Assembly: GCA_902803375.1 (NCBI GenBank)
Contig: CADCPN010000002.1
Location: 47,530-111,529 of the forward strand
DNA: 64,000 bases
Origin: an uncultured Erysipelotrichaceae bacterium
GTDB taxonomy: Bacteria; Bacillota_I; Bacilli_A; RFN20; CAG-826
Reading direction: 5' to 3'
In this document: one piece after another, positions 1 through 64,000 of the stretch
Layout of the letters: every line of letters begins with the position of its first letter
Numbering within the stretch: the stretch's first letter is position 1
The notes under the pieces: model-generated
Told to the model about the DNA's origin: nothing
The model's database searches: none
What the model saw: only the letters and a program-made list of their open reading frames with translations
Position numbers and translations under genes: made by a program

Positions 1-789
1 GAATGCATCGTCTGTCAGAGAATCGACAGGGATGAGTACCCCGATTTCGTCTTCTTTGACGGCGCCGAAGGCTCCGTAAAAAAAGCAGACGTGTCTTCCA
101 TCACCTCGCTTTTCAGCCAAACGGCGCTAGAAGAGAAAGGCATCATGGTCTACGTCATCAACATGGTGGAGAACATGACCACGGAGGCCGCGAACTCTTT
201 GCTGAAGTTCCTGGAAGAACCTCCAGAGAACACCTATGCATTCCTAACCGCCCAAAACGAAGCGAAGATCCTTCCGACCATCATCTCTCGCTGCGAGAAA
301 ATCAGACTTCTCCTCGCCCCTAGAAGCGAGGTCATCTCTGAAGCGGTTGCCCTTGGCGTCGATAAAGGAGACGCGGAAATCCTTTCCTACTTCTATAACG
401 ATGCCAGCCTTGTGAAGTCCAAATCCGAAGGTGAGGACTATCGCAGTGCGAAAAACTGTCTGGATGGCTTCCTTGAAGCCCTCGTCAGCGGTAGAAACTT
501 TGCTAGATTCACAATGGAAAAAGACGTGATTCCAGTTCTAAAAGGCAAATCCGCTCTGCGCTTCTACTTCGATATGGTCGCCTTAGTACTTGAGGACGTG
601 GTCGCTATGAGCCGTGGCTCCGCCATTACCTTGTCCTCATATGCTACAATACTAAAAGAATTAGCCGCGTCCTTGCCTCACATCGAGACGACGCTCGTTG
701 ATGTCATGACCATGCGCAACGAAATCGAATTCAATATCAATCCCGGCCTGCTGCTTGCGCATTTGGTCGACGTAATTACAAGGGAGTAA
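1..789 (+). CDS. holB: DNA polymerase III delta-prime subunit, 5' partial (the reading frame is open from base 1).
   Basis: Frame 1 is open from nt 1 (ECIVCQRIDRDEYPD...). The ISRCEKIRL box is typical of the clamp-loader delta' C-terminal region. The stop codon overlaps the RBS/start of the next gene. Synteny holB-ricT-rsmI is conserved in Firmicutes. Confidence 0.65.
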   Translation, partial: ECIVCQRIDRDEYPDFVFFDGAEGSVKKADVSSITSLFSQTALEEKGIMVYVINMVENMTTEAANSLLKFLEEPPENTYAFLTAQNEAKILPTIISRCEKIRLLLAPRSEVISEAVALGVDKGDAEILSYFYNDASLVKSKSEGEDYRSAKNCLDGFLEALVSGRNFARFTMEKDVIPVLKGKSALRFYFDMVALVLEDVVAMSRGSAITLSSYATILKELAASLPHIETTLVDVMTMRNEIEFNINPGLLLAHLVDVITRE

Positions 790-794
790 GACCC

Positions 795-2060
795 ATGAGT
801 GAAAATAACGATACCTATTTCGTAGGCATCCGCTTCAGAGGAAGCGATAAATCCTACTACTTCTCCACAACCTTCAATGATCTCAAGATCAATGATTTGG
901 TTATGGTCGAAACCGTCTCCGGTTTGGAGATGGGCACGGTCTGCACCACCCCGGTCAGCACCGCCAACTATCACAGTGAACTTGCGCTTAAGCCAATTTT
1001 GCGTAAGCCGACCCAAGCTGACCTCGACGACTATAACTTTGCCATTGCCCAAAGCAAGAAGGCATTGCTAATCGTCCAAAAGGAAGCCAAGAAGCTTGAC
1101 CTTCCGATGGACTTCCTCGATGCGGTTTATAACCTAGAGGGCACCTACGTCACCATCACCTACACCTCCCCGGAAAAACGTGTCGATTTCCGTGAATTAC
1201 TCCGCAAAATCGCCCCGCTTTTGAAGGCAAGGGTCGAATTGCGCCAAATTGCATCCAGAGATAAAGCCAAAATGATCGGCGGTCTTGGCATCTGCGGTTT
1301 GCCGCTATGCTGCTCCACCTTCCTTAACCAGTTCGAGGGAATTTCCATCGCTAAGGCGAAGAACCAGATGCTCACCCTCAACATCCCGAAGCTCTCCGGA
1401 CCTTGCGGCAAGCTTATCTGCTGCTTGGCGTTCGAAGATGAAGTCTATACCGAAGCAAAGAAGGAATTCCCGCGCCTGGGCTCCGTCGTTCATCTAGAAG
1501 AAGGCGACTACACCGTCGATTCGATGAATATCATCTCCCGCAACGTCCGCCTCGCCAATTCCGACCGCAGCGACTTCAAGACCGTGAGCCTTGAAGACTA
1601 TCGTGCCATGGTCAACGGCACCTACAAACCGAAGATTGAGGTTATCAAGGCCCAGGAATACTCCTTGCCGGATTTTCACATTGCCCCCGCTGAATCTTTC
1701 GAGCGTGATGAAAAGGAAAACAATACCGCACGCCGCGATAATCGCAACGAACGCAGCAATAACAGCAACGGCAACCGCCGCGATGGGCATAAGAACGGCA
1801 GTAACGACCGGCATGACAGTCGCGAAAATCGCCGCAACGACCGCAACGATCGTAATGACCGGCGCAATAACGGCGGAAATAATCAAAACCGCAACCAAGG
1901 TAAGCAGCCTAACGGCAATAGCTCTCAGAACCGTCAGGGTGGTCAGAGCAACCAGAGGCAGGGAAATGGTGGGCACCACCATAACCACGGCCATAATCGT
2001 CCCAATAACCTCAACCGTGGCAATGGTGGAAATAAACCTGCCGACGGAGGCAATAAATGA
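795..2060 (+). CDS. ricT: PSP1-domain protein RicT/YaaT with a ~130 aa Asn/Arg/Gly/His-rich low-complexity C-terminal tail.
   Basis: Cys cluster GICGLPLCCSTF...LSGPCGKLICCLAFE is the PSP1 C-terminal domain signature. The tail is RRDNRNERSNNSNGNRRDG...HHHNHGHNRPNN. A 4-nt ATGA overlap with rsmI indicates an operon. Confidence 0.8.
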   Translation: MSENNDTYFVGIRFRGSDKSYYFSTTFNDLKINDLVMVETVSGLEMGTVCTTPVSTANYHSELALKPILRKPTQADLDDYNFAIAQSKKALLIVQKEAKKLDLPMDFLDAVYNLEGTYVTITYTSPEKRVDFRELLRKIAPLLKARVELRQIASRDKAKMIGGLGICGLPLCCSTFLNQFEGISIAKAKNQMLTLNIPKLSGPCGKLICCLAFEDEVYTEAKKEFPRLGSVVHLEEGDYTVDSMNIISRNVRLANSDRSDFKTVSLEDYRAMVNGTYKPKIEVIKAQEYSLPDFHIAPAESFERDEKENNTARRDNRNERSNNSNGNRRDGHKNGSNDRHDSRENRRNDRNDRNDRRNNGGNNQNRNQGKQPNGNSSQNRQGGQSNQRQGNGGHHHNHGHNRPNNLNRGNGGNKPADGGNK

Positions 2061-2920
2061 TTAAGCGCGAGCTTAATTTCGAGGGCACCTCCCCTCTGCT
2101 TTATCTCATCGCCACCCCAATCGGCAATCTCGATGAGATGACTCCGCGCGCACTGGCCGTTTTGAAAGAAGCGGATTACCTTGCCGCGGAAGATACCCGT
2201 AATTCCGGCAAATTGATGGCCCACTTCGGCATCGATAAGCCTTGGATTTCTTGCCACGAGCATAACGAACAAGAGGCAGGCGAGAGAATCGTCTCCCTTC
2301 TCCTCTCTGGCAAGAAAGTCTGCTACATGTCCGACGCCGGTTACCCGACGCTTAGCGATCCTGGTCAGCGCCTCGTCGCCAAATGCCTAGATAACGGCAT
2401 CAAGGTCTCCGTCACCAGCGGTCCTAGCGCCGCCATCGACGCCCTTGCTTGCTCTGGTCTTGATAGCGATCACTTCTACTTTCAGGGATTCTTATCCCCG
2501 AAGGAATCAGAAAGGGCAAACGAGCTAAGAAAGCTCGCTGCTCGCGATGAGACCATCATCTTCTATGAATCCCCGCACCGCATCACCAAGACCCTTGTGG
2601 CCATGGCTGCTGGGCTAGGGGATAGAAGAGCGGTCATCGCTAGAGAGTTGACCAAAGCCCATGAGGAATTCATCCGCGGCACGCTCTCCGAACTTGCCCT
2701 AGAGCCGGAAGAGTCATTACGCGGTGAGATGGTTATCATCGTCGAGGGCAAAGCCAAGGAGCTTGATGCCGAGAAGAGTGATAACGATATCGCCTCCGCG
2801 CTTAAGGCCGAACTAGACCTTGGCCATTCCGGCAAGGAAGCCGTCAAGAACGTCTCCGCTAATCTCGGCGTTGCGAAAAACCGCGTTTACACGGTTTACG
2901 TCGAATCGTTTAAGAAGTAA
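2057..2920 (+). CDS. rsmI: 16S rRNA (cytidine1402-2'-O)-methyltransferase.
   Basis: N-terminus LYLIATPIGNLDEMTPRALAVLKEADYLAAEDTR is the classic RsmI tetrapyrrole-methylase-fold motif. Length 287 aa. Confidence 0.9.
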   Translation: MIKRELNFEGTSPLLYLIATPIGNLDEMTPRALAVLKEADYLAAEDTRNSGKLMAHFGIDKPWISCHEHNEQEAGERIVSLLLSGKKVCYMSDAGYPTLSDPGQRLVAKCLDNGIKVSVTSGPSAAIDALACSGLDSDHFYFQGFLSPKESERANELRKLAARDETIIFYESPHRITKTLVAMAAGLGDRRAVIARELTKAHEEFIRGTLSELALEPEESLRGEMVIIVEGKAKELDAEKSDNDIASALKAELDLGHSGKEAVKNVSANLGVAKNRVYTVYVESFKK

Positions 2921-2921
2921 A

Positions 2922-2940
2922 AACGGATACCGTTTCCAAA
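2922..2940 (-). terminator. Hairpin aaacgg-ata-ccgttt followed by a T-run on the minus strand, read as the terminator for the YfhO-like operon.
   Basis: Perfect 6-bp inverted repeat. On the minus strand it is followed by TTTTTAC. It lies 5 nt beyond the YfhO-like stop codon. Confidence 0.4.
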
Positions 2941-2944
2941 TAAA

Positions 2945-5900
2945 CTACTGAGAGACCGTTAATTCGGTCTCTTTTCTTTTGCGTTTCACTTCCCCACGGA
3001 AAGAAACAAAGAGATAAGCAGAATAGCCCAGGATTCCAAAGATGCTTAGCAAGACGCCGGTCTTAAGCTTCGGGGTCTCGTAGACGAGATGATAGCTAAC
3101 CTTGCCCTTAGGCGCGACAAAACCGGTGAGGCCACCATCAAGGCGGAGCATCTGGCAATTCACCCTAGAGCCATCCTCTTTCTCAGCATAGGCATGCCAG
3201 CCCTCATCGTAGCCCATCTGGGTCTTAACGATGGTAGAGGCCTCGTATTCGGTGTGGAAAGAATAGCCATTGGTGATGGCTTTGACGTCTTTCAAAGCAG
3301 TGCTTCTTAAAAACGCCGCCTTCTCATCCATTTTAGCCTTCGGAACAATTGTGAATTGATAGTCGCTAGGATTCACAGAAGAGGTCGCGCCGGCGGAATA
3401 AGGCCAAATAAAAGCGATGGTTTTGACTTCTCCGGTGGCATAAAGGCCAATAGAGGAGCTTCTGCCTGCCCACCAGGCATTTAATCCAGCGGCAGCAACG
3501 TTGCCAAGGGTAGAGGCGTCGTAGCAAACGAGGCGGTCGTTGGCGTCGAACATCATGACCTTCGGCTGGGAATTGAAGCTGCTCTCGGTGATGTTGGTGT
3601 GATAAGTGAGCTGGAAATAGGCGCCATCTTCATCACAGAAAGAGGTGCCGTCATTTTTGGTGACAACGATATGATCGATGCCTTTCTTTGCGGTGGTGGC
3701 GGAGGTGAATTTGGCAGTGGCGCCATGGTGCTTGATGAAATAACCAGTGCCTTCAGAGCCATAGGGCTGGCCTTTATTCGGGAAGAGACGATCGCCTTCC
3801 ACAAGCGGCTCGTACTTATAGAAGCTCAAACCGCTGCTATAGGAAATTGTGGTAAGGCCAAAAGGATTGCCGCCGACCGTGGGGGCGGTAGCGTAGGCAA
3901 ACTCCTCAGGGAGAGTGACATCGTCATCGATGATGGCGCCGCTGACTAAGACCTCGTTCATGCGAAGGCTTTGTCTATGGGCATTATAGCTGCTTGGGGA
4001 GCGGGAGACCCAATCGGAAGAATAGGGGTTATCCTCATCGACGTTCATACGGTAAAGCATTGAGGGGTCAACGCCGTGTCCAAGGACGGGGAGATGATCT
4101 TCATCAACGCGATAGACGCGGTAGCGGTTGCGATCAGAGGAGGCTTCCTCGATTTCGCTCGCGCCGAAAGGAACGTTTTGGCCAACCCATTCATAGCGGT
4201 TGTCCCAATGGTTCTCCGTGACGTAGTAGCGATAGCCAAGGGCGACGTCCATGCCATATCTTCTATTGCGATAAGCGGCGCTCCAGCCATAGTTAACGAA
4301 GGTCTTCTCACCATAGGTGCCATCTTTCCCAGAATAGATAGAAGGCGGACACATCATGTAGTTCATGTATGCGAAATCCGTATCGGCATAGCTGATAAGA
4401 GAATGGAAGGAAGAAGAGCCAGCGGCGCCGGCAGCATATTGGAAGTTATTGGTGCCTTTGCCCTGGTCGAAATAGACGCGATAGTTAAGGTCACCCTGCT
4501 TCTTGATAGCCTCATTGGCGTAAACGGCAGAGGAGAGGTTCTCGCTTCCGCCCATGTAGGAGTTTTTGATCGACCACAGGCCATTGTAAAGGAAAGTCAT
4601 GTTTCCCATGACAATGGCCTCGACGGCAATGAAACCAAATAAGACGTGATCCAGCCACTTCCTGCGGTAGCCAATGACCATGATGACGCCTTCGACGCCA
4701 ACAAGGATCGCCTGGTAATAGAGATACCAATTCCTGGCTAAGCCGGAAATGGCTTCATCCGGCATGGAATAGCTAGTCGGATAATAGGTGACGTGGGTCA
4801 CGCCGCTGAAGGTCTTATCCTTCAACATCCAATAGATGCTGCAATAGGCAACGATGGTCAAGACGAGGGAAACAAGCGTGCCGGCAAAAGGAATCCAGCG
4901 CGGGCTGTCTTTGCGCTGGTCATAGGCCCAGCAGCCATAATAGACGATGGATGGAACCAAGACGAAATACCATCTGCCGTAGCCATTTCCGGAGAATGCG
5001 AAGAAGAAATAGTAGGCAAACGTCGTGAATAGGCAGAGCAAGCAGAAGAAAATGGCGACGATGTGGCTCCATTTCTTCTCTTTCAGAGAGAAGATGATGC
5101 CCTGGAAGAATAAAACAACGAAGGGCGTGTAGCAGAAAATACTGGCAGTCCAGGCATCATAGGTGGTGCCGGTGCTCTTAAGCAGTGGCAAAGCGGTGAA
5201 GCCGCCGGTCGGGAAGAAGAAAGAGATATAACCCATGATTTCGCGGCCTGGATTCTCGCCGACTTCGAGGAAGAAATAATAGAAGGCAGTTTTTAGGTCT
5301 CCCGCCTTTAGAGAGGATAGGAAAGCAGAAAGGTAGGCAGAGCCAATAGAGGTGGTACGACCAGTTAGGGAGCTCATGCGGAAGCTGGGCAGTAACACCC
5401 AAGCCCCAAGCAATAGCCCAAGGGCAAAGCCTCCTACGCCCAAAGAGATAACCTTAAAGTTATCAGCCTTATTCCTTTCCTTGATGGTGAGGAAATAGCG
5501 CCAAACGGCATAGATGACACCCCAGATGCAAATGGTAACGACGAGGAGGAAGCAAGAGAGCATCATCAAGAACAAGCCCCAAACGAGGCAGGAGATCTTC
5601 TTCTCCTTGATGGTCTTCTCAATACCCAAAAGAACAAGCGGAACATAGGTGAGGGCGCTGACGAACGTCGGGAAGCCCACCATGAAGTTCATGTAGCCGC
5701 TGAAGCCGATGGCAAGGGCGCCGAACCTGGCCGCGCCTTCGCTGATGCCGCGATAACGCAAAAACGCCTTCGCAAAGAAGACGGCCATCGTGATTTTGAT
5801 GATGGTCGAGAGGGCGAAAAGCTGGGGGACCCAGCTTCTTGGGAATAGCGACATCACGAGTGTGAAGGGATCAAACAGGCCATAGTATGCATTGGCGCCG

Positions 5901-6223
5901 ATATTGTCTTCGCCCAGGAAGGTAACCTCGCTCCAAAGCGGGAAGCTGCCCGTGGAGAAGAAAGTTCTCCACACGTCATGATAATGCTGTGCGAAAGGGA
6001 GGTACTGGTGGCTATAGTCCCAGTTCAAAGCCATGGAAAAAGAATTCTCGATTAAGCCATATCCGCACCAAGCAAAGCCGATGAGAACGACGACTAGACC
6101 GAAATAAAAATCGCTCTTCCAAGAGAAGAGGAAGGGGAAATGAAGTCTCCACCACGCATTGGTGAAGGCTTTTTCCTTTCTAAAGCTGCTAAGTCCTCTA
6201 TTCTCGCTAATTTGCCCGCTCAT
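2945..6223 (-). CDS. YfhO-family polytopic membrane protein, a putative glycosyltransferase/flippase-like teichoic-acid glycosylation protein. It has a large extracytoplasmic C-terminal domain.
   Basis: N-terminal block DYSHQYLPF..TGSFPLWSEVTFLGEDNIGANAYYGLFDPF matches the YfhO-family conserved pattern (aromatic-Q/H..GxFPLW..G.P..A). About 14 TM segments are followed by a ~600 aa soluble region. Length 1092 aa. Confidence 0.6.
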   Translation of the reverse strand: MSGQISENRGLSSFRKEKAFTNAWWRLHFPFLFSWKSDFYFGLVVVLIGFAWCGYGLIENSFSMALNWDYSHQYLPFAQHYHDVWRTFFSTGSFPLWSEVTFLGEDNIGANAYYGLFDPFTLVMSLFPRSWVPQLFALSTIIKITMAVFFAKAFLRYRGISEGAARFGALAIGFSGYMNFMVGFPTFVSALTYVPLVLLGIEKTIKEKKISCLVWGLFLMMLSCFLLVVTICIWGVIYAVWRYFLTIKERNKADNFKVISLGVGGFALGLLLGAWVLLPSFRMSSLTGRTTSIGSAYLSAFLSSLKAGDLKTAFYYFFLEVGENPGREIMGYISFFFPTGGFTALPLLKSTGTTYDAWTASIFCYTPFVVLFFQGIIFSLKEKKWSHIVAIFFCLLCLFTTFAYYFFFAFSGNGYGRWYFVLVPSIVYYGCWAYDQRKDSPRWIPFAGTLVSLVLTIVAYCSIYWMLKDKTFSGVTHVTYYPTSYSMPDEAISGLARNWYLYYQAILVGVEGVIMVIGYRRKWLDHVLFGFIAVEAIVMGNMTFLYNGLWSIKNSYMGGSENLSSAVYANEAIKKQGDLNYRVYFDQGKGTNNFQYAAGAAGSSSFHSLISYADTDFAYMNYMMCPPSIYSGKDGTYGEKTFVNYGWSAAYRNRRYGMDVALGYRYYVTENHWDNRYEWVGQNVPFGASEIEEASSDRNRYRVYRVDEDHLPVLGHGVDPSMLYRMNVDEDNPYSSDWVSRSPSSYNAHRQSLRMNEVLVSGAIIDDDVTLPEEFAYATAPTVGGNPFGLTTISYSSGLSFYKYEPLVEGDRLFPNKGQPYGSEGTGYFIKHHGATAKFTSATTAKKGIDHIVVTKNDGTSFCDEDGAYFQLTYHTNITESSFNSQPKVMMFDANDRLVCYDASTLGNVAAAGLNAWWAGRSSSIGLYATGEVKTIAFIWPYSAGATSSVNPSDYQFTIVPKAKMDEKAAFLRSTALKDVKAITNGYSFHTEYEASTIVKTQMGYDEGWHAYAEKEDGSRVNCQMLRLDGGLTGFVAPKGKVSYHLVYETPKLKTGVLLSIFGILGYSAYLFVSFRGEVKRKRKETELTVSQ
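2951..2982 (+). terminator. Rho-independent terminator for rsmI. It overlaps the last 8 codons of the convergent YfhO-like gene.
   Basis: gagagaccg-ttaattc-ggtctc stem-loop followed by TTTTCTTTT on the plus strand. Confidence 0.4.
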
Positions 6224-6585
6224 TCTTCGTCTGCTTTTTGCCCATCCGCAGAGGTTTCATTATCTTCCGGGTCGGGAGATTGCAAACCCACGGTGTCGCT
6301 AACGGGGATTGCAAAAGCGATTCCCTGTCCCTTCGTGTCCATTCCCGCGCCCTCATTCACGGCAAGGAGAACCTTATCGCGAATAGACCTCGGAACCAAA
6401 ATTATAACAATTTCCTTTTCAGGAGTAACGGCTACGCCGAAGAACTTTTCCACATCGGGACTGCCAGTGCCTCTAGCAGAGATAACGGTGCCGCCTCGAG
6501 CACCCGCTTGTCTAGCGGCGGTCATGACCAAATCCGTAAAGCCCCTGTTTACGATGCAGATAATGGATTCAAATGGTTCGTTCAT
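6220..6585 (-). CDS. PII-like (GlnB-fold) small signalling protein.
   Basis: 121 aa. Segment IVNRGFTDLVMTAARQAGARGGTVISARGTG resembles the PII-like proteins that accompany DUF1538 membrane proteins. ATGA overlaps with both neighbours. Confidence 0.55.
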   Translation of the reverse strand: MNEPFESIICIVNRGFTDLVMTAARQAGARGGTVISARGTGSPDVEKFFGVAVTPEKEIVIILVPRSIRDKVLLAVNEGAGMDTKGQGIAFAIPVSDTVGLQSPDPEDNETSADGQKADEE

Positions 6586-7004
6586 TGCTTTTTACCTCTG
6601 TGGAATAGACCTTTCTTCTCTTTTTTGGGTAGCGGCTTCTCAAAGAAGCGGTTATTGGAGAGCATCTTGTAGATCGATACCGCCATCACGGCCGTGATCT
6701 TCACGGAATAAGCAATTCCTTTCGCCATTTGCGAGACCGCGAACCTTTCTTCTAGAGTCTTCTTAACAATCGGCCAGCGGTCCTCGCGGATGATGGAATG
6801 AACCACCGTCTTTCTTCTATCGCCCGAGCCGGTGACTTCATAGAAATCATTGCTGGCCGTGCCACGGCCGTGGCTGAGGTAGCAGGCGTAGGCCTCATTG
6901 GCCTCAAAGATATCCGCGATCGATTCGCCCTGGCCCTCATTCACGATGACCGTAACGAAAAGCAAGGGGTGGATTCGATGGGTTCTGTCGTAATCTTTCG
7001 CCAT
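6582..7004 (-). CDS. Second PII-like protein, a paralogue of the downstream one.
   Basis: 140 aa. Segment VIVNEGQGESIADIFEANEAYACYLSHGRGTA is parallel to the motif in 6220..6585. A 1-nt overlap with the DUF1538 gene indicates translational coupling. Confidence 0.5.
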   Translation of the reverse strand: MAKDYDRTHRIHPLLFVTVIVNEGQGESIADIFEANEAYACYLSHGRGTASNDFYEVTGSGDRRKTVVHSIIREDRWPIVKKTLEERFAVSQMAKGIAYSVKITAVMAVSIYKMLSNNRFFEKPLPKKEKKGLFHRGKKQ

Positions 7005-8572
7005 TATGCCTCTGCCTCCTCTTCCATAAAGTGAATGACCTGCGCATCGTCTTCTTCCACAATACGCTTTCTCGCCTTAGCCAAGGCATTTGCTTTCTTG
7101 ATGCCCGAGACCAAACCCAGCGCCTGTAAGACAATCAACGGCATCATCGCCACCATAGCGACGAGGCCAAAGCCATATAGGTAAGGGTCGCTGCCCCTAG
7201 AGACCGCAAAGCCGATGCAGAAGGGCAAAACGAAAGTCGAGGTCATCGGACCTGAGGCGACGCCGCCGGAATCGAATGCCATTGCCGTATAGATCGGCGG
7301 GACGCAGAAGCTAAGGACAAACGCGAGGATATAGCCGGGAATCAGGTAATACATGATGTCGAATTCGAAATAGGAACGTACTAAGTGCAATGCGACGGCC
7401 GCGCCGATTGAAGCGGCCAGGATAGCCAAAACCGTGCCCTTTTTGATAGTGCCGTCGGTAATGTCTTGAATCTGCTGAACCAAGACATGGACAGCGGGTT
7501 CGGCTAAAACGCCGAATACGCCAAATAGGGAGCCAAGGATTAATGCGAACGGGAAGAACTTAGGGTCGCTACCAAAACTCATGCCCACCTTCTGCGCAAT
7601 CGGCATGAAGCCGTATTCGACCGCAGAGAGGAAGAGCACCAAGCCAAAATAGGTGTAGACCATGCCTAAAGTCACGCGGAGCACCATACGCCAAGAAAGG
7701 CGGATAAAAAGCAACTCGTAGACGATGAAGAACAGCAAAATGGGAACGACGCTCAAGGCGACGTTTTTAAGCGAATGAAGAAGGCCGTGGGCAATCATTT
7801 CGCCAAGCGAATCCGACGCCAAGGAAATGGAATAGGCATCGGGAAGGGCCTTGCCAGAGGCCTTCATGATACCGGCGATGATAATAACCGCGAGCACAGG
7901 CCCGACGGAGCAAAGCGCGGTAAGGCCAAATGCGTCTTCAGAGTTCTTCGAGCCATGGGTCGCAGCTAAGCCCAAGCCAAACCCCAACAGGAATGGAACG
8001 GTGACAGGGCCGGTGGTGACGCCGCCGGAATCGAAACAAATGGGCAGGAAGCGAGGATCGATCAAATACACCAGGGTGAAAGCCAAACCATAGAAGGCTA
8101 AGAACAAGGTGTTAAGGTTCATCTTGAAGAAGACACGGAGGACGCCAATTACCAAAAACGCGCCGACGCCGACGCCAATCGTCCAGACGATGACCTGTTC
8201 ATCGACGCCAATCTGCCCGGAAAGGACGGCCAAATCAGGTTCGGCAATCGTGACGAGGACGCCAAGGATGAAGGTCATGGCGATGACGAAGAAGAAATTT
8301 TTCTTCTTTACCAAAGAGCCGCCGATAAGCTCGCCGATCTCGGTCATTGATTGTTCAGTGCCTACGTTGAATAGGCCCATGCCCAGGATGATGGAGGCGA
8401 CGGAGATAAGAAAAGCCCAAAGCTCATTATTCGAGATGTAATACTGTTCCTTAAACGAGCCTTGGAGCCCATATTTTTGCACGAAAAAGAAGGCAAAAAT
8501 TAATACGGCAATCGGCGCAGTGCTAATGGCCGACTCCTTGAATTTAGTGAGCCAGTAATTAACTTTCGTCAT
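7004..8572 (-). CDS. DUF1538-family membrane protein with an internal duplication (two homologous halves).
   Basis: 522 aa and about 12 TM segments. The motif FDSGGVTTGPVTVPF in the first half recurs as FDSGGVASGPMTSTF in the second half. It is adjacent to two PII-like genes, a known but uncharacterised association. Confidence 0.55.
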   Translation of the reverse strand: MTKVNYWLTKFKESAISTAPIAVLIFAFFFVQKYGLQGSFKEQYYISNNELWAFLISVASIILGMGLFNVGTEQSMTEIGELIGGSLVKKKNFFFVIAMTFILGVLVTIAEPDLAVLSGQIGVDEQVIVWTIGVGVGAFLVIGVLRVFFKMNLNTLFLAFYGLAFTLVYLIDPRFLPICFDSGGVTTGPVTVPFLLGFGLGLAATHGSKNSEDAFGLTALCSVGPVLAVIIIAGIMKASGKALPDAYSISLASDSLGEMIAHGLLHSLKNVALSVVPILLFFIVYELLFIRLSWRMVLRVTLGMVYTYFGLVLFLSAVEYGFMPIAQKVGMSFGSDPKFFPFALILGSLFGVFGVLAEPAVHVLVQQIQDITDGTIKKGTVLAILAASIGAAVALHLVRSYFEFDIMYYLIPGYILAFVLSFCVPPIYTAMAFDSGGVASGPMTSTFVLPFCIGFAVSRGSDPYLYGFGLVAMVAMMPLIVLQALGLVSGIKKANALAKARKRIVEEDDAQVIHFMEEEAEA

Positions 8573-8587
8573 AATAGAAACAAGAAC

Positions 8588-9721
8588 TTATTTCTTCTTG
8601 CTTGCGGCACGAAGGGTGTAATGCGGTTTCGGAGCTCGCTTCTGTTGGGGTTTCTGCTCGCCGAAGCGGCGGGAAGCGGCGGCGCGCTGCTTGCCCTTCT
8701 TAATCTTGGTTTCGGCGCGGGTATCGCGCTCATTCTTTGCTTCGTGCTCCACCATCTTGGCTTTCTGCTTGGCAAACTTAGCATTGTCAGAGAAGACAAG
8801 CTTCTTAAATTCGATCGGCATCGGAGCGACAAAGTCATACTCCTTGCCATTTAGCGGATTGGTGAAGGTTAGCTTATAGGCGTGGAGGCCAAGGCGCTTT
8901 AACGGGTCAGTCGGCTCGCCATACTTGTCATCGCCAATGACGTAATGGCCAATATGGCCAAGCTGAACGCGGATCTGGTTCTTACGCCCGGATTCGATAT
9001 GGATATCAAGAAGGGTATAGGGGCCGCGTTCCTTAACGACTTTGTAGCTGGTGATCGCCAGTTTGCCCTTCGCCTTGTCTTTGGTGACGTAAACAAGCTG
9101 GAAATTATCCTGGGCAAGGTAGTCCTTCAACGTGTCGGAATCCTTTTCCATCTTGCCTTCAACGATCGCATAGTAAGCGCGGTCTTTGACGATGGACTGC
9201 CAAGAGTTCTGGAGGGCTTCGCGGGTCTGGTAGTTCTTGGCAAAGACGAGAACGCCGGAAGTATCTTCATCAAGACGGTGGACGACGAAGATTCTATCCT
9301 TCGGGCTCTTGGCCATGACATAATCGGAGACAAGACGATACGCGGTTCTTCCCTTCTCTCTTTCGGTTGCGACGGAAAGGAGGCCAGAGGGCTTATTGAT
9401 AACGATGAGGTCCTGATCTTCAAAGATGATCGGGAGGTCTTTGCGTTCATGCTTGGCGATGCGGTTCTTGGAGACCGTGACGACGTCTTCCGGATATAGC
9501 GGGGCATCGAATTGGCTGGTAGGAACGCCACCGACGGCGACTTGATGATGAGAAAGGAGGCTCTTAAGAGTCTTTCTCGGGGTATCCGGCATCTTGAAGG
9601 CGAGGAACTCTAGAAGAGTGGTCTCCTTATAGACTTCCCATTCCTTGATGGAATGAGGATCCACTAGGCCCTTTTCGCGCTTCTTCGCGGGTAATTTCGA
9701 TTTCTTATCGTTTTTGTTCAT
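8588..9721 (-). CDS. rluD: RluA-family 23S rRNA pseudouridine synthase (RluD-like) with an N-terminal S4 domain and Lys/Arg-rich terminal extensions.
   Basis: Catalytic motif HRLDEDTSGVLVFAKN. An S4-like segment lies before it. Basic tails are present at both ends (KKREKG..., ...KRAPKPHYTLRAASKKK). Confidence 0.8.
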   Translation of the reverse strand: MNKNDKKSKLPAKKREKGLVDPHSIKEWEVYKETTLLEFLAFKMPDTPRKTLKSLLSHHQVAVGGVPTSQFDAPLYPEDVVTVSKNRIAKHERKDLPIIFEDQDLIVINKPSGLLSVATEREKGRTAYRLVSDYVMAKSPKDRIFVVHRLDEDTSGVLVFAKNYQTREALQNSWQSIVKDRAYYAIVEGKMEKDSDTLKDYLAQDNFQLVYVTKDKAKGKLAITSYKVVKERGPYTLLDIHIESGRKNQIRVQLGHIGHYVIGDDKYGEPTDPLKRLGLHAYKLTFTNPLNGKEYDFVAPMPIEFKKLVFSDNAKFAKQKAKMVEHEAKNERDTRAETKIKKGKQRAAASRRFGEQKPQQKRAPKPHYTLRAASKKK

Positions 9722-9723
9722 GT

Positions 9724-10584
9724 TTATTCTCCGATGTATTTCTTTAGCTCCGGCAATAGCTTTATGGCGACGTCGTAGCCTTTTTGATAAAGGGCGTGGA
9801 GCTTTGCTTTATCCTTTTCCACCCTGCCGATTTCTACTTTCTCCTCAGGGGCGATGATGAAGACTTTCCCCTCCCTTTCCAAGCGGAAGAGCTCTTCCAT
9901 CTGACGGTTATAGAGGGCCTCGTATCCGTTGACGGCCTTCACGAATTCTGGGTAGCGATGGTACTTCCTCTTCGTGTAAAGGCGGTTGAGTTCCGTGCGC
10001 TTCTTCTTGCGGTAGCTGCGATCTCTTGTGAGCACGACAACCACTTTGCGGAAGCCATCTTCTATCGGCTTCTTAAAGGGCACAGAGGCAACGGGTCCGC
10101 CGTCCATATGCAGATGGCCTTCGACCTCAACGGGTTTGTTGATAATGGGCAGAGACGAGGAAGCGGCGAGCGCGGCCATGAAATCTGGCGTAACGCCCTT
10201 TTCAAAGTAATGGGCCTTGCCATCGTCCATGCCTGTGGTCGCGCAAAGGAAACGGGTCTTCGACTTATCGAATTCTTCTTGATTGAAGCTTCTAACGGAC
10301 TTTGGGACTTCATACATCAGGAAATCGAAATTGAAGAAATTGCCATCCTTGAGGTAGTTGTTCACGGAGGCAAACTCCTTCATCTGCATGCATTCTTCGA
10401 TGAGCCACGCGCCGCGGCCTTTGTCTTTGGCGAGGTAGTTGTAGGAAAGAAGAGCGCCGGCAGAGGTTCCAATAACATAGGGAAATTCGATGTTATTATC
10501 GATAAATGCGTCCAAAACTCCCGCGGCGAAAACGCCTCGAGTGCCACCGCCTTGTACCGATAATGCAATCTCTTCTCTTACCAT
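9724..10584 (-). CDS. Patatin-like phospholipase.
   Basis: Oxyanion hole GGGTRG and nucleophile elbow GTSAGA. The start is placed at the internal Met (MVREEIAL) rather than the ORF-track start at 10623, because the track start overlaps the divergent lipoprotein gene. Confidence 0.75.
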   Translation of the reverse strand: MVREEIALSVQGGGTRGVFAAGVLDAFIDNNIEFPYVIGTSAGALLSYNYLAKDKGRGAWLIEECMQMKEFASVNNYLKDGNFFNFDFLMYEVPKSVRSFNQEEFDKSKTRFLCATTGMDDGKAHYFEKGVTPDFMAALAASSSLPIINKPVEVEGHLHMDGGPVASVPFKKPIEDGFRKVVVVLTRDRSYRKKKRTELNRLYTKRKYHRYPEFVKAVNGYEALYNRQMEELFRLEREGKVFIIAPEEKVEIGRVEKDKAKLHALYQKGYDVAIKLLPELKKYIGE

Positions 10585-10610
10585 TGTCGATACAATGGTA
10601 CAATTTCCGC

Positions 10611-12206
10611 ATGCAACAACCAAAGAAAATCACCATAGTGCTAAGCGCAATTTTATTCCTCAGCGCTTGCGCCCCGGTCTCTCCGGCCGTTAGTTCGTCC
10701 TCTTCCGAGGGCAAATCTCCGTCCAGCGACACCTCTTCCCTTGAGGTCTCCTCAGTCTCCTCTGAAAGCTCATCCGCCAACAGAGAGAAGCATTCTGGCG
10801 TCTTCAAGTTCTACTGCGTCAATGACTTCCATGGATCTGTGTTGCCTGGATATGACGGCTATGGCCGCTTTGAATCTGGCATCAAGAAATACTTTGGAAA
10901 GCTCAAAGAGCTAAAGGACGCGGATCCTGAACATACAATCGTCCTCTCCGCAGGAGACATGTATCAGGGTTCCTTGGAATCCAACCTCAACTACGGCAAT
11001 CTCGTCACCGAGGCCATGAACGCCGTCCCCTTTGACGCCATGGCCATCGGCAATCACGAATGGGACTATGGCCAGCAGAGGCTAAAAGACAATATCGCCC
11101 TCGCCGATTTCCCGATGCTCGGCGGCAACGTCGTGAAATATGAAAACGGCGCAGCGACCACCACCCCTTGGTATGACGGCTTAGGCAAATCCACCATCAT
11201 CGAAAAAGCGGGCGTGAAGATCGGCATCGTCGGCATGATCGGCTATGGTCAAACCACTTCTATCATGTCCAAAGCAGTCGAAGATGTTTCCTTCGTTAAC
11301 CCTGAGCCCATCGCTCTTGCCGAAGCGCAACGTCTTAAGCAAGAAGAGGGATGTGAAATCACGATGCTCGTCATCCATGACGATGCAGACCAAGTGCTGG
11401 GCTGGGACGCTTATAGACAGCTAAACGCCTATTTCGACGGCGTCTTCTGCGGCCATAGCCACACTCGGAACAAGAAGATCAGCGATGGCGTCCCTCTCAT
11501 CCAGAGCTACTGCAACGGCCGCGCTTTCTCCCACATCGAAATCACCCTGACCGAAGGCCGGGCCAAAGCCAGCAACTACAATATCCAGACCGCAAGCGAA
11601 TCTTGGGAAGATAATTCCGCCATTGCCGCGGTTACCGACAAATATCTCGGCAAAGAAGACTACACGTCTCGCGCAAACGCCACTGCCGGCAACCTTACCG
11701 AGGCTATCGATAACAAAGGCGTCGCACGCTTAGGAGCCAGGGCAATCTACGAGAAATATCACGCTATATACCCTGATTTAGCATGCGCGATTGAAAATAA
11801 GCAAAGAGCAACTTTGCCAGCCGGCCCCGTCAAATATACCCAGCTCTACAAGTGCACTCCCTTCACCAATAACGTCATTATCATGAAAGCTCTCGGCAGC
11901 GAGATCAAAAGCGAAGGCGGCTACAACAACAACGTCGCATACGTCGGAGACCTATCCAAATACGGTTCTCTTGATGACGACAAGACCTACACCATCGCCG
12001 TCATCGATTACCTCGCTTACCATCAGGATGCCGAGAAGCGTTACAACTATTTCCCAGGCCTAGGGACTGGCGAAGACACCATAATCGAGGAATATGACGA
12101 CTATCCAATGGATATTTCCTTCGCTTATCTGGAGACCCTTGGAAACACCATTGATGCCTCTTTGTTCTCGGAGAGTGACCCTCATTTCACCGCCTATGCG
12201 AAATAA
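10611..12206 (+). CDS. Calcineurin-like metallophosphoesterase lipoprotein (5'-nucleotidase / 2',3'-cyclic-nucleotide phosphodiesterase family).
   Basis: Signal peptide with lipobox LSAC (MQQPKKITIVLSAILFLSACAP) and a Ser-rich linker. Motifs DFHG, GDMYQG and GNHEWDYG are present. The ORF-track start at 10506 is rejected because it overlaps the patatin gene. Confidence 0.7.
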   Translation: MQQPKKITIVLSAILFLSACAPVSPAVSSSSSEGKSPSSDTSSLEVSSVSSESSSANREKHSGVFKFYCVNDFHGSVLPGYDGYGRFESGIKKYFGKLKELKDADPEHTIVLSAGDMYQGSLESNLNYGNLVTEAMNAVPFDAMAIGNHEWDYGQQRLKDNIALADFPMLGGNVVKYENGAATTTPWYDGLGKSTIIEKAGVKIGIVGMIGYGQTTSIMSKAVEDVSFVNPEPIALAEAQRLKQEEGCEITMLVIHDDADQVLGWDAYRQLNAYFDGVFCGHSHTRNKKISDGVPLIQSYCNGRAFSHIEITLTEGRAKASNYNIQTASESWEDNSAIAAVTDKYLGKEDYTSRANATAGNLTEAIDNKGVARLGARAIYEKYHAIYPDLACAIENKQRATLPAGPVKYTQLYKCTPFTNNVIIMKALGSEIKSEGGYNNNVAYVGDLSKYGSLDDDKTYTIAVIDYLAYHQDAEKRYNYFPGLGTGEDTIIEEYDDYPMDISFAYLETLGNTIDASLFSESDPHFTAYAK

Positions 12207-12294
12207 GGAAAAAGACTCAAGCCCGAAATGGCTCTACATCTTCCCGATCTTCCTCGGGTTAATAGCCATCACGGCCATGGTCTTATTGATCGTC

Positions 12295-13200
12295 TTAAAC
12301 GGATAGGTGCTTCTGCAGGAAGCGAAGCATCGCATCATTAACAACCTTAGACTCCTCAAGCTGAAGGTCGGTTACGTTATGCACGTGAGCGACCTTTTTG
12401 TTTTCGCTTTGCAAATCCAGGAACTCGCTGGCGATAAAAGGGCGCTTCTCTAAATCGTTTTGCAGCCTTAGGGCTTCGCTCCTGATGAAATCGTTATTGC
12501 AGGTAGAGACGAATAGCGGGATCGATAAAGCGTCGATATGGGCATGAGGGGAGTATTTATCCAAGAAGTCATAGTCCTCAAAGCGCGGTCCATAAAGAAA
12601 GGTATTAGCCCCTTTCGTCGCATTCTCTTTTCCCGCGATGTGGGTGTAGTTATAAACGGGGCAATTCAGAAGGACGGCTTCAGGCTTGAAGCTGGAGATT
12701 AAGAACCCTGTGCCCTCTTCCACTTCTTTGCTGCAGCAGGCCTCGGCAAGCAATAAGGCCAGGTGGCCACCTGCGGAATCTCCCGTCAAAACGAAACGGT
12801 CTGAGGTTAAGCCGAATCCCTCAAGATGAGCCGTAAGGAAATCGATGGCATTCACCACATCGCCATAGAGGTTTTCGATGCCGCGGCTTCCATCATTCGG
12901 CACGTAATCGATGGATACGAAGTCATAGCCTTCCTCTAGGAAGACGGTGCCGAAAGGATAATTATCCTTTCTATCGCCGAAGATGTAGGCTCCGCCATGG
13001 ATATCCACGACGCAGACGTTCTTCCTATTCTCTTTGGCATAGTAAATATCCAGGCAATGTTTATCGTTGCCATCGCCGGCGTAGTTCACGTCGAACCGAT
13101 GCTCATAAAGGTCGAAACTTGGAAACCCCTTCCTTCTTTTCGCGTTAAGCCGGATGCAATATGCCTTAACCATTTTCCACATGAGCTTAGTTACTTTCAT
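12295..13200 (-). CDS. Alpha/beta-hydrolase fold esterase/lipase.
   Basis: HGGAY oxyanion motif and GDSAGG nucleophile elbow. Confidence 0.7.
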   Translation of the reverse strand: MKVTKLMWKMVKAYCIRLNAKRRKGFPSFDLYEHRFDVNYAGDGNDKHCLDIYYAKENRKNVCVVDIHGGAYIFGDRKDNYPFGTVFLEEGYDFVSIDYVPNDGSRGIENLYGDVVNAIDFLTAHLEGFGLTSDRFVLTGDSAGGHLALLLAEACCSKEVEEGTGFLISSFKPEAVLLNCPVYNYTHIAGKENATKGANTFLYGPRFEDYDFLDKYSPHAHIDALSIPLFVSTCNNDFIRSEALRLQNDLEKRPFIASEFLDLQSENKKVAHVHNVTDLQLEESKVVNDAMLRFLQKHLSV

Positions 13201-13208
13201 TGTCTTTC

Positions 13209-13985
13209 CTAGATGAGATGGAAATGCTCAAGGGCATGGACGATTCCATCGTCTTCGATGCGATCGGTGACGTAGTTGGCGGCTTCCTTCACTTCTGGTT
13301 TGCCGTTTCCCATGCAGACGAAGATGCCGGTCTCCTTCTCCATGGAGATATCCTGGATATCGTCGCCGAAGGAAATGGTCTCTTCCTTATTGATGCCGAG
13401 TTCTTTCAAGACGTCGACGATGGCGTCGCCTTTGGAATGGGGCTCGCCAGAGACATCGACCGCGCATTCGTGGAAGCGATAGTAATCTAGATGCGGGCGG
13501 ACGCTGAAAATCTCCTCATCGGATTCTTTTGGGGAGAATAGCAAAAGGCCCGTTGCGTCTTCGCCATGATAGCGATGGACGCGAGGCAATTGATATTGGT
13601 AAACGTAATGGTACCCATCGACATACTGGTTAGGCGGGGCGATGAGGAAACGAGACTGCGGGCAAACGATTTCCACGGTGTAGCCCATAGACTCCGCTTT
13701 ATGGCAAATCGCATACACGTCCGCCTTGTCCATAAGCAATTTTCGCACGCATTTCCTGCCGACGTGGGCGATGGCGCCTGCAGAGCAGATATAGCCATCC
13801 CAGTGAATGCCCAGATCGAAAATGCCGAATAGCTTCATGGAGTTATAGGGTCTAGCGGTGCAGATGAAGCATTTGACTCCCTGCTTCTTCAGCTTTTTGA
13901 TGGCCTCGATTCCAGAGGAAATGTACTGGTGGGAGGCGTGGTCATATAAAGTCCAGTCGATATCAAAAAATGCGGCTTTGATCAT
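13209..13985 (-). CDS. Cof-type HAD-IIB phosphatase.
   Basis: N-terminal FFDIDWTLYD (DxD motif) and C-terminal FGDDIQDISM. Confidence 0.75.
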   Translation of the reverse strand: MIKAAFFDIDWTLYDHASHQYISSGIEAIKKLKKQGVKCFICTARPYNSMKLFGIFDLGIHWDGYICSAGAIAHVGRKCVRKLLMDKADVYAICHKAESMGYTVEIVCPQSRFLIAPPNQYVDGYHYVYQYQLPRVHRYHGEDATGLLLFSPKESDEEIFSVRPHLDYYRFHECAVDVSGEPHSKGDAIVDVLKELGINKEETISFGDDIQDISMEKETGIFVCMGNGKPEVKEAANYVTDRIEDDGIVHALEHFHLI

Positions 13986-13988
13986 GGC

Positions 13989-15716
13989 TCAAAATTTTAA
14001 ATGGCTGTTTAGCTCTTGCATAGTCTTTTCGTCCACCTTAAGGATCTCTCTGTCATATGTGAGAAGGCCGTTCACCTCATCTTCGACATCGCTAAGTTGG
14101 GTGTAGATGGTGCACGTGAGTCCGGAAGAGGCGATTTGCGGCACGATATGCTGGGTATAGAGGTCAGAGATCTCCTTCGTTAAGGTTGCTTCATCCTTGA
14201 TGGATTTGTAGCCAAATCTCTTGCCAGGGAAGGTATGGCCTTCAATGGGCAAAGCATAGCCTCCGAACTCCGATAGAGACAAAGCTCTAAGGGATCCGCA
14301 TTGCATCTTTGGGGCGCGGAAATAGATATGGCGGGATAGGAAATCTCCACCGCCCTGGTCATACCAGCCGGAGGTGGAATCAATAAGGCGGGAAGAGTCT
14401 AGGGAACGCAACGCCGAGGTAAGCCTTAGCGAATCAAATTGTCCCCAGCCTTCATTGAATAGAGTCCAAACGGCGATGCAAGGGCAGTTATAGAGATGCC
14501 TGACCGTTGCGGAAAGATCGGATTCAAACCATTCACGGGATTTCGGGTTTTTCCTGCCCAAAAGCGCATACCGTTTCGTATCGTTTAACGAGAAATTGAG
14601 GAACGGGCGAACATAAAGTAGCAAATTCTTATATGGGGCGCCGCCATTGACCATGTCCTGGATGACAATCATGCCAAGACGATCACAATGGTAATACCAA
14701 CGGAGAGGTTCAATCTTGATGTGCTTGCGGAGGGTATTGAAGCCAAGGCGCTTCATGGTCTCGATATCATTGACCATGGCCTCATCGCTGGGCGGGGTTA
14801 AGCCGCCGTCGGGGAAATAGCCTTGGTCGAGGACGCCGCTAAGGAAATAGGGCTTGTTATTCAATCCAAAGACGCGATGTCCATTATGCTCAATAAGGCT
14901 AAATTTTCTCATGGCGAAATAGCTATGGACCACGTCGTCATTCACCTTTATCTCAAGGTCATATAGGTTAGGGTCTTCCGGGCTCCAGGGACGGAACAAA
15001 GAAGAGATGTCTAAGGTCACTTCGTTATCGGGGCCTAAGCTTCCTCTAGCAACAGTCTGGCCTTTGTAGGTGGCAGTAATGGAAGACGAACGGACCCTGC
15101 CTTCAAAGAAGACTTCCACATTGAGCTTCTGCTCATCGAAATCAGGATTGATCTCGATGTTCTTGATGACTTCGGATGGGACGCTTTCTAGCCACACACT
15201 CCCCCAAATACCAGAAGTCGGGGTATACCAGATACCTCCGCGCTTGCGACGTTGCTTGCCACGGGGGAAGACGTCGCTATCGGTATCGTCTTTGACATCC
15301 ACTAATAGTTCGTTATCACCATCTTTTAGTTCAAGACAGTCGACGGTGAAAGGAAGATATCCGCCTTCATGGTGGCAGATCTTCACCCCGTTTAGGAAAA
15401 CATCGGCAATCTGATCCACGGCATCAAAATGGATAAGGACTCTGCCTTTATTAAAGCCTTCAGGGAGGCGGAACATCTTGCGGTAATGAAGAACGGTGGA
15501 GGAGGTTACCTCTTCTTCGATTCCAGAAAGCGGGCTTTCCACAGAGAAAGGGACGATGATCTTTCGCGGATAGTATCCGTGATGGATGGGATCGTTATTC
15601 ATTTCGAACATCCACTCGCCATTCAAAGGAAAAAATGAATCGCGGCGAAATTGCGGATTCGGATATTCGGTCAAAGGCTTAGACAGATCTATTTTCCTGC
15701 CAAATCTTGTTTTCAT
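13989..15716 (-). CDS. Glycoside hydrolase, family 2-like (beta-galactosidase/glucuronidase-type).
   Basis: 575 aa. A sugar-binding-domain-like N-terminus is followed by a TIM-barrel segment with WTLFNEGWGQFD (NE acid/base-like). It is shorter than typical GH2 proteins, so the family assignment is tentative. Confidence 0.45.
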   Translation of the reverse strand: MKTRFGRKIDLSKPLTEYPNPQFRRDSFFPLNGEWMFEMNNDPIHHGYYPRKIIVPFSVESPLSGIEEEVTSSTVLHYRKMFRLPEGFNKGRVLIHFDAVDQIADVFLNGVKICHHEGGYLPFTVDCLELKDGDNELLVDVKDDTDSDVFPRGKQRRKRGGIWYTPTSGIWGSVWLESVPSEVIKNIEINPDFDEQKLNVEVFFEGRVRSSSITATYKGQTVARGSLGPDNEVTLDISSLFRPWSPEDPNLYDLEIKVNDDVVHSYFAMRKFSLIEHNGHRVFGLNNKPYFLSGVLDQGYFPDGGLTPPSDEAMVNDIETMKRLGFNTLRKHIKIEPLRWYYHCDRLGMIVIQDMVNGGAPYKNLLLYVRPFLNFSLNDTKRYALLGRKNPKSREWFESDLSATVRHLYNCPCIAVWTLFNEGWGQFDSLRLTSALRSLDSSRLIDSTSGWYDQGGGDFLSRHIYFRAPKMQCGSLRALSLSEFGGYALPIEGHTFPGKRFGYKSIKDEATLTKEISDLYTQHIVPQIASSGLTCTIYTQLSDVEDEVNGLLTYDREILKVDEKTMQELNSHLKF

Positions 15717-15788
15717 ATCTTGATTTATATCTTACCAAAAATGGTAAGAAGCGGTCCGTGATATACTCATCCCCGGAGGCAAAGTTAT

Positions 15789-16979
15789 ATGAAAATTAAC
15801 ACTATTGCGCAAAGAATCCGCGAATCTGGGGCTCAGGCCTGGGTCCTCGTGGATTACGAAAATAGGAATAAGACCTTGGTTTCCCTTTTAGGAAACAAAA
15901 TGCTCACCCGCAAGATCATCATGGTTATCCCAGCTGAGGGAAAGCCGTATCTCATTGCCCATTTCATCGATTCCGTCTTCTTGAAGGATGAGGCCACCAC
16001 CAAGAATTTCGATCTAAAGATCTATAAGACTTGGCAAGAGATGCTGCAAATTGAAAAGCAATCCCTTTCCTGCTACGAAACCGTCTTGATGGATATGAGC
16101 GAATATGGGCTTCTCCCTCGGGTCTCCCTAGCCGATTATGGCTCCGTCGAATATGTGAAATCCCTGGGTGTAAAAGTTAAAAGCAGCGCGGACGTGCTTC
16201 AATCTTTGACCGCAGTTTTCTCCGAAAGAGCATACGGTTTGCAGAAGAAAGCCGCCGAAATAACCTTGAAGATCAAGGATGAGGCCTTCCGCAAAATCCG
16301 CGATGACATTCTTTATAGCGGCGAGTCCGATGAGTATCGCATCCAGAAATTCATCTGCGACCGTTTCCATGAAGAAGGCATGGTTTACGATGATCCCGCC
16401 ATCGTCGCGGTTGGCCCGAATGCCAGCAATCCGCATTATGGCCCGGACGAGCACACCCATTCCCCCATCCATGAAGGGGATTTGATCCTCATCGATATGT
16501 GGGCGAAGATGGATGACCCAGAAGGCGTGTATGCCGATATCACCTGGATGGGATTTGTCGGCGAAGAGGTTCCGGAAATCTATGAAAATCGCTTCCAGAT
16601 TGCCAAAGCTGCCAGAGATGGCGTCATCGAATTCTTAAGAAGAGAACTTCCGAAGCGTCGTGTCGAGGCCTATGAGGCCGATGACGTCGCCAGGAAGATC
16701 ATCGCTGATGCAGGTTTTGGGGAATATTTTCTCCACCGCGTTGGCCATAACATCGCCGCCGATGTTTCTCCACACGGTCCAGGCGCAAATCTCGATAACT
16801 ACGAGAGCCACGATAACCGCGCATTGCTCGCCGGCACTTCTTTCTCCGATGAGCCAGGCATCTATGCCCCGGACTTTGGCGTCCGCACCGAGACGGACCT
16901 TTATAACGAAAACGGCGAGCTAGTCGTCGTTGCGGGATTGCAGGATCACGTCCTCCCAATCCTCGCCTTAAAAGATTAA
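15789..16979 (+). CDS. M24-family metallopeptidase (Xaa-Pro aminopeptidase/prolidase-like).
   Basis: HRVGHNIAADVSPHGPG and GTSFSDEPGIY are pita-bread-fold metal-ligand motifs. Confidence 0.8.
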   Translation: MKINTIAQRIRESGAQAWVLVDYENRNKTLVSLLGNKMLTRKIIMVIPAEGKPYLIAHFIDSVFLKDEATTKNFDLKIYKTWQEMLQIEKQSLSCYETVLMDMSEYGLLPRVSLADYGSVEYVKSLGVKVKSSADVLQSLTAVFSERAYGLQKKAAEITLKIKDEAFRKIRDDILYSGESDEYRIQKFICDRFHEEGMVYDDPAIVAVGPNASNPHYGPDEHTHSPIHEGDLILIDMWAKMDDPEGVYADITWMGFVGEEVPEIYENRFQIAKAARDGVIEFLRRELPKRRVEAYEADDVARKIIADAGFGEYFLHRVGHNIAADVSPHGPGANLDNYESHDNRALLAGTSFSDEPGIYAPDFGVRTETDLYNENGELVVVAGLQDHVLPILALKD

Positions 16980-17066
16980 TTGCCCGCAACAACAGAAAAA
17001 GGTGCCCCCTTGGTCATGGGACACCTTTTCCTTTGGAAAGGAGGATCTTTCGGCAAAGCTTCTAGG

Positions 17067-17498
17067 TTACTGGATAGCGATGCGATGGGACTCATCGACT
17101 TTCTTCGAAGATTCCTTCGGGAAGCTGATGGTAAGGACGCCATCCTTATAGGAAGCGTGGATATTCTTCTCTTCGACATCGCCGACGTAGTAGCTACGAG
17201 AGGCGCTGCCAGAGAAGCGTTCACGATGGATGAAGCCGCCCTTCTTGGCATCTTTATCTTTATAGGAACGGTTAACCTGACCTTCGACGGTTAGGTAGCC
17301 ATCCTTTAGATAGAGCTTAATGTTGTTCTTATCGAATCCCGGCATTTCAACTTCGAGAAGGTAATCATTGCCCTCCTCCTTAACGTCGGTCTTCATAGAG
17401 AGGTTACCAAAGTTCTCCGTGTTAAGGTCTTCATCGAAGAAGCCATCGAAGAGAGGATCAAGGAATCCTCCATTGTAACGAGTGACATAACGAGACAT
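17067..17498 (-). CDS. Hsp20/alpha-crystallin small heat-shock protein.
   Basis: 143 aa. Alpha-crystallin domain LEVEMPGFDKNNIKL...VLTISFPK with tandem CIRCE elements immediately upstream. Confidence 0.85.
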   Translation of the reverse strand: MSRYVTRYNGGFLDPLFDGFFDEDLNTENFGNLSMKTDVKEEGNDYLLEVEMPGFDKNNIKLYLKDGYLTVEGQVNRSYKDKDAKKGGFIHRERFSGSASRSYYVGDVEEKNIHASYKDGVLTISFPKESSKKVDESHRIAIQ

Positions 17499-17522
17499 AT
17501 ATTTGTACCTCCTAAATAGGTT

Positions 17523-17549
17523 TTAGCACTCTCGCTTCTCAAGTGCTAA
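17523..17549. promoter_or_regulatory. CIRCE operator copy 1 (HrcA binding site).
   Basis: TTAGCACTC-N9-AAGTGCTAA, one mismatch from the consensus TTAGCACTC-N9-GAGTGCTAA. It lies 25 nt upstream of the hsp20 start. Confidence 0.8.
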
Positions 17550-17568
17550 CTACATTTTAGTCACGTTT

Positions 17569-17595
17569 TTAGCACTGTCAAGCATTGAGTGCTAA
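17569..17595. promoter_or_regulatory. CIRCE operator copy 2.
   Basis: TTAGCACTG-N9-GAGTGCTAA, 19 nt upstream of copy 1. Confidence 0.8.
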
Positions 17596-17598
17596 TTT

Positions 17599-18084
17599 TC
17601 AGAAAAGTTTTTTAATTTCTCTAGATTTGATCGTGTCTTTTCTATCTAAAAATTTTTTAACTAATTCTCTAAGGACATCCGAAATCTCCTCGCAGTGGCA
17701 TGTAAAGTCGATGGTCAAGACGAATTTTGAGTCCTTCATTTTGAGCAGATGCTGCGTCATGTAGATGTTGATCTTCTCACAATATAGCCTCGTTGCCTGT
17801 TCCATGGGGATGCCGCGCCAAAACCCATAATAGAACTTGGCAACCTCCCATTTTGGCTCATTGATATTCACATCGGCAGGTAAGCCTATCGCCTCCGGCA
17901 ATAGCTTTTGTTTTGCGGCCGCGTAAAAGAGAATCGTCGAGTAAATCTCATTGGCTGCGGACGCGACTTCATTCACGGGGTTCTTCTTTCTTGGGTAGAG
18001 GTTGGCGTAACCATCGAAAAGCAGGTCCCCCGTATAGCGGATGAACTGATTGCATTGGTTCGCGTCTTCGTAAATTGCATTCAT
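17599..18084 (-). CDS. Hypothetical protein, no recognisable family.
   Basis: 161-aa ORF with protein-like composition. It ends just upstream of the CIRCE pair. Confidence 0.35.
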   Translation of the reverse strand: MNAIYEDANQCNQFIRYTGDLLFDGYANLYPRKKNPVNEVASAANEIYSTILFYAAAKQKLLPEAIGLPADVNINEPKWEVAKFYYGFWRGIPMEQATRLYCEKINIYMTQHLLKMKDSKFVLTIDFTCHCEEISDVLRELVKKFLDRKDTIKSREIKKLF

Positions 18085-18170
18085 TTGTTTTTGTCTCCTT
18101 CACTTTCCTTTTAGGGAGGCAAAATCAAAAAGGTATTCAAAAAAAGGAAATTCTTCTTATCATCACTTCT

Positions 18171-18623
18171 ATGATCAAAGATCCAAATTCCCTTTTATCG
18201 GCCATTGAAGCCCTTGCCCTAGATAACGAGCCTGAACTAAAGCTTGCCCATATGCTTAACGCCTTATCCGCGATTAAGCAGGAAATCCCTTCTTCTGCTT
18301 GGGTTGGCATTTACCTCAAGACTGACGGAAAGCTCATCCTCGGCCCCTTCCAAGGCACGCCCGCATGCGAGAGCATCCGCTTCGATAAAGGCGTCGTAGG
18401 AGTCTGCTATAGCCAAGGGAAAACTCTAGTCGTCCCTGACGTTACCAAATTCCCAGGCTACATCTCCTGCGACCCGATCGCCGCGCAGGAAGTATGTGTC
18501 CCAATGTGCGTTAATGGTGAAACGGTAGCTGTTTTTGATGTGGACTACCCCGCTGGTAATCCCATCGCAGATGATGCGGAAACATTAGAAAAAGCAGCCG
18601 CCTTATTGGCTAAGCTGCTTTAG
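18171..18623 (+). CDS. GAF-domain protein, free methionine-(R)-sulfoxide reductase (fRMsr/MsrC)-like.
   Basis: Pattern WVGIYL...GPFQG..AC..I.F.KGVVGVC...VVPDV..FPG.I.CD..AQEVCVP is typical of single-domain GAF fRMsr proteins. The start is set at the internal ATG 18171, because the track start at 18075 overlaps the upstream gene. Confidence 0.6.
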   Translation: MIKDPNSLLSAIEALALDNEPELKLAHMLNALSAIKQEIPSSAWVGIYLKTDGKLILGPFQGTPACESIRFDKGVVGVCYSQGKTLVVPDVTKFPGYISCDPIAAQEVCVPMCVNGETVAVFDVDYPAGNPIADDAETLEKAAALLAKLL

Positions 18624-19089
18624 TGAGATCAGCGAATTTGGCGCCGACGTAATTGGCTAAGGTATTCGGGTCTAGGCAGACCTGGAAGCCAACGCGGCCA
18701 CCAGATACATATATCTTGTCGAATAACTGAGCGGTCTCGTCTATCACGGTCGGGAACGCTTTTTTCATACCGATGGGTGAACATCCGCCATGGATGTATC
18801 CGGTAAGGGGCAATAACTCTTTTTGCTTGATGAGCTCAATGCTTTTTGCACCAACGGCTTTTGCAGCCTTCTTTAAATCAAGTTCGGCAGCAACGGGAAC
18901 GCAGAAGACGAAATACTCCTTCTTTTGATTCACGGTGACCAATGTCTTGAAGACGGAATCGACGTCTTCCCCAAGAGCTTGGGCGACTTTGGTTCCATTA
19001 ACGATGTCATTGGAATACTCCCTGGATTCATATTCGATGCTCGCGGCATCGAGGAGTCTCATGACGTTGGTTTTCTCTTTCTTTTCCAT
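18610..19089 (-). CDS. ybaK: YbaK/ProX-type aminoacyl-tRNA deacylase (Cys-tRNA(Pro) deacylase-like).
   Basis: 159 aa. TGYIHGGCSPIG matches the YbaK TGYxxGGxSPxG core. Confidence 0.7.
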   Translation of the reverse strand: MEKKEKTNVMRLLDAASIEYESREYSNDIVNGTKVAQALGEDVDSVFKTLVTVNQKKEYFVFCVPVAAELDLKKAAKAVGAKSIELIKQKELLPLTGYIHGGCSPIGMKKAFPTVIDETAQLFDKIYVSGGRVGFQVCLDPNTLANYVGAKFADLTKAA

Positions 19090-19172
19090 ACGGCGAATAT
19101 CTTAGGCAGGTAGATATCGATAATAAAGAAAAAGGCTTCCAATCAAGGAAGCCAATGGTCCTGTATCGGCGA

Positions 19173-19676
19173 TTACTTTTTGGAGACGAGGCCGGCGAAG
19201 CAAGCGGCAACACCACCAACGAGGGCGAGAATTGCAGCGGCCATCCAGTTGCCAGTGAGGGTCCAGGAAGTGCTTTCGGTATCAAAGCTGTTAGCAGCAG
19301 CGAAATTCATCGGTGCGAAGAAGAGCATAACGCCAGCGGCGATAAGAAGAAGAGCAGAGACAAAGGCAACCGCAACGAGGCCGGTGACCTTTTTCTTCTT
19401 AGGCTTAAGGCTGAGCAAAGCAGCGCCGCAGCAGCCGAGAGCGCCAACGATACCAAGGATCCAAGCAGTTAGGGCAACAGCGGAGAGGGCGAAGGCCTTG
19501 GTGCTGATGTGCCAGGAGCCAATGCTTCCTTCAACAGGGGCAGCGAAAAGAACATACTTCGGAGCGAAGACGCTGTTTCCAGCAGCAACGCCGCCGCCGG
19601 TCACAACGAGGATGACAGAGACGACCGCAAGGACAAATCCAAGTCCAGCGAAAAGAAGAGAACCGTATTTTTTCAT
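19173..19676 (-). CDS. Small hydrophobic membrane protein (about 4 TM), hypothetical.
   Basis: 167 aa rich in Ala/Gly/Leu/Val with a KPKKKK loop. Confidence 0.4.
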   Translation of the reverse strand: MKKYGSLLFAGLGFVLAVVSVILVVTGGGVAAGNSVFAPKYVLFAAPVEGSIGSWHISTKAFALSAVALTAWILGIVGALGCCGAALLSLKPKKKKVTGLVAVAFVSALLLIAAGVMLFFAPMNFAAANSFDTESTSWTLTGNWMAAAILALVGGVAACFAGLVSKK

Positions 19677-19764
19677 GGGTTATATAAACCACCTTTCGAA
19701 AGAGATTATGTAGGGAAAAAGATTAAAAGAAAACTACCAAAAAGCCTTTAGGTGTATAAATAAA

Positions 19765-19795
19765 CCCCCAAGCGTAAACTTAGGGGTCATTTTGA
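19765..19795 (-). terminator. Terminator hairpin downstream of the PIN-like/Lys-rich gene.
   Basis: On the minus strand, cccctaagtttacgcttgggg is followed by gtttatttat. Confidence 0.35.
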
Positions 19796-22066
19796 CTACT
19801 TAATATCCTTAAGAGCCTGGTTGAGCTTATCTTCGGTGAAGAAGAGGCCTTTCTTCTGCTCTGGGGAAGCTTGCTTAAGCAACTCGAGCATATCGTTAAC
19901 GTCTTTCACCTTATTTTCGGCTTTGTAATTCGGGTTAGCGAGATTGGCACGGAGGACCTTATCGGTCTTGGCTAAGAGAGCGGAATCGACCGCTACGGCT
20001 TTCTTTTCCTTGGCGGGCTTTTTCTCCTCGGCCTTTTTCTTGGAGGCAGCCTTTTTGGCCGGGGCCTTTTTCTCCTCGGTCTTTGGGGCTTCTTCCTTAG
20101 CAGGCTTTTCCGCCTTAGCCGCTTTCGCGGTCTTGGTGGAAGTCTTCTTAGCGGAAGCCTTCTTGGTTGGCTTTTCCTCTTTGACTTTTACCGGCGCTTC
20201 TTCCTTCTTTGCCTTGGCCTTGGCTTTGGTTTTTGCCTTGGCTTTCTTCGGTTCAGGTTTGGCAGCGGCAACGTCTTTCTTTGCGGCAGACTTGGTAGCC
20301 TTCATAGCTTCGAAGCGAGCAGATCTTTCAATCTTGTCTTTCATCTCGGGTTCCGGGATCATCGCCACAAGAGTCGCACCTTGCGGAGTGGCAGTTCCAA
20401 CAACCTCGGTAATTGCCGGTTCAGAGGCTTTTTGCAAGGATTTTTGGTCTTTGGAAGACTTTCTGCGGGCATTTGCCTTCACGTTGGCAGCTTTCACGCT
20501 ATCGCGCTCACGCTGGACGAGGAGGGTCTGAGGAGTGGCCATGTTCGGAGCCTGTTCAGGCTTGGATTCCGGTTTGCCTTCGGGGTTGGATTCAGGCTTA
20601 GCGGCCTTCTTCTTTTTCTTCTTGGCGGGTTTGTCTTCTTCAACAGGAGCGGGAGAGAGTTCCGTTTTGGCTTCAGGGAGAGTTTCGACAGGCTTTTCGG
20701 CCGGTTTGGTCTCTTCGACTTTCTCTTCCACAGGCGCTTCTTCCTTCTTTGGGAGAGGTTTGGGCTCGCTCTTGGGTTTGGAAATAGTAACGACAGGGGT
20801 TTCAGAACTTATGGCTAGGTAAACGCGGTATCCGCCTTTACCCTTTTCGGCTTTGAAGCTATAGCCTTTCTTAGCAACGATCGCGACGTCTTCCTTCTCG
20901 AGGATGGAGGTTAGTTCCTCAAGGATGGATTTCTTGTCGGCGATAGTCGCATCGATCGGACCATGGACACCCGCGAAATACGGGACGGATGCATCACGGA
21001 ACATGACGCCATAATGGGCAGCGACCTGCTCTAATGCGTAGTCTAGGCCATGGCCGAAGCCATACCAAAGTTTTTTCGCTGGGGCGGCGGCCGGCGCCAA
21101 GAGGGTCGCAGGAGCGACTTCCTCTTTCTTCTCTTCGACCATCGAGGCAACAGGTTCTTCAACCTTTTTCGTCTCCACGGCCTTGGGAGCGGCCTCTTTC
21201 GGGGCCTCATCTTTCTGTTCAACCTTAGGCTGTTCTTTCTTCTGCACGGCCTTGGCGGGGGCAGCGACTAGTTTAGCGCGCTCCGCTTCAAGGGCAGGTA
21301 TGTCGTAATTTAGCTTCAAGCTAGCAAGGGCCTCGCCGGCATTGCGTAAAAGCGCAAGCTGGGCATCGATGTCCTTGATCTTTCTATTGACCAAATAATT
21401 GGAGTTGCCTAGGCTGGCGCGGAGACGGAAATCTCCGTTTTTGATCTCATCAAGAGTGGTGTCAGATTTCTTGATGTCTTTCTTCGCTCCGTTGTCATTG
21501 CGGGGAGCGTTCGCTTGCGAAGATAGCCTTTTATCTTCGTGGGAATTGTTCATTGGGCGACGATTTTCGCCTCTGTTGGGTATGAGATCACCATTGGTAA
21601 TGATCTTGAATACGGCAACGCGGTGGCCACGCTGAGAAGCTAATTCGTTTAGGTTTAGCAAATCAGTGGCTAACTTCTTGTCTTGAGTGATAACTAAGAT
21701 TTTGGAGTGCAGGCGGTCAGTCGAAACCCTTACATAAATCGCGTTATCTGCAAAATTCTCGTTTTTCTCTTTTAGAATTTTGATTGGTTTGTTCAGCCAA
21801 TGACGTCCTAGGATATGCAATGCGCGTTCAGCGGCAATTCGCTTATCCAAGTCCCCATCATTCTTAGAATGCTTGATCAATTCGTCTTCACATTGCTTGA
21901 GAATGTAAACGGGAACGCGGGGCTTGCAATACTTTTTGGCCCTTTCTAGAACATCCATCCACTCAGGGAAGTCCTCGTCCATCAATGAGCAAGTGTCCAC
22001 AAGAACATAGTTATAAGGTTGGATAACCTTAGCTAGGTCTGAGGCTTTTTTCTCATCTTTGTACAT
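19796..22066 (-). CDS. Mosaic protein with an N-terminal PIN-like nuclease domain, a central globular region, two copies of a ~30-aa repeat and a long Lys/Ala/Glu/Pro-rich histone-H1-like region.
   Basis: 756 aa. N-terminus YVLVDTCSLMDE...VITQDKKLATD has PIN-like acidic residues. Repeats are LRASLGNSNYLVNRKIKDIDAQLALLRNA and LRANLANPNYKAENKVKDVNDMLELLKQA. The tail contains KAKAKTKAKAKAKKEEAPVKVKEEKPTKKASAKK. Confidence 0.5.
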   Translation of the reverse strand: MYKDEKKASDLAKVIQPYNYVLVDTCSLMDEDFPEWMDVLERAKKYCKPRVPVYILKQCEDELIKHSKNDGDLDKRIAAERALHILGRHWLNKPIKILKEKNENFADNAIYVRVSTDRLHSKILVITQDKKLATDLLNLNELASQRGHRVAVFKIITNGDLIPNRGENRRPMNNSHEDKRLSSQANAPRNDNGAKKDIKKSDTTLDEIKNGDFRLRASLGNSNYLVNRKIKDIDAQLALLRNAGEALASLKLNYDIPALEAERAKLVAAPAKAVQKKEQPKVEQKDEAPKEAAPKAVETKKVEEPVASMVEEKKEEVAPATLLAPAAAPAKKLWYGFGHGLDYALEQVAAHYGVMFRDASVPYFAGVHGPIDATIADKKSILEELTSILEKEDVAIVAKKGYSFKAEKGKGGYRVYLAISSETPVVTISKPKSEPKPLPKKEEAPVEEKVEETKPAEKPVETLPEAKTELSPAPVEEDKPAKKKKKKAAKPESNPEGKPESKPEQAPNMATPQTLLVQRERDSVKAANVKANARRKSSKDQKSLQKASEPAITEVVGTATPQGATLVAMIPEPEMKDKIERSARFEAMKATKSAAKKDVAAAKPEPKKAKAKTKAKAKAKKEEAPVKVKEEKPTKKASAKKTSTKTAKAAKAEKPAKEEAPKTEEKKAPAKKAASKKKAEEKKPAKEKKAVAVDSALLAKTDKVLRANLANPNYKAENKVKDVNDMLELLKQASPEQKKGLFFTEDKLNQALKDIK

Positions 22067-22154
22067 TTTTTGGTTAGTTCCTTTTCTTAAGTGTTAACCT
22101 CCGTTGCGTATTATACACAAATATACGGGTGACCTTGCTAGGGTAAAGCAAAAC

Positions 22155-22181
22155 GAAATCCTCATTTGCAAATGAGATTTT
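22155..22181 (-). terminator. Probable terminator of the opp operon.
   Basis: Imperfect palindrome gaaatcctcatttgc/aaatgagattt. On the minus strand it is followed by cgttttgcttt. Confidence 0.35.
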
Positions 22182-22238
22182 GCAAAACGGGATCCCAAAT
22201 AGGGACCCCGTGCATGCTTAATTGATAAATGATAACAG

Positions 22239-24017
22239 TTATTTCTCTTTTTTCTCAGAAGCCTCTTCCTGCTGAAGTTTAGACTCCTGCGGAATGAGGC
22301 CTTTGGTGAAGAGAGGCTTGCCATCTTTCATCTCCTGGCCGTGTTCGTAGTAGATCACTCCTTCATCTATGAGCCTAGCTTCTTCGCGATAGGCGGCTAG
22401 TTCCTCGTCATTGCAGAGGATCCAGTGTCCCGGCAAGACTTCCTGGAAAGTCGGCTTCTGTTTGGAATAGTCGTGGGCGATGGCCGGGTTATAGATGATT
22501 CTCTGGCGGCGCTTCTCCGAGAGCGGGTTAGGCTGAGGGATGGCGGAGAGAAGAGACTTGGTATACGGATGCAGCGGATGCTTGAAGAGTTCATCCGAGG
22601 TGGTGAGCTCAACCATATCGCCGAAGTACATAACGCCGATGCGCTGGCAGAAATACTTAACGGTGGAGAGGTCGTGGGCGATGAAGATCATCGTTAGGCC
22701 CATCTCATCTTTAAGCTCGTTAAGGAGGTTGATGATCTGGGCACGGATAGAGACGTCGAGAGCGGAGATCGGCTCATCGCAGATGAGGAGCTTCGGATTC
22801 ATGATAAGCGCACGGGCGATGCCAATACGCTGTCTCTGGCCGCCAGAGAACTCATGCGGATAACGGGAAGCATGCTCTGGAACAAGGCCAACCTTCTCAA
22901 GGATTTCCACAGTCTTCCTGTGGTTCTCGGCACGATTATGATGGCCTTGGATTCGCAAGCCTTCCTGAATGATGTCCTCAACGGTCATACGAGGGTCGAG
23001 GGAGTCCACGGGATCCTGGAAAATCATCTGGATTTCGTTTAGGAGGGCACGCGGAGCGTGCTTATTATCGTAATGGATCTGACGGATCTTATCCTTTTGA
23101 TGTTCGACGACAAGGGCGTTTCTTTCCTTAAGGGCCTTGATCTGCTTGGCGTAATCCTCATGGATCGGCTTAGCCTGATCAGGAGTGAGGCCAGCAACCT
23201 TCTCAGCTTCCTCTTTCCTTAGCGCGGCGACCTTCTCCTTGCAGTGAATTCGGGAGTATTTGATCTCCTTGCGGTTCCATCTATCGCCGGCGCCGATGCG
23301 GTAACCTTTGAAATAAACAGAGCCAGAGGTGATGTCGTAGAGGTGGATGATGGAGCGACCGGTAGTGGATTTGCCACATCCAGACTCGCCGACAATGCCG
23401 AAGGTCTCTCCTTCATAGACGTCGAAGGAGACATTATGGACGGCTTTGAGCTTCACCTGGTTCGGCCAAGTGCCGAAGTGGAAGAACATACGCATGTGAC
23501 GAACGGCGAGGAGCTTATGGTCATCCACAAGCTTATGCTTATAGGTCAATTGCACGAGTTTGATGTCGAGTTGAGTCTTCTCGAGCTCTTCCTTTAAGGC
23601 TTTGAGCTCATCGTCGATCGGAGCGAGTTCTTTCGCCTTCTCTTCCTTCGAAAGGGAGGATAGAGATGCGGATTTCGATGCCCGCTCCTTCTTCTTTTCA
23701 GAGATTTTAGCTTTGAGGTCAGCCGCCTTTTTGTGGTTGGAGGCTAGACGCTGGCGCTTCTTCTCCTCCGCTTCCTTTTTGCGGGCGCGGTATTCAAGTT
23801 CGGGGATTTCGACGGACCCAGCATGATGCTGGGTTCTTTCATCCTCGTTCTCATCGCGAAGAATGTTGCCGCCACCGGTTTCGATGGAGGTGGCTTCTTC
23901 GAAGGCAGGGGAGTCGGCAGGATTGCCTTTGTTTAGCTTAGCGGCTTCCTCAGCCTTTTTTCTAGCGGAGGCGCCCTTGAGGTCACCTAGCGGCTTATTC
24001 ATGTTTTTATTTGGCAT
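22239..24017 (-). CDS. oppF: Oligopeptide ABC transporter ATP-binding protein OppF with a ~175-aa coiled-coil N-terminal extension and a ~150-aa insertion between Walker A and the signature motif.
   Basis: Walker A GESGCGKST. Signature FSGGQRQRIGIARAL. Walker B LLICDEP. The C-terminal oligopeptide-ABC domain is present. The insertion is Lys/Glu-rich. Confidence 0.8.
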   Translation of the reverse strand: MPNKNMNKPLGDLKGASARKKAEEAAKLNKGNPADSPAFEEATSIETGGGNILRDENEDERTQHHAGSVEIPELEYRARKKEAEEKKRQRLASNHKKAADLKAKISEKKKERASKSASLSSLSKEEKAKELAPIDDELKALKEELEKTQLDIKLVQLTYKHKLVDDHKLLAVRHMRMFFHFGTWPNQVKLKAVHNVSFDVYEGETFGIVGESGCGKSTTGRSIIHLYDITSGSVYFKGYRIGAGDRWNRKEIKYSRIHCKEKVAALRKEEAEKVAGLTPDQAKPIHEDYAKQIKALKERNALVVEHQKDKIRQIHYDNKHAPRALLNEIQMIFQDPVDSLDPRMTVEDIIQEGLRIQGHHNRAENHRKTVEILEKVGLVPEHASRYPHEFSGGQRQRIGIARALIMNPKLLICDEPISALDVSIRAQIINLLNELKDEMGLTMIFIAHDLSTVKYFCQRIGVMYFGDMVELTTSDELFKHPLHPYTKSLLSAIPQPNPLSEKRRQRIIYNPAIAHDYSKQKPTFQEVLPGHWILCNDEELAAYREEARLIDEGVIYYEHGQEMKDGKPLFTKGLIPQESKLQQEEASEKKEK

Positions 24018-25752
24018 AGCTAGATTCCTCCTCTAAGGCTTTCTTGATACGCTCGCTGACGATCTTCGGGGGCTCGACGTGCTCGGCTCCTGGGTATTCA
24101 AGCCAGGAAGCGACGAAGTGGGTCGGGGAGACCTGGAAGAACGGCGGCTGGTATTTGTAATCGATGCCGAGGGCGTATCTGTTTCTATCGGCAAAGGCAT
24201 CGCCGACCGGCGGATAGATCATATCCGGAGGGGTGCCGGGGATGGCCTCGAGCTTTTCCTTGGAATCAATGTCAGGGATGGACGAGAGCAAAGCCCAGGT
24301 ATAGGGGTGACGCGGATCGAAGAAGATCTCCTTATCCGTGCCGTATTCGCAGATCTTGCCAGCATACATGACGGCGACGCGGTCGGCCATGTTGGCGACG
24401 ACGCCGAGGTCGTGGGTGATGAAGATGACGGACATTTTACGCTCAGCCTTGAGCTTGTTGATAAGTTCAAGAATCTGGGCCTGGATGGTGACGTCAAGGG
24501 CGGTAGTCGGCTCATCACAGATGAGGATGTCCGGATTCGCGGTTAGGGCAATTGCGATGACGATACGTTGTCTCATGCCGCCGGAGAACTCGAACGGGTA
24601 CTGTTTGAAGCGGCGTTCCGCCTGCGGGATGCCAACCTCCTTCATAACCTTGATGGCGCGGCGTTTGGCCTCAGCCTTGGTGATGCGGATGGCATTCTGA
24701 TATTCGCGCTTGGCGGCGATGACTTCTTCGTTAGCAGTATCGAAGTCCTTGGTAAGGGCGGCGCGCTTCTCTAATAGCGGGGCAAGCACTTCCTTTTCCT
24801 TGGCAACGATGGCCTCCCTCCTCTTTCTTAGGAAATAGGTGAGGTAACGGCGGGTTTCATATACAAGTTTGGTCTTTTTGATTTCGGAATCGACCTTCTT
24901 GACCTTCTCCCAGTTAACGCCTGGGCGGATGGCTTCGCGCTTGGCGGTCGCGGCAGCAACCTTCTCATCGCGAACTTTCTGCAAGCCCTTTTTCCAGGCA
25001 GCGGTCTCGACCTTGGCTTCCTTTTTGCGAGCATCAAGGGCGGCCTTTAGGCCTGGAGCGACGCGCTTATACTCGGCTTTCGCCGCAGCGCTTCTCTCCT
25101 GGCATTCCTTCTTCTTGGCATTAAGGAGAGCCTTCGCCTCCGCTTTACGCGCGGCGATTTTCTCCTTATCGCCAGTGGCGATGATTTCATCGGTCTCCTT
25201 TTTTAGCTGGGAGGCGTAGTCGTTATATTGGTTTTCTGCGAGTCTAATCTCGGAATCGCGAGCAGCCGCAGCGTTCTTATAGGCAATAAGCTCTTTGGAG
25301 ATGAGCTCCTCGTAATGGTTCTTCTCCATGTTGGAGTTGATCAACATGGTCTCCGTGATCTGCTTGCCGATGCGAACGATTGGGTTGAGGGAGGAAAGAG
25401 GGTCCTGGAAGATCATGCCGATCTTTTTGCCGCGGATGCGGATGAACTCCTCTTCGGAGATCTGCAGGAGATCCTCTCCCTGATACATGATGGAGCCGCC
25501 TTCGATGAGGGCATTCTTGGAAAGGATGCCCATGATGGCTTTGGAGGTGACGGATTTGCCAGAGCCAGACTCTCCGACGATGCAGAGGGTCTCGCCGCGA
25601 TATAGGTCGAAGCTGACGCCGCGGACGGCCTGAACTTTGCCATTGTCGGTCCTGAAGGAGATCTTAAGGTTCTTGACCTCAAGGGCCTTTTCCTTTTTGG
25701 AAAGGTCATTTCCCTCTTCGATGATGTTTTTGTATTGTTCTTTGAAGTCCAT
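24007..25752 (-). CDS. oppD: Oligopeptide ABC transporter ATP-binding protein OppD with a ~230-aa coiled-coil insertion.
   Basis: Walker A GESGSGKSV. Signature FSGGMRQRIVIAIAL. Walker B ILICDEP. The insertion between the Q-loop and the signature is a heptad-like E/K/A-rich segment. Confidence 0.8.
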   Translation of the reverse strand: MDFKEQYKNIIEEGNDLSKKEKALEVKNLKISFRTDNGKVQAVRGVSFDLYRGETLCIVGESGSGKSVTSKAIMGILSKNALIEGGSIMYQGEDLLQISEEEFIRIRGKKIGMIFQDPLSSLNPIVRIGKQITETMLINSNMEKNHYEELISKELIAYKNAAAARDSEIRLAENQYNDYASQLKKETDEIIATGDKEKIAARKAEAKALLNAKKKECQERSAAAKAEYKRVAPGLKAALDARKKEAKVETAAWKKGLQKVRDEKVAAATAKREAIRPGVNWEKVKKVDSEIKKTKLVYETRRYLTYFLRKRREAIVAKEKEVLAPLLEKRAALTKDFDTANEEVIAAKREYQNAIRITKAEAKRRAIKVMKEVGIPQAERRFKQYPFEFSGGMRQRIVIAIALTANPDILICDEPTTALDVTIQAQILELINKLKAERKMSVIFITHDLGVVANMADRVAVMYAGKICEYGTDKEIFFDPRHPYTWALLSSIPDIDSKEKLEAIPGTPPDMIYPPVGDAFADRNRYALGIDYKYQPPFFQVSPTHFVASWLEYPGAEHVEPPKIVSERIKKALEEESSYAK

Positions 25753-25755
25753 GGT

Positions 25756-27726
25756 TTAGTCCTCCCCCTTAAGAGACGGGTTAAAGGCATCGCGTAGGCC
25801 GTTTCCGAACAGGTTAAACGAAATCATCATGAGGGCCATAATGGCCGATGGGAAGATGATGAGTACCGGATGGGTTCCAAGGTATTTTTGGTTCTCGGAC
25901 AAGGTGACGCCGAAGGAGCTGAGGCCTGTTAAGCCTAAGCCCAAGTAAGAGATGGTCGCCTCAGAGAAGATAACCGACGGAATCATCAAGACAGAGCTCG
26001 TGATGATGGTGCCGATGGCATTCGGAAGGATGTGGCGGAAGATGAGACGCATATCGCTAGCGCCCAAGGTGCGGGCCGCGAATACGTACTCGCGGTCCTT
26101 GAATCGATAGAACTGCGTACGCGTGACGCCGGCCGTTCCGATCCAGCCGGTGATGCATAGCGCCATGACGAAGACGCCGAAATTGCTGCCCCATTTGATG
26201 ATGAAGATGGTCATGATGACGATCCAGGGCAAGGAGCCGAGGATCTCAGTGAAGCGCTCCATCAAGATATCGGTCCAGCCGCCGAAGTAGCCAGCGATGG
26301 CGCCCCAGACGAGGCCGAAGCTAAAGGTGATAAGCATGGTAGCGACGCCCATGAGCAAGGAGGTACGTAGACCAGCAAAGCTGAGCTTAAGCAAGTCTCT
26401 GCCAAGGGAATCGGTGCCGAATAGGTGAAGCGGCATGCTGGTGTAGCCGAGCATGCGGTACTTGGAGACGGTGCAGATGTAGCTGAAGTAATAGACGCCC
26501 TTACGTCCGGTGACCGAGAAGTCCTCGATGGCGCGGATTGGGCAATTGGCATCATCGAGGATTGTGAAGGAATCAATGAGGGCCTTTCGGGCGGCATCGC
26601 CCCTATCGCTGGCCTTAAAGGCGGCGATATCCAAGCTCATCCAGCCTTTGTTGATGTAGTTGGTAAGGTCGCTTTCGGCAACGGTGTAGCCCTTCTGGAG
26701 ACCATAGGCGTTGTTGTAGGTATCGAAAACGAAGGTGACGTATTTGATGGATGCGCCATAGAGGTTGGCGTCATGCGGGCTGCCTCTCCACTGGGAAGCG
26801 ACTTCGCTCTTGGCGTAAAGGGACTGGTTGGCATCGGTGCAGGAGACCTTGGTGAGGGCGGCTGCAACGGTTGCATTCCCCGAGGTAGTGGATAGAACCG
26901 CCTTCTTCACGAACAAGGCGCCATCATAGGAGGCATTGGCCTTGAGGCGGAATTCGATGTGAAGGTCAGTCAAGGTATTGACGGCAAAGCCCTTAGCAAC
27001 GTCTTCGGCGCTAATGGAATAGGTTCCCACCTCGTAAGAATAGTCCTTCACGGGGACTTCGATGGTGTCGTCTCCGTTTGAAGCAACGAGGAAGATGCCA
27101 TATTCACCCTGAACGCCGCCGGCGTAATCCTCAGGGATTTCGGAGGTTTCCGCGGTAAAGGAGAGGGGATTTGCGGCCAAATCGTAGCTTCCAAGGGAAA
27201 CACTGGTCAAAACGGAGGAGTCCGTGTCTTCGGAGTTTGCGGTTAAGACCATGTTGCCGCCTTTGGCGTACTTGTTGACCGCATTGGAGGTGCCTTCGAC
27301 AGGTTCGCTCATTGAAAGGATGCTGTCGCCCTTGTCCTCGTATTCCGCCGGCATGTCGGCATCGGTGTTATAGACGCGGGTGATGGTCGTGGTGCCATCC
27401 CACCAGCCGGTTCCAGCCGCGAATAGCTTCGGTTCGAGGAAAGTCTCCGTCGGGAAGTTGTCGTTGGAGGAAACGCCATAGGGGATGGTGGCAGGAAGGA
27501 TGATGGCGCCAAGGATCAAGACGCCGAGGACAATTGCACCAGCGATGGAGGATTTGTTCTTGGAGAAGCGACGGATGGCATCCTTGAAGAAAGTCGTCGG
27601 CTTCGTCTGCATCTTCCTATCGTGGATCTGCTTTTCCTTTGGAACGATTTTGAGGTCTTTCTCATCAATGGAAACGGTGTGTTCCGTGCCAAGGGAGTCA
27701 AAATAAGTAAAGTCTTTGTTTTCCAT
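25756..27726 (-). CDS. oppC: Oligopeptide ABC permease OppC with a large (~400 aa) extracytoplasmic N-terminal domain.
   Basis: C-terminal permease core with EAA loop AARTLGASDMRLIFRHILPNAIG. Length 656 aa. Confidence 0.75.
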   Translation of the reverse strand: MENKDFTYFDSLGTEHTVSIDEKDLKIVPKEKQIHDRKMQTKPTTFFKDAIRRFSKNKSSIAGAIVLGVLILGAIILPATIPYGVSSNDNFPTETFLEPKLFAAGTGWWDGTTTITRVYNTDADMPAEYEDKGDSILSMSEPVEGTSNAVNKYAKGGNMVLTANSEDTDSSVLTSVSLGSYDLAANPLSFTAETSEIPEDYAGGVQGEYGIFLVASNGDDTIEVPVKDYSYEVGTYSISAEDVAKGFAVNTLTDLHIEFRLKANASYDGALFVKKAVLSTTSGNATVAAALTKVSCTDANQSLYAKSEVASQWRGSPHDANLYGASIKYVTFVFDTYNNAYGLQKGYTVAESDLTNYINKGWMSLDIAAFKASDRGDAARKALIDSFTILDDANCPIRAIEDFSVTGRKGVYYFSYICTVSKYRMLGYTSMPLHLFGTDSLGRDLLKLSFAGLRTSLLMGVATMLITFSFGLVWGAIAGYFGGWTDILMERFTEILGSLPWIVIMTIFIIKWGSNFGVFVMALCITGWIGTAGVTRTQFYRFKDREYVFAARTLGASDMRLIFRHILPNAIGTIITSSVLMIPSVIFSEATISYLGLGLTGLSSFGVTLSENQKYLGTHPVLIIFPSAIMALMMISFNLFGNGLRDAFNPSLKGED

Positions 27727-27728
27727 AA

Positions 27729-28766
27729 TTACTTCTTAGCCCCCATTCTGATGCGAGGATCGATGAACCCGTAGGAGAGATCCAGGAAGACTCCCGCCAC
27801 AAGGCCGATAATGGTGTAGAAAGCCATATCCGCCATTAGGACGTTGTAGTCGTTGCTATTAACGGCAAGGATGTAGAGAGAACCGATACCGGAGATGCCA
27901 TATAGCGATTCAAGAATCATTGAGCCGGATAGCAGGCCAATGACTTCGGAAAGGATGCTCGGAAGAATCGGGACCATGGCGTTACGCAAAGCGTGACGGA
28001 CGATGGTCTGGTTTTTGGTAAGGCCCTTGGTGCGGGCAAGAAGAAGGTAATCGGAGCTCATGACCTCAGTAAGCTCGGCGCGGGTGAAACGGGTGTAGCC
28101 GCAGATGGAGCCGAAGCTGAGTGCCATAACGGGAATGACGTAGGAGCGGACCGCGACGCCGAAGGAGGTTCCTTTGGCGACGGACCATTGCGAAGGCAGC
28201 CACCCCGTGTCATAGGCAAGCCACTTCATGAGGAAGGTGATAATGATGAAGGAAGGGATGGAAATGAAGATCATAACCAAGGTAGAGATGATATGGTCGG
28301 TCATCGTGTTCTTCTTTAACGCCGCCCATATGCCTAAGCCAAGGCCGGCCGGGACGGAAATGAGAACGGACCAGATGTTGATCTTAATGGTAAGGGGCAA
28401 TCTCGAGCCGATGATCTTGACGACATCGACGCCAAGCATGATGGAGGAAGAGGTTCCCCAATCGCCGTGGACGACGCCGTTAAGCCAGCTGATGTACTGC
28501 TGCCAGGCCGGTCTAACGTAAAAATAGTGATCAACGCCAGAAGCATCCCTAAAATGCTCCAGCATCGTGCCGTAGCCTGACTGTTCGCTCGTGAAGTCGA
28601 GGACGAAGCCCTTGTTGGTCTGATCTAGATAGTAGGTTAGACGCATCGCTTCCTGGCCAACGGCCTTTGAGAACGGCAGCATTTTCATGAGGAAGAATGT
28701 TGCGGTCAGGATGATGAACGTCGTCACTACGGCCAACAATAATCGTTTAATCGTGTATTTGACCAT
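27729..28766 (-). CDS. oppB: Oligopeptide ABC permease OppB.
   Basis: EAA loop LARTKGLTKNQTIVRHALRNAMVPILP. 345 aa and 6 TM. Confidence 0.8.
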   Translation of the reverse strand: MVKYTIKRLLLAVVTTFIILTATFFLMKMLPFSKAVGQEAMRLTYYLDQTNKGFVLDFTSEQSGYGTMLEHFRDASGVDHYFYVRPAWQQYISWLNGVVHGDWGTSSSIMLGVDVVKIIGSRLPLTIKINIWSVLISVPAGLGLGIWAALKKNTMTDHIISTLVMIFISIPSFIIITFLMKWLAYDTGWLPSQWSVAKGTSFGVAVRSYVIPVMALSFGSICGYTRFTRAELTEVMSSDYLLLARTKGLTKNQTIVRHALRNAMVPILPSILSEVIGLLSGSMILESLYGISGIGSLYILAVNSNDYNVLMADMAFYTIIGLVAGVFLDLSYGFIDPRIRMGAKK

Positions 28767-28855
28767 ATGACATCCTTTCCAGGGTATTCAATGCAATTTA
28801 CCACCAGTATAAATATGCACAAGATAGTAATTTTGCGTCATTGCAAGAAGTGACA

Positions 28856-28890
28856 AAGAGGCGGCGTCCTGTTTCAGGGCGTCGCCTCTT
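28856..28890. promoter_or_regulatory. Intercistronic 14-bp-stem hairpin between oppA and oppB, a candidate mRNA-stability or attenuation element.
   Basis: aagaggcggcgtcc-tgtttca-gggcgtcgcctctt. It is not followed by a T-run on the minus (coding) strand. It sits 36 nt after the oppA stop codon. Confidence 0.45.
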
Positions 28891-28927
28891 GCATTTAGAA
28901 AAAAAACAAGATAACGGAGTTTTTTGA

Positions 28928-31558
28928 TTAGGCCTTGGCCGGGAAACTGACTCTATCAGAAACGTAACCAGAACCAGTGGATTCAGCTCCACCGACGTTC
29001 ATGGTCATGCTGTAATCAATCTCAATGTTCATGCCATCGACAGCGTCGACAATGTCCTTCGGGACCTTGACTTTGATGGTGTCTTCGCCGTCATCAACGA
29101 CGAGGCCATCATCCATAGGCTTGCCGGTGTCATCATCATAGGCGGCAAGGACGTACTTCTGGTCATCGTCATAGACATAGACGTTGGCGATAGAAATTCC
29201 GAGGTTGCCGGCAGCGGCATCAGCAGCGAAGGCTGCAAGAGAGGTCGCAAGGGTGTACTTGATTTCGAAGTTGAAGCTGCCATCGGAGGCAATAGAGCCA
29301 TCGGTAATGGTGTAGTCAACCGGATCAACTTCTTTGCCATCGACTAGCAAGACGCCAGAGTCGGCGGCTTTCCAGAGGGTATCGAAGGACCAAGCATAGC
29401 CATCATAATCGAGATACTCATCGTCAATAACGGAAGTATCCGGGCCCCAGTTGAGGGTGAAGCCAGAAGAGTTGTTGGATTTGAGGACTTCCATGAAGTT
29501 GAGCGGGTTCAAGGTGTTGCCGGAGATGGAGCCGAAGCCCAAGTCGAACTGGCCAACCATGAGGTGCTTGTAGTAGACATCGGACCAAACGGCATCAGCG
29601 GCCTGCTTGACGACTAGCTTAACTTTTCCACCGCAGACGGCTTCGTTGTTGAAGGCTTCGGTGATGTACTTAACGATTTCAACGCCGGACTGCTGGATCT
29701 GCCTCTCATACATCCACTGCATGTTGATGCTGATTTCAGTCGGATTCTCAGTGGTGCCGAGTTTAATATCGCCAGAGGCGACGAGTTCTTCGACAGCGGC
29801 CTTGAAGCACTGGATCGCGATTTCTCTGCTGTAACCATAGGTCTTAGCAACATCATCGCCCCAATAGCTTTCTAGAGCAGCCTTGTGCTCATCGGTCACG
29901 TCATAGGAGATACCATTCTCCGGATCGCTCATATAAGCGGAAGCGAAGTAGTCGACAGACGGGACATAGCCACGGTTCTGGGCATAGGTGAGACGGTCGA
30001 TGGAGAACATCAAGCCATCGAGGAAGTTCTGGTTGGACATCCACGGCTTAACATCCCAATAGTTAGCCTCATCGGTTTGAGCAATGGAACCATTCTTGCC
30101 AAACTTATCAACCCACTGTTCTTTGGTGCAGGAGTTGATGTTGAGCTTGAAGGTAGAATCGCCCGGAACGGAGGTGGTACGTGGGTCGTTTTTGTACTTG
30201 CCAAGGAAGTCTAGCGGGATGCCCGCGGAGTCAAGCTTGCCGGCGAGGAATTCGTTGAAGGCAAGGTTGGAGTCGGTAGAAACGCCCGGAAGGATCGCAG
30301 TGTGGATGCCAGGGATGGAATAGAGGTTGGAATCGGCTTTGGATTCGTACCAGTTCTCATTTCTCTTGAAGGTGATGAGGGAATCTTCCCAGGTCTCTAG
30401 GTAGTACGGGCCAACGGATAGAGAGTTATCAACAGGGGAGAAGCTCATATCCTTGTTGTAACCCTTGAAGTTGGTCGGGTTGGCGCCGTTATCGGTGACA
30501 AGGTTCCAGAACTCCATCGGGAAGGGAGAATATAGGCCGGACGCGAGGTTATACATCGCGTTGAACGGGTTGGTCGGGGTAGCGAGCTCGAAGATGAGGT
30601 AATCACCCTTAGAATCATGGCCAGTGTGAATACCAGAGATATCGGTAGCTTTTCCGTTATAGAAGTCGGCCGCGCCCAAGATAGCGCCGGTGCCAGTCTT
30701 GGCAGCAAGCTCACCGCCACGGTAGTAACCGTTGGCCTTGGTAAGCATGACCTTGAACGGGGTCACATAATCTTCAATGGTGGTATATCTGCCATCGAAG
30801 GCCTTACGGGAGGCATCGGCGGAAGCATTGCGATAGGCAACTCCGCCTTCGGCTCCGGTGCGGACATGGAACTTCCAGGAAGTGGCAAGGGTGTTGGAAT
30901 CATAGCCAGCGACTTCGGTGAAGTTGCCATCAGAGCCCTTAACGACCGGTATCGGACGATCATCGGTGGAGAGGCTTCCCTTCCAGTCATAGCCGTTCTT
31001 GGCGGCATTCATCTTGGTATCCCAATAGCTGCCGGAGATGTTGGCATCGAGGTCGGCGACCTGGGAACCATCGGTGTTGAGGCCGAGGATGCTGTTCGGG
31101 TTGCTCGGCTCATAGTTGTGGAGATAACGCTTGTAGGCGGCGTTGGTCTCGGCATCAAGGTCTTTGGTGATCTTGCCATCGCGGAGGATGGAGAAGCCAT
31201 AGCCGGTGATGTAGTTCTCAGTGCCTTTGGTGATACGGTCGTTATACATGACGTAACCGCCGTTCTCATATAGAGGAAGACCGGTTAGGTAGTTGTTAAC
31301 GGCATAGGATTCGAGTTTGCCGAGGATCTTAGTCTTCTCTGCATAGGACTCGCCTACGTAGGAAGCAAGGCCGGACTTCGGCTCGAGTTTGTCATCCGAG
31401 GATTCAGCTGGGGAGCTGGTCGGGGTGACACTGGAAGTGCCAGGCTCAGAGGAGGCAGCACTGGACCCAGGTTTTTTCTGCGGAGCACCGCAAGCAGCCA
31501 ACGTGACTCCGGCGAGTAAGGCAGAAACCCCAAGGGCGAATAACTTATTAGATTTCAT
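28928..31558 (-). CDS. oppA: Oligopeptide-binding lipoprotein OppA (family 5 SBP), unusually large.
   Basis: Lipoprotein signal MKSNKLFALGVSALLAGVTLAACG followed by a Ser/Pro/Glu-rich linker. It is the first gene of the opp operon. Length 876 aa. Confidence 0.7.
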   Translation of the reverse strand: MKSNKLFALGVSALLAGVTLAACGAPQKKPGSSAASSEPGTSSVTPTSSPAESSDDKLEPKSGLASYVGESYAEKTKILGKLESYAVNNYLTGLPLYENGGYVMYNDRITKGTENYITGYGFSILRDGKITKDLDAETNAAYKRYLHNYEPSNPNSILGLNTDGSQVADLDANISGSYWDTKMNAAKNGYDWKGSLSTDDRPIPVVKGSDGNFTEVAGYDSNTLATSWKFHVRTGAEGGVAYRNASADASRKAFDGRYTTIEDYVTPFKVMLTKANGYYRGGELAAKTGTGAILGAADFYNGKATDISGIHTGHDSKGDYLIFELATPTNPFNAMYNLASGLYSPFPMEFWNLVTDNGANPTNFKGYNKDMSFSPVDNSLSVGPYYLETWEDSLITFKRNENWYESKADSNLYSIPGIHTAILPGVSTDSNLAFNEFLAGKLDSAGIPLDFLGKYKNDPRTTSVPGDSTFKLNINSCTKEQWVDKFGKNGSIAQTDEANYWDVKPWMSNQNFLDGLMFSIDRLTYAQNRGYVPSVDYFASAYMSDPENGISYDVTDEHKAALESYWGDDVAKTYGYSREIAIQCFKAAVEELVASGDIKLGTTENPTEISINMQWMYERQIQQSGVEIVKYITEAFNNEAVCGGKVKLVVKQAADAVWSDVYYKHLMVGQFDLGFGSISGNTLNPLNFMEVLKSNNSSGFTLNWGPDTSVIDDEYLDYDGYAWSFDTLWKAADSGVLLVDGKEVDPVDYTITDGSIASDGSFNFEIKYTLATSLAAFAADAAAGNLGISIANVYVYDDDQKYVLAAYDDDTGKPMDDGLVVDDGEDTIKVKVPKDIVDAVDGMNIEIDYSMTMNVGGAESTGSGYVSDRVSFPAKA

Positions 31559-31587
31559 AGTGAATTTCTCCTTCGTCTAATGTCCAG

Positions 31588-31615
31588 AATTTATTGCCCG
31601 TACAATTATTGTCAA
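31588..31615 (-). promoter_or_regulatory. Candidate sigma-70 promoter for the opp operon.
   Basis: On the minus strand: TTGACA, a 16-nt spacer, TAAATT, and then GGAG 8 nt before the oppA ATG. Confidence 0.35.
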
Positions 31616-31721
31616 CGCAGTTTTGAAAACTTTTTTTCCGATTTTTAGCGCTTTCACGCTAGGTATAAAATCGCATTTTCGTTCACTCAAAAAAAATAGT
31701 TCACAAAATGAACAATCCGTT

Positions 31722-31774
31722 ATTTATATATAAAAAGGTGACCAGTTGACGCCAGGAAACGGGTCATGGTCACC
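31722..31774 (-). terminator. Rho-independent terminator after the small membrane protein gene.
   Basis: GGTGACCA...TGGTCACC 8-bp stem. On the minus strand it is followed by TTTTTTATATATAAAT. Confidence 0.45.
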
Positions 31775-31827
31775 ATGAGAAACAAGTCAACGATAAACTC
31801 GGTAACTCGATAATACTGTAAGCGCTT

Positions 31828-32247
31828 TCAGAATTGATATCCGAAGACGGTGAAGCAAAGAATTGCGTCTATAACGAAGGCTAAGAACATCGTTAAGCCC
31901 AGGGAAAGGAACGGCCAAAGGTATGGAAGGCCATGCTGTCTGGCTTCCTTTTTGGCTTCCACATACCCCACGTAATCGCCATACTTCTCATCACGGGCAT
32001 TCGGGACCATATGGATGAAGACGCTCCTAAGGCCATAGGAGACGAAATCAAACGCGCCGAAATGGCCAAGGAACATCAACGCGGCAAAGGCCAGCAAGAC
32101 GACAGAGGGAATCAAGAAAGCATCCTGGAGGCCCATTGGGCTATAGTTCTGCTTTAGGAAGAAGACCAAGCTGAATAAGCCGCCAGCCAAAAAGACGGCG
32201 GCGATCCACAATGCGATTTTTGCTTTTGTTTTCTTATCCATAAGCAC
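31828..32247 (-). CDS. Small integral membrane protein (4 TM), hypothetical.
   Basis: 139-aa hydrophobic ORF with a basic N-terminus MLMDKKTKAK. Confidence 0.4.
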   Translation of the reverse strand: MLMDKKTKAKIALWIAAVFLAGGLFSLVFFLKQNYSPMGLQDAFLIPSVVLLAFAALMFLGHFGAFDFVSYGLRSVFIHMVPNARDEKYGDYVGYVEAKKEARQHGLPYLWPFLSLGLTMFLAFVIDAILCFTVFGYQF

Positions 32248-32306
32248 TCTCCAAAAATAGCTGTGAGGAAAATCTTAACTGCTAAAAAGGGAATTGGAAG
32301 ACTGCG

Positions 32307-33650
32307 TTATTTCCTTTTCGCCTTGGTTTCCTCTTCGCGATGAGTTCTCTTCCACTCTTTTATGGCTTCAAGCCTTGGTCCGTATTTCGATTCTAGACCT
32401 TGGGTGGTCGGCTGATAGTAAACCGTGCCCTCTAAGTCATCTGGCAGGCAGACCAAAGTGGTAAGCTTGGCCGGATTGTCATGGGCATATTGATAGTTTT
32501 CCCCATAGCCGAGATCTTTCATCAGGCGAGTCGGAGCATTTCTAATCTGCAAAGGGACGGGCTCTGCCATTCTCTCATTCGCGTCCTTCTTCGCCATTTC
32601 ATAAGCGACGTAGCAGGCATTGCTCTTAGGAGCCATCGCCATATAGATAACCGCTTCAGAGAGGGCGGACGTGCATTCAGGCATGCCGATAAGATGGCAG
32701 GCATCCGCGGTCGCCATGGCGACGCGAAGCGCCGCTGGATCGGCTAATCCGATATCTTCGCTGGCGAACCTGACGACGCGTCTAGCGATGTACATAGGAT
32801 CTTCACCGCCTTCTAGCATTCTCGCTAACCAATATACGGAAGCGTCGGGATCGCTGTTTCTCATCGATTTATGAAGGGCGGAGATGATGTTGTAATGTTC
32901 ATCGCCCTTCTTGTCGTAAAGGAGGGTCTTCTTTGACGTCACTTGTTCCAATAACTCCTTGGTGACGTTCACCTCCCCATTTACGGAATCGCTATTAAGG
33001 ATGACCATCTCCAAGACGCTTAGGGCGGCTCTGGCGTCGCCGTTGGCAAAATTTGCGATAAAGGCCAATTCCTTATCCCCAATATTCACCTTCATATTGC
33101 CGAAGCCCTTAGGGGATGAAATCGCACGGCGTTGAACCTCCACCAAATCCTCGGTAGTCAATGGCTGCAGCACGAAAACGCGGCAGCGGGAAAGCAACGC
33201 GCCATTAACCTCGAAAGATGGGTTTTCGGTGGTGGCCCCGATAAGGATGATGGAACCTTTCTCCACATACGGCAAAAAGGCATCTTGCTGCGCTTTGTTG
33301 AAGCGATGGATTTCATCCACGAAGAGAATGGTTTTCTCCCCAAGCATGCGTGCATGCTCCGCCTCTTCCATAACGGCTTTGATTTCTTTGATCCCGGAGG
33401 TAACCGCGGAGAAATTCACGAAGTGGCTCTTCGTAGAAGATGCGATGATGCTCGCAAGCGTGGTTTTGCCAACTCCCGGCGGGCCCCAGAAGATCATTGA
33501 GGAGACGGCGTCGTTCTCAATCATCTTTCTCAAGGCGCGTCCTTCGCCAATCAGGTGTTTCTGCCCAATGAACTCATCAAGGCTCTTTGGGCGCAACCTC
33601 TCGGCAAGGGGTTGGTTTTCCTTTATCTCAAATAGGGAGGTCTGTTCCAT
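32307..33650 (-). CDS. rarA: Replication-associated recombination protein A (AAA+ ATPase RarA/MgsA).
   Basis: Walker A FWGPPGVGKTTLA. Walker B ILFVDEIHRFNK. A C-terminal MgsA helical domain is present. Length 447 aa. Confidence 0.85.
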   Translation of the reverse strand: MEQTSLFEIKENQPLAERLRPKSLDEFIGQKHLIGEGRALRKMIENDAVSSMIFWGPPGVGKTTLASIIASSTKSHFVNFSAVTSGIKEIKAVMEEAEHARMLGEKTILFVDEIHRFNKAQQDAFLPYVEKGSIILIGATTENPSFEVNGALLSRCRVFVLQPLTTEDLVEVQRRAISSPKGFGNMKVNIGDKELAFIANFANGDARAALSVLEMVILNSDSVNGEVNVTKELLEQVTSKKTLLYDKKGDEHYNIISALHKSMRNSDPDASVYWLARMLEGGEDPMYIARRVVRFASEDIGLADPAALRVAMATADACHLIGMPECTSALSEAVIYMAMAPKSNACYVAYEMAKKDANERMAEPVPLQIRNAPTRLMKDLGYGENYQYAHDNPAKLTTLVCLPDDLEGTVYYQPTTQGLESKYGPRLEAIKEWKRTHREEETKAKRK

Positions 33651-33687
33651 GTCTACATTATATATGCATAAAGAAAGAACGCCCTAA

Positions 33688-33722
33688 GCAGGCGCTTAGA
33701 GGCGTTCCATTCTCTTTGGTTT
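33688..33722 (-). terminator. Terminator hairpin downstream of the DUF1508-repeat gene.
   Basis: gaacgcc-ctaagcaggcgcttag-aggcgttc. On the minus strand it is followed by tttctttatg. Confidence 0.35.
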
Positions 33723-33729
33723 GTCTCGC

Positions 33730-35334
33730 TTATTCGGCAGCTTTGGTGGTGTCGATGAGCTTGGCGTCTCCGATGAAGTTGCGAACAGAGGTGGCGGCAG
33801 AGATGGCGGAATCCTTAGACGGATAGGTTTCGCCCATGATCATGACGGCTCCGTTGTCGGAGAAGACCTTGAACTGATAGCGGTTCTGCTTATCTCTGGA
33901 GATGGTCATAGAGCCGGCAAGGACTTTGGCCTTGACCTTCTCGATGGCGCTGAGAACAGCGTTCTTGGAGGAATAGGTGGAGGTGACGAACAAGACAGCG
34001 CCGTTGGAGGCGATGAGCTGACCGATCCACTTCTTGGTCTCTTCATCGATAGAGACTTCGACTTTGCCGTTCTTGGTCGGGGTGACCGGGGCGAAGTCGA
34101 TGGTCCATTCGCGGACTTCTTCTTCCGGGATCTCGTCGAGGTCGACGATCTTCTTGGCATCATAGAAACGCTCAACGGAATTCAAAGCGTTCTGGGCGTT
34201 GACGGCGGTCGGATAGATTTCGCCGGCGACGACTAGGCGGGAATCGTTGGCCGTGAAGATACGGAACTGGCTGTAGCCGTTCTTATCGGTGATGATCTTG
34301 GTGGTTCCGCCCGGGACGTTCTTCTTTAGGGTGGCGATTCCAGCCTTGGCGCCCTCGCGGGTCTTATAGCCATTGGAGACGATGAGGATTTCACCGTTGT
34401 TGGCTTTTAGGCGATATTTGAAGAATCCAGCTTCCGGGAAGACTTCGTATTTGCCGACGACTTTGGACTCTTTGGCTTTGGCTTTCGGGGCAGCGGCGAC
34501 AGCTGGCTCTTCCTCGACAGGGGCAGACTCTTCAGCGGTTTCCGGGGCAGACTCTTCGGCGACGGGCTCTTCGGACTTTTCGTCGGCAACGGATTCTTCA
34601 GCCTTGCCTTCGGCCGGCTTCTCCTCTGGCGCTTCTTCCTTCGTTTCGGGCTCGATAGCCTTAGCAGCGGATTTCTTGGCTTTGGCTTTCTTGGCGGGTA
34701 GAGCCTTCATTTCTTCCTCAACAGGGGCAGCCTCTTCGGCGACAGGTTCTTCCTGCTTCGGTTCTTCCTTGACCGGCTCTTCGGGCTTTTCTTCCTTAGC
34801 AGGTTCTATAGCGACAACGGCTTCTTCCTGCTTCGGTTCTTCCTTGGTTTCTATAGCGACAGGTTCTTCGACTTTCTCTCCGGTGGCCGGTTCCTCGGCG
34901 ACGATAGTAGCTTCCTTCTTACCGGAAAGGCCAAAGACGATAGAAAGAATCATGGCGATTAGGCCAAGTAGACCTGCAACGCCAGCAAGGATGGCGTGAA
35001 CCTCTGATAGGCTGGCCTTAATGTCTCTGACCGGGGTCAAAGCCATAAGTCCACCGACGATGCCGATCAAGGCAAGGAATGCCGGAAGGACAAAGGCCGG
35101 CTTCTTCTTGGCGAGGACCAAAACGAGGGCCACGACGAAGAGAAGGGCTCCGCAGACGCAGCCAACGCTGAGCGTGAGGGCAAATTTTCCCTCACCCTGG
35201 AAAGCGAGTCTGGCGATGTTCTCGCCAGCAAAGGTGACGTTGAAGCCAACTAAGGCGAGTGCCACGACTGCAAGTGCGGCAGCCACGGCCGCGATTGCAG
35301 TCGTGCAGATGAATTTTCCTTTCGTGTTTTTCAT
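33730..35334 (-). CDS. Membrane-anchored protein with an N-terminal TM bundle, an acidic Pro/Glu/Lys/Ala-rich linker and four tandem DUF1508 (YegP/UPF0339) repeats.
   Basis: Four repeats: FKYRLKANNGEILIVSNGYKTREGAKAGIATLK; FRIFTANDSRLVVAGEIYPTAVNAQNALNSVERF; WIGQLIASNGAVLFVTSTYSSKNAVLSAIEKVK; YQFKVFSDNGAVMIMGETYPSKDSAISAATSVRNF. The start is set at MKNTKGK (35334), upstream of 3-4 TM helices. Confidence 0.55.
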   Translation of the reverse strand: MKNTKGKFICTTAIAAVAAALAVVALALVGFNVTFAGENIARLAFQGEGKFALTLSVGCVCGALLFVVALVLVLAKKKPAFVLPAFLALIGIVGGLMALTPVRDIKASLSEVHAILAGVAGLLGLIAMILSIVFGLSGKKEATIVAEEPATGEKVEEPVAIETKEEPKQEEAVVAIEPAKEEKPEEPVKEEPKQEEPVAEEAAPVEEEMKALPAKKAKAKKSAAKAIEPETKEEAPEEKPAEGKAEESVADEKSEEPVAEESAPETAEESAPVEEEPAVAAAPKAKAKESKVVGKYEVFPEAGFFKYRLKANNGEILIVSNGYKTREGAKAGIATLKKNVPGGTTKIITDKNGYSQFRIFTANDSRLVVAGEIYPTAVNAQNALNSVERFYDAKKIVDLDEIPEEEVREWTIDFAPVTPTKNGKVEVSIDEETKKWIGQLIASNGAVLFVTSTYSSKNAVLSAIEKVKAKVLAGSMTISRDKQNRYQFKVFSDNGAVMIMGETYPSKDSAISAATSVRNFIGDAKLIDTTKAAE

Positions 35335-35846
35335 AAAATTTCTCCCTTTTATGTTTTTTGGAAAACAACAGTCTATATTGTCCTCATTTTTTGGGTTTCT
35401 TACAAGAAGCAGGAATTTTTTACTCTTTCTCACATATAAAAGAGGTGATAGGTGCATCGATTTTTGTGTGAAAGCATTTTTTCCTGCCGGGAAAGTGAGT
35501 GGTTTTTGTATAGATACGCGTCTGTTTGAGCAACGACCACGTTCGCCATGAATGGGAAGAAAAAAGCACAGCGAATCTCTCCGCCATGCTTGATTTCGGC
35601 TTTAGCCAGAAGGGGTGATATGATTCCTCTTAGTCAAGAGGTGGGCGTCCATGGTCAGCCATCAGGATTCCCAAGCGGTTAGGTTGGGCATTCAACACCG
35701 GCGTCTCCAGTCAGGACTCCCTAGATATCAAAATGTAGGGGAACAATGTTCCTTCTGGCCCACTAGAATTGCTTCTAGCAAGACCATTATATATCCCGAA
35801 CTTCTCCAATAGGGAAGGGGGAAGGCTAAGATGAAACAAATGCTTA

Positions 35847-38800
35847 TTATTTGGACTTCTTAGAGTTGGATTTTGTAGCAGGAATCTTAGCTTTTTGCTC
35901 TTTTTCCCTAGCAATTTCCTCTTTCTCTTTTTCTGCCAAAGAGGCCTTCATTTTAGCGATGCGCTCTTCTGTTTTGCGCTTTTTCTCCTCTTCCGCTAAT
36001 TTTTTGCTTTCCTCTACTTTCTTGGCCTCTTTCTTTGCCTTCGCCTTCTTGGCGATGGAGACAATGAGCCAGACAAGGAGAACGAGAACGGCGCCACTAG
36101 CGGCTGCCAGGGTTAGCCATGCCCAAGTCGGAAGAATTTCCTTCTTGGCCATTTCGTAGCTGAAGCGTTCGCCGGTGGAATAGGTGAAGAGATAGCGGCC
36201 AGAATCATACTTGGAGTCGATCTTGGCGAGCTTAGCGCCGCTTCCTTTATAAAGAGTGGCGCCTTCTTCCATCTCGAGCTTCACGTTAACGTCTTTGACG
36301 CTAATCTCCTTGCCGTCGCAATAGAAGCGGAGGATATAGCCATCATAGGTTTCTTCCAAGATGACGGAGGTGCCTTTCTTGAAGAGGCCGGTGACGATGA
36401 CTTTGGAATCGGAAGTGAAGAGGCTGGTGGAAACCTCTTCGTAGCGGGCATAAACCTTCATGGAACTATCCACATCGCTAGGGAGATCCCAAGATGCGAA
36501 GTAGGAGGCCTTGTCGCCAGAGTAAATCATGTAGCCATCTTTTTCAGAGGCATAGAGGAAAGCCGGGGCTTCCTTGATTTTTTCGCCTGCGAATAAGCGG
36601 ACATAGGAGTTAAGGGAATAGGCATCCTTATTGAGGGAGCCGTCTTCCTTATAAAGATCGCCATTCTCCTCGCGGAATTCCATGAAGGAGACAAGATATG
36701 CGATTCGAGAGTTCTTCTTCGCGACCTCGCTCATCTTGTCCTTATGGGCGTCGAAGAGGGATTTGAAGGAGGATTCGTCGCCATAGGCGTCGTTATCCTT
36801 AACCTCTTCGAAGCAGCGGAGTTCTGGATAGGCTTTGCTATCTTCTCCTGCCTGATAGGCTTCGGCGTCGAAGTGGAGACTTAGATTCGGGGAAAGAGAA
36901 CCGTTGGAAGCAAGGGCTTCAGGAGCGAGGGCCTTGGCTGCGTCATCGTAGGAGGAATCATATTCCGCTTTATCGATGCCGCCTAAGGAACCGACGTAAT
37001 AGTTCCACTTGATGGAGGTGGAGAAAGAGTTGGTAGCGGAGACGAAGGTGGTAGCCTCGCCTAGGAGCGCGCCTTTATGCGCGGAGGCATCCTCATTGAG
37101 AATCTCAACGTTGCTGATGCAGGAGGTCATGTCGCCAGAGAGGGTGCCGGCGATGCCGCCGACATAATCTTCGCCGGAAACTTCGGCGGAGGAATAGGAA
37201 GAGGCGACGTTTAGCGCGACGCCGGCGATGCCGCCGACGTGCTTTTTGCCTTCGACTAGGCTAGAGGCAAGGCATTCTTTGATGCTGCCTTTGGCCATGG
37301 AGCCGGCGATGCCGCCGACGTTCTCGCCGACGCTGCCTTTAACGTGACCGTTGTTGAGGGAATGGGTAAGGGAAAGATCGGCAGAGCTATTGAAGCCGAT
37401 GATGCCGCCGACGTTGCTCTTGCCGAGGACTTCGCCATAGTTTGCGGAATAATCCACAACGGCTTTGGCACCGTCGTATTGCTCATCAAGCTCTTCTTCG
37501 TTTGGGAAATATTCCTTCATGAAGCCTTCATAGCCCATGGCGTTGAAATACTTCTCTAGATCGGCGTTATTCTGCTCAACTTTGCCATAGTAGCCGGAGA
37601 TGCCGCCGACATAGCGGTCTGCGGTGACGGAGGCATCGTTGGTCGCGAAATAGATCTCGCCGTTGCTGACGCCGGCGATGCCGCCGACGTAGATCGCGGA
37701 GTTAGATGAAGACACACTGGCCTTATTTTCAACATCGGAGATCTTGCCAGCGCTATATCCGGCGATACCGCCGAGGTTGACGAGGGTGATGTTCTGGTTG
37801 CTGGATTGGCCGAGCAGGGTACCTTCATTTTTGCTGGAGGTGATCTCGCCTAGGTTTAAGCCAGCGATGCCGCCGACGTCGTTGGCGCCGGAGGTAACCG
37901 CAGTAGAGGTAATCTTGGCAAGCTTGCCATAGCGGAACTGCTTGGTGCTGTCAGAAGTCTCATTGTCCTTATATTCGCTGCGGCCGTTCTCTGCGGCAAA
38001 GCCGACGTAACGTCTGCCTTTTAGGAGGCCGGAGATGGAACAGGAATAGACTTCGCCATAGTTATGGCCAATGACGCCGACATAGTCGTTATCAAGGCAA
38101 TCGAAGTGAGCGTTCTCGATGTTCAGCCTTTCAACGCAGCCATCTTTGGCAAGGGTATTGAAGATGTTATAGGAGGAGGAATTCTTGTCGAAATAGACGT
38201 TGCGGAAAGAATGGAATCCGGCATCAAGGGTGCCCTGGAAATAGGAAATCGGGGTAAGGGAGGTGCTGGAGAAATCGATGTCATTAGTAAGGCGGACGAT
38301 CTTTTTCTGGCTATAGGAGGCGGAGGCGTTGCACTTATCCGCGAATTCATTCCAGCCCTTCGCCGTTGAGATGAGAACCTCTTCGGTGTCTTTCTCCGGG
38401 TCGACTTTCGAGAACTTGTAGTGGCGGCCTAGGCCATAGACGTGTTCCTCGGAAAAGAGGAGAGTGTAGTCACCCGCATCCTCGATTTCGATGTGCTTGG
38501 TGCCGTTTTTGTATTTGTTCTCACCATCGGTGATGTAGAAAGACATGCCGCCCCGCGGGACGACGAGGTCATAACGATATTGCTTGTAGTCCTCTTCGTA
38601 ATACTCCTGAGATTCGGTGATTTCCTTCATCTCGTATTTGTCGTCGAGAAGGATGTCGCCGTTGTCGCCATAAAGATATCCGTTGAGGTCAGAGGCGATG
38701 TAGAAGCCATTATAGGAGGCGGTCTCTTCCTTATAGGTCACCGCGACGTTGTTATCTACGTCAGTGAAGGAGAACGTGTACCAGCCGCGGTCGGCGATGG

Positions 38801-39833
38801 TAAGGGTCATGGAGGCCTTTCCCTTTTTGTCCTCGTCTTCGCCTAGCCTCTTATAGCCGCCTTCTTCCTTCTCGTAGACGGAATAGTGGAGGACGAGGTC
38901 CTCTTCGCCGACATAAAAGGGTTCCGAGTTGTAGGTGGCAGGAGAGAGGACGGATTCATCGCGGGTTAGGGAATAACCCTTTTCGGTATTGGAGATGTCC
39001 GTAGGCTCAGCTTTGGTAAGAAGGTTTTCGTGAAAAGAGAGGAAATAGGCGGGGGCGTCTTCGATGTAGATGTGGTACTGGTAATCAGAACCGGTGCCGT
39101 AATTGCCATTCTCATCGAAGAGGAATTTCTGTAGGCCCACTTCCTTGCCAGGGGTGAAGAGGATGCGGTAGCTGCCGTCGGCGGAGATCACATGGGACTC
39201 CTTCTCATAGGCGACGACATCGTCCTTCTTCAAATCGATGGAAGAGATGTAATAGCAGTCGTAGGCGCTTTGATAAGGATTATAGGTGAGAGGCGTATCC
39301 GTTCCGTTCACGGAGATGGAGTACTCCTGCTTCTCGTAAAGCTTATAGGTGACGTGGCTAGAGGTGGCTTTGAAGCCATCCTTCTCCTCGTTATAGGTGG
39401 TCTTGGGATTGAATCTGACGGTATAGGTCAAAGCGGTCTTCTCATCGCTGAGGAAAGACTCGCCTTTGCTGTCGCCATAGCGGCTGCCATCAGAGCCCCC
39501 GACGTAGAAGGAGGTGCCGGTGGGGAGATAGACCTCATCCAGCTCATACTCGCCATCATCAAGAAGGGTCATCTTGTGGGAGCTGCGCTTGGCATAGTTC
39601 TCGGTGCTGATGCAGACGAAATAATCGTAGACGGGCGCTTCTTCTTCCTCAGCCGATGTATCCGGGCTTTCAGTATCGCTCGGGGTGTCCTCACCCTCAG
39701 CCGAGGTTCCTTCGGATGGAGTATCATCAGCTTTCACGGTTAATGGGCTAGAGGGCATCGCCGAGATGGCGAGGCCGCTTAGCAGCATTAAGGCGGAAAG
39801 AGTCATCAATTTTGAGGCTTTAGTCATTTTCAA
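35847..39833 (-). CDS. Giant (1328 aa) secreted/surface protein with a signal peptide, an acidic linker, Gly-rich repeats carrying a recurring VGGIAG core (GLUG-motif-like), a single C-terminal TM anchor and a ~65-aa Lys/Glu-rich cytoplasmic tail.
   Basis: Signal MKMTKASKLMTLSALMLLSGLAISAMP. Repeat cores VGGIAGLNLGEI, LGGIAGYSAGKI, VGGIAGVSNGEI, VGGISGYYGKV, VGGIIGFNSS, VGGIAGSMAKGS, VGGIAGVALN and VGGIAGTLSGD. Anchor WAWLTLAAASGAVLVLLVWLIVSIA followed by KKAKAKKEAKK.... Confidence 0.6.
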   Translation of the reverse strand: MKMTKASKLMTLSALMLLSGLAISAMPSSPLTVKADDTPSEGTSAEGEDTPSDTESPDTSAEEEEAPVYDYFVCISTENYAKRSSHKMTLLDDGEYELDEVYLPTGTSFYVGGSDGSRYGDSKGESFLSDEKTALTYTVRFNPKTTYNEEKDGFKATSSHVTYKLYEKQEYSISVNGTDTPLTYNPYQSAYDCYYISSIDLKKDDVVAYEKESHVISADGSYRILFTPGKEVGLQKFLFDENGNYGTGSDYQYHIYIEDAPAYFLSFHENLLTKAEPTDISNTEKGYSLTRDESVLSPATYNSEPFYVGEEDLVLHYSVYEKEEGGYKRLGEDEDKKGKASMTLTIADRGWYTFSFTDVDNNVAVTYKEETASYNGFYIASDLNGYLYGDNGDILLDDKYEMKEITESQEYYEEDYKQYRYDLVVPRGGMSFYITDGENKYKNGTKHIEIEDAGDYTLLFSEEHVYGLGRHYKFSKVDPEKDTEEVLISTAKGWNEFADKCNASASYSQKKIVRLTNDIDFSSTSLTPISYFQGTLDAGFHSFRNVYFDKNSSSYNIFNTLAKDGCVERLNIENAHFDCLDNDYVGVIGHNYGEVYSCSISGLLKGRRYVGFAAENGRSEYKDNETSDSTKQFRYGKLAKITSTAVTSGANDVGGIAGLNLGEITSSKNEGTLLGQSSNQNITLVNLGGIAGYSAGKISDVENKASVSSSNSAIYVGGIAGVSNGEIYFATNDASVTADRYVGGISGYYGKVEQNNADLEKYFNAMGYEGFMKEYFPNEEELDEQYDGAKAVVDYSANYGEVLGKSNVGGIIGFNSSADLSLTHSLNNGHVKGSVGENVGGIAGSMAKGSIKECLASSLVEGKKHVGGIAGVALNVASSYSSAEVSGEDYVGGIAGTLSGDMTSCISNVEILNEDASAHKGALLGEATTFVSATNSFSTSIKWNYYVGSLGGIDKAEYDSSYDDAAKALAPEALASNGSLSPNLSLHFDAEAYQAGEDSKAYPELRCFEEVKDNDAYGDESSFKSLFDAHKDKMSEVAKKNSRIAYLVSFMEFREENGDLYKEDGSLNKDAYSLNSYVRLFAGEKIKEAPAFLYASEKDGYMIYSGDKASYFASWDLPSDVDSSMKVYARYEEVSTSLFTSDSKVIVTGLFKKGTSVILEETYDGYILRFYCDGKEISVKDVNVKLEMEEGATLYKGSGAKLAKIDSKYDSGRYLFTYSTGERFSYEMAKKEILPTWAWLTLAAASGAVLVLLVWLIVSIAKKAKAKKEAKKVEESKKLAEEEKKRKTEERIAKMKASLAEKEKEEIAREKEQKAKIPATKSNSKKSK

Positions 39834-42195
39834 TATCCTCCTTTGGGGTATAGGTGATCATGAAGCGACCAGACTTGCGTTTTTTAAGGATCTCTCTGCC
39901 ACGGGAGAAGGCGTTCTGCTTCTCGGAGAGGGCCGTCTTGTCGATGAGGGGGTCCCATAGCAAGATGAGGGCCGGCATGACGAGAAGTGCGCTGGCGATG
40001 GAGATTAGGCAGCCACGGCATAGGCAGGAGCCAAGGGTGGCGATGAGCGGGTCACCGACGATGACGCCGATGAGGAAGCTTGCGGAGATAAGGATCGTGC
40101 CAGAGGTAAGAATGGTCGGGAAGCTTTGGTTGATGGAATCGATGATGGCCTGTTTCTTATCCGTATAGGTCTTGCGAAGCTCGGTGTAGCGGTTGGTGAT
40201 GACGATCGCGTAATCGATGGTCGCGCCCATCTGAATGGCCGAGACGATGAGGTTAACGAAGAAGTAACAGTTGATTCCGGTTAAGAAGAAATAGGTGAAG
40301 TTGATGAAGATGGCACCCTGGATGACGAGACATAGCGGGAAGGGGATGCCCCAGTTCTTGAAGGTGATGACCAAGACGACATAGACGAAGACGAGGGTGA
40401 GGATCGTAACGACGAGGTTATCCTTGGAGAACGTCTTGTTGAGGTCGTAGTCCGCCATCGCGTTGCCAGCGAAGATGACGTCGGGGTACTTGCCTTTGAT
40501 GGTCGTATTCAGACGTTTGATGAGAGCGAAGGTCTCAGGTGCTTCTTCCGCCGCGCCGATCTCGAAGACGACGCGGGAATAATTCGGGCCGATGAGCTGC
40601 TTTTCGGCATCGGTGATCTGACGTTTGATGTCGTTATAGGAGTCGATGGCATCAGGCTTATCGTTGAGGGAGGCGCGGATAAGCTCATCATGGGAGAAAG
40701 CAACGTCGCAGAGGTCGAGGAGCGAGACCTTATAGTCAAGCTTGTTGGCCTCATAGATCAAGACCTCCTCCGCGGAATCGCGGGTGTCCTCTTTGCAAAG
40801 CATGGCGTAGCCGGAGTAGATCTTGTCGCTGGCGGCATAATCGATATTGATGAAATCGGCGAACTGCTTGTAGTTGATCTTCTCGGGCAGGTAGTAGCTG
40901 ATGTCGTTTTTGGTAATCTGGGTATTGGCGATGCCCTGCGCCTTTCTCACAAGCGGCTCTTCGGAGACGGTATTGAGGATGTCTAATTGCTCAGCGTAAT
41001 CATTGCCAGGCATGACGATGACGAATTGAGTGCTGTAGCCGAAGACGTTGCTGATCTCCTTTTCGGCGATCATCGCGCTGGAGGGGCGCTCGGTATCGAT
41101 GGAGTTCTCCGCGTAGACGTAGGTGACTTTGTTAGAGGCATATAGGCAGACGCCAGCGAGGGCGATGTAGAGGAAGGGCATGACCCATTTGGTGTGGCCC
41201 GCGAATTTGCCGAGGAAGTTGACCTTTGGGACAAGGGATTTGTGCATCGTCTTGGAGATCGGCTTATCAAACATCAAAAGCAAGGCCGGCATGACGAAGA
41301 AGACGGAGACCATGCTCCAGACAATGGACTTGGCGAGGACGATGCCAAGGTCAGCGCCCAGCTTTAGCGACATGGTGCAGAGGGCAAGCATGCCGGAGAT
41401 GGTGGTAAGGGAGGAGCCGAAAATTTCAGGAATGGCTTTGCTAAGGGCATTCACCATGGCCGTTTCGGAGTCACGGGTGAACTGTTTTTCCTCCTGGAAG
41501 CGGTTTGCCATGATGATCGCGTAGTCGATGGCTAACGCCAGCTGAAGGATGACGCACACAGACTTTGAGACAAAGGATATCGTTCCTAGCCAATAGTTCG
41601 TACCCATATTGAACAAGGCGGCGATGCCGAATGTGGCCAGGAATACTGGAACCTCCATGAAGGATTCTGAGGTAATCAGCAAGACGACGATGATGATAAT
41701 GACGACGAACACCAAGACGAAGTTAATGGACTGCTGAAGGGTATCCGCGTAGTTATCCGTCAAATCGACGGAGACGTAATACTCATGGTCTGAGAGGAGG
41801 GTCTTGATGGTATTGAAGGCGTTGACCGTGATCGGATCGTCTTCCGTGCCTTCAAAGGTAACCGTGTATTTGGCGCAGGCATCCTTGTAATAGTCCGGGG
41901 TGTTATAGAAGTCGAACGGCTTCACGCCTTCGACGTCTTTGATCTTCTCATAGAGGTCGTGGGCCTCTTCATAGGAGATGTTCTTAACCATGAAGCTCGT
42001 AGAGCCGAAGGTATAGAACTCCTTGTCCATGATGTCGAGCGCGCGGCGGGTATCGGTGGTCTCATCAAGATAAGAGGAGATGGAATATTCGACTTTGGTC
42101 TGGGTCATACCATAAACGCAATAGCCGGCAAACCCAAGAAAAAACAGAAGGATGATCTTTCGGAATTTAACAACGAACTCAGCGATTTTTTTCAT
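39820..42195 (-). CDS. MMPL/RND-superfamily membrane transporter (YdfJ-like).
   Basis: 791 aa. Two 6-TM bundles (~aa 160-330 and 600-770), each preceded by a large extracytoplasmic loop. A 14-nt overlap with the downstream giant-protein gene indicates co-transcription. Confidence 0.6.
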   Translation of the reverse strand: MKKIAEFVVKFRKIILLFFLGFAGYCVYGMTQTKVEYSISSYLDETTDTRRALDIMDKEFYTFGSTSFMVKNISYEEAHDLYEKIKDVEGVKPFDFYNTPDYYKDACAKYTVTFEGTEDDPITVNAFNTIKTLLSDHEYYVSVDLTDNYADTLQQSINFVLVFVVIIIIVVLLITSESFMEVPVFLATFGIAALFNMGTNYWLGTISFVSKSVCVILQLALAIDYAIIMANRFQEEKQFTRDSETAMVNALSKAIPEIFGSSLTTISGMLALCTMSLKLGADLGIVLAKSIVWSMVSVFFVMPALLLMFDKPISKTMHKSLVPKVNFLGKFAGHTKWVMPFLYIALAGVCLYASNKVTYVYAENSIDTERPSSAMIAEKEISNVFGYSTQFVIVMPGNDYAEQLDILNTVSEEPLVRKAQGIANTQITKNDISYYLPEKINYKQFADFINIDYAASDKIYSGYAMLCKEDTRDSAEEVLIYEANKLDYKVSLLDLCDVAFSHDELIRASLNDKPDAIDSYNDIKRQITDAEKQLIGPNYSRVVFEIGAAEEAPETFALIKRLNTTIKGKYPDVIFAGNAMADYDLNKTFSKDNLVVTILTLVFVYVVLVITFKNWGIPFPLCLVIQGAIFINFTYFFLTGINCYFFVNLIVSAIQMGATIDYAIVITNRYTELRKTYTDKKQAIIDSINQSFPTILTSGTILISASFLIGVIVGDPLIATLGSCLCRGCLISIASALLVMPALILLWDPLIDKTALSEKQNAFSRGREILKKRKSGRFMITYTPKEDIEND

Positions 42196-42353
42196 TTTCT
42201 CCTCCTGTACGTTTATTGATATTGGTGTATTGTTATGTACACAGCTGTAATTGCTGCGTCATAACCATACACAACAAGACCGCATGGTCAACCAGCCAAG
42301 GGCTGAACATTATAACATGCTGTATAGTTATCAATATAGGAAGGAAATATTGT

Positions 42354-42947
42354 ATGAGTGAAACCAAAGACGACGTTCGCGTTAGAAGAACCAAGAAATC
42401 CCTGCGCCTAGGACTCATGGAATTATTGAAGGAAGAGCCCTTCGAGAAGATCTCCGTCAAAGACATCTGCGAGAGGACCATGATCAACCGCATGACCTTC
42501 TACGCGCATTACAAAGATAAGTATGACCTCTTAGACGATGCGATCAAAACCCTAGGGCAAGACATCTGGAAACAGTCGGTGAAGGAATCCGTCCTCGACT
42601 TCAGAGTCGATGGCCCGGCCGTCGCCGCGAAGGTCTCCGCCAACGTCATCGAGACCTGCTACAACCACCGTGATGAGATCTTCTCCATCACCAATTCCAA
42701 TAACGGGCTCGCCAGCCAGGTCCTCATGACCTCCATCACCGAGCTTGTCACCAAGCTATTCGACTCCATCGAGCAGCATTACCACCTCCGTTATGACAAG
42801 GGCTTCATGGTCAGCTTCCTCGTCGGCGGATATTCCGGTATTGTCATGCATTGCCTCGAGCAGAAGACTTTCGACAAAGCAGTCGTTGAAAGAACCTTCT
42901 ACCAGGTTGTCAATGATGCCCTCAAAGGCGGCGTCGTCACCAAATAA
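42354..42947 (+). CDS. TetR/AcrR-family transcriptional regulator, divergent from the MMPL gene.
   Basis: HTH region RRTKKSLRLGLMELLKEEPFEKISVKDICERTMINRMTFYAHYKDK. The start at 42354 follows AGGAAGGAAAT. The track start at 42216 is rejected. Confidence 0.7.
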   Translation: MSETKDDVRVRRTKKSLRLGLMELLKEEPFEKISVKDICERTMINRMTFYAHYKDKYDLLDDAIKTLGQDIWKQSVKESVLDFRVDGPAVAAKVSANVIETCYNHRDEIFSITNSNNGLASQVLMTSITELVTKLFDSIEQHYHLRYDKGFMVSFLVGGYSGIVMHCLEQKTFDKAVVERTFYQVVNDALKGGVVTK

Positions 42948-43103
42948 GGTCACCCGTTCATCTATTTTTGGCGTTTCTCGTTGTGGAGGGACGCCTTTTT
43001 CCAACGTTTCGTTATCTTTGCCATGCTAAGGCAAACAATCAGTCGGTATTCTCATTGACTAAAGAAGTGCTTGGTCTTATGTTTCCCTTGATGGGGAACT
43101 AGT

Positions 43104-43994
43104 ATGAAGAACTATATAATCAGCTGCACTTCTACCGTCGACCTCTCCAGAGAGCATCTAGAGAGCCGCGATATCAAGTTTATCGCCTTCCACTTCAATC
43201 TCGGTGGCAAGGACTATGAGGATGACTTAGGCAAGTCCATCCCGTTCGTCCAATTCTATGCCCGCATCGCCAAAGGCGAGATGACCAAAACCTCCCAGCC
43301 CGCGACGGGAAACTATGTCGAATACTTCAAATCGCTTCTAGAGAAAGAAAACAAGGATATCCTCCACGTCTGCCTTTCTTCTGGCCTCTCTGGCGACTTC
43401 AATTCCGCGACCCTCGCCGCGAATATGGTCCTCAGCGACTTCCCGAACAGAAAGATCATCGTCGTCGATTCTCTCGGTGCTTCTTCTGGCTACGGCCTAT
43501 TGATGGATAAGCTCGCCGACCTTCGCGATGAAGGCATGGGCTTTCTAGAGTTGGCCTCCTGGGCCGAAGAGCATAAGCTCGAAGTCCACCACTGGTTCTT
43601 CTCTACCGATCTCAAGTATTACGTCAGAGGCGGAAGAGTCTCCGCCACCAGCGGCTTCATCGGCAATCTTCTCCACATCTGCCCGCTTCTCAACATGGAC
43701 GATCAGGGACACCTCTGCCCCAGAGAGAAAGTTCATGGCAAGAAAGCCGTTATGAAAGCCATCGTCGAAAAGATGAAGCAGTTCGCCGAGAACGGCCTCG
43801 AATATGCGGATAAGGTCTATATTTCCATGTCCGCCTGCATGGAGCTCGCCGAACCCGTCGCCAAGATGGTTGAGGAAGCCTTCCCGAAGATGAAGGGCAA
43901 GGTTGAGATCAACAATATCGGCACCACCATTGGTTCCCATACCGGTCCAGGCACCGTCGCCCTCTTTTTCTGGGGCAGCAAGCGCGGCGCTTAA
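43104..43994 (+). CDS. DegV-family fatty-acid-binding protein (FakB-like).
   Basis: Typical DegV N-terminus YIISCTSTVDLSREHLESRDIKFIAF. Length 296 aa. Confidence 0.8.
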   Translation: MKNYIISCTSTVDLSREHLESRDIKFIAFHFNLGGKDYEDDLGKSIPFVQFYARIAKGEMTKTSQPATGNYVEYFKSLLEKENKDILHVCLSSGLSGDFNSATLAANMVLSDFPNRKIIVVDSLGASSGYGLLMDKLADLRDEGMGFLELASWAEEHKLEVHHWFFSTDLKYYVRGGRVSATSGFIGNLLHICPLLNMDDQGHLCPREKVHGKKAVMKAIVEKMKQFAENGLEYADKVYISMSACMELAEPVAKMVEEAFPKMKGKVEINNIGTTIGSHTGPGTVALFFWGSKRGA

Positions 43995-44045
43995 TCGAAG
44001 ATAAGAAAAAACGTTAGATGCATTTGTGCGCCTAACGTTTTCGTT

Positions 44046-44777
44046 TTACTTAATCGCTTCCGCTTCTTTGCTTTCGCGCAGGAAAGCATCTTCATCGCCA
44101 AGGCCAGCGCTCTTCAGCATCATCATGCCTAAGAGGAATCCGCCTTGATAGATGATATTCACGGAGATCTGAATCCAAGCCCATTCGTAATAACGCTTGG
44201 TGGAAAGATATCCCATGGATACCATCGCGAGGATGGAGATGATAAACAACACGGCAGCGCCTGGCTTCTTCATGCGGAAGGCCATATAGGTGAGCATGAT
44301 AAGCATGCCGGTCGCGCCGATGACCATGATCACGATGAAGGGGAGGGAGGATTCATAGACCTTCGCTTCCGCAAACGCCGCGGCGAGGATTAAGGGAAGG
44401 GAGATCGTTCTCACTTTCGTATAGTTTTTGTTGTGCTTGGTAAACATGCCTACCAACGCTAGGAAGATAACCAAGAACCCCAAGGACTGCGTGCTCGTGA
44501 ATTGCTTATCGAGAATCACGTAATCGATGGAGGCGATGCCGAGGAGGAGCTTATGCATCGCCTTTAAGACGCCAGCCACGAAGATCATGACCGAGCCGCT
44601 GGCGAGGAGGGCATAAGCCCCCTTCACCATTTTGTTATAGAAGCAGCGGAGCATGATGACTCCTCCTGCTAGAAACAGGCAAACAGGAACAAGGTCGTAG
44701 ATGGCCTGAAGAGCCATTCCCCAGCCGGGGGCTTCTCCAAGAGGGGTCTCAGTGAGGAAGGTAATCATACAATCCAC
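44046..44777 (-). CDS. Integral membrane protein (about 7 TM), hypothetical. It is the last gene of the TetR-led module.
   Basis: 243-aa hydrophobic ORF with a 13-nt overlap with the DUF1295 gene. Confidence 0.4.
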   Translation of the reverse strand: MDCMITFLTETPLGEAPGWGMALQAIYDLVPVCLFLAGGVIMLRCFYNKMVKGAYALLASGSVMIFVAGVLKAMHKLLLGIASIDYVILDKQFTSTQSLGFLVIFLALVGMFTKHNKNYTKVRTISLPLILAAAFAEAKVYESSLPFIVIMVIGATGMLIMLTYMAFRMKKPGAAVLFIISILAMVSMGYLSTKRYYEWAWIQISVNIIYQGGFLLGMMMLKSAGLGDEDAFLRESKEAEAIK

Positions 44778-45610
44778 TTCCAGTTGATGATGCTCTTAAC
44801 AGGGATGAGGCGGAAGAGGATTGGGGTCTTCTTCACATAGGCTTGGTATTCAATGTCTTCGCCATAGCTCTTGTTCTGTCTCTTCTCAAGACGCTTGGCG
44901 CCGGAAAGCATGACATAGACGAGGCAAAGGTAGCCGAAGATGGCGACAACCCACTGGGCCCAGCCATTGAGGCAGTTGCAGCCAGAGACGAACACGCCGG
45001 TCCAGAACAAGATTTCGCCGAGGTAGTTCGGGCAGCGGACATAACGATAGAGTCCGGTGTCGACGAAACGCTTCGGATTAACTTTTTTGGCGGCGGATTT
45101 CTGGTGGTCAGCGGTGCTCTCAAGGATGAGGGCAAAGACCATGATGGCGGCGCCGAGCAAGGGAAGAACGATGTTGGCAGTGCCTTCATATTGTTCGTTC
45201 ATCGTGCGATAGAAGATCGGCGAGACTTCACAGACATAAAGGACGATAACGGAGATCCAAATCGTGAAAAGGACAAAGAACGGTACCTTCTTTTCCTGTT
45301 TCTTGTCATAGATTTTGTCAAATCTCTTCTTGAAGGAAGCGGACTTGGCTTCGCGATAGATCAAGAAGCCAGAGAGACGGCAGCCATAGACGATGAGGAG
45401 GGCGCTTAAAATGAATCCCTGCCATCCCATAGACGGCATAAGCGGAGTGAAACTCATGACCATCATGGAGATGGAGAGCATGGCAATGGCGATGCCGTAG
45501 CCAACGCTCATGAAATAGACGAGCTTATAGAATCCGATGGCGCATCCTAACGCGGCAACGATAGCAAGGACAGCGATCGCCAGCGGAAATGCGGCTTGGA
45601 GAGCTTCCAT
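44765..45610 (-). CDS. DUF1295-family membrane protein (steroid 5-alpha-reductase / ICMT-PEMT-like methyltransferase fold).
   Basis: GLYRYVRCPNYLGEILFWTGVFV matches the GLYRYSRHPNYFGE family motif. 281 aa and multiple TM. Confidence 0.55.
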   Translation of the reverse strand: MEALQAAFPLAIAVLAIVAALGCAIGFYKLVYFMSVGYGIAIAMLSISMMVMSFTPLMPSMGWQGFILSALLIVYGCRLSGFLIYREAKSASFKKRFDKIYDKKQEKKVPFFVLFTIWISVIVLYVCEVSPIFYRTMNEQYEGTANIVLPLLGAAIMVFALILESTADHQKSAAKKVNPKRFVDTGLYRYVRCPNYLGEILFWTGVFVSGCNCLNGWAQWVVAIFGYLCLVYVMLSGAKRLEKRQNKSYGEDIEYQAYVKKTPILFRLIPVKSIINWKWIV

Positions 45611-45613
45611 GTC

Positions 45614-46468
45614 TTATTTCTCCTTCGGATAACGGGACTTGATGTATTCGGCAAAGCTGAGGTTGCCATACATGGTGTCGCCGACGAGATCATGGGTGAG
45701 GGTCCACTTGGAGAAGCGGATGAGCGCTTCTTTGTTTCCGCCTTCCTTCTTGGCCTTCTTGGCGAGTAGGTCAAAGAGGAACGCAGGAGCCCTAGAGATC
45801 TTGCAGGGCTTGCCGGCAGCGGCGAAGAACATCTCCGCGATCTGCTTGTAGGTGTAGGACTCTTTGCCGCCGATGGAATAGGTCTTTCCGTCGTCTTCGA
45901 TGTGCTTGACGATGAAATCGGCGAGGTCGGTGGTGTCGATGACGTTGCAGGGGAAGTCCTTATGGCCGAGGAGGGTGACTTTGCCCTTCTCAATCATCGG
46001 CATGAAGACCTTGGCGATGTCATAGAAATATCCGGTCGGGCGGAAGATGACATACTTAAGTCCAGAAACCTTTAGCTTCTCCTCGAACTGATGCTTGGCT
46101 TCGAGCATCGGGACGTTCGGGTCGCTATCGCATTTAATGACAGAGACATAGCCGAAGTTCTTAACGCCCGCGGCTTTGGCTTCCTTGAGGATGGCAAGGT
46201 TGCCATTGAGGTCGATGTCGTAGTTGGAGAGGGTCTTGCTCTTGCCGACGAGACCGACGGTGGTGATGACGGCGTCGCAGCCATCGCAGGTGCCCTTAAG
46301 GGTCTCCGGCTTGGTGACGTCGATGATCTTGGTTTCGAATTTGCCTTCGTACCCTGGCATTTCCTTTGGTTTGATATCGCAGGCGACGACGCTGTGGCCA
46401 GCATCGATTAGATGGCGAAGGATGTCGCTTCCGAGGTTGCCGAAAGCGCCAGCTAACATAACTTTCAT
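45614..46468 (-). CDS. NAD(P)-binding Rossmann-fold oxidoreductase (NmrA/atypical-SDR-like).
   Basis: N-terminus MKVMLAGAFGNLGSDILRHLIDAGHSVVACD is a GxxGxxG dinucleotide fold. Confidence 0.5.
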   Translation of the reverse strand: MKVMLAGAFGNLGSDILRHLIDAGHSVVACDIKPKEMPGYEGKFETKIIDVTKPETLKGTCDGCDAVITTVGLVGKSKTLSNYDIDLNGNLAILKEAKAAGVKNFGYVSVIKCDSDPNVPMLEAKHQFEEKLKVSGLKYVIFRPTGYFYDIAKVFMPMIEKGKVTLLGHKDFPCNVIDTTDLADFIVKHIEDDGKTYSIGGKESYTYKQIAEMFFAAAGKPCKISRAPAFLFDLLAKKAKKEGGNKEALIRFSKWTLTHDLVGDTMYGNLSFAEYIKSRYPKEK

Positions 46469-46489
46469 GATGGAATGGGTCCCTTCTTT

Positions 46490-47416
46490 TTACTTCTGTT
46501 TCTCTTTGGCGCGCTTGTCGTTGATGATTTTCATCTCCGCAGGGGTGATGACCTTAACGCCGTTTTCTTCGGCCCACTTAACGCAGCCTTTCAAAGCGGT
46601 CGGGAGGAAGATTCTCGGGACCTTGACTAGCATGGCGAGGGCATCGTCGGTGAACTGGACTTCGGTCTGGAGGCGCTTAGCGGCATAACGGACGCTGGAG
46701 ACGTCGGTTTCACGGACGGGGAGAAGCTCCGGGCGCGGCTTCTTGAACGGGGAGCACCAGACGTTCTTGGAATCGCGGTAGCCATAATCGACAGGAACGC
46801 GTGGGAATCCTTTGGCGGTGACGCCGTTGATGATGGAGTTTGCATACTTCTCCTTCATGAGGATCTTGTCGATGCGAAGGATGAAGTGGCAGCCGAACTT
46901 GGAGGTGATGCCATTGAAATCATGGTACGGGCCTTCGTAGCCATCAAGCTGACCCGGTTGATCGTTTTCAGCGTGGTCAAGTTCTCTCATCCAGGTGCAT
47001 TCGATTACCTGATAGGACTCGGTGACGACCTGCGGGAACTTCTCATCCGGATGCTCAGCGGCCATTTGCCCGTCCTCGAGGTGGAACTTGCAGTTCTTCA
47101 TCTTCTCGGCGGTGGTATCTCCAGGCCAGCCCATACGGACGGCTTCTTTGAAAAGCTTCTTGTCATCGGGGAAGAAGTTAATGGTGCACTTGCCAGTGCG
47201 AAGGATGTTCTGGGCGGTGTTGCTGGAGTTGCGGCACTCTAGAAGCATGGCGTAATACTCTTTGCCGGCGATGTAATACGGGGCGATAAGGGAATACGGG
47301 CCAAGGTTGGTTTCCCCGTTTTCGGCAAGGGTGCCAATCATGACTACCGGCATCGGGTAGAAGAGAGAGGTCTGATAGAAGTTATCGACCGGTCTAAGAT
47401 TTTTGAAGCTGCTCAT
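46490..47416 (-). CDS. Flavin-reductase-like (FMN-binding split-barrel) domain protein with a ~150-aa C-terminal extension.
   Basis: N-terminal RPVDNF...PMPVVMIGTLAENGETNLGPYSLIAPY...NSSNTAQNILRTGKCTINF matches the flavin reductase-like domain pattern. A 4-nt overlap with the TetR gene. Confidence 0.45.
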   Translation of the reverse strand: MSSFKNLRPVDNFYQTSLFYPMPVVMIGTLAENGETNLGPYSLIAPYYIAGKEYYAMLLECRNSSNTAQNILRTGKCTINFFPDDKKLFKEAVRMGWPGDTTAEKMKNCKFHLEDGQMAAEHPDEKFPQVVTESYQVIECTWMRELDHAENDQPGQLDGYEGPYHDFNGITSKFGCHFILRIDKILMKEKYANSIINGVTAKGFPRVPVDYGYRDSKNVWCSPFKKPRPELLPVRETDVSSVRYAAKRLQTEVQFTDDALAMLVKVPRIFLPTALKGCVKWAEENGVKVITPAEMKIINDKRAKEKQK

Positions 47417-47946
47417 TTGTTTCCTCCTGTAAGTGCTTGTTGGGCAAGATTGAGCATTGTGTCGGCGTTCAGCCCTTCTTCGATGGCTGCGCGAATCACG
47501 ATTTCGGCTGAGGCGTTAATCAAATCTCCGCTTGGGCTAATGCCTAAGACAGCCACTTCTTTTTGAATCAGGGCGGCAATCGCGCTGCGGAAGATCTTAT
47601 GTCCTTCCTTCATGCGGCTTGGTTCCCCATTCATCGAGAAGAAGGCATCCTTATGGTCATTCTCGAAGTCAGTGATCGCCTGACGGACGTCGTTTAAAAA
47701 CTTATCTAATGCCACGCCTGCTTCGATTTCTTTCTCAAGGCCGGAGTAGACGATGGTCCATTCCTCAAGGAAAAGGGCGACGAGCAGGTGCATCTTATCG
47801 GGGTAGTAGTTATAGACGCTGCCGATGGAGACGCCTGCGCGTTTGGCGACGCAGCGGATGTTGAGACCGTTGCCGCCTTTCTCAGAGAGTTCTGCTCTTG
47901 CAGCGGCTAGGATGCTCGTTTTTGGATCAGTTAGGACCTTTGGCAT
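47413..47946 (-). CDS. TetR-family transcriptional regulator, the first gene of a five-gene minus-strand module.
   Basis: ILAAARAELSEKGGNGLNIRCVAKRAGVSIGSVYNYYPDK is a TetR HTH. Confidence 0.7.
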   Translation of the reverse strand: MPKVLTDPKTSILAAARAELSEKGGNGLNIRCVAKRAGVSIGSVYNYYPDKMHLLVALFLEEWTIVYSGLEKEIEAGVALDKFLNDVRQAITDFENDHKDAFFSMNGEPSRMKEGHKIFRSAIAALIQKEVAVLGISPSGDLINASAEIVIRAAIEEGLNADTMLNLAQQALTGGNK

Positions 47947-48379
47947 ATCTTTTTGAACACGTTCAATTTGAGTCTATTATTCACGCTTTATTGATACAAT
48001 ACCGTTATCGTATTACCGATATAATTTTGCTGTTTTAGCCTATCCCAATAGAAATAAATTTAAAGAAAGAACAAAAGTCCCTTTTTATTTTTCACTTTCG
48101 GAACTAGAAATTTTTTTGGCAAACAAAGGAAACTGCAAAAATTTCGGTGGTTTCGATAAACTTTATAAAAGGTTTATGGAAACTTTGGTAACAGCTCAAG
48201 TTCCCTAAAAAGTAAGCGCTTTCTCGTTTTAGGCTTTTCTTCGACCAGCCCTAGCTTTTTTCGCGTTGTGTAAACGCTTTCATATCGATATAATCGCCGA
48301 TGTATTAATTACGGGATATAAAGGCTCGTGCACTTATAGGCAGGCACGCCTGGCATATCCCGAAGAAAGGAAAATGCAT

Positions 48380-49948
48380 ATGGCTACCTCAAAAGTCACT
48401 TATGCGCCGGGCACTCGCCCGGCAACCAAGAAGATCATGTGGATCTTCGCCATCGGCCAGATGGGTTGGGAAATCTTTGCCGGCATCATTGGCAACTGGT
48501 TGGTCGCTTACTTCCAACCGACCACCAGAGACGGCCTCCCGCAGTTCATCCAGCAGGGAACCGTTTGGTGGGTTCTCACCGTCATCGGCGTCATCACCGC
48601 CATCGGCCGTATCTTCGACGCCGTTACCGACCCGCTCGTGGCGAATTGGTCCGATAACAGCAAAAACAAGCGCGGACGTCGTATCCCGTTCATGTTCTGG
48701 GCTACCTTCCCGCTAGCGATCATCACGGTCCTCATCTTCGCCGTTCACATCCCTGAAACCGTTGCGAACTACCAGATCTGGAACGCCGTTCTCCTCGCGG
48801 TTCTTCTCTTGGGCTTCTACTTCGCCCTCACCTGCTACTGCACTCCGTACAACGCATTGATGGCTGAGCTCTCCAAGACCCCGGAAGATCGTATGTATAT
48901 TTCCACCGCGATCTCCCTAACCTTCATCGTCGGCAACCTCTTCGCCTTCGTTCCGTCCGCCGTCGTCGGTGGTCTCAAAGGCGTTATGTCCGCCGCCACC
49001 GCCTACAACGTCGTCTTCATCGTCCTCGCCGTCATCGGCGTCGTCTGCTGCCTATTGCCGACCCTTCTCATCAAGGAACCGGAATTCGTTACTCCTGTCG
49101 CCGAAGAAAAGAAGTCCAATGTCTTCAAATCCTTGGGCGCTACCTTCAAGAACAAAGAATTCATCGTCTTCGTCATCTCCGATATCTGCTACTTCATTGG
49201 TCTAACCATGTTCCAGACCGGCTTGCAGAAATACGTCGTCACCCTCTTCGGCCTCTCCGAAGGCTGGACCACCTATTTGCTCGGCATCATGACCTTGCTC
49301 TCCGTCGCCCTTTACTTCTTCGTTACCCCGCTAACCAAGAAATTCGGCAAGAAGAAACTTCTCATCACCGCCTTCATCTGGTTCGCCGTCGTCTTCCTAG
49401 TCGCTGCTCTTGGCGTCTCTGGAACCGTCACTTACTACACCGCTGCTAACGACGCTTCCGTCGCTACCCTCGCCTCTGCTGGCGTCCTTAAGATGCCTGG
49501 CATCGTCCTTGGCCTATTCGTCGCCGTCTTCGCCGCTTTTCCGATGGCAATCCTTGGCATCTTGCCGCAGTCCATCGTCGCCGACATCGCTGCCGAAGAC
49601 ACCATCAAGACCGGCGAAAAGCGTGAGGGTATGTTCTATGCCGCTCGTACTTTCGCCTTCAAAATGGGTCAGTCCGTCGCCATGGTCCTCTTCTCCACCT
49701 TCGCCATGATCGGTGCCTTCGAGGGCTATAGCCGCAACGTCTACACCGAAGCCAATGGTTCTGAGACTGTTGAGTTCATCAAGGGCTCCGTCGTCGATGG
49801 CAACGGCTATCGCATCGCCCTCATCGTTGCCGCCGCCTTCGTTATCCTTGGCGCCATCGTCATCTCCTTCTACAACGAGAAGAAGGTTAACGAAACCATC
49901 GCCAGCGCTACCAAGCTCGCCGAAAGACCCGCCGAAGAAGCTAAGTAA
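48380..49948 (+). CDS. MFS-type (GPH-like) cation symporter.
   Basis: About 12 TM, G-rich TM1-2, loop WSDNSKNKRGRRIPF (an MFS/GPH D-R-K loop analogue). The start is set at ATG 48380 (or 48374) after AGGAAA. The track start at 48266 is rejected. Confidence 0.6.
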   Translation: MATSKVTYAPGTRPATKKIMWIFAIGQMGWEIFAGIIGNWLVAYFQPTTRDGLPQFIQQGTVWWVLTVIGVITAIGRIFDAVTDPLVANWSDNSKNKRGRRIPFMFWATFPLAIITVLIFAVHIPETVANYQIWNAVLLAVLLLGFYFALTCYCTPYNALMAELSKTPEDRMYISTAISLTFIVGNLFAFVPSAVVGGLKGVMSAATAYNVVFIVLAVIGVVCCLLPTLLIKEPEFVTPVAEEKKSNVFKSLGATFKNKEFIVFVISDICYFIGLTMFQTGLQKYVVTLFGLSEGWTTYLLGIMTLLSVALYFFVTPLTKKFGKKKLLITAFIWFAVVFLVAALGVSGTVTYYTAANDASVATLASAGVLKMPGIVLGLFVAVFAAFPMAILGILPQSIVADIAAEDTIKTGEKREGMFYAARTFAFKMGQSVAMVLFSTFAMIGAFEGYSRNVYTEANGSETVEFIKGSVVDGNGYRIALIVAAAFVILGAIVISFYNEKKVNETIASATKLAERPAEEAK

Positions 49949-49965
49949 TCATTTGTTTCACAGAT

Positions 49966-49999
49966 AAGACCTCTGAGTTAATTAGTGGTCTTTTTTTTT
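49966..49999 (+). terminator. Rho-independent terminator of the MFS gene.
   Basis: aagacc(tc)...(gt)ggtctt hairpin followed by T9. Confidence 0.55.
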
Positions 50000-50162
50000 C
50001 ATCAAATCGCCAAACTTCCATCTATCGGATTTTCCTTTTTCACAAAGTGGCAAACGAAAAAACCATAATAGGGTGCTACTCATTTCGGAAGGATTCCCAT
50101 GAAGAAGCGAGGCCTTAAGATCTCCGAGGATGCGATCCTCATCTTGATTCACTGCTTGCAAC

Positions 50163-50215
50163 AAAAAAGAAAGGCCAGGAAGCTAGTTCAGCTAGTTCTG
50201 CTTCTTGGCCTTTTT
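50163..50215. terminator. Bidirectional terminator-like hairpin overlapping the 3' end of the YjbR-fusion gene.
   Basis: aaggccaggaagc...gcttcttggcctt with A-rich 5' and T-rich 3' flanks. Confidence 0.3.
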
Positions 50216-50914
50216 GATTGTGCCTATCGCATATTCGCGGCTTTTTTCCACAAGCTCATAGAGCCTTTCGTCGCTCATGGAGTCGTCTAAGAGAATCGAG
50301 ATCCACATCGCATGGCTCATGTGGTAGCAGGGATAGACGCCTTTTTCGTTTTGGATAAGCGAAGGGATGAGCTTTGGATCTGCTTTGATGTTCATCACAT
50401 CCACGAGGTCCATCTTCTCCTCTTCGGTAAGGTTTTTCTTCTGCTTGGTGAGCTTTAGCCTCGGGATATTCATGATCAATGCATACCATTTACGGTTAGC
50501 AGCATAACGGAAGACACCATAGTCATCCCCTTCCCAGGGGAAATCAGGCTCTTCGCCATAGGCTTCTCTCACATGCTCCACGAAACGGTTGGATTGAGGG
50601 GAGGCAAACAGCTCTTTGTGGAAGCATTTTCCCGCGATATCGCCAAGCAGGGCTTTGTATTCGTCTCTAGCCGCGGTCACGAAATTGCCAGTCGCGTTGT
50701 CCGCGCGCAAAGGCGCATATTCATCCCCAGTATCGGCATCGATGACTCGGCCGCTCACCTCGCCGTTTTCAAAAACGGTGATTTCGGCCTTCAGGCCCGT
50801 CTCTTCCAATGTTTTGGAGTAAACATACCCCTGGGCAGTTTTCGCAAAGCCATAGGCCTCTAAAGCAGCAAAGTCAGGCTTTGCCCTTCCGAATATTCTC
50901 TTCTCGATTTCCAT
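50192..50914 (-). CDS. Two-domain protein: an N-terminal ~110-aa unknown domain fused to a C-terminal MmcQ/YjbR (DUF419)-like domain.
   Basis: C-terminal half ...GVFRYAANRKWYALIMNIPR...VMNIKADP...GVYPCYHMSHAMWISILLDD.MSDERLYELVEKSREYA fits the YjbR pattern (KwFA..., H.nk.W..v.ld). Confidence 0.45.
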   Translation of the reverse strand: MEIEKRIFGRAKPDFAALEAYGFAKTAQGYVYSKTLEETGLKAEITVFENGEVSGRVIDADTGDEYAPLRADNATGNFVTAARDEYKALLGDIAGKCFHKELFASPQSNRFVEHVREAYGEEPDFPWEGDDYGVFRYAANRKWYALIMNIPRLKLTKQKKNLTEEEKMDLVDVMNIKADPKLIPSLIQNEKGVYPCYHMSHAMWISILLDDSMSDERLYELVEKSREYAIGTIKKAKKQN

Positions 50915-50963
50915 GCCGATAATGATAACAAAAAACCAAGGCCGAGGGCTTTGGGCGTTGTCT

Positions 50964-52214
50964 TTATAGAATCTTCTTGATCCTAGAGATCATGAAGCGT
51001 CCTTCTTCCTCTGTTAGGCCAGAGAAAGCAAGACGGATGGAATCGTCGTTCATCGGAACGACATAGATGTGTTCCTTCTTCAGCTTTTCAGCGACTTCGA
51101 AGGCGTTTTTGGCCTTCATCGTCAAAAAGAAGCCAGACATGTATGGGAAATGTGGGATGCCAGCGCGGTCCATTTCCTCTAAGAACATCCTTGATCTCTT
51201 GGCGAGAACGTCTTTATTAAATTCGATTTCCTCATTTAGCCGTTTATGAAGGCTAGAATCCTTTAGAACCTGGGCAACCGCGTATTGGGCGGAGCCAACA
51301 GGAACGGAATAAGTGCCTCTAGCCTGAGCGCCGAAGGCGCGTTTGATGCCAAGCATTTCTTCTTCGTCGTGAGCCAAGGCGATAAGGGCGCCAAGCCTTA
51401 AGCCGTATAGGCCAAAAAGTTTGCTGCAGCTAAAGGCCACAAGGGGAAGGAAGTTCTTCTGGCCTTTGACGAGTTCATCGAACAAAGCGAAATGATGGCC
51501 AGGGTCGGAGTAGAAGGAAAGATAGGCGATGTCAAACAAGACGGTGAGCTTGCCTTCTTTTCCAACTTCATCAAGCATGAGGAATAGTTTTTCGTACTCC
51601 TTCTCGTTCATGCAGTAGCCAGTCGGGTTCTGGCAGGGGTCATTGATGACAAGAAGGGCGGATTTGCCCGCAGCGAATTCCTTGTTGATGGATTCGCGGA
51701 TGGCCCTTATATCAAGTCCGCCTTCTTCCGTGAACATGTTATAGGTGGCGAAGTTATCTTTAGCCTTCTTGGCGATCAGCATGTAGTTGGTCCACATGAC
51801 GCTGGGAAGAAGAACGGTCTCGCCCTCCTCAAGGAAAAGGTTGAAGGCGATGGAGATGGCGCCGGTGCCGCCTAGAGTGGAGCCGATGAAGGGATGATAG
51901 AGCTTGTTGATGGTCTCTTCCTTGTCGCCAAAGACATAGGAGAAGACGCCTTTTAGGTATTCGGGGTCGCCATAGACGTTAGGATAGCCCAGCGCACCGG
52001 TGATATTATTTCTAAGGGATTCATCGATAAGCGGGACCTTGCCGAGGGTCTTATCCTCATCCAAGAACGTTCCAATGCTGGCGTTGACGACTTTGTTGCC
52101 TTTTCTCGCGTCTTCCTTTGCCTCACTAGCGATGGCGATGATGTCGGTTTTGCTGACGCCGCCTTCACTTCTTTTTGCAACAAATTTCGCCATTGTGGAG
52201 CCTCCTATTTCCAA
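50964..52214 (-). CDS. Class I/II PLP-dependent aminotransferase (aspartate/aromatic-like).
   Basis: PLP lysine context FSCSKLFGLYGLRLG (SxSK). 416 aa. An N-P-T-G motif QNPTGYCM is present. Confidence 0.75.
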   Translation of the reverse strand: MEIGGSTMAKFVAKRSEGGVSKTDIIAIASEAKEDARKGNKVVNASIGTFLDEDKTLGKVPLIDESLRNNITGALGYPNVYGDPEYLKGVFSYVFGDKEETINKLYHPFIGSTLGGTGAISIAFNLFLEEGETVLLPSVMWTNYMLIAKKAKDNFATYNMFTEEGGLDIRAIRESINKEFAAGKSALLVINDPCQNPTGYCMNEKEYEKLFLMLDEVGKEGKLTVLFDIAYLSFYSDPGHHFALFDELVKGQKNFLPLVAFSCSKLFGLYGLRLGALIALAHDEEEMLGIKRAFGAQARGTYSVPVGSAQYAVAQVLKDSSLHKRLNEEIEFNKDVLAKRSRMFLEEMDRAGIPHFPYMSGFFLTMKAKNAFEVAEKLKKEHIYVVPMNDDSIRLAFSGLTEEEGRFMISRIKKIL

Positions 52215-52799
52215 GGACGATTAATCATAGTGCTTAAATAAAAAAAGTCACCTGATTGTCTATGTTTTCCTTTGCCCTCCCCTACATGAAGCCTATACTA
52301 CGTCCAGGGAAATGGTGTTCTTCCCGGCTACTAGCAAAACCGCCTTTCTGGGCTGATGGCGTCTGTCTCTGTTTTTCGCCTAGGCAGACGGCGGGCCGGA
52401 AAGGATTTTTCATAGGAGCTTCTTCCTTTGCTTAGGGATCATTCTTCTCGTTGGAGGGCTATTGGGGTTCCTGCTAAAAAGATTCGCCTGGCGTCGCTCC
52501 TAGGCTAACTTGCCTTAGGCATATTCCTCAGCTGCTTCGGATTCAGTAACCAGGAATTGCTCGGCATACCCTCTCAAAGAAGAAAGATCGCTTTAGGAGC
52601 GATTCTTTTGAAGGCGGGCTTCTCGACCTTGGCAACCGCCTGGGCAACGAGGCGATCATCGCCTCTGGCAATATCGTCTTATCCGTGGCCGTCTTAGCCA
52701 TCCTGCTCACCGCAGCGATATCCGCGGTGATTGTGGATCTAACTATACGAAGCTAACAAGGAAAGAAATTGCTCCCATTTCAGAGGAAAAAACGGCAAA

Positions 52800-52849
52800 A
52801 GAGTAAAAAAGGACTACGTTTCCCAATTTCTGAGGAAATGTAGTCCGCT
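52800..52849 (-). terminator. Rho-independent terminator of purB.
   Basis: GGACTAC(G/A)TTTCC inverted repeat. On the minus strand it is followed by TTTTTTTACTCTTTTG. Confidence 0.5.
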
Positions 52850-52853
52850 TTCA

Positions 52854-54155
52854 TTAGTCTAGGAGGCTAGGAATGCGGGAATAGACTTCTTTGGTACGGC
52901 GAAGGTAGTAGGCCTCGTCGAACAGAGAATCCAATTCTTCCTTGCTGAAAGCGTTTTGAATGAGCGGAAGCTTAGCGATGGCGTCCTTGAACGGCTCGCC
53001 GCCTAACGAAGCGGCGATCGCATAAGGCTGAATCGCGTCATAAGCCACTTCTCTCGCCACGCCTTTTTCCACAAGAGTATTGAGGACTCTTTGAGAGAAG
53101 ATAGCGCCTTTGGAAAGGTCGATGTTCCTCTTCATTCTTTCCGGATAGACTTCGAGATTGTTGATGACTCCGGCCATGCGGGCGGAAGCATAATCGAAGA
53201 GGATGATGGAATCGATGAAAGCGACTCTTTCCACAGAGGAATGGCTGATGTCTCTTTCGTGATAGAGGGCGTTGTCCTCCATGATGGAGGTGAGGTAGCC
53301 ACGGATCATGCGGGCGCAGCCAGTGATGTTCTCGCTGGCGATGGGGTTGCGCTTCTGCGGCATAGCGCTGCTGCCTTTTTGGCCTTTGGAGAAGCCTTCG
53401 GCAACCTCGTTGATCTCCGTTCTGGAAAGATTGCGGATTTCAACCGCGATCTTCTCCTCGGTAGAGATGAGAATCGCTAAGGCGGAGGCATATGCCTCAT
53501 GGAGGTCACGCGGCAGAACCTGGGTGGCAATGGCAGAGGACTTTAGGCCGAGCTTCTTCGCGACAAGGTCTTGGACCTCTGGAGCGATATTGGCAAAGTT
53601 GCCCATAGCGCCAGAAAGCTTGCAGGCCTCCAGCTCAGCTGCGGCGACTTTGAATCTAGCGACCCCGCGCATCAATTCATCGTAGTAATTCGCCCATTTA
53701 AAGCCGAAGGAGATGATCTCTCCATGCATGCCATGGGTGCGGCCGATGCAGGGGGTATTCTCATAGGCAATGGCCTTATCCTTGACCGCCTTCAGCAAAG
53801 AATCTAGGTGCGTGAGGATAACGGCATTGGCTTTCTTATAAAGCAAAGACATCGCCGTATCGACGACGTCGGTGGAGGTCAATCCATAATGGACCCACCT
53901 CTTCTCCTCGCCGAGGCATTCGCTGATCTGGCGGGTGAAGGCGACGACGTCATGACGGGTGATCTCCTCGATCTCCTGGATGCGCTTAACATCGACTTTG
54001 GCTTTGGCCTTGATGGCCTCGTAGTCAGAAAAGGGGACGACGCCTAATTCGACATAAGCCTCTAAGACGGCGAGTTCAATCTGCCAATAAGCCTCGAAAC
54101 GGGACTCATCAGAGAAGAGATTCTCCATCGCCTTGTTCGTGTAACGCTCAATCAC
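52854..54155 (-). CDS. purB: Adenylosuccinate lyase.
   Basis: Fumarate-lyase signature GSSAMPQKRNP. YGLTSTDVVDTAM is also present. Length 433 aa. Confidence 0.9.
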   Translation of the reverse strand: MIERYTNKAMENLFSDESRFEAYWQIELAVLEAYVELGVVPFSDYEAIKAKAKVDVKRIQEIEEITRHDVVAFTRQISECLGEEKRWVHYGLTSTDVVDTAMSLLYKKANAVILTHLDSLLKAVKDKAIAYENTPCIGRTHGMHGEIISFGFKWANYYDELMRGVARFKVAAAELEACKLSGAMGNFANIAPEVQDLVAKKLGLKSSAIATQVLPRDLHEAYASALAILISTEEKIAVEIRNLSRTEINEVAEGFSKGQKGSSAMPQKRNPIASENITGCARMIRGYLTSIMEDNALYHERDISHSSVERVAFIDSIILFDYASARMAGVINNLEVYPERMKRNIDLSKGAIFSQRVLNTLVEKGVAREVAYDAIQPYAIAASLGGEPFKDAIAKLPLIQNAFSKEELDSLFDEAYYLRRTKEVYSRIPSLLD

Positions 54156-55435
54156 TTGAAGAGCTCCTCGCGAATGATGGTCTGCTTATGGTCTGGACCA
54201 ACGGAGACCATGGCCACGGACACGCCAAGGGCCTTTTCGATTTCTTCCACATACCTCTTGGCGTTCTGTGGGAGATCGTCGTAGTTCAAAACGTTGGAGA
54301 TATCCTCTTTCCAGCCAGGGAGAGTGACATAAACCGGCTCCACCTTGGAATAGGAAGGAACATCGCAGGGCATGTAGTCGATAAGCTTGCCATCAATCTT
54401 ATAGCCGGTGCAGACTTTGATTTGATCAAGGCCACCTAAGACGTCTAGAAGCATCAAGCCAACATGGGTGATGCCAGAGATCTCTTTGACGTAGCGCAAA
54501 ACCGCAAGGTCAAGCCACCCGACGCGGCGCGGGCGCTTAGTGACGGTGCCATATTCATGGCCCTTCTCACGGATTTCGTTGCCAATCTCATCGAATAGCT
54601 CGGTCGGGAAAGGACCTTCGCCGACGCGGGTGGTATAGGCTTTCATAACGCCGAGAACTTCGTTGACGACGGTTAGCGGGAGTCCAGTGTTAACCGGGAT
54701 GGCGGTCGCTAACGGAGAGGAAGAGGTGACATAAGGATAAGTGCCATGGGTAAGGCAGAGCATCGCGCCCTGAGCGCCTTCAAATAGGACCTTTTTGTTT
54801 TGCTTTAGGCAGTCGCGAAGATAGGCGGAGGTGTCGGTGATGAACGGAATTAGCGAGGGCATGACCTCGTGAAGTTGCTTTAGGATGTCTTCTTTCTTGA
54901 AGGGCTCAGCACCATAGGCAATAAGTTCGCGGTTCTTGATGTTAAGCGCACCCTCAAGGCGGGATTCGAGCTGCTTCTCATCAAGAAGGTCGCCCATGCG
55001 TAGGCCTAAACGAGCGGCTTTGTCCTCATAGCAAGGGCCAATGCCGCGTCCGGTGGTGCCGATTTTAGAATTGCCAAGCATCGCCTCACGGGCGTGATCG
55101 ATGGCAACGTGATAGGGCAGTAGCATAGAGGCCCTATTGGAGATGAGAAGATTGAACTTGGTAACGCCTTGCGCCTTTAGTCCTTCTATCTCCTCCACCA
55201 GCGCGAACGGGTTGATGACCATCCCGTCAGCGAGGACGTTAACGACGTCTGGATTGAAAATGCCGCTTGGAAGAAGGCGAAGCGCATAACGCTTGCCGTC
55301 TCTGACGATGGAATGCCCAGCGTTGTTGCCTCCTTGAGAACGAACGACGACTTCTGCGCGCGAGGCGAAATAATCGGTAAGTTTTCCCTTACCTTCATCG
55401 CCCCATTGCATTCCTTCGATTGCCAATGTGCTCAT
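54152..55435 (-). CDS. purA: Adenylosuccinate synthetase.
   Basis: N-terminal GMQWGDEGKGK P-loop and GTTGRGIGP. The start is set at MSTLAIEG (55435) after AAAGGGGA. A 4-nt overlap with purB. Confidence 0.9.
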   Translation of the reverse strand: MSTLAIEGMQWGDEGKGKLTDYFASRAEVVVRSQGGNNAGHSIVRDGKRYALRLLPSGIFNPDVVNVLADGMVINPFALVEEIEGLKAQGVTKFNLLISNRASMLLPYHVAIDHAREAMLGNSKIGTTGRGIGPCYEDKAARLGLRMGDLLDEKQLESRLEGALNIKNRELIAYGAEPFKKEDILKQLHEVMPSLIPFITDTSAYLRDCLKQNKKVLFEGAQGAMLCLTHGTYPYVTSSSPLATAIPVNTGLPLTVVNEVLGVMKAYTTRVGEGPFPTELFDEIGNEIREKGHEYGTVTKRPRRVGWLDLAVLRYVKEISGITHVGLMLLDVLGGLDQIKVCTGYKIDGKLIDYMPCDVPSYSKVEPVYVTLPGWKEDISNVLNYDDLPQNAKRYVEEIEKALGVSVAMVSVGPDHKQTIIREELFK

Positions 55436-55554
55436 TGATATAAATCCCCTTTGCTTTTTGGTGTGTAACAAGGGATAGGCTTATTACTTACGGATTGTAG
55501 CACCGTAACATTTTCTAAATGCTTGTAAGCGCTAACAATTTCTTAGTCAAATCT

Positions 55555-56493
55555 ATGACATTGTCGATAAAGAAAATAAAAAGTCCCGATGAGGCTGGCA
55601 TTCTTTTCCATCAAAAGCCATTGTTATTGCGTTATAATCAACGCAGTTCCATGGTCTTGTTTCTGCTTTGCACAACATTGGGTCTAATCTCGTCGCTAGT
55701 GACGTACTTCTTAACCCCGTTATCCCAGAACCCGTATTACCTTTTCCTGCTTCTTGTCTTCATCCCCGCCTACGGAACGGCGGCATTCCTATTATTCGCG
55801 GGCATACTTGCCTTATGTTGTCCTTTTATCCGCCTCGACAAAGAGGTGAAACATCCGCATTGGTTTGCCTATTGGGCAATCTGCCAAGTCATTTGGATGG
55901 TCTTCTTCTATCTTGGCGTGAACGTGCATGTGAATGGAAAAGAGAAATTGCCGAATGGCAAGCGATTCCTGCTTGTCAGCAACCACCGTTCTAACTTTGA
56001 TTTCCTCTGCGTCATGGCCAAGCTCCCTTCCATGAAAGTCATTCCCATCGCCAAGAAGGAGACGGAAGATTACTTCGTGGCAGGCAAATGGTCGCATTTA
56101 GCAGGATTTATCCCGTTAGACCGCAACGACGCCTACAAAGGTTTGAAAGCCATCATCAAGGCGATAAACTATGTGAAGGGTGGCGAGGCATCCATCTATG
56201 TCGCCCCTGAAGGAACGCGAAGCAAGAATGGAAAGATGGGTGAATTCCATGCCGGCTCCTTCAAAATCGCCGAGAAAAGCAAACGCCCAATCGTCATCGC
56301 CTGCATCGCCAATACGGAAAAGATCCGCACCCGCTATTTCCGCGGCATTACCAACGTATATTTCGACATCGTCGATGTTATCGATAGCGACAAGGTCGCG
56401 GCAATGAATACCATCGAGATGGCTGAATATTCAAAAACCAAAATACAGGAGCATTTAGACCGCTACCACAAGGAGGAGACAACCAATGCTTAA
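55555..56493 (+). CDS. plsC: 1-acyl-sn-glycerol-3-phosphate acyltransferase (PlsC-like LPLAT) with N-terminal TM helices.
   Basis: HX4D motif VSNHRSNFD and VAPEGTRS. The start is uncertain (55519, 55555 or 55651). Confidence 0.7.
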   Translation: MTLSIKKIKSPDEAGILFHQKPLLLRYNQRSSMVLFLLCTTLGLISSLVTYFLTPLSQNPYYLFLLLVFIPAYGTAAFLLFAGILALCCPFIRLDKEVKHPHWFAYWAICQVIWMVFFYLGVNVHVNGKEKLPNGKRFLLVSNHRSNFDFLCVMAKLPSMKVIPIAKKETEDYFVAGKWSHLAGFIPLDRNDAYKGLKAIIKAINYVKGGEASIYVAPEGTRSKNGKMGEFHAGSFKIAEKSKRPIVIACIANTEKIRTRYFRGITNVYFDIVDVIDSDKVAAMNTIEMAEYSKTKIQEHLDRYHKEETTNA

Positions 56494-57358
56494 ACTATTC
56501 ACCGACACCGATTGCGATATCGATGAAAAGATTGCCAAGGAACACGACCTTGGCCTCATCTCCATGCCTTATATCGAAGACAATAAGGAGATTAAGCCTT
56601 ATGTCGACTGGCATGAATTCGATTCTCACGCCTTCTATGACAAGCTAAGAAAAGGAGAGCTTGCATCGACCTGCGGCTTATCCCCGGATAATTACATTGC
56701 CTATTTCGAGCCGGTCTTCGAAAAGGGAGACGACATCCTTTATGTCCACTTCTCCGCGAACATGACCTCCACGTTCAACGCGATGCGTTTGGCCCTTCTT
56801 GAGCTTCAGGAGCGCTATCCAGAACGCAAGTTCTACGACATCGACTGCAAGGCCATCACCATCGGCGCCCGCGCCATCGTCGAAGACATCATCGAGATGA
56901 AGGAAGCCGGAAAGAGCGTGGAAGAGATCATGAAGTGGGCCGAGACCGAAGTCGACCACTATGCCTGCTACTTCTACGTCGATAACCTTCGCTTCTTCGC
57001 CAAATCTGGACGCGTCTCCGGCATCTCCGCGACCATGGGTAACCTTCTAGGCATCAAGCCGATCATCAACATGGATTCTAACGGCAAGATGGATGCCGTC
57101 ACTAAGGCGAAGGGCAGAATCAACGCCATGAATAAGGTCCTTGATTACGTTGAGGCCCTCCAAGACGACATGAAAGGCCACCGCGTCATCATCGCTAACA
57201 CCGATACCCCGGCCTGGGCCGACAAATTCACCGCCCTCTTCAAGCAGAGATTCGGCGATGACTACAAGTTTGAATTCCTGCAGGTCAACCCGACCGCCGG
57301 CGCTCATTGCGGACCGGATACCATTGGTATCTGCTTCCACGCGAAATCCCGCGAATAA
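56486..57358 (+). CDS. DegV-family fatty-acid-binding protein, the second copy in the window. An 8-nt overlap with plsC.
   Basis: MLKLFTDTDCDIDEKIAKEHDLGLISMPY is typical DegV. Length 290 aa. Confidence 0.8.
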   Translation: MLKLFTDTDCDIDEKIAKEHDLGLISMPYIEDNKEIKPYVDWHEFDSHAFYDKLRKGELASTCGLSPDNYIAYFEPVFEKGDDILYVHFSANMTSTFNAMRLALLELQERYPERKFYDIDCKAITIGARAIVEDIIEMKEAGKSVEEIMKWAETEVDHYACYFYVDNLRFFAKSGRVSGISATMGNLLGIKPIINMDSNGKMDAVTKAKGRINAMNKVLDYVEALQDDMKGHRVIIANTDTPAWADKFTALFKQRFGDDYKFEFLQVNPTAGAHCGPDTIGICFHAKSRE

Positions 57359-57399
57359 GGCGAAAATATCCCCATCGGATTGCTCTGACAGGGGATTTT

Positions 57400-58191
57400 T
57401 TATGCCTTGTTGAAGTTTTCTTTGCCAACGTCACAAACGGGGCGGGTCCAGTCTTCAGGAAGATCTTCAAATGCCACATTTCCGTTCTCGGCGGGGTCAT
57501 AGAGGTATCCATAGACGCCACAGACATATTTGCCGGTAGCGGTCTTGTAGACGATTTCTCCTACCGGTTTGGAAGCGGGCGGATTCAGCAGGTCGACAAC
57601 CTTTAGATTCTCAAGGTTCTCATAGCCAAGCGGGGTGTGGGTGGAAAGGTAGACGGTCGGGTGATCTTTTATGAATTCTCTGACGTTATCCAAAGTAACC
57701 CTCGCAGCCGGCAAGTCTTCAAAAACGATGGAGAGCTTATTCTCATAAAGGGCTTCATCGGTATAGGTGACGTCGCCGTGTATCATGAAGAATAGGCCAT
57801 CCTTTTCAGCGATGATGATATTATTGCCTTTGGTGTTTCCTTTGGCCTCTATCATATACACGCCCTCAACGATTTTCTCGCCGCACGGGAAGTTGTAATA
57901 AGCGCCATTGGCGTAAGTCGGGCGAATGATGTTCTCACCCTTTAGCTCCATGGCATCCGCATCTTCGGCGCCGATATAGATCTTGGCATTGGGGAAAGCG
58001 CGGAGTTCGCCGGTGTGGTCAGCGTGCTTATAGGTAACAAGGATCTTGGTGACCTGCTCACCGGTTTTCAAGACGACGGCTTCGTCATCGATGGCCTTGC
58101 GGCCTTTGGCTTTGTATATTACAGTCCTGTTCCTTTTTCGCTTCTCCTTCTTAAGGATTGACGGATAGTAAGTGCCCAAGCAAAAACGCAC
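57400..58191 (-). CDS. MBL-fold metallo-hydrolase.
   Basis: HADHTGE (HxHxDH-type) motif. 263 aa. Confidence 0.6.
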
Positions 58192-58253
58192 ATAAAAAAT
58201 ACTTTTCCCAAAAAAGGAAAGAATGCGTGGCTAGCGCCTTCTTACAGGCTTTC

Positions 58254-59618
58254 TTACCAAATCTCGACGATTTGCTCGGGGCGGCGATACATCATATTGG
58301 TTTCATCAAGCTCGTAGGTCTTGATGAATTCCGGGCAATTGCTGAACAAGGCGTCCACTCTAGCCGCACCCCACGGGTGCACGTCATCCAAGCATTGGTC
58401 TAGATATGTGCTTCTCGTGGTTTTCGACATGAAGTTCTTTGCAAGGGTAGCGAAACATCTCTTGTAGTCGAAATCCTCCTTTTTAGCAGCCAAATCCATC
58501 GTCAAAGCAAGGCCACAGCTATCAGCGACGGCTTCGCTGACGACAAGGTCGCCGTTGGTAAGAATGCCAGGCATCGCCTCGAATTCAGAATAGTGCGCCG
58601 CAACTTTTTCAGCCTGGGCGGCGAAGTAGCTATAGGCTTGGCTGGACAAGATGGAGTTGTTCACGATTTCGCCTTTGTAGTCGTACATGACGCCACTAGT
58701 ATCCACGGAGTGGGAGATCTCGTGGGAGAGAATAAGGCCATATAGGGCAATGATGTTCTCCAAATCGGACTCACAGGGTCTGCTGAGCAAGAATCCTGCG
58801 GTGAGAATGACGTCATTGAGATAGGGAATGTTGAAGCAATTCGGCTCCAAAAGGTTCGTGACATAAGCGGATAGCAAGCCAAGTCCATGGCTATCGCTGT
58901 TCTCACTCATCAGTTCAGCTAAGATTGCCCACTTTGACCTGTTGTGTGCGGCGATATAAGCGGATAAAGAGGTGAATTCCTCCGCCTTCGCCATGTAATC
59001 GCCAATCGGGAATTCCTTGCCGTCAGCGTTAAGGCCAATGACCGGGGCGGTCGCTCTCATCTTCTTTTCAAGATTGGCTCTAGAAGCATCATCAAGCCAT
59101 TCTTTGCCGGGCAATCTTTCCACATAGGCATCGATAAGCGAGTGGAAGAAAGAATTGATCGTTGAAGTAAGGGTTTTATATTCCTTGGTCCCTGCGTAGT
59201 AGCAGAGCGTCTCATTGTTGATATAGGTTGGATAAAAGTCATACACGTCCGCCGCACTTTTTGGGTTTTTCGCCCCATCAAGCGTTCTGGCGTCAGAAAG
59301 GGCGTCCGCGAAAAGAGGACTAAATTCTTCAACGAAATTTGCGATGGTCGCGGCTTTTAACGACTCAATTTTTCCTTCTGCGCATAAATCGCGATATGTT
59401 TTGACGGTGGCACGGGAATAAACGAAGTTTTTCTCCGCGCTTAGGCCAGCCGCCTCAAACACATCCCTATAGTCAAAATTCAGCACAGTGAACTCGTTCT
59501 TGTCTAAGCTGAAGTGATCATATACGCCACCATCTCTGAATAAATGGGTCTTCATTTCCGAAGAGAAATCGTTATAGCCTTTGCTTAGATCGGAAACCCT
59601 CGATTCGGAAAGATTCAT
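58254..59618 (-). CDS. M13-family (neprilysin/PepO-like) zinc metallopeptidase, with a short N-terminal region relative to canonical M13 enzymes.
   Basis: HEISH zinc motif, downstream SEAVADSCGL (the GENIADNGG equivalent) and C-terminal ...VHPWGAARVDALFSNCPEF...EIW, an M13-like ending. Confidence 0.65.
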   Translation of the reverse strand: MNLSESRVSDLSKGYNDFSSEMKTHLFRDGGVYDHFSLDKNEFTVLNFDYRDVFEAAGLSAEKNFVYSRATVKTYRDLCAEGKIESLKAATIANFVEEFSPLFADALSDARTLDGAKNPKSAADVYDFYPTYINNETLCYYAGTKEYKTLTSTINSFFHSLIDAYVERLPGKEWLDDASRANLEKKMRATAPVIGLNADGKEFPIGDYMAKAEEFTSLSAYIAAHNRSKWAILAELMSENSDSHGLGLLSAYVTNLLEPNCFNIPYLNDVILTAGFLLSRPCESDLENIIALYGLILSHEISHSVDTSGVMYDYKGEIVNNSILSSQAYSYFAAQAEKVAAHYSEFEAMPGILTNGDLVVSEAVADSCGLALTMDLAAKKEDFDYKRCFATLAKNFMSKTTRSTYLDQCLDDVHPWGAARVDALFSNCPEFIKTYELDETNMMYRRPEQIVEIW

Positions 59619-60589
59619 TGCTTAAGCGCCTTTTTGAATTGGGCGGAGCTGATTTGAGGTTGGTAAGCATCGAAATACAGCGTGTTCCCTGCACGAGTTT
59701 CATAGGCGTAGGTGGGGCATAAAAGCGGAGAGAATCCATAGTCGGATATGCATTTCACAGACGTATCCCACCATTCCTCTGCAGTTGTCGGCTGATCTAG
59801 GAAAGTAATGATCGGTTCGGCACCGCAAAGGCCTTCACCTTTGTTTACGAAGAGATCGATTGCTTTGGTCAAAGCTTTTGCAGAATCGCTGTCTTCGCTT
59901 TCCGCTTCTTTCATATAACTAAGAGTATTGGCACGGATAGCCTCGGTATCGATGATATTGTTTGCGCTATAGGTATCGTTGGGGCCTATTTCCTCTCCGG
60001 ATTCAAAGAGGAAATCATAATTCATAGCCACCCCGAAGCTTTCTTTTTCGTTGGTACCAATATAGCCGTGGATTCGGCTGATGACCTGCTTGGCAAAATC
60101 GATGGTCACCGACTTGTTTGGGGCATAAGTTTCTTCTCCCCAAAGGCCATAGCCCCGCATCCACTCAAGGGCTTCGTTGCTTTCGGGAGAGAGGGCTCCG
60201 GAAATCTCTGGCCTTTGAAAATATCCTTCATAGGCGCGGGATCCTTTTAGTTCTGGCATGACGTCTTGAAAGGCATGCTGAAGCAAGATGAGGAGATTGC
60301 CCTGGGACTTCTTGCAATCTGCGGTTAGGCCACTTTTCTCAAGAAGTTCAGAAGGTTTATAAGTGGTGCCGTTATACTTTGCAGCCTCTTGGGAGACGAG
60401 GTCAACGAGGCTTTTCCCGCTTTCCTCGGACTCATGGCTTAAGCTTTCTTCCTCCCCGAAAGAAGATGCTGACGATTCCTCTTCGCTTGAAGAAGCGGAG
60501 GAAAACTCCGGCGCAGGGTTCCGGGCGCAGGCGGTTAGAGCGGTGAGGCTCAGAGCCAAGATAAATATCTTTTTCATATTACTCTCCAC
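59615..60589 (-). CDS. Lipoprotein, hypothetical. Its stop codon overlaps the start of the M13 peptidase gene.
   Basis: Signal/lipobox MKKIFILALSLTALTACARN, then a Ser/Glu-rich linker. Confidence 0.5.
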   Translation of the reverse strand: MESNMKKIFILALSLTALTACARNPAPEFSSASSSEEESSASSFGEEESLSHESEESGKSLVDLVSQEAAKYNGTTYKPSELLEKSGLTADCKKSQGNLLILLQHAFQDVMPELKGSRAYEGYFQRPEISGALSPESNEALEWMRGYGLWGEETYAPNKSVTIDFAKQVISRIHGYIGTNEKESFGVAMNYDFLFESGEEIGPNDTYSANNIIDTEAIRANTLSYMKEAESEDSDSAKALTKAIDLFVNKGEGLCGAEPIITFLDQPTTAEEWWDTSVKCISDYGFSPLLCPTYAYETRAGNTLYFDAYQPQISSAQFKKALKQ

Positions 60590-60764
60590 GCGGTTGGGTC
60601 CGACATCTAATGGGCTTAGCTAAAGCCAGAGGCTTATTAATGTTCAGCATGTATTATAGGGCGGCGGTTTTAATTCACCTCATTATTTCCTTGATATGCA
60701 TTCTTAATAGAATGGCAAAAGAAAATGACCCTCGCTTAAGTGGCGAGAGCCATCTTCGCTTCCT

Positions 60765-61400
60765 TTAGAATCCGAGGTTATCGTTAACGAGAATCACGTG
60801 GATTCTTCCAGCGTGCCTAGAGTATCTCGTGAACAGGAATTGGCAGCAGATCGTATCTGGGGAAAGGCAATTCATGCATGCGCCAGTTTTGGTGCACGGG
60901 GTAGTTAATCCAAAACGCTGCGCGTTCGTGGTAGCCGCTTCGTTTCTGGCGCGTTTTAATGCGGCATCAACGTCTCCTGCAACTTTATTCATGCCAACGA
61001 TTAGGATGACCTTCTTCGGGCCATAGGCGAGCGCGGAGACACGGTTGGAATTGCCATCGATATTCACGAGGACGCCATCGACAGAAATCGCATTCACGCT
61101 GGCGAGGAACACGTCGGCATCATAGGTGAGAAGGTCGGCTTTCCTTTTGTCTTCGCCGGTGAGCTTCTCGCGATTAACGAATTGATAATTCCCTTTTTCG
61201 AGGGCGTCGTTCAAGCCGATTTCATTCACGGACACGGAGCCGCCGCGACCGACTTTCGATCCCTCCGGAATAAGAGAAAGGGCGATCTGAAGCGCTTCTG
61301 CTTTGCTGTGGGCGTAATAGCCAGTCATATTTCTCTTTGCGAGGTTTTTGATAATGGTCTCCGCTAGGAGATCGTTTCTTTTGATTTTGTTTTCGTTCAT
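60765..61400 (-). CDS. LUD-domain (LutC/YkgG-like, DUF162) protein.
   Basis: N-terminal pattern LLAETIIKNLAKRNMTGYYAHSKAEALQIALSLIPEGSKVGRGGS and C-terminal ...GVLVNIDGNSNRVSAL are typical of the LUD family. The start is set at MNENK (61400) after AAGGATAAAACG. Confidence 0.55.
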   Translation of the reverse strand: MNENKIKRNDLLAETIIKNLAKRNMTGYYAHSKAEALQIALSLIPEGSKVGRGGSVSVNEIGLNDALEKGNYQFVNREKLTGEDKRKADLLTYDADVFLASVNAISVDGVLVNIDGNSNRVSALAYGPKKVILIVGMNKVAGDVDAALKRARNEAATTNAQRFGLTTPCTKTGACMNCLSPDTICCQFLFTRYSRHAGRIHVILVNDNLGF

Positions 61401-61710
61401 CGTTTTATCCTTCAAAACAACTATAGCCGCCTTCGGCAAAACGAAAAAGAAGAGAACTTAGGCTCTCCTCCTTCGGATTAATAATATTCCTGCGCCTTTC
61501 TCCCTTGTTGACGATAATTTGGAAGAATGATTGCGCTTCGTCCACATGAATACCCTTTTATTCAAAATCGCATCGGCAATAAAGATGTAGCCAAATCCTT
61601 AATTCATGCCGCCCACGTTTTTCTGAAGTCACAAAGAAAAGCGGCGCCCCGCTTGACTATCATCGCAAGCAAGGGCACCGGCTTCGGGTTATTTGTTTTT
61701 CAGTTTTAGG

Positions 61711-61983
61711 CTAACAATCTTTTCGACGCGCCTCATCATCATTAAGTTGTACCTTTTCGGAGGCCTCGTCGTCAGTTTCTTGCGACAATTTCCCGGTCTT
61801 CGGTCCGCCGACGTGCCGCTTGAAGTCCCTGCCGTCCTTATCGTCCGAAAAACCAGTCTTGTAGACAAATGTGATCTTTGGAGGGTCCGCATTTCCGCTA
61901 TCATCATAGCCGCCGATAATTGTAGTCCACGTTTTTATTTCTCTGGCTGAGGGGGGGAGATCAGATGGCGAGTCTAACCTCAT
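61711..61983 (-). CDS. Hypothetical small acidic protein (low confidence).
   Basis: 90-aa ORF with no recognisable motif. Confidence 0.2.
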   Translation of the reverse strand: MRLDSPSDLPPSAREIKTWTTIIGGYDDSGNADPPKITFVYKTGFSDDKDGRDFKRHVGGPKTGKLSQETDDEASEKVQLNDDEARRKDC

Positions 61984-62011
61984 GAGTCTTCGTCGTTCGC
62001 GTCACGAGAAG

Positions 62012-62054
62012 ATACACTGCGAACGCGGAGACTGATAAAAGGCAGCCCTCGAAT
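62012..62054. terminator. Strong bidirectional terminator downstream of the relE-like gene.
   Basis: ctgataaaaggcagc-cctcgaatggagag-ctgccttttatcag is a near-perfect palindrome with A/T flanks. Confidence 0.5.
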
Positions 62055-62070
62055 GGAGAGCTGCCTTTTA

Positions 62071-62406
62071 TCAGTCATAGAGATTCATTCTGTTTAAGAC
62101 CTTAAGTTGGTCACTCCTTGCATAAATCACATTCAGGACATAGACCCTTCCGGATACTGCATCCGGGCGATAGTAGATGAAGAAGTTCTTCGCGCCGATC
62201 TTACGCGCGCCTCTGGAGTGCCATGGCTCACGTTCCTCCGGCGCAATGCTGTCTGCCATGTAGGAAAGCTTCTCCATCTCCTTGCGGATGACTCGGATGT
62301 AATTTAAGGCGACATCAGGTACCAGCAGGGTTTCCGCTATGTAGTCTCTGATCTCATGAAGGTCTGCTTCCGCATCCGGTGTGACGATGATCTCATAGGA
62401 GTCCAC
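62071..62406 (-). CDS. relE: Type II toxin, RelE/ParE family.
   Basis: 111 aa. The C-terminal block FFIYYRPDAVSGRVYVLNVIYARSD is RelE/ParE-like. It abuts the antitoxin gene with no gap. Confidence 0.75.
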   Translation of the reverse strand: MDSYEIIVTPDAEADLHEIRDYIAETLLVPDVALNYIRVIRKEMEKLSYMADSIAPEEREPWHSRGARKIGAKNFFIYYRPDAVSGRVYVLNVIYARSDQLKVLNRMNLYD

Positions 62407-62703
62407 TTATCCAAGGCTCTTTTCCAGATCATCGAACACACCCCCAAGCGGTCTGCCTTCGCCTGCAGCCGATTGGGCATAGCTGTGCTGAAGTTTTGCG
62501 TCAAGCTCCGCATTCGACATCGCATCCAATGTTCTTGGCTCTGACGGAACAGTCAGTGAGAATGGAATGCCATGACGATAAATGATCTGACGGTACAGTG
62601 AATTGATGACAACAGAGACGGGAATTCCAAGCTTTTGCAAGATGTCTTCCGCTTCATTTTTTACATCGTTTTCAACACGAGCGCTTACTGTTGAATCTTT
62701 CAT
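62407..62703 (-). CDS. relB: Type II antitoxin, RelB/DinJ family.
   Basis: 98 aa. SARVENDVKNEAEDILQKLGIPVSVVINSLYRQII is a RelB/DinJ ribbon-helix-helix pattern. Confidence 0.75.
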   Translation of the reverse strand: MKDSTVSARVENDVKNEAEDILQKLGIPVSVVINSLYRQIIYRHGIPFSLTVPSEPRTLDAMSNAELDAKLQHSYAQSAAGEGRPLGGVFDDLEKSLG

Positions 62704-62739
62704 ATGATTTCATCTCCTGTTTTTAAAAATGCAGTTTGT

Positions 62740-62760
62740 TGTATTGCTGATTGCAATACA
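62740..62760. promoter_or_regulatory. Palindromic candidate operator upstream of relB.
   Basis: tgtattgc-tgatt-gcaataca within the AT-rich region about 40 nt upstream of the antitoxin start. Confidence 0.4.
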
Positions 62761-62953
62761 TATTATATTGCCTGTTTGTGATTTTATACATTAACAGGGA
62801 CAGTCAAAATCTCTACGACCCTTTCCCTCGAAAAAAGACGCGGGGTCTTCTGTGCGAAAAAACAAAATCAAACAGGTAATGACCCAATCCTTATGTCTAT
62901 TACGTAAATGGCGAACCAGCAGTATCCTGTGTGCCTGGCTGTCCCTTGCGATA

Positions 62954-63275
62954 ATGAATGCCGACACGATGATCTCAGATGGTATCCAGGCACGGCTCGA
63001 TAAGCTGCAGAAGGAGCTCATCCGAAAGGCCAACAGCAGGCAGGACTCCGATGCTAAAGCCGATGAAACCTTTCTGCTGCGCAGGCAAAAATCACAGGCC
63101 GAGGCAGACACGCGTAGCAGCGAGAAGACGCAGAAACGCATCGCCGGGCAGGAAACTGACATCACAAAGTTTGATGAGGCTCTGGTCAAAAAATCTCATC
63201 GAGAAGATCACCGTCTTTGCCAACCACTTCGCCGTGGAATTCAAGTCCGGCATCACACTCGGTATCGAGGCATAA
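62954..63275 (+). pseudogene. Small coiled-coil ORF interrupted by a +1 frameshift at an A6 run near 63190. It could be a pseudogene, an assembly error or a programmed slip.
   Basis: Frame A ...DITKFDEALVKK continues in frame B as NLIEKITVFANHFAVEFKSGITLGIEA* after caaaaaatc. Both segments are protein-like. The antisense ORF 62791..63189 is Ser/Cys/Arg-rich junk. Confidence 0.3.
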
Positions 63276-63340
63276 AATGACTCCTCGCCATTGAACTTAA
63301 ATAGTAGTGAGGAACCTGTTTTTCTTTTAAAGGCCTGTTG

Positions 63341-63607
63341 TTATTTCATCTTTGCAAATACATCACCAATATCCCCATCGATGCAGATGCTCCTGTTTGC
63401 AATTTCATCCGGACAAAATGCCTTGCCATAATTGATACATGCATGCACTGACTTTTCATTTGCCAGTGTCATTTGCCAGAAAGGATACTTCACAATAACA
63501 GGTGTATTAGCTCCAACGCCAAGCTCCAGATAAAGCACATGAAGGCCCTCATGTCTGCGCAGGAAGTCCGCATATGCCGCCGATGTCCAAAGATACATTA
63601 TCATCAC
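63341..63607 (-). pseudogene. Short (88 aa) ORF resembling only the C-terminal end of a SIR2-like (DHS-like NAD-binding) domain. It is a possible gene remnant and the call is tentative.
   Basis: LELGVGANTPVIVKYP...ACINYG...DEIANRSICIDGDIGDVF is compared with the SIR2 C-terminal pattern VGTSL.V.P.....IN.E.T..D..AD..I.G..GEV. No upstream N-terminal domain exists in frame. Confidence 0.25.
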
Positions 63608-63610
63608 TTT

Positions 63611-63662
63611 TTGTAGAATATAATCGACATTTATTGATTATTATTGTAGAATATACTCGACA
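63611..63662. repeat. Two 19-bp direct repeats (one mismatch) spaced 33 bp apart, between the SIR2-like ORF and the AAA ATPase gene.
   Basis: ttgtagaatataatcgaca (63611-63629) and ttgtagaatatactcgaca (63644-63662). Confidence 0.45.
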
Positions 63663-63675
63663 AAAAGATAGAACT

Positions 63676-64000
63676 ATGGATCACGAAACACTCAAGCAAA
63701 TCATCTTTGACCAACATGAAGTTATCAAGAAATCTCAAATCGTAAATCGTGATTACGTTTTTGATAAAAACGCCAACTACGTTCTTATCGGTCTAAGGCG
63801 TTCGGGTAAATCAACGCTTCTATACAAACGAGTCCAAGATCTCGTTTCGAGCGGAGTGGATTGGAAGCAAATTATTTACATCAATTTTGACGACGAACGA
63901 TTGCTCGGCTTTCAAGCTAGCGATTTTGAAGACATTTTGCTTACCGCTGAAGAAATCACAAGTCAAAAACATTACTTCTACTTCGACGAGATTCAAAATA
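63676..64000 (+). CDS. AAA+ ATPase of the COG1373 (AAA_14 + DUF4143) family, 3' partial (it runs off the window).
   Basis: MDHETLKQIIFDQHEVIKKSQIVNRDYVF...YVLIGLRRSGKSTLLYKRVQDL... has the P-loop GLRRSGKST. Its N-terminal layout is typical of DUF4143 ATPases. Confidence 0.6.
   Translation, partial: MDHETLKQIIFDQHEVIKKSQIVNRDYVFDKNANYVLIGLRRSGKSTLLYKRVQDLVSSGVDWKQIIYINFDDERLLGFQASDFEDILLTAEEITSQKHYFYFDEIQN

Follow-up and report, generated by a model that had tools for sequence, protein, structure and literature searches.

Two adjacent PII-family paralogues are known from methanogens, where NifI1 and NifI2 form hetero-oligomers and act together on nitrogenase. PII proteins are also paired with membrane transporters, and all of the well-understood pairs handle, to our knowledge, nitrogen or carbon species. 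The membrane protein family DUF1538 has a single characterised member, the DUF1538 pair UmpAB of Halomonas zhaodongensis, for which Na+(Li+,K+)/H+ antiport was measured in everted vesicles (PMC5484666). YfhO proteins belong to the YfhO/CsbB/GtcA systems, which PMC5836110, PMC7389260 and PMC8035078 describe as three-component glycosylation systems of Gram-positive bacteria.

Proteins of these families are encoded side by side in the window analysed here, a stretch of 64,000 nucleotides from a Bacilli lineage with reduced genomes. An earlier, sequence-only reading of this DNA had combined a DUF1538 protein, two PII-like proteins and a YfhO protein into one regulatory unit. Our analysis shows that the DUF1538 gene and the two PII-family genes, here P140 and PII121, are a conserved autonomous three-gene cassette, and that YfhO lies behind this cassette in one clade only.

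Organisation of the gene array

The four minus-strand ORFs between positions 2945 and 8572 encode proteins of 522, 140, 121 and 1092 aa (Table 1), and the overlaps of 1-4 nt that had been noted between them were measured as 1, 4 and 4 nt. The DUF1538/P140 junction is a TAATG (1 nt overlap), and both the P140/PII121 and the PII121/yfhO junctions are ATGA (4 nt overlap), such that the PII121 gene shares this tetranucleotide with each of its two neighbours. The description of these genes as a four-gene operon was right in the tightness of the overlaps but too narrow in its upstream border. The RluA gene precedes the DUF1538 gene on the same strand at a distance of 15 nt, with a spacer that has no obvious Shine-Dalgarno sequence, and the patatin/DUF6363 gene stops 2 nt ahead of the RluA start, again on the same strand. 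Since the close packing runs on past 8572 into RluA and patatin, the transcription unit likely comprises six genes rather than four, all co-directional and in the order patatin, RluA, DUF1538, P140, PII121 and YfhO.

The patatin gene, the first member of the tightly packed array, is syntenic within the window's clade. It probably starts at the ATG at 10584, whereas the mechanically called ORF starts from a TTG at 10623; on identical contigs, the gene is called with 286 aa. The RluA protein scored 185 bits against TIGR00005, slightly under the cutoff of 192.7, and its gene overlaps the DUF1538 start in the relatives L004, L009, L010 and L012. The complete array recurs, in identical or nearly identical form, on independent metagenome contigs. 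At its downstream end, yfhO and rsmI are convergent and separated by 24 nt, with rsmI ending at 2920, and a hairpin overlapping the last codons of yfhO is a candidate terminator by its match to the consensus only.

Table 1 Features of the gene array and its downstream border (positions within the window)
Feature	Position	Strand	Basis
Patatin-like phospholipase, DUF6363 C-terminal domain	9724..10584	-	Pfam Patatin 69.8 bits, DUF6363 76.2 bits
RluA-family pseudouridine synthase	8588..9721	-	Pfam PseudoU_synth_2 109 bits
Fused two-repeat DUF1538 membrane protein, 522 aa	7004..8572	-	Pfam DUF1538 x2
P140, diverged basic PII-like paralogue, 140 aa	6582..7004	-	Profile-profile comparison and AF2 model
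PII121, acidic PII-family protein, 121 aa	6220..6585	-	Pfam P-II 32.8 bits
YfhO-family polytopic membrane protein, 1092 aa	2945..6223	-	Pfam YfhO 116 bits
GC-rich hairpin, candidate bidirectional terminator	2950..2973	.	9 pairs, T-run on + strand

A fused two-repeat DUF1538 membrane protein

Pfam profile searches agreed with the family names that had been proposed from the letters, returning DUF1538 (twice), P-II (for the 121-aa protein) and YfhO above their cutoffs and leaving the 140-aa protein without a match. Of the two DUF1538 (PF07556) matches in this 522-aa chain (E 1.5e-110; 367.9 bits, cutoff 22.6), one spans the full Pfam model at residues 278-488 and the other falls in the N-terminal half. 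The internal duplication already seen in the translation was readily confirmed, with 30% identity between the N- and C-terminal halves across 189 aa (E 5e-22). Both repeats have an AEP(D/A) motif at a helix break and an FDSGGVxxGP motif, the latter occurring as the pair FDSGGVTTGP and FDSGGVASGP.

The AF2 model has 14 predicted transmembrane helices in a 7+7 arrangement, and the charge bias of this topology (K+R 14.8 inside vs 1.8 outside) supports an inverted 7+7 repeat, the fold that the duplication had been taken to suggest. Neither a sequence match nor a structural relative of the DUF1538 protein was found in the PDB. The invariant motifs AEPD, FDSGGV and AEPA are positioned at helix breaks; the invariant membrane-embedded acidic residues are E111, D113, D181, E358 and D434, and R399 is the single invariant arginine.

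Against the NCBIfam models of UmpA and UmpB (NF041627 and NF041628), the C-terminal half reached 133 bits with UmpA (equivalog cutoff 490) and the N-terminal half 97 bits with UmpB (equivalog cutoff 500). Judged by these scores, the protein is a member of the family and not an UmpA/UmpB equivalog, and its two homologous 7-TM units are present in one chain rather than in two polypeptides. To assign it cation/proton antiport would be a guess at the level of the family, resting on one heterologous-expression study.

Two diverged PII paralogues

PII121 scored 32.8 bits against Pfam P-II (PF00543; cutoff 25). When its family profile was compared with the PDB, the top match was 9p1x_H (E 8e-7), the P-II chain in the nitrogenase supercomplex of a methanogen, followed by GlnK and GlnB. 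R38, K57 (equivalent to K58) and the B-loop GxG are conserved. The roles of the PII ATP-site residues are established in the PII literature, and PII121 is without two sets of them. Its B-loop reads G86-Q-G88-I89-A-F, with an invariant isoleucine at position 89 where the canonical lysine (K90 of GDGK) is expected, and the C-terminal R101/R103 are missing, with no arginines after beta4. ATP binding of the classical type by PII121 is not assured, because both the B-loop lysine and the C-terminal arginines are missing.

P140 had no Pfam match even at an E-value of 10. That both small proteins adopt the PII fold, as the sequence-only reading held, nevertheless found support, from the Pfam match in the case of PII121 and from profile and model comparisons in the case of P140. 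The P140 family profile aligned with the PII121 family profile by hhalign at 98.4% (E 9e-15, 99 columns), and the AF2 model of P140 has a ferredoxin-like beta-alpha-beta-beta-alpha-beta fold (E14-22, H26-35, E40-47, loop, E64-73, H74-90, E96-102), in which the loop between beta2 and beta3 takes the T-loop position of the PII fold. The protein has an additional C-terminal helix and a basic tail. The best Foldseek matches of the model were TTHA0516, SbtB, CPII and GlnK1 (E about 1e-4, probability 1.0). Precomputed PF00543 matches exist for some members of the P140 family, and in a fused homologue of 222 aa, each half matches P-II. On these profile and model comparisons, P140 is a diverged PII paralogue. 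Its family is large: it comprises at least 1456 clusters when grouped at 90% identity, and 1491 representatives reach E<=1e-10. The mean net charge of this family is +4.9, as opposed to -3.8 for the PII121 family.

Conservation of the DUF1538-PII cassette

The order DUF1538, P140-like domain, PII121-like domain was found in 79 of 79 genome loci from Bacilli and Clostridia, at 39-65% identity. The two PII-type domains are encoded by separate ORFs in 64 of these loci and by a single ORF in 15. Tandem PII fusions of 220-286 aa account for about 30 of the top 150 P140-family representatives, and none of these 150 is a DUF1538-PII fusion protein. The pairing of DUF1538 with PII-like proteins, previously put forward as a recognised association of uncharacterised function, is strongly conserved, and DUF1538 itself is not wholly uncharacterised in view of UmpAB (PMC5484666). 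The two PII paralogues, for their part, are not peculiar to the window but are standard in the fused Firmicute type.

Outside the window's clade, the downstream neighbours of the cassette belong to 76 Pfam families in 58 loci, each family occurring in at most three. A Methylocystis plasmid carries a split DUF1538 pair and one P-II gene between IS66 copies, and a Chelativorans plasmid carries a similar trio (split DUF1538 pair and one PII gene); besides these alphaproteobacterial examples, DUF1538-PII adjacency occurs on annotated plasmids of Clostridia. We found no riboswitch or recurrent neighbour that hints at a substrate of the cassette, no carbon- or nitrogen-metabolism genes that recur beside it, and no paper that describes the PII-DUF1538 association. 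The cassette is thus widespread yet unstudied.

YfhO follows the cassette in a single clade

The 1092-aa protein matches Pfam YfhO (PF09586) in three stretches (116.1 bits; cutoff 28.5) and reaches 20 bits against NCBIfam PgfM2, whose cutoff is 1500. Its hydropathy profile has about nine N-terminal transmembrane segments in residues 40-545 and a last, C-terminal one at 1057-1075, with about 510 extracytoplasmic residues between them. GT-C enzymes typically have a catalytic aspartate in the first extracytoplasmic loop. We infer that D69, in the motif D69-Y70-x-x-Q73 that follows TM1 and is invariant across 11 orthologues, may be this residue, and regard the protein as a putative GT-C-type envelope glycosyltransferase.

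A gene for YfhO lies behind the cassette in only 14 of 88 loci (L001-L014), which make up the window's own clade; in the other 74, YfhO is missing within 9 kb. The clade is syntenic throughout, with patatin and RluA upstream and rsmI-PSP1-holB downstream. In 10 of the 11 distinct clade loci, the PII and YfhO genes overlap or are no more than 25 nt apart, with YfhO identities going down to 34-36%. A sister Bacilli lineage (L015, L093-L095) has a GT87-like polytopic membrane protein in the YfhO slot, with no detectable similarity to YfhO; in L015, there is an 11-nt overlap between its gene and the PII stop. More distant homologues of this protein occur without the cassette. This unrelated GT87-like membrane glycosyltransferase in the same slot leaves a residual hint of a glycosylation link. 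Partner genes of YfhO are often unlinked, and none of the window ORFs with a length of at least 200 aa encodes a CsbB-like GT2 partner.

The gene-neighbourhood survey across relatives thus confined the co-occurrence of DUF1538, PII and YfhO to one clade and does not support, as stated, the proposal that a PII sensor controls the permease together with YfhO; the link of the cassette to envelope glycosylation is weak. YfhO is best read as a co-transcribed neighbour, placed there by lineage-specific gene order, and not as a part of the machine.

Proposed mechanism and alternative explanations

We think it probable, with some reserve, that the cassette encodes an ion transporter gated by a pair of PII proteins, with YfhO as a co-transcribed neighbour. 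By analogy with UmpAB, the DUF1538 protein would be a secondary ion transporter, whose ion sites may be built from the invariant acidic residues at two helix-break pairs (E111/D113 and D181; E358 and D434). P140 and PII121 would assemble into a hetero-oligomer, which we propose because their genes come in 1:1 dosage, their net charges are opposite and the two are often fused in nature. This complex would dock onto the cytoplasmic face of the transporter and open or block it in response to a small molecule, for which an adenine nucleotide or second messenger is the most plausible candidate, in parallel with the action of GlnK on AmtB and of SbtB on SbtA.

The substrate could instead contain carbon or nitrogen, such as bicarbonate/CO2, ammonium or an organic anion, and be moved by a PII-gated transporter or channel comparable to SbtB-SbtA (bioRxiv 10.1101/2021.02.14.431189), CPII-DAB or GlnK-AmtB and not by a cation/proton antiporter; in that case, the Na+/H+ exchange reported for UmpAB would be a side activity in the sensitised E. 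coli host. The best structural matches of the P140 model include the carbon-regulatory SbtB and CPII, the PII121 profile best matches PII proteins of nitrogen systems (the nitrogenase-associated P-II chain and GlnK), nitrogen or carbon substrates are the rule in the well-understood PII-transporter pairs that we are aware of, and the window's DUF1538 protein scores far under the UmpAB equivalog thresholds. We nonetheless consider such a substrate unlikely: cation/proton antiport is the one activity shown by experiment in the family (PMC5484666), the invariant membrane residues are acidic except for the lone R399 and fit a cation better than an anion, and genes of carbon or nitrogen metabolism do not recur beside the cassette. 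The lack of a PDB sequence match would also accommodate a DUF1538 protein that is a membrane sensor, scaffold or enzyme, with the PII-like pair as its output or structural subunit and not its gate. This we hold to be very improbable, in light of the antiport activity of UmpAB in everted vesicles (PMC5484666) and of an inverted repeat with broken helices and invariant polar/acidic motifs, a build typically seen in secondary transporters and channels.

The sequence-only reading treated DUF1538, the PII pair and YfhO as a single module, in which the PII sensor coordinates the permease with envelope glycosylation. DUF1538 could, for example, supply or flip a lipid-linked sugar for the GT-C enzyme, and a flippase of this kind is required by YfhO-type systems according to PMC7389260 and PMC8035078; alternatively, ion homeostasis could be co-regulated with the decoration of teichoic acids or glycolipids. 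The ATGA overlap of PII121 and yfhO in the window, the persistence of such close junctions in the clade despite the divergence of YfhO, and the GT87-like protein in the same slot, which looks like a non-orthologous replacement, all favour a single module. However, the YfhO clade region is wholly syntenic, and the adjacency is therefore confounded with shared ancestry. Most loci (74 of 88) have the cassette with unrelated neighbours in place of YfhO, alphaproteobacterial plasmid cassettes stand isolated between IS elements, and distant GT87-like homologues do without the cassette. The same coupling logic would, moreover, draw in RluA and patatin, and no GT2/CsbB-like partner is encoded by any window ORF of at least 200 aa. 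We accordingly rate the single module, and with it a functional coupling of the cassette to glycosylation, as improbable.

Comparison with known systems

Like the YfhO proteins of the YfhO/CsbB/GtcA systems, the 1092-aa protein combines a polytopic N-terminal domain with a large extracytoplasmic domain, but it exceeds the Pfam YfhO model (835 positions) by about 230 aa, is no PgfM2 equivalog (20 bits vs 1500) when set beside PgfM1/PgfM2 of Streptococcus mutans, and has no CsbB-like GT2 among the window's larger ORFs. UmpAB shares with the window's transporter candidate the Pfam family and the two homologous 7-TM units that act together (PMC5484666). In the window, both units are part of a single 522-aa fusion that scores far under the equivalog cutoffs of 490 and 500, and PII is nowhere named as a partner in the UmpAB paper (0 occurrences; PMC5484666).

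The resemblance to GlnK-AmtB and SbtB-SbtA lies in a PII-fold gene just downstream of, and probably co-transcribed with, a gene for a polytopic transporter, in a pairing kept across phyla, and in the match of the P140 model to the structures of SbtB and GlnK1. Unlike these systems, which have one homotrimeric PII protein, the cassette has two diverged paralogues of opposite charge that are often fused in tandem, and its DUF1538 partner is unrelated to Amt or SbtA and without a solved structural relative. PII121 also departs from canonical PII proteins in the replacement of its B-loop lysine by an invariant isoleucine. In having two adjacent PII-family paralogues, the cassette resembles NifI1/NifI2 of methanogens, a likeness echoed by the top PDB match of the PII121 profile, 9p1x_H (bioRxiv 10.1101/2025.09.09.675011); the target of the pair would here be a membrane protein rather than nitrogenase.

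Gene organization of the array

The sequence-only reading had described four minus-strand open reading frames (ORFs) joined by overlaps of 1-4 nt, and the coordinates and junction sequences agree exactly: the genes for the DUF1538 protein, the 140-aa protein (P140), the 121-aa protein (PII121) and YfhO meet at TAATG, ATGA and ATGA, overlapping by 1, 4 and 4 nt. We refer to the first three as the cassette. The tight packing extends upstream through an RluA-family pseudouridine synthase gene and a patatin/DUF6363 gene, and a six-gene transcription unit from patatin to yfhO is therefore probable. The RluA stop lies 15 nt from the DUF1538 start, across a spacer with no obvious Shine-Dalgarno sequence, and the array is delimited by a divergent 5'-nucleotidase-like gene at ~10611 and by the convergent rsmI at 2920.

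Features of the array and other features in the window
Feature	Coordinates	Strand	Description
YfhO	2945-6223	-	1092 aa; YfhO, 116 bits vs cutoff 28.5 (Pfam)
PII121	6220-6585	-	121 aa; P-II, 32.8 bits vs cutoff 25 (Pfam)
P140	6582-7004	-	140 aa; no Pfam match
DUF1538 protein	7004-8572	-	522 aa; two DUF1538 copies (Pfam, E 1.5e-110)
RluA-family pseudouridine synthase	8588-9721	-	upstream of DUF1538 gene
Patatin/DUF6363 gene		-	upstream of RluA; stop 2 nt before RluA
Hairpin	2950-2973		at the convergent yfhO-rsmI junction; overlaps the last yfhO codons
PSP1 (RicT/YaaT-like)	795-2060	+	421 aa
ORF flanking Opp	19796-22066		756 aa; no Pfam match
Opp-type ABC transporter	22239-28766	-	ATPases 592 and 581 aa; OppC-like permease 656 aa
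ORF flanking Opp	28928-31558		876 aa; no Pfam match
DUF1508 protein	33730-35457	-	575 aa; sole Pfam match DUF1508, 99.5 bits
1328-aa ORF and MMPL-family transporter	35847-42195	-	1328 aa, no Pfam match; 791 aa, MMPL
TetR-like regulator	42216-42947		divergent

A consensus scan for promoters and terminators across the region gave no promoter enrichment over shuffled sequences and nothing convincing between the genes. One sigma-70-like match (9/12, at 6286-6259) was considered as an internal yfhO promoter and set aside: the region holds fewer matches in total (4) than the shuffled controls (6.4), so the match is no evidence of such a promoter. Only ~26 nt separate the start codons of the patatin (-) and 5'-nucleotidase-like (+) genes, which diverge at 10584-10611, and both promoters must therefore lie within the opposing coding regions; the sole promoter-like match there is on the plus strand, at 10472-10499. 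Rfam scans of 17 loci with a long gap 5' of the cassette recovered no substrate-informative riboswitch or leader RNA, their only matches being unrelated SRP RNA, T-box, lysine riboswitch, tRNA and rRNA.

Conservation and spread of the cassette

Copies 100% identical to the window's DUF1538 protein occur on many metagenome contigs, and its closest named relatives are metagenome-assembled genomes (MAGs) labelled Bacilli or 'Candidatus Enteromonas'. A DUF1538 alignment was used to scan a single genome from each GTDB species, and we examined the best 80 of more than 600 matches (39-65% identity; mostly Clostridia, some Bacilli) by tblastn, ORF calling and profile HMMs. The gene order DUF1538, P140-like, PII121-like was present in all 79 loci analysed from these best 80. 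The two small proteins were encoded by two ORFs in 64 loci and by one shared ORF in 15, most of the shared ORFs being true tandem fusions of 210-285 aa.

Annotated plasmids offer an independent look at the cassette: clostridial replicons carry a fused DUF1538 gene with a 222-224-aa 'P-II family nitrogen regulator', and plasmids of Alphaproteobacteria have DUF1538 as two unfused genes with a single P-II gene of 112-122 aa; this split proteobacterial type, which includes that of Halomonas, was sampled via two plasmids only. On one of them, pGW6_2 of Methylocystis rosea, the DUF1538-DUF1538-P-II trio (4270-6061) sits between IS66 transposase sets, an arrangement resembling composite transposon cargo. 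The other, from Chelativorans, has a similar split trio near a P-type ATPase gene and a heavy-metal-associated gene.

Outside the window's clade, no recurrent neighbour emerged when the 58 downstream genes were clustered by BLAST and assigned to Pfam families: each of the 76 families found occurs in at most three loci. It follows that the cassette forms a unit that is autonomous and transferable. A Candidatus Scatosoma locus apparently has two DUF1538 genes on opposite strands, at 7665-9164 (+) and 12366-10867 (-), the minus-strand copy being accompanied by a P140-like and a PII-like gene of its own. Ion transport was represented once among the neighbours of all cassettes, by an MgtE-type Mg2+ transporter gene (6482-7939) that immediately precedes RluA-DUF1538 in the more distantly related Bacilli MAG L015.

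Two PII-fold paralogues of opposite charge

Profile comparisons for both small proteins, and AF2 and Foldseek for P140, indicate the PII fold, as had been proposed from the sequence, and not the non-PII fold that would have counted against that proposal. For each type, the 140-aa (A2) and the 121-aa (A3), we aligned 46 sequences from related loci; the two alignments matched one another in profile-profile comparison (98.4% probability, E 9e-15, 99 columns). Searched against the PDB, the A3 profile retrieved 9p1x_H as its top match (E 8e-7), which is the P-II chain of a nitrogenase-PII supercomplex from a methanogen; GlnK and GlnB came next. The AF2 model of P140 (pLDDT 78, from a 63-sequence alignment) has a beta-alpha-beta-beta-alpha-beta core, a 16-residue loop at the T-loop position and an additional C-terminal helix, and Foldseek matched it to PII-like TTHA0516, SbtB, CPII and GlnK1 (E ~1e-4, probability 1.0). 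Precomputed PF00543 matches exist for a few P140-family members, and a fused 222-aa homologue has a P-II match in each half. P140 is a second PII-like protein beside PII121.

Both paralogues share an (A/G)RGT(A/G) signature after beta2, an invariant lysine at the K58 position and a B-loop G-x-G-I-A-F/Y, in which an invariant isoleucine replaces the canonical lysine; the C-terminal arginines are absent. Conservation thus covers the fold and some of the nucleotide cleft, and classical ATP co-ordination is not guaranteed. The two types differ in mean net charge, +4.9 for the P140 type (83% positive) versus -3.8 for the PII121 type (87% negative).

In a library of 1.84 billion proteins, the P140 family comprised 1491 representatives at E<=1e-10. 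About 30 of the best 150 were tandem PII fusions, and a DUF1538-PII fusion, a Rosetta-stone sign of contact, was found in 0 of the top 150. Docking of an acidic DUF1538 C-terminal tail onto the basic P140 tail was also considered; the acidity is confined to the window's clade and is not family-wide, and we therefore dropped the general tail-docking argument.

The DUF1538 membrane protein

The two halves of the DUF1538 protein share 30% identity over 189 residues (E 5e-22), both FDSGGV..GP motifs included, which bears out the internal duplication noted earlier. Against NCBIfam, the C-terminal half scored 133 bits with UmpA and the N-terminal half 97 bits with UmpB, both far below the equivalog cutoffs. 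UmpAB, a Na+(Li+,K+)/H+ antiporter of Halomonas zhaodongensis, is reported to be a heterodimer of which both subunits are required, each with seven predicted transmembrane segments (PMC5484666). It functions in E. coli from its two membrane genes alone, and the study makes no mention of PII (PMC5484666). This was the sole functional work on the DUF1538 family found in our literature search.

The AF2 model is a confident one (pLDDT 85.9, pTM 0.85) and has seven membrane-spanning elements per half, and in each half two helix-break-helix segments bear the AEP(D/A) and FDSGGVxxGP motifs. The topology, derived from the model's secondary-structure string and charge bias, comprises 7+7 crossings with both termini inside; over 56 homologues, Lys+Arg averages 14.8 in the predicted cytoplasmic loops versus 1.8 in the external ones, supporting the earlier guess of an inverted repeat. 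Across 81 homologues, E111-P-D113, F180-D181-x-G-G-V-T-T-G-P, A357-E358-P-A, R399 and F433-D434-x-G-G-V-x-S-G-P are invariant. The membrane fold is novel, with no solved relative.

YfhO and the slot downstream of the cassette

The headline proposal of the sequence-only reading was that a PII sensor jointly controls the DUF1538 permease and YfhO as an envelope glycosylation enzyme. YfhO follows the PII genes only in the 14 loci of the window's own clade (L001-L014), and a YfhO homologue within 9 kb is absent from the other loci searched (L015-L088). The same 14 loci also share patatin and RluA before the cassette and rsmI-PSP1-holB-tmk-recR after it on the other strand, so the adjacency is confounded with lineage synteny. 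The lowest identities inside this lineage are 43% for DUF1538, 29-44% for YfhO and 47% for RsmI. In ten of its 11 distinct loci the PII and YfhO genes overlap or lie no more than 25 nt apart, and in the eleventh the junction is 82 nt; co-transcription throughout the lineage is therefore likely.

YfhO itself looks orthodox in its predicted architecture, with ~9 hydrophobic segments in residues 40-545, an extracytoplasmic region of ~510 residues and a C-terminal anchor; the DY..Q motif after TM1 is invariant. NCBIfam does not class it as a PgfM2 equivalog, and a sequence search against the PDB gave no match. A 1059-aa ORF at another locus (L040), considered as an inverted YfhO, was rejected: it had no HMM match and the look of a secreted protein.

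The coupling idea is kept alive by L015, in which RluA still precedes the cassette. Here the gene for a GT87-like polytopic protein (11250-12569; PF09594, 37.9 bits) shares 11 nt with the stop end of the PII gene. The protein was considered as a truncated YfhO, and BLASTP and hhalign found no similarity. Three gut-metagenome contigs carry 55%-identical GT87-like genes (at ~5944-7293) with RluA-DUF1538-P140-PII directly upstream; the protein is 439 aa in L015 and 439-450 aa across all four loci. These genes hold the position that YfhO occupies in the window's clade, and two unrelated membrane glycosyltransferase-like genes in one slot of sister lineages are suggestive. The case comprises two lineages only, both inside one RluA-linked clade, and among 37 more distant GT87-like homologues none had RluA-DUF1538-P140-PII directly upstream. 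The GT87-like case aside, a PII/DUF1538/YfhO module is unsupported beyond lineage-specific gene order, and the coupling is most simply explained as lineage-specific operon packing. We consider it improbable that YfhO is mechanistically part of the cassette unit, and equally unlikely that in this reduced-genome gut Bacilli clade the cassette is wired to GT-C-type lipid-linked-sugar glycosyltransferases, be they YfhO or GT87-like. Were such wiring true, membrane transport and the glycosylation of an envelope polymer would be coordinated directly by a PII-type signal, metabolic or ionic, and DUF1538 could serve glycosylation itself, for example as a carrier-lipid-sugar flippase or a counter-ion transporter.

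Other features of the window

PSP1 is longer than its relatives (283-339 aa); its extra C-terminal ~130 aa form a low-complexity Arg/Asn/Asp/Gly/Gln tail with a His-rich end, GGHHHNHGHN. The Opp-type transporter has unusually long components, both the ATPases and the OppC-like permease, and the two large ORFs flanking it are possibly very divergent substrate-binding lipoproteins. The 1328-aa ORF overlaps the start of the MMPL gene, and the pair adjoins the TetR-like gene. The DUF1508 protein is large for its kind, its repeat lying mid-protein.

Proposed mechanism and comparison with known systems

The computed features are invariant acidic residues at the helix breaks of an inverted-repeat polytopic DUF1538 protein, and an oppositely charged PII-fold pair translationally coupled to it, the trio being near-universally conserved and the PII genes often fused. 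DUF1538, P140 and PII121 very probably form one functional unit. DUF1538 would be a secondary ion transporter and, by family, a cation/proton antiporter; exchange of Na+, K+ or Li+ against H+ is a tentative assignment that we place somewhat below an even chance. The PII-like paralogues may form a hetero-oligomer bound at the cytoplasmic face of DUF1538, which would gate the transporter on an adenine nucleotide or other small effector, as in GlnK-AmtB and SbtB-SbtA. The activity of UmpAB in E. coli without other genes fits a regulatory, not essential, role for the PII proteins.

As signal processors, PII proteins rank with the most widespread, yet to our knowledge only a small number of the membrane proteins that they act on are understood: AmtB, SbtA and the ABC systems for nitrate and urea. 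Our literature search found no paper describing a PII-DUF1538 association; the NCBI annotation pipeline already calls genes neighbouring DUF1538 'P-II family nitrogen regulator'. Within its class, the copy in the window is ordinary and typical. The cassette adds a PII-like subfamily that numbers thousands of proteins, a pairing of basic and acidic paralogues that are often tandem-fused, and a dedicated membrane partner from a family resting on a single functional paper. Its small size of three genes, its abundance among Clostridia and Bacilli of the gut and its mobility on plasmids of proteobacteria make it a tractable system for finding a new transporter fold and a new logic of PII ligand and target. 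Like the PII-regulated transporter pairs GlnK-AmtB and SbtB-SbtA, the cassette is proposed to couple a PII-fold regulator to a co-encoded transporter; unlike them, it combines a membrane partner of novel, unsolved fold with paired, often fused PII paralogues whose canonical ATP site is partly lost.

Follow-up and report, generated by a model that had tools for sequence, protein, structure and literature searches.

The reverse strand of the window, the 64,000-nucleotide stretch of DNA analysed here, carries at positions 19796..22066 a real, conserved and uncharacterised gene whose product combines a PIN nuclease domain with two small domains new to description and a long, cationic, disordered tail. 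The gene starts with an ATG in the open reading frame list and encodes 756 amino acids followed by a stop codon; this reading frame, and the peptides quoted from it in the initial annotation, were all found to be present. From the N- to the C-terminus, the protein consists of the PIN domain (residues 1-170), a first copy of a helical module (~204-270), an alpha/beta domain (331-421), the disordered tail and a second copy of the helical module (695-756). The disorder between the middle domain and the second copy extends over about 275-300 residues, which are Pro/Glu/Lys-rich and then Lys/Ala-rich, and 304 residues of the 756-residue AF2 model have pLDDT values below 50. The whole protein has a pI of 9.5, and an identical protein (P0001) is found on 8 contigs in public collections. 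Scans of the query protein against Pfam, NCBIfam, PADLOC and PHROGs returned nothing usable. By analogy with characterised enzymes, the protein may be a metal-dependent housekeeping endoribonuclease whose tail tethers it to nucleic acid, a proposal to which we would give an even chance.

This arrangement of modules is found again in 117 protein clusters and in about 106 species genomes (about 92 representatives at 50% identity), and the 117 family sequences are ~35% identical overall. The initial annotation had raised the prospect of an artefactual fusion of two frameshifted reading frames; since the architecture recurs across clusters and species, that explanation falls away, and the sole PIN-only product examined (P0126) is a frameshifted full-length gene. 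All of the hosts are Bacilli of the gut or rumen that have not been cultured ('Ca. Enteromonas', order RFN20). Members of this order are wall-less, have reduced genomes and are common in the guts of humans, chickens and ruminants; to our knowledge none has been cultured, and how such reduced cells work can be approached only through their conserved "hypothetical" genes. A single locus, with one copy of the gene, was found in each of the 80 assemblies kept. There were no family copies in 2.9 million viral contigs or 50,697 phage genomes, and none in 72,556 plasmids beyond distant PIN-only matches. A degenerate-DNA search of the viral contigs for ANLxNPNYP gave two matches, both of them out of frame and due to chance. 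One copy per genome, together with synteny across many species, fits vertical inheritance. The architecture is new and moderately interesting, and is not a new kind of system; it adds a bacterial, non-toxin and apparently housekeeping PIN nuclease in an arrangement unseen elsewhere.

The PIN domain occupies positions 21557..22066 (all features described here lie on the reverse strand) and is supported by the fold model, Foldseek searches and conserved acidic residues. Its residues have pLDDT values mostly of 80-96 in the AF2 model and form beta-alpha repeats, and the strand-helix alternation of the confidently modelled residues 1-169 corresponds to the three-layer alpha/beta/alpha fold, with a central parallel sheet, of the PIN superfamily. 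The best PDB matches in Foldseek are SMG6/EST1A, Utp24/Fcf1 and AF0591 (E 5e-4 to 1e-2; TM(target) 0.44-0.64), along with Utp23 and Nmd4. The ~25 best PDB matches are all PIN domains, and matches in BFVD are to viral PIN/FEN-like proteins only. The domain also has a conserved N-terminal helix, MYxDExKxSxLAK. PIN active sites are defined by acidic residues at particular positions, at least four of which are needed for activity (PMC5499597). In this family, the candidate active-site residues D24 (DTCSLM), E62 (ELxKH), D107 (FADNAI) and D129 (ITQDKKL) are invariant in 117/117 sequences and D135 is present in 116/117, so that the N-terminal PIN-like domain first annotated has its complete acidic set. 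In the predicted structure, D24 follows strand 1 (20-23), E62 lies in the helix after strand 2 (53-56), D107 starts the helix 106-117 and D129 follows strand 4 (123-126). These are the positions expected of PIN active-site residues, and the topology of the model suggests that the four side chains would converge in space. Because the full four-acidic-residue metal site has been kept, the PIN domain is most likely an active Mg2+/Mn2+-dependent endonuclease, a prediction made from the intact acidic set.

The PIN_4 group (PF13638), which includes SMG6/EST1A, SMG5, Swt1 and the N-terminal domains of bacterial PhoH2/YlaK, shares the same fold, with 2dok, 2hwx and 2hww as the best structures, and has four acidic residues at canonical positions, as the sequence and predicted structure indicate for this family. 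Pfam PIN_4, which has a gathering threshold of 21.9 bits, was matched at E<=0.01 by 7 of the 27 members scanned (best E 3e-7), and a precomputed PF13638 match exists for three clusters of the family. The query protein itself gave no PIN_4 match at E<=1 and reached no Pfam PIN threshold. The family PIN profile aligns to a Pfam-passing PIN_4 domain with an hhalign probability of 99.1% (E 6e-19) and with all acidic residues aligned. These profiles place the family at the margin of the PIN_4 model, as a divergent branch. Unlike the members of that group, it is without a PhoH ATPase, 14-3-3/TPR region or antitoxin, its PIN domain being fused instead to two private domains and about 300 residues of charged disorder; in particular, Pfam and NCBIfam reveal none of the PhoH or other P-loop domains that would make it a PhoH2 protein.

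A further likeness is to Fcf1/Utp24 (PF04900, COG1412), for which the structural matches 5yz4, 5oql_P and 9n7a_SL reach a TM(target) of up to 0.64, and whose YADDCI and ATNDKNL motifs align with FADNAI and ITQDKKL of this family. As with Utp24, the protein has a single catalytic PIN, which would depend on help to find its RNA. The likeness is structural only, as Pfam Fcf1 was matched by 0 of the 27 members scanned, and the Fcf1/Utp24 matches of a profile-to-PDB sequence search were non-significant (E 0.18-2.3). Whether made with the protein, with the profile of the full family or with that of the PIN domain, PDB sequence searches returned only low-complexity matches and non-significant ones to Fcf1/Utp24 and mL67. 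Of three k-mer-prefiltered homology searches, two were uninformative: the one with the PIN domain alone found five short fragments only, and the one with the A2 profile gave no match even to members of the family. Utp24 acts within the eukaryotic SSU processome, of which we know of no bacterial counterpart. The FCF1 label ('rRNA-processing protein FCF1') that JGI gives to eight clusters of the family is thus only a fold-level guess and not evidence of rRNA processing.

The PIN domain is followed by a disordered linker (residues 171-203, 21458..21556; pLDDT about 40) that ranges from 0 to 54 residues across the family, and then by the first copy of the helical module (residues 204-270, 21257..21457), in which three helices (204-219, 226-242 and 256-268) are predicted with pLDDT values of 77-93. 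The second copy (residues 695-756, 19799..19984; pLDDT 77-92) has its helices at 695-710, 716-731 and 745-755. The cores of the two copies, LRASLGNSNYLVNRKIKDIDAQLALLRNAG (residues ~213-242) and LRANLANPNYKAENKVKDVNDMLELLKQAS (residues ~705-734), are identical at 14/30 positions (BLASTP E=7e-8), and their local alignment score of 72 compares with 26.4+/-5.1 in 2000 shuffles (maximum 53, z=8.9). Family profiles of the two copies align with an hhalign probability of 99.5% (E=6e-23, 49 columns), and the HMM of copy 2 (rep2) matches copy 1 with an i-E of 3.7e-10. The duplication described in the initial annotation is accordingly upheld by each of these comparisons, but its unit size of ~30 residues is not, as the repeating unit in the AF2 model is a helical module of ~55-65 residues. 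Nor do the repeats lie inside the Lys/Ala-rich region: copy 1 sits between the PIN and middle domains, and copy 2 comes after the tail at the extreme C-terminus. The core motif of copy 1 is D.RL.ANL.NPNYP...K..D...QL..L. and this copy is missing from a few members (P0116, P0117 and P0169), whereas copy 2 is near-universal in the family. Comparison of the module with Pfam gave scattered coiled-coil noise and no family match. A resemblance to the helical hairpin of uL29 (PDB E 0.02) was not accepted, its per-domain i-E being 2.7.

A second disordered linker, rich in Ala, Lys, Glu and Pro (residues 271-330, 21077..21256; A25 K17 E16 V11 P11 %; pLDDT 36-44), leads to the middle domain (residues 331-421, 20804..21076). 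The initial annotation had marked a second globular region here, and a separate AF2 model does fold residues 331-421 confidently (pLDDT 92.8, pTM 0.82) into a beta-alpha-(beta)-alpha-beta-beta-beta arrangement. Its conserved loop, FRDpS.PY....HGP.D.T, contains the invariant H368 and G369, and G338, R357, Y363, D372 and T374 are at least 87% conserved. No PDB fold matched the model better than E 0.075. Partial roadblock/longin-like matches (E at least 0.075, TM about 0.4, 58 columns) were too weak to name the fold, and a retroviral-integrase/RNase H-like identity, raised by the motif likeness of PY..Q.HG..E to PY....HGP.D (E 0.08-0.5), was set aside because the confident model gave no RNase H-like fold match. 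Among 1.84e9 representative proteins the domain has 94 matches, all of them in the same architecture except for fragments and two spurious cases, which bears out the earlier view that the combination is unusual. The spurious 'multi-copy' matches, P0153 (4599 aa) and P0194 (986 aa), come from repeat proteins of the beta-helix type in which an FRDSAIH motif occurs by chance. The helical module and the middle domain are, in all, two domains with no Pfam family, the latter also with no match among solved structures.

The tail begins with a disordered polyampholyte spacer rich in Pro, Glu and Lys (residues 422-560, 20387..20803; pLDDT <50), of which residues 426-560 contain K18 E14 P13 A11 % with a net charge of +6. 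An island in the family alignment then marks a short conserved linear motif (residues ~561-600, TATPQGATLVAMIPEPEMKDKIERSARFEA, 20267..20386) with the family consensus AVPxGxxLVxGxP...IER, found by regular expression in 43/117 members; a helix at 573-594 is weakly predicted in this region (pLDDT 63-67). The remainder is a Lys/Ala-rich, polycationic, disordered segment (residues 601-694, 19985..20266; pLDDT 41-47), in which residues 611-700 contain K35 A25 E13 %, with a net charge of +19 and a pI of 10.1. Across the family, the corresponding linker 3 has a median net charge of +20, the last 90 residues carry a net charge of at least +10 in 75% of members, and the pI is 9.2-9.9 in all 117. Tandem DNA repeats from which the tail might have arisen are limited to a minor one, CTTGGC x6 at 20207-20242, and such an origin was rejected. 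Lys/Ala/Glu/Pro-rich inserts occur in 4/45 long open reading frames of the window, which suggests that the composition of the tail is partly a habit of the lineage. In a few syntenic orthologs, part of the tail gives way to winged-helix domains of the FtsK-gamma type, as many as four of them; P0169 (51.8 bits) and P0156 (34.6 bits) both score above the Pfam cut-off of 30.6 for FtsK_gamma. With its charge conserved while its sequence is not, and with orthologs in which it is swapped for nucleic-acid-binding folds, the tail is, on this pattern, functional and not the product of drift. It provides a clean natural case in which a disordered region of conserved charge and folded winged-helix domains can stand in for each other, and this exchange makes a tethering role directly testable.

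Resemblance of the tail to histone H1, as put forward in the initial annotation, holds for its disorder and cationic character and only loosely beyond these. The C-terminal domain of histone H1 and chlamydial Hc1/Hc2 (PF07382) are likewise Lys/Ala(/Pro)-rich, disordered and basic, with conservation of composition and not of sequence. In contrast, the tail described here has ~13% Glu, a lower charge density (~+0.2) and a first half that is a Pro/Glu/Lys polyampholyte, and it is joined to an enzyme with no H1 globular domain present. The likeness to HC2 and linker histones is thus a partial one of composition: the query has no such Pfam match, and HC2 is touched by 1/27 members with an E value of 0.0064, below the Pfam threshold and a composition effect only.

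The gene has promoter-like and terminator-like signals of its own. Promoter-like elements at 22110..22147, within the 172-bp upstream intergenic region, were located by consensus scan and direct reading and are consensus matches only, as is the extended -10 among them (TGTGTATAAT, 22119-22110); AAAGGA lies 12 nt ahead of the ATG. A terminator-like hairpin with an 11-bp stem and a T-rich tail (19763..19788), again a consensus match only, is found 8 nt past the stop codon, and no Rfam element occurs near the gene. The gene has native GC content, and its neighbours in the window encode Opp ATPases and a small membrane protein. Across loci, the neighbours are ordinary metabolic and translation genes (Opp transporter, YbaK, Hsp20 and MutY among them) that vary between genomes. 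No operon partner is conserved across 79 loci, the commonest neighbours being present in at most 38/79, and these loci show no conserved partner read in the same direction, no co-directional small antitoxin gene and none of the kinase, vWA and PP2C genes as partners. Defence or mobile-element neighbours are likewise absent from the loci. Where a VapBC module pairs a stand-alone PIN toxin of ~130 residues with a co-transcribed antitoxin, this protein has 756 residues, several domains and its own promoter- and terminator-like signals. The single locus, the native GC content, these signals and the ordinary neighbours together point to a housekeeping character.

In the proposed function, the product would be a cytoplasmic housekeeping nuclease of RFN20-type gut Bacilli, encoded in a single copy that is fixed in the chromosome. 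Its substrate would most likely be RNA, by analogy with the characterised group members SMG6, Swt1, Utp24, PhoH2 and VapC. The Lys/Ala-rich polycation would tether the protein to nucleic acid without regard to sequence and so raise the concentration of substrate near the PIN domain, and the Pro/Glu/Lys spacer would give the tail its reach. More speculatively, the duplicated helical module, the middle domain with its His-Gly loop and the AVPxGxxLV...IER motif may provide docking to the ribosome, an RNA structure or a partner, or may act in self-regulation. A plausible functional model is Rae1/YacP of Bacillus subtilis, a ribosome-dependent NYN/PIN-like endoribonuclease of housekeeping mRNA decay that is not a toxin; it has ~170 residues and no accessory domains, belongs to a different PIN subgroup (NYN), and gave no sequence or fold match in the searches made. 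For the tail, an analogue in function without homology is the C-terminal domain of Rrp6 in the nuclear exosome, where a Lys-rich disordered tail binds RNA nonspecifically and stimulates the nuclease (PMC5314766); Rrp6 itself is a DEDD exonuclease in a eukaryotic complex. Some observations sit less easily with the proposal: the query falls below the Pfam PIN thresholds, the Foldseek E values are modest (about 5e-4), and the closest PIN relatives outside RFN20 lie in conflict-system-like clusters and not in housekeeping ones. A bolder form of the RNA reading, which we regard as doubtful, would make the protein an RNA decay or processing enzyme that defines the RFN20 lineage, with its PIN domain anchored to the ribosome or nucleoid by the H1-like tail and its two private domains as new nucleic-acid- or ribosome-docking folds; it might then replace a canonical decay-initiating RNase.

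Bacterial H1-like tails usually bind DNA, and FtsK-gamma is a dsDNA-recognition winged helix, classically a dsDNA binder. A nucleoid-associated or DNA-directed nuclease, in which the tail or winged helices bind chromosomal DNA and the PIN domain acts on DNA or RNA:DNA structures, for instance during repair, the processing of R-loops or flaps, or remodelling of the nucleoid, is consistent with the conserved charge of the Lys/Ala-rich tail and with its partial replacement by FtsK_gamma in P0169 and P0156, although the ~13% Glu leaves this tail less cationic than true H1/Hc tails and winged helices are also able to bind RNA or protein. A MutY-like gene is the immediate same-strand upstream neighbour in about 13 loci, as well as in that of P0169, but only a minority of loci show this arrangement, and the window does not. 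Among the weaker Foldseek matches are FEN/5'-nuclease folds and an archaeal Holliday-junction helicase that contains a PIN domain, whereas the best structural matches are RNA enzymes, and the characterised enzymes of the VapC-like/PIN_4/Fcf1 group are all ribonucleases (PMC5499597). On this balance, a nucleoid-associated or DNA-directed role is unlikely, though it retains some weight. The protein could otherwise be a toxin-like or defence effector, with a self-contained PIN toxin that the accessory domains, in cis, or a nearby regulator would keep inactive until phage attack or stress releases it. Toxins account for many of the bacterial PIN_4 proteins listed in PMC5499597, and an XRE-type HTH membrane protein is encoded upstream and divergently in 30/79 loci. 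The closest PIN relatives outside RFN20, from the Lysinibacillus capsici plasmid pFN9B (WP_263082632.1) and the Fusobacterium vincentii SB055 genome, share all of the PIN motifs, including the N-terminal helix, at about 30-33% identity (family PIN HMM E 5e-31 and 4e-27; hhalign 99.1%; 27.3 bits for the nearest outside homologue against PIN_4, above the threshold). They are uncharacterised fusions of PIN, a Ser/Thr kinase and a treble-clef zinc finger, followed by vWA/PP2C genes in a conflict-system-like context, and in their kinase portions they resemble, weakly, the defence kinases of PADLOC; the repeat module, middle domain and cationic tail are not found in them. Against such a role, defence being one that the initial annotation had entertained beside RNA turnover and nucleoid association, the query protein has no PADLOC match at E<=1 and none in PHROGs better than E 0.36, its loci have neither an antitoxin nor the kinase, vWA and PP2C partners, and their housekeeping neighbours vary between genomes. 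Viral and phage copies are absent, plasmids yield distant PIN-only matches alone, and the single syntenic copy across many species is unlike the patchiness typical of defence genes. We therefore consider a toxin-like or defence function improbable.

It is still less probable, and very unlikely, that the protein is mainly structural, as a ribosome- or membrane-proximal adaptor, scaffold or condensate former in which the PIN is a binding module only. Charged, low-complexity disorder accounts for about 40% of the protein, the known inactive binder PINs Utp23, SMG5 and trypanosomal mL67 are among the weak matches, and the repeat module is faintly like the uL29 hairpin, a likeness that is non-significant per domain. 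Inactive PINs, however, characteristically lose their acidic residues (PMC5499597), while here four are invariant and D135 is nearly so; that they have been kept across sequences as divergent as those of this family argues for selection on catalysis.

The ORF at 19796..22066 (-) opens with an ATG codon and encodes 756 aa; its placement in the initial annotation was exact, and all of the peptides quoted there are found within it. A search of ~5.8 billion proteins returned 117 family clusters of 480-756 aa (E<=3e-33), which share 30-65% identity with the query and in many cases cover 99-100% of it. The order of modules is constant throughout the family alignment, with linkers of varying length. 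Scanning one genome per species placed relatives in 106 genomes, and 80 loci were retained, 80/80 of them from different assemblies. The suspicion that the gene could be a fusion artefact of two ORFs, raised at the outset, fails because the same architecture recurs across the family and because P0126, a 195-aa "PIN-only" database entry, is itself a full-length gene with a frameshift, its repeat and middle domain going on in another frame. The query is a member of a real, conserved family and not a fused ORF. In L087 (4001-5361), a frameshift within the A-rich linker that follows the PIN domain (AAAAAGGAAAAAG region) breaks the family gene in two and gives rise to the 195-aa "PIN-only" entry; it reflects an assembly error or else a pseudogene.

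The AlphaFold2 model of the query, built on a 27-sequence family alignment, has a mean pLDDT of 67, with sharply bimodal confidence. The confident modules comprise alternating strands and helices at residues 1-169, three helices at 202-270, a beta-alpha-(beta)-alpha-beta-beta-beta arrangement at 331-421, and three to four helices at 692-756. The pLDDT falls below 50 for 304 residues; the low-confidence stretches are 170-201, 271-329 and nearly all of 422-689, where a weakly predicted helix at 573-594 is the exception.

The query itself matches no curated family model. Among 27 relatives, PIN_4 is matched by seven (best E 3e-7), PIN_12 by three and PIN_9 by one, and three family clusters carry a precomputed PF13638 match. 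Foldseek comparison of the PIN model with the PDB returned, in order, the PIN domain of EST1A/SMG6 (2dok, 2hwx), Utp24 from 90S pre-ribosomes (5oql_P, 9n7a_SL), AF0591 (1o4w), Utp24/Fcf1 (5yz4), Utp23 and Nmd4 (E 5e-4 to 1e-2, TM(target) 0.44 to 0.64), while a viral structure library gave only generic PIN/FEN-like proteins. The PIN_4 matches and the PIN folds heading the Foldseek results thus uphold the PIN-like N-terminus of the initial annotation. D24, T25, S27, E62, H66, D107, R118, T127, Q128, D129, N140 and G147 are invariant in 117/117 family sequences, and D135 in 116/117. In the predicted structure, strand 20-23 leads into D24, E62 is part of the helix behind strand 53-56, D107 begins helix 106-117, and D129 comes after strand 123-126, the sites at which PMC5499597 places PIN active-site residues. 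Given this invariance and these predicted positions, the acidic tetrad, whose loss would have counted against a nuclease, appears to be retained, and the family combines a PIN fold with an acidic set that is complete and invariant. In a weak alignment to Fcf1, FADNAI falls opposite YADDCI, and ITQDKKL opposite ATNDKNL. Public databases call the family proteins "hypothetical protein", or in the case of JGI "rRNA-processing protein FCF1", the latter a fold-level label.

The repeat noted in two copies proved genuine. Copy 1 (within the module at residues ~204-270) and copy 2 (within that at 695-756) are identical at 14/30 positions (E 7e-8), their local alignment scores 8.9 SD above 2000 shuffles, and their family profiles match at 99.5% probability (E 6e-23); the HMM of each copy also detects the other in the query (i-E 4e-11 and 4e-10). 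Two modules are present in ~74/81 genomic copies of the gene, copy 1 being absent from a few members. The consensus, D.RL.ANL.NPNYP...K..D...QL..L..L, contains an invariant Tyr, and the module matches no Pfam family and, at significance, no solved structure. The second globular region likewise exists as a domain: residues 331-421, modelled separately from 45 sequences, reach a pLDDT of 92.8 and a pTM of 0.82. Its loop FRDpS.PY....HGP.D.T is strongly conserved, with H368 and G369 invariant and G338, R357, Y363, D372 and T374 at least 87% conserved. It has no significant match among PDB sequences, and PDB folds offered nothing better than E 0.075, the best being a partial roadblock/longin-like meander. 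An integrase-like identity was rejected, as the "PY.PQ.QG..E" likeness is at motif level only and the fold search gives it no backing. An exhaustive HMMER search of 1.84 billion representatives with the middle-domain profile found only 94 proteins; of 68 newly found, the PIN domain is present in 64 and the C-terminal helical module in 65, and those without them are fragments or two spurious repeat proteins. Across 1.3 Mb of related genomic DNA, the middle domain, repeat module and PIN type are confined to the family gene.

The Lys/Ala-rich C-terminal stretch is also real: residues 611-700 are K35 A25 E13 %, with a net charge of +19 and low pLDDT, and residues 426-560 form a Pro/Glu/Lys polyampholyte of net +6. 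The pI of the query is 9.5, and lies at 9.2-9.9 in every one of the 117 members. In these members the linker between the middle domain and copy 2 spans 59-275 aa, is unalignable and has a median net charge of +20; in 75%, the final 90 residues before copy 2 carry at least +10. Charge is thus conserved in the tail and sequence is not. Within this otherwise unalignable tail, an AVPxGxxLVxGxP...(K/R)..IER island (residues ~561-600; 20267-20386 (-)), found in 43/117 members, may be a binding motif. Tandem DNA repetition is almost absent from the tail-coding DNA. Of the 45 long ORFs in the window, three others contain Lys/Ala/Glu/Pro-rich segments, and the tail composition is therefore partly a habit of the lineage.

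Folded domains occupy the tail region in the relatives P0169, P0156, P0168 and P0183, an ortholog sub-branch in which FtsK-gamma-like winged-helix domains stand in tandem, as many as four per protein. In P0169, four tandem winged helices replace part of the disordered tail and copy 1 is missing; FtsK_gamma scores 51.8 bits there and 34.6 bits in P0156. The P0169 gene (L085, 6001-8346) lies in the usual synteny of the family, with a MutY-like gene upstream and DUF3899 then opp genes downstream, and is therefore an ortholog. That a nucleic-acid-binding fold stands in for disorder here favours the tail as a tether to nucleic acid.

We give about an even chance to the whole reading of the protein as a metal-dependent endoribonuclease, tethered to nucleic acid by its tail and docked or regulated by its accessory modules. 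The PIN domain would be an active metal-dependent endonuclease, and its substrate presumably RNA, as it is for every PIN_4, Fcf1 and VapC enzyme so far characterised. The polycationic tail would act as a nonspecific tether with the Pro/Glu/Lys segment as its spacer, and the helical modules, middle domain and short motif might, more speculatively, act in cis-regulation or dock the protein onto the ribosome, a structured RNA or a partner protein. A DNA- or nucleoid-directed role, which we regard as rather unlikely, would suit the FtsK-gamma domains of the orthologs, the H1-like character of the tail and the MutY gene found beside the family gene at some loci. The protein is highly improbable as a non-catalytic scaffold.

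A role as a toxin or as a defence effector, of which the initial annotation had entertained defence, is quite unlikely, since toxin-antitoxin, defence and mobile contexts are all absent at family loci; neither IMG/VR contigs nor phage genomes yielded relatives. Other known contexts of this PIN type do look like conflict systems. A tblastn search of plasmid records gave PIN-domain matches only, at ~30% identity. In Lysinibacillus capsici plasmid pFN9B (L081, 3791-8135), an 860-aa protein annotated "CFI-box-CTERM", with Pkinase and a treble-clef zinc-finger, precedes vWA and PP2C genes. In Fusobacterium vincentii SB055 (L082, 3021-6998), a 769-aa protein combines PIN_4 (27.3 bits), Pkinase and a zinc-finger, with a vWA gene downstream and an HTH and degenerate PIN-like protein upstream; the PLSDB "plasmid" record is 2.1 Mb and probably a chromosome. 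The family HMM matches the two proteins at E 5e-31 and 4e-27; with the Fusobacterium protein, the family PIN profile gives a 99.1% match (E 6e-19) that spans 156 columns and pairs every acidic residue. On these matches, the query PIN module is assigned to a wider, uncharacterised PIN_4 sub-branch. The kinase parts weakly match PADLOC defence kinases, and these PIN, Ser/Thr kinase and zinc-finger clusters look like an undescribed conflict system sharing the PIN subtype of the family.

PIN domains with varied fusion partners are commonplace and lineage-restricted hypothetical proteins abundant; the family is therefore not a new kind of system. No published description of the family was found, and what is new here is the architecture itself, the two undescribed domains and the natural exchange of disorder and winged helices.

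The loci lie in gut MAGs of human, chicken, ruminant and horse origin, which bear the labels Ca. Enteromonas, Ca. Alloenteromonas, Bacilli, Mollicutes or Erysipelotrichaceae. Ca. Enteromonas corresponds to GTDB order RFN20, family CAG-826 (PMC8035907), which is predicted to be peptidoglycan-deficient and is related to Mycoplasmatales (PMC10868615). Several cleanbin MAG records titled Escherichia coli, Alistipes, Parasutterella, Roseburia, Lachnospiraceae, Bacteroidales and others bear the Bacilli-specific PIN gene (L004, L005, L007, L010, L043, L056, L062, L063, L068, L078, L080), and their bin taxonomy looks wrong.

The GC content of the gene (~0.51) equals that of the remainder of the window, and AT skew is strongly negative across 20-22 kb because Lys/Ala/Glu codons lie on the minus strand. 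By consensus match, promoter-like hexamers, an extended -10 (TGTGTATAAT) among them, occur in the 172-bp spacer upstream, AAAGGA lies 12 nt 5' of the ATG, and a stem-loop with a T-rich tail 8 nt 3' of the stop codon; from the hexamers and stem-loop, the gene looks monocistronic. Its window neighbours encode Opp-type ABC ATPases, a small membrane protein, a YbaK-type tRNA-editing protein, a GAF protein and Hsp20. Across 79 loci there is no fixed partner: a divergent XRE-HTH membrane protein lies beside the gene in 30, and YbaK is nearby in 26, Hsp20 in 23-38 and MutY-like in 13. Directly downstream, 19173-19676 (-) encodes a 167-aa multi-pass membrane protein with no Pfam match; a comparable protein follows the gene in ~25/79 loci. 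The Opp-type ATPases just upstream (22239-24017 (-) and 24007-25752 (-)) are unusually long, at 592 and 581 aa, one bearing a ~170-aa Lys/Glu-rich N-terminal extension and the other a ~200-aa Ala/Lys/Glu-rich helical insert that divides ABC_tran into two matched stretches. The 575-aa ORF at 33730-35457 (-) carries three DUF1508 repeats (E 9e-29) and a Lys/Ala/Glu/Pro-rich segment (85% KAEP over 60 aa). In L087 the gene next upstream of the PIN gene encodes a DUF1508 protein; in 14 other loci (e.g. L006) the -1 gene encodes a 485-aa membrane protein of the same sequence style. The uncharacterised 1328-aa ORF at 35847-39833 (-) has a Lys/Ala/Glu-rich C-terminus and no Pfam match at E<=0.001. The sole Rfam match in the window is a fluoride riboswitch (crcB motif, RF01734) at 52299-52372 (+), which at 40.6 bits exceeds its gathering score of 34.

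What the first reader, a model, noticed from the sequence alone, without database searches (positions are those of the whole stretch)
33730..35334. Membrane-anchored protein with four tandem DUF1508 (YegP) repeats behind an acidic Pro/Glu-rich stalk.
DUF1508/UPF0339 normally occurs as small soluble proteins with one or two copies and no known function. Here four copies are strung behind a multi-TM N-terminal anchor and a ~170-aa EEPV/KEEP-rich stalk. This implies surface or periplasm-facing display of a repeat array, an architecture that is not described. The gene has its own terminator hairpin and lies upstream of a 390-bp ORF-free region.
Basis: partly seen in the sequence, partly recalled or inferred. 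Interest (0 to 1): 0.6.

Follow-up and report, generated by a model that had tools for sequence, protein, structure and literature searches.

The report
Membrane-tethered cytoplasmic four-repeat YegP protein
This gene encodes a protein with a four-helix membrane anchor, a floppy acidic linker and four copies of the uncharacterised YegP/DUF1508 domain; the domains most likely face the cell interior rather than the surface, and the protein belongs to a conserved but unstudied family in gut and environmental Mycoplasma-like bacteria.

Summary
The CDS at 33730-35334 (-) encodes 534 aa: four TM helices, a ~152-aa disordered acidic Pro/Glu/Ala/Lys linker, and four DUF1508 repeats (PF07411, 88.5 bits). 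The repeats are predicted to fold as two YegP-like pseudo-dimers (TM-score 0.80 to PDB 2K49 and 2K8E).

The "surface display" interpretation is not supported.
- The positive-inside rule gives N-in/C-in in 31 of 31 family representatives.
- Orthologues in Izemoplasmatales and Acholeplasmatales carry the same array with no TM segment and no signal peptide. They have an N-terminal MCWFF-KKKK motif instead.
- The same anchor carries other small cargo domains (DUF2188, an unnamed ~115-aa domain) that also occur as stand-alone proteins. The stand-alone domain X proteins inspected have no signal peptide.

The architecture is not unique. More than 400 homologues exist in RF39/Enteromonas-like and related reduced Bacilli, named only "DUF1508 domain-containing" or "YegP family". 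No paper I found describes the architecture or a function for the domain.

My best reading is a cytoplasm-facing membrane tether. Its conserved, basic head binds an unknown ligand, possibly single-stranded nucleic acid.

Side finding: the "390-bp ORF-free region" lies 5' of the gene and holds a conserved 6S-RNA-like element. Interest is moderate.

The parts
33730..35334 (-). CDS of the 534-aa protein (stop codon 33730-33732)
   Evidence: ORF list. The start is supported by the SD sequence, by aligned homologue N-termini and by gene calls on near-identical contigs.
35341..35346 (-). Shine-Dalgarno GGGAGA, 6 nt before the ATG
   Evidence: Read directly from the sequence.
34921..35334 (-). N-terminal four-helix membrane anchor (aa 1-138), predicted N-in/C-in
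   Evidence: Hydropathy and K/R counts. The AF2 model has helices 2-29, 50-76, 79-98 and 107-136 at pLDDT about 85-94. The anchor is poorly conserved: 29% mean column identity and no invariant column.
34465..34920 (-). Disordered acidic Pro/Glu/Ala/Lys-rich linker (aa 139-290)
   Evidence: pI 4.4, net charge -24. pLDDT below 50 over most of the stretch. Length varies across the family from about 80 to 310 aa. A 93%-identical homologue has a 25-aa in-frame deletion here.
34141..34464 (-). YegP-like module 1: DUF1508 repeats R1 and R2 (aa 291-398), pI 9.7
   Evidence: Pfam. PDB profile hit to 2K49, E 1.4e-11. Foldseek TM-score 0.80 normalised to the target. R1 is the most conserved repeat, with 27 of 50 positions at 90% identity or more.
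34069..34140 (-). Inter-module segment (aa 399-422) with the conserved LDEIPExExREW motif
   Evidence: E406, R408, E409 and W410 are invariant among the 32 4TM-form representatives and less conserved across all three forms. The AF2 model has short strands here.
33733..34068 (-). YegP-like module 2: DUF1508 repeats R3 and R4 (aa 423-534), pI 9.2
   Evidence: Pfam. AF2 pLDDT about 90. R1 resembles R3 (31% identity) and R2 resembles R4 (33%), which points to duplication of a two-repeat unit.
33678..33701 (-). Terminator-like hairpin followed by a T-run, 29 nt after the stop codon
   Evidence: Terminator scan and the sequence itself.

Best explanation
The protein is a cytoplasm-facing membrane tether with three parts.

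1. A fast-evolving four-helix anchor (N-in/C-in) fixes it in the cell membrane.
2. A ~150-aa intrinsically disordered, net-acidic linker acts as a flexible spacer. Its contour length is about 55 nm and its likely reach about 10-15 nm (inferred).
3. A highly conserved, basic head made of two YegP-type pseudo-dimers (4 x DUF1508) is the working part.

The head most likely binds a cytoplasmic macromolecule and so holds or senses it near the inner face of the membrane. My favoured ligand is single-stranded nucleic acid. Repeat 1 would be the main contact surface.

Shown by tool results: the architecture, the fold assignment, strong purifying selection on the head, interchangeable anchors and interchangeable cargo.
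Inferred: the topology (from the positive-inside rule and comparative evidence), the tethering role, and the identity of the ligand.
For: Architecture and fold
- PF07411 scores 88.5 bits with 4 stretches.
- A profile of the array hits UPF0339 structures 2K49, 2K8E, 2K7I, 6Q2Z and 3BID.
- The AF2 model of the array has pLDDT 89 and pTM 0.83. Each half superposes on 2K49 and 2K8E at TM 0.80, rmsd 1.9-2.7 A.

Topology
- K+R per loop in the window protein is 3/2/3/2/2.
- In 31 of 31 representatives the N-terminus, the TM2-3 loop and the post-TM4 flank hold more K/R than loops 1 and 3. Mean K+R is 3.35 in 9.7 aa and 3.19 in 8 aa, against 2.29 in 37 aa and 1.1 in 15 aa.

Comparative evidence
- In the Izemoplasmatales/Acholeplasmatales-type loci L027-L044, L047 and L048 the same array sits behind an N-terminal MC[WFL]F plus polybasic motif, with no TM segment and no signal peptide. 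Anaeroplasmataceae-type loci have no N-terminal extension at all.
- The anchor profile finds only 50 proteins among 1.84 billion. Besides the 4 x DUF1508 array (some copies with an added Zn-ribbon or domain X), the cargoes seen are DUF2188, an unnamed domain X, or no cargo at all.
- Domain X also occurs as small stand-alone proteins without a signal peptide.

The head is the selected part
- 53 columns are invariant in the array and none in the anchor.
- The array is identical, or differs by one residue, among near-identical strains, while the linker carries a 25-aa indel.

Ligand hints
- Module pI is 9.2-9.7.
- R1 matches the C-terminal appendage of a TrpRS model, NF008923 positions 341-403.
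- The literature likens tandem DUF1508 to the sPC4/Whirly ss-nucleic-acid-binding fold and places it in sensor positions of Menshen NsnA (PMC12065111).
- yegP-like genes sit behind the DNA-damage regulators capK/capS (PMC13373217).
Against: - There is no experimental topology, and no dedicated TM-topology predictor was available. The call rests on hydropathy, charge bias and comparative logic.
- Pro/Glu-rich spacers are also typical of Gram-positive surface proteins.
- A DUF1508 lipoprotein has been reported in Mycoplasma hominis (PMC11096450), so the domain can be extracellular.
- No conserved gene partner exists across clades.
- The acidic character of the linker is not conserved: it is basic or mixed in Izemoplasmatales.
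Confidence: 0.6

Rival explanations
1. Extracellular display. The anchor holds an acidic stalk that projects the DUF1508 array from the cell surface. This could matter in wall-less or wall-reduced Bacilli, where the array might bind host or environmental ligands.
For: - Pro/Glu-rich stalks are common in Gram-positive surface proteins (established knowledge).
- A DUF1508 lipoprotein is reported in M. hominis (PMC11096450).
- The upstream neighbour (35847-39833) is a large, apparently surface-exposed protein with a signal peptide and a C-terminal TM segment.
Against: - An even number of TM helices with a K/R-rich N-terminus and K/R-rich TM2-3 loop puts the C-terminus inside, in 31 of 31 representatives. 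Cleavage of TM1 as a signal peptide would not change this.
- Orthologues with no TM segment or signal peptide exist.
- One linker contains a Zn-ribbon.
- Domain X, one of the alternative cargoes, also occurs as stand-alone proteins without a signal peptide.
- There is no lipobox and no LPXTG motif (sequence).
Confidence: 0.12
2. Membrane or lipid sensor. The basic YegP heads bind the anionic inner leaflet itself (PG or cardiolipin). The protein would then report or buffer membrane state, with the acidic linker competing for the head.
For: - Head pI is 9.1-9.7 against linker pI 4.4.
- All forms except the Anaeroplasmataceae-type appear membrane-associated, by 4 TM helices or by an MCWFF-polybasic motif.
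- In Izemoplasmatales the gene sits directly upstream of cardiolipin synthase: PLDc_2 E 8e-39 for the L032 example, and the same gene cluster follows the array gene in 18 loci.
Against: - Soluble YegP-family proteins are not known membrane binders.
- The cls neighbourhood is clade-specific.
- Anaeroplasmataceae-type homologues have no membrane-targeting element.
Confidence: 0.1
3. A general stress protein, or a component of phage defence or damage sensing. The tethered YegP head would act as a sensor or decoy in a stress or anti-phage pathway, as suggested for other DUF1508 fusions.
For: - E. coli YegP is described as stress-induced (bioRxiv 10.1101/2024.11.21.623966).
- DUF1508 occurs in Menshen NsnA sensor positions and in Bub ubiquitin-like proteins.
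- yegP-like genes follow capK/capS in 57 cases.
- Domain X, fused to the array in P0050 and P0133, matches the PADLOC candidate system PDC-S18 at E 8e-8.
Against: - PADLOC finds nothing for the window protein or its neighbours.
- The neighbourhood is housekeeping: RarA, the Opp transporter, rplM/rpsI and metG.
- The gene is a conserved single-copy core-like gene across several orders rather than a patchy island gene.
Confidence: 0.15

Closest known systems
E. coli YegP and Shewanella SO_3888 (UPF0339/DUF1508, PDB 2K8E and 2K49)
   Same: Each half of the array is a tandem pair of beta-beta-beta-alpha repeats forming a pseudo-dimer. The sequence profile gives E 1e-11 to 3e-10 and structural TM-score is 0.80. 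Function is unknown in both cases.
   Different: YegP is a soluble protein of about 110 aa with one pseudo-dimer. This protein has two pseudo-dimers joined by a conserved IPExExREW segment, plus a 150-aa disordered linker and a 4-TM anchor.
HVO_2922 (single-domain UPF0339, PDB 6Q2Z; NCBIfam NF041908)
   Same: The same domain. The NCBIfam hit scores 48.6 bits over R1.
   Different: The score is below the equivalog cut-off of 90. HVO_2922 is a 60-aa archaeal homodimer with neither anchor nor linker.
DUF1508 fusions: TrpRS C-terminal appendage, Menshen NsnA N-terminal sensor, DUF1508-Ubl of Bub operons
   Same: DUF1508 is used as an appended module on a larger protein, usually as a tandem pair.
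   Different: Those fusions attach the domain to an enzyme or effector. Here the only partner is a membrane anchor and a spacer, so localisation appears to be the point of the fusion.
Sibling 4TM-linker-cargo proteins (DUF2188 cargo, e.g. P0122, P0160, L012 6024-7055; domain X cargo, e.g. P0163, P0149)
   Same: A homologous anchor (E down to 1e-19 with the anchor profile), an acidic or coiled-coil spacer, and a small C-terminal domain. The DUF2188 paralogue lies in tandem with the DUF1508 gene in L012, L020 and L022.
   Different: The cargo domain differs. These proteins are also uncharacterised.

Membership tests
DUF1508 / UPF0339 (YegP) domain family, Pfam PF07411 | Match to the PF07411 HMM above the gathering score | tested here: met
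   88.5 bits against a cut-off of 22, with 4 stretches. Scanned alone, three repeats pass and R2 scores 21.5 bits.
DUF1508 / UPF0339 (YegP) domain family, Pfam PF07411 | A beta-beta-beta-alpha repeat fold, with tandem repeats packing as a pseudo-dimer as in 2K8E and 2K49 | tested here: met
   AF2 secondary structure and pLDDT 89. Foldseek TM-score normalised to the target is 0.80, rmsd 1.9-2.7 A.
DUF1508 / UPF0339 (YegP) domain family, Pfam PF07411 | The typical small soluble one- or two-copy protein | tested here: not met
   The protein is 534 aa with 4 TM helices, a 152-aa linker and four copies. This is a typical form rather than a defining feature: it is an architectural variant, not a failure of domain membership.
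HVO_2922 family (NCBIfam NF041908, equivalog) | Whole-protein score at or above the curated cut-off of 90 bits | tested here: not met
   48.6 bits.
sPC4/Whirly ss-nucleic-acid-binding superfamily (proposed relative of tandem DUF1508, PMC12065111) | Structural superposition on PC4 or Whirly folds | tested here: inconclusive
sPC4/Whirly ss-nucleic-acid-binding superfamily (proposed relative of tandem DUF1508, PMC12065111) | Binding of single-stranded DNA or RNA | not testable with these tools
   Needs EMSA or fluorescence anisotropy with the purified array.
Gram-positive surface-display proteins (signal peptide, stalk, wall or membrane anchor) | A cleavable signal peptide or lipobox with an extracellular passenger, or an LPXTG sorting signal | tested here: not met
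   There is no lipobox and no LPXTG motif (sequence). Charge bias places the passenger inside. Anchorless orthologues without a signal peptide exist.
4TM-linker-cargo tether family (unnamed; defined here) | Homologous N-terminal four-helix anchor followed by a low-complexity spacer and a small C-terminal domain | tested here: met
   The anchor profile finds 50 proteins at E<=1e-3 among 1.84 billion. Their cargoes were identified.

The most novel reading that the evidence does not exclude
Reduced or wall-less Bacilli (RF39, Acholeplasmatales, Izemoplasmatales) may share a previously unrecognised system of cytoplasmic membrane tethers. The system would consist of interchangeable anchors (4 TM helices, or an MCWFF-polybasic motif), a disordered spacer, and interchangeable small heads (2 x YegP pseudo-dimer, DUF2188, domain X). 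Its role would be to attach nucleic acid (nucleoid, RNA or invading DNA) to the membrane. That would give the enigmatic YegP/DUF1508 domain its first function, as a nucleic-acid-binding module.
Probability: 0.15. Interest if true: 0.7.

Novelty: new variant of a known kind. Interest (0 to 1): 0.4.

Why it matters
DUF1508/YegP is a widespread, structurally solved domain found in bacteria, archaea and phages. It had no known function as recently as 2026 (PMC13373217).

- A lineage in which the domain is strongly conserved, duplicated into a double module and kept at the membrane by at least two unrelated means says that location matters for its function.
- This gives a concrete experimental handle: the conserved R1 surface, tethered versus free forms, and tests of ligand binding.
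- The same anchor carries DUF2188 and an unnamed domain. These three orphan domains are therefore linked, and a result for one may transfer to the others.

The practical impact is modest until a ligand is found, and the host organisms are uncultured.

Tried and rejected
- Longer ORF start at 35457 (575 aa): rejected. There is no homologue support, while the SD sequence and aligned N-termini favour 35334.
- Operon partners: none of the window neighbours (RarA, DUF3899, Opp, the 1328-aa protein, MMPL) is found next to the gene in 49 loci from other species. RarA-DUF3899-Opp synteny holds only in close relatives. Clade-specific neighbours (TldD/PmbA, an uncharacterised 578-aa protein, udk, cls and rmuC, rplM/rpsI) are not shared across clades.
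- Naming the anchor: Pfam gives only sub-threshold noise (DUF6223, 7TMR-DISM).
- Naming domain X: there is no Pfam, PHROG or PDB sequence match. All 191 database relatives are either unnamed or called "hypothetical protein".
- Defence-system membership: PADLOC finds nothing for the window protein.
- DNA tandem repeats as the origin of the linker: only weak, short arrays are present.
- The Foldseek hit to the Anabaena contractile-injection baseplate chain 7B5H_AD (E 3.7e-5) has rmsd 20 A. I treated it as a local repeat resemblance only.

Full report
**1. What is in the sequence**

Translation most likely starts at ATG 35334, giving 534 aa.
- A GGGAGA Shine-Dalgarno sits 6 nt upstream.
- Homologue N-termini align with MKNTKGKF.
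- Gene calls on 97%-identical contigs give 534 aa.

Pfam gives DUF1508 (PF07411) at 88.5 bits with four stretches. Scanned separately, the repeats score E 1e-12, 2e-4, 7.5e-6 and 8.7e-6.

Hydropathy finds four TM segments. The AF2 full-length model has four long helices (2-29, 50-76, 79-98, 107-136) at high confidence. Residues 137-290 are predicted disordered, with pLDDT below 50 over most of the stretch.

The linker (aa 139-290) has pI 4.4, with 47 D/E, 23 K/R, 18 P and 31 A. A terminator-like hairpin follows the stop codon at 33701-33678. There are two small corrections: the linker is about 152 aa rather than 170, and the ORF-free region lies 5' of the gene.

**2. The head is two YegP units**

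A profile of the C-terminal 250 aa hits the solved UPF0339 proteins 2K49, 2K8E, 2K7I, 6Q2Z and 3BID. The AF2 model of the array is confident (pLDDT 89.1, pTM 0.83), and each repeat is beta-beta-beta-alpha. Foldseek superposes each half on the tandem proteins 2K49 and 2K8E with TM 0.80 and rmsd 1.9-2.7 A.

R1 resembles R3 (31% identity) and R2 resembles R4 (33%). The array therefore arose by duplication of a two-repeat unit. Published work states that tandem DUF1508 forms a pseudo-dimer and single copies form homodimers (bioRxiv 10.1101/2024.11.21.623966).

The two modules are basic, with pI 9.7 and 9.2. They are joined by a segment carrying the motif LDEIPExExREW. This motif is invariant among the 4TM-form representatives and less conserved across all three forms.

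**3. Which side of the membrane?**

The evidence points the other way.

(a) Charge bias. K/R cluster at the N-terminus (MKNTKGK), in the short TM2-TM3 loop (KKK) and after TM4 (KK). Across 31 representatives below 80% identity that have four detectable TM segments, all 31 have more K/R on these three segments than in loops 1 and 3. Mean values are 3.35 K/R in 9.7 aa and 3.19 in 8 aa, against 2.29 in 37 aa and 1.1 in 15 aa. By the positive-inside rule this gives N-in/C-in. Cleavage of TM1 as a signal peptide would not change the orientation of the C-terminus.

(b) Anchorless orthologues. In Izemoplasmatales/Acholeplasmatales-type loci (L027-L044, L047, L048) the orthologous four-repeat array has no TM segment and no signal peptide. 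The protein instead starts with a conserved MC[W/L/F]F(F) motif and a polybasic run, followed by a basic or mixed linker. Anaeroplasmataceae-type copies (L045, L046) have no N-terminal extension and carry a K/T-rich C-terminal tail.

(c) Anchor relatives. An exhaustive HMM search with the anchor alone finds only 50 proteins among 1.84 billion.
- P0130 has a Zn-ribbon inside its linker.
- P0133 has a duplicated (8-TM) anchor.
- Other members carry DUF2188 or an unnamed ~115-aa "domain X" in place of the array.
- Domain X also occurs as small stand-alone proteins of 125-240 aa. The six copies I inspected have no signal peptide.

Everything attached to this anchor looks like a cytoplasmic domain. 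The topology still needs an experiment. A DUF1508 lipoprotein in M. hominis (PMC11096450) shows the domain is not intrinsically confined to the cytoplasm.

**4. Distribution and selection**

More than 400 homologues with the same layout exist, 450-570 aa long. The few that carry names are called "DUF1508 domain-containing protein" or "YegP family protein", from Bacilli, "Erysipelotrichaceae" and Candidatus Enteromonas MAGs.

Species-representative genomes give 49 loci. All are from Mycoplasma-like, reduced Bacilli: RF39/Enteromonas, Acholeplasmatales, Izemoplasmatales and Anaeroplasmataceae. [quoted passage not shown]

The head is under strong constraint. It has 53 invariant columns, and R1 is the most conserved repeat, with 27 of 50 positions at 90% identity or more across all three forms. 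The anchor has no invariant column. Linker length ranges from about 80 to 310 aa.

Within the window's own species group the array is essentially invariant. It is identical in the 97%-identical homologue P0001 and differs by one residue in P0002. P0002 also has a 25-aa in-frame linker deletion between KEEPKQEE repeats.

**5. Genomic context**

In the window, reading along the minus strand, the order is:
- MMPL transporter
- 1328-aa protein
- 6S-like RNA
- this gene
- RarA/MgsA
- DUF3899
- Opp transporter

. The downstream part is kept in a 58%-identical relative but not in other clades.

Other clades have their own neighbourhoods:
- TldD/PmbA, then the gene, then an uncharacterised 578-aa protein.
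- A HAD protein and a 634-aa membrane protein, then the gene, then udk. In three loci of this type a DUF2188 paralogue lies in tandem just upstream of the gene.
- metG-rplM-rpsI, then the gene, then cls and rmuC.

There is no universal partner and no defence-island signature. The gene behaves as a stand-alone, core-like gene.

**6. Mechanism**

The best-supported reading is a cytoplasmic membrane tether. The anchor (or the MCWFF-polybasic motif) provides location, the disordered linker provides reach, and the conserved basic double-YegP head binds something.

The nature of the ligand is inferred only. The hints for single-stranded nucleic acid are:
- the basic pI of the modules;
- conserved Lys, Arg and aromatic residues on the R1 strands;
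- the match of R1 to the C-terminal appendage of a TrpRS model;
- the published likeness of tandem DUF1508 to sPC4/Whirly folds, and its occurrence in sensor positions of Menshen NsnA (PMC12065111);
- the association of yegP-like genes with the DNA-damage regulators capK/capS (PMC13373217).

The rivals are extracellular display, binding of anionic lipid by the basic head, and a stress or defence sensor role. All three are listed with tests that would refute them.

**7. Comparison with what is known, and novelty**

Domain membership in DUF1508/UPF0339 is met by sequence and by fold. The protein is not an equivalog of HVO_2922 (48.6 bits against a cut-off of 90), and it is not a typical small soluble YegP.

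Literature searches returned five papers for DUF1508, 46 for YegP and 11 for UPF0339 or HVO_2922. In none of the papers I opened, nor in the listed titles and abstracts, was a function or this membrane-anchored architecture described. One preprint notes that "extended arrays" exist.

I rate it a new variant of a known, functionally orphan kind. It is already present in databases under generic names. Interest is moderate (0.4). The most useful new points are:
- the corrected topology;
- the three ways the same head is deployed;
- the anchor-sharing link between DUF1508, DUF2188 and an unnamed domain.

**8. Side finding**

The "390-bp ORF-free region" (35458-35846) contains a full-length but sub-threshold match to 6S/SsrS RNA at 35599-35764 (-). 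It scores 26.9 bits against a gathering score of 46.4, with E about 0.001. A terminator-like hairpin follows at 35591-35564.

The same element lies upstream of the orthologue in L051, scoring 26.3 bits. It is about 95% identical over roughly 170 nt, although the adjacent proteins are only 58% identical. This is good evidence for a conserved non-coding RNA gene, most likely a divergent 6S RNA.

Noticed in passing
window 35564-35764 (-): Likely divergent 6S/SsrS RNA gene in the ORF-free region 5' of the DUF1508 gene. There is a full-length RF00013 match at 35599-35764: 26.9 bits, below the gathering score of 46.4, E about 0.001. A terminator-like hairpin follows at 35591-35564. The same element sits upstream of the orthologue in L051 (7580-7744, 26.3 bits). 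It is about 95% identical over roughly 170 nt, while the neighbouring proteins are only 58% identical.
   Followed up: partly
proteins P0138, P0144, P0146, P0148, P0149, P0152, P0155, P0161, P0163; inserted in P0050 and P0133; alignment A4: An unnamed ~115-aa domain ("domain X", motif RIPF..RL..ADDELK..YNELK...LSYG.KSR.S..GDTFRLH.K.Y.KI..AGK.LKLY.ALDPKDY.DS.IPV). It sits on the same 4TM anchor, and in P0050 and P0133 it is fused in front of the DUF1508 array. It has no Pfam, PHROG or PDB sequence match. It has 191 database relatives, mostly stand-alone proteins of 125-240 aa that are either unnamed or called "hypothetical protein". It gives a weak hit to PADLOC candidate system PDC-S18 (E 8e-8).
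   Followed up: partly
L012 6024-7055, L020 3788-4954, L022 6814-7938 (directly upstream of the DUF1508 gene): Tandem paralogues with the same 4TM anchor and acidic linker, but with a C-terminal DUF2188 (PF09954, E 1e-12 to 1e-14) in place of the DUF1508 array. This is cargo swapping on one anchor.
   Followed up: yes
L027-L044, L047 and L048, N-termini of the orthologues: A conserved N-terminal motif M-C-[W/L/F]-F-(F) followed by a run of 4-6 Lys/Arg replaces the TM anchor in Izemoplasmatales/Acholeplasmatales-type orthologues. It looks like a peripheral membrane-targeting signal acting from the cytoplasmic side. This has not been tested.
   Followed up: partly
window 19874-22066 (-): Homologue (56% identity over the N-terminal 160 aa) of an uncharacterised 578-aa protein with no Pfam match and a Lys-rich low-complexity C-terminal part. 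In RF39-type loci L001-L011 that protein lies immediately downstream of the DUF1508 gene. In the window it lies about 11.5 kb further downstream, beyond RarA, DUF3899 and the Opp operon.
   Followed up: no
window 35847-39833 (-) and 39820-42195 (-): A 1328-aa protein with an N-terminal signal peptide, many GGIAG-type repeats, a C-terminal TM segment and a Lys/Glu-rich tail, and no Pfam match. Its start overlaps the end of an MMPL-family transporter gene. A TetR regulator is encoded divergently at 42216-42947.
   Followed up: no
window 52299-52372 (+): Fluoride riboswitch (RF01734): 40.6 bits, above the gathering score.
   Followed up: no
model m38af91373d40 against PDB 7B5H chain AD: Foldseek reports a local match (E 3.7e-5, probability 1.0, but rmsd 20 A) between the four-repeat array and a 1109-aa baseplate chain of the Anabaena contractile injection system. 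That protein may contain DUF1508-like beta-beta-beta-alpha repeats.
   Followed up: no
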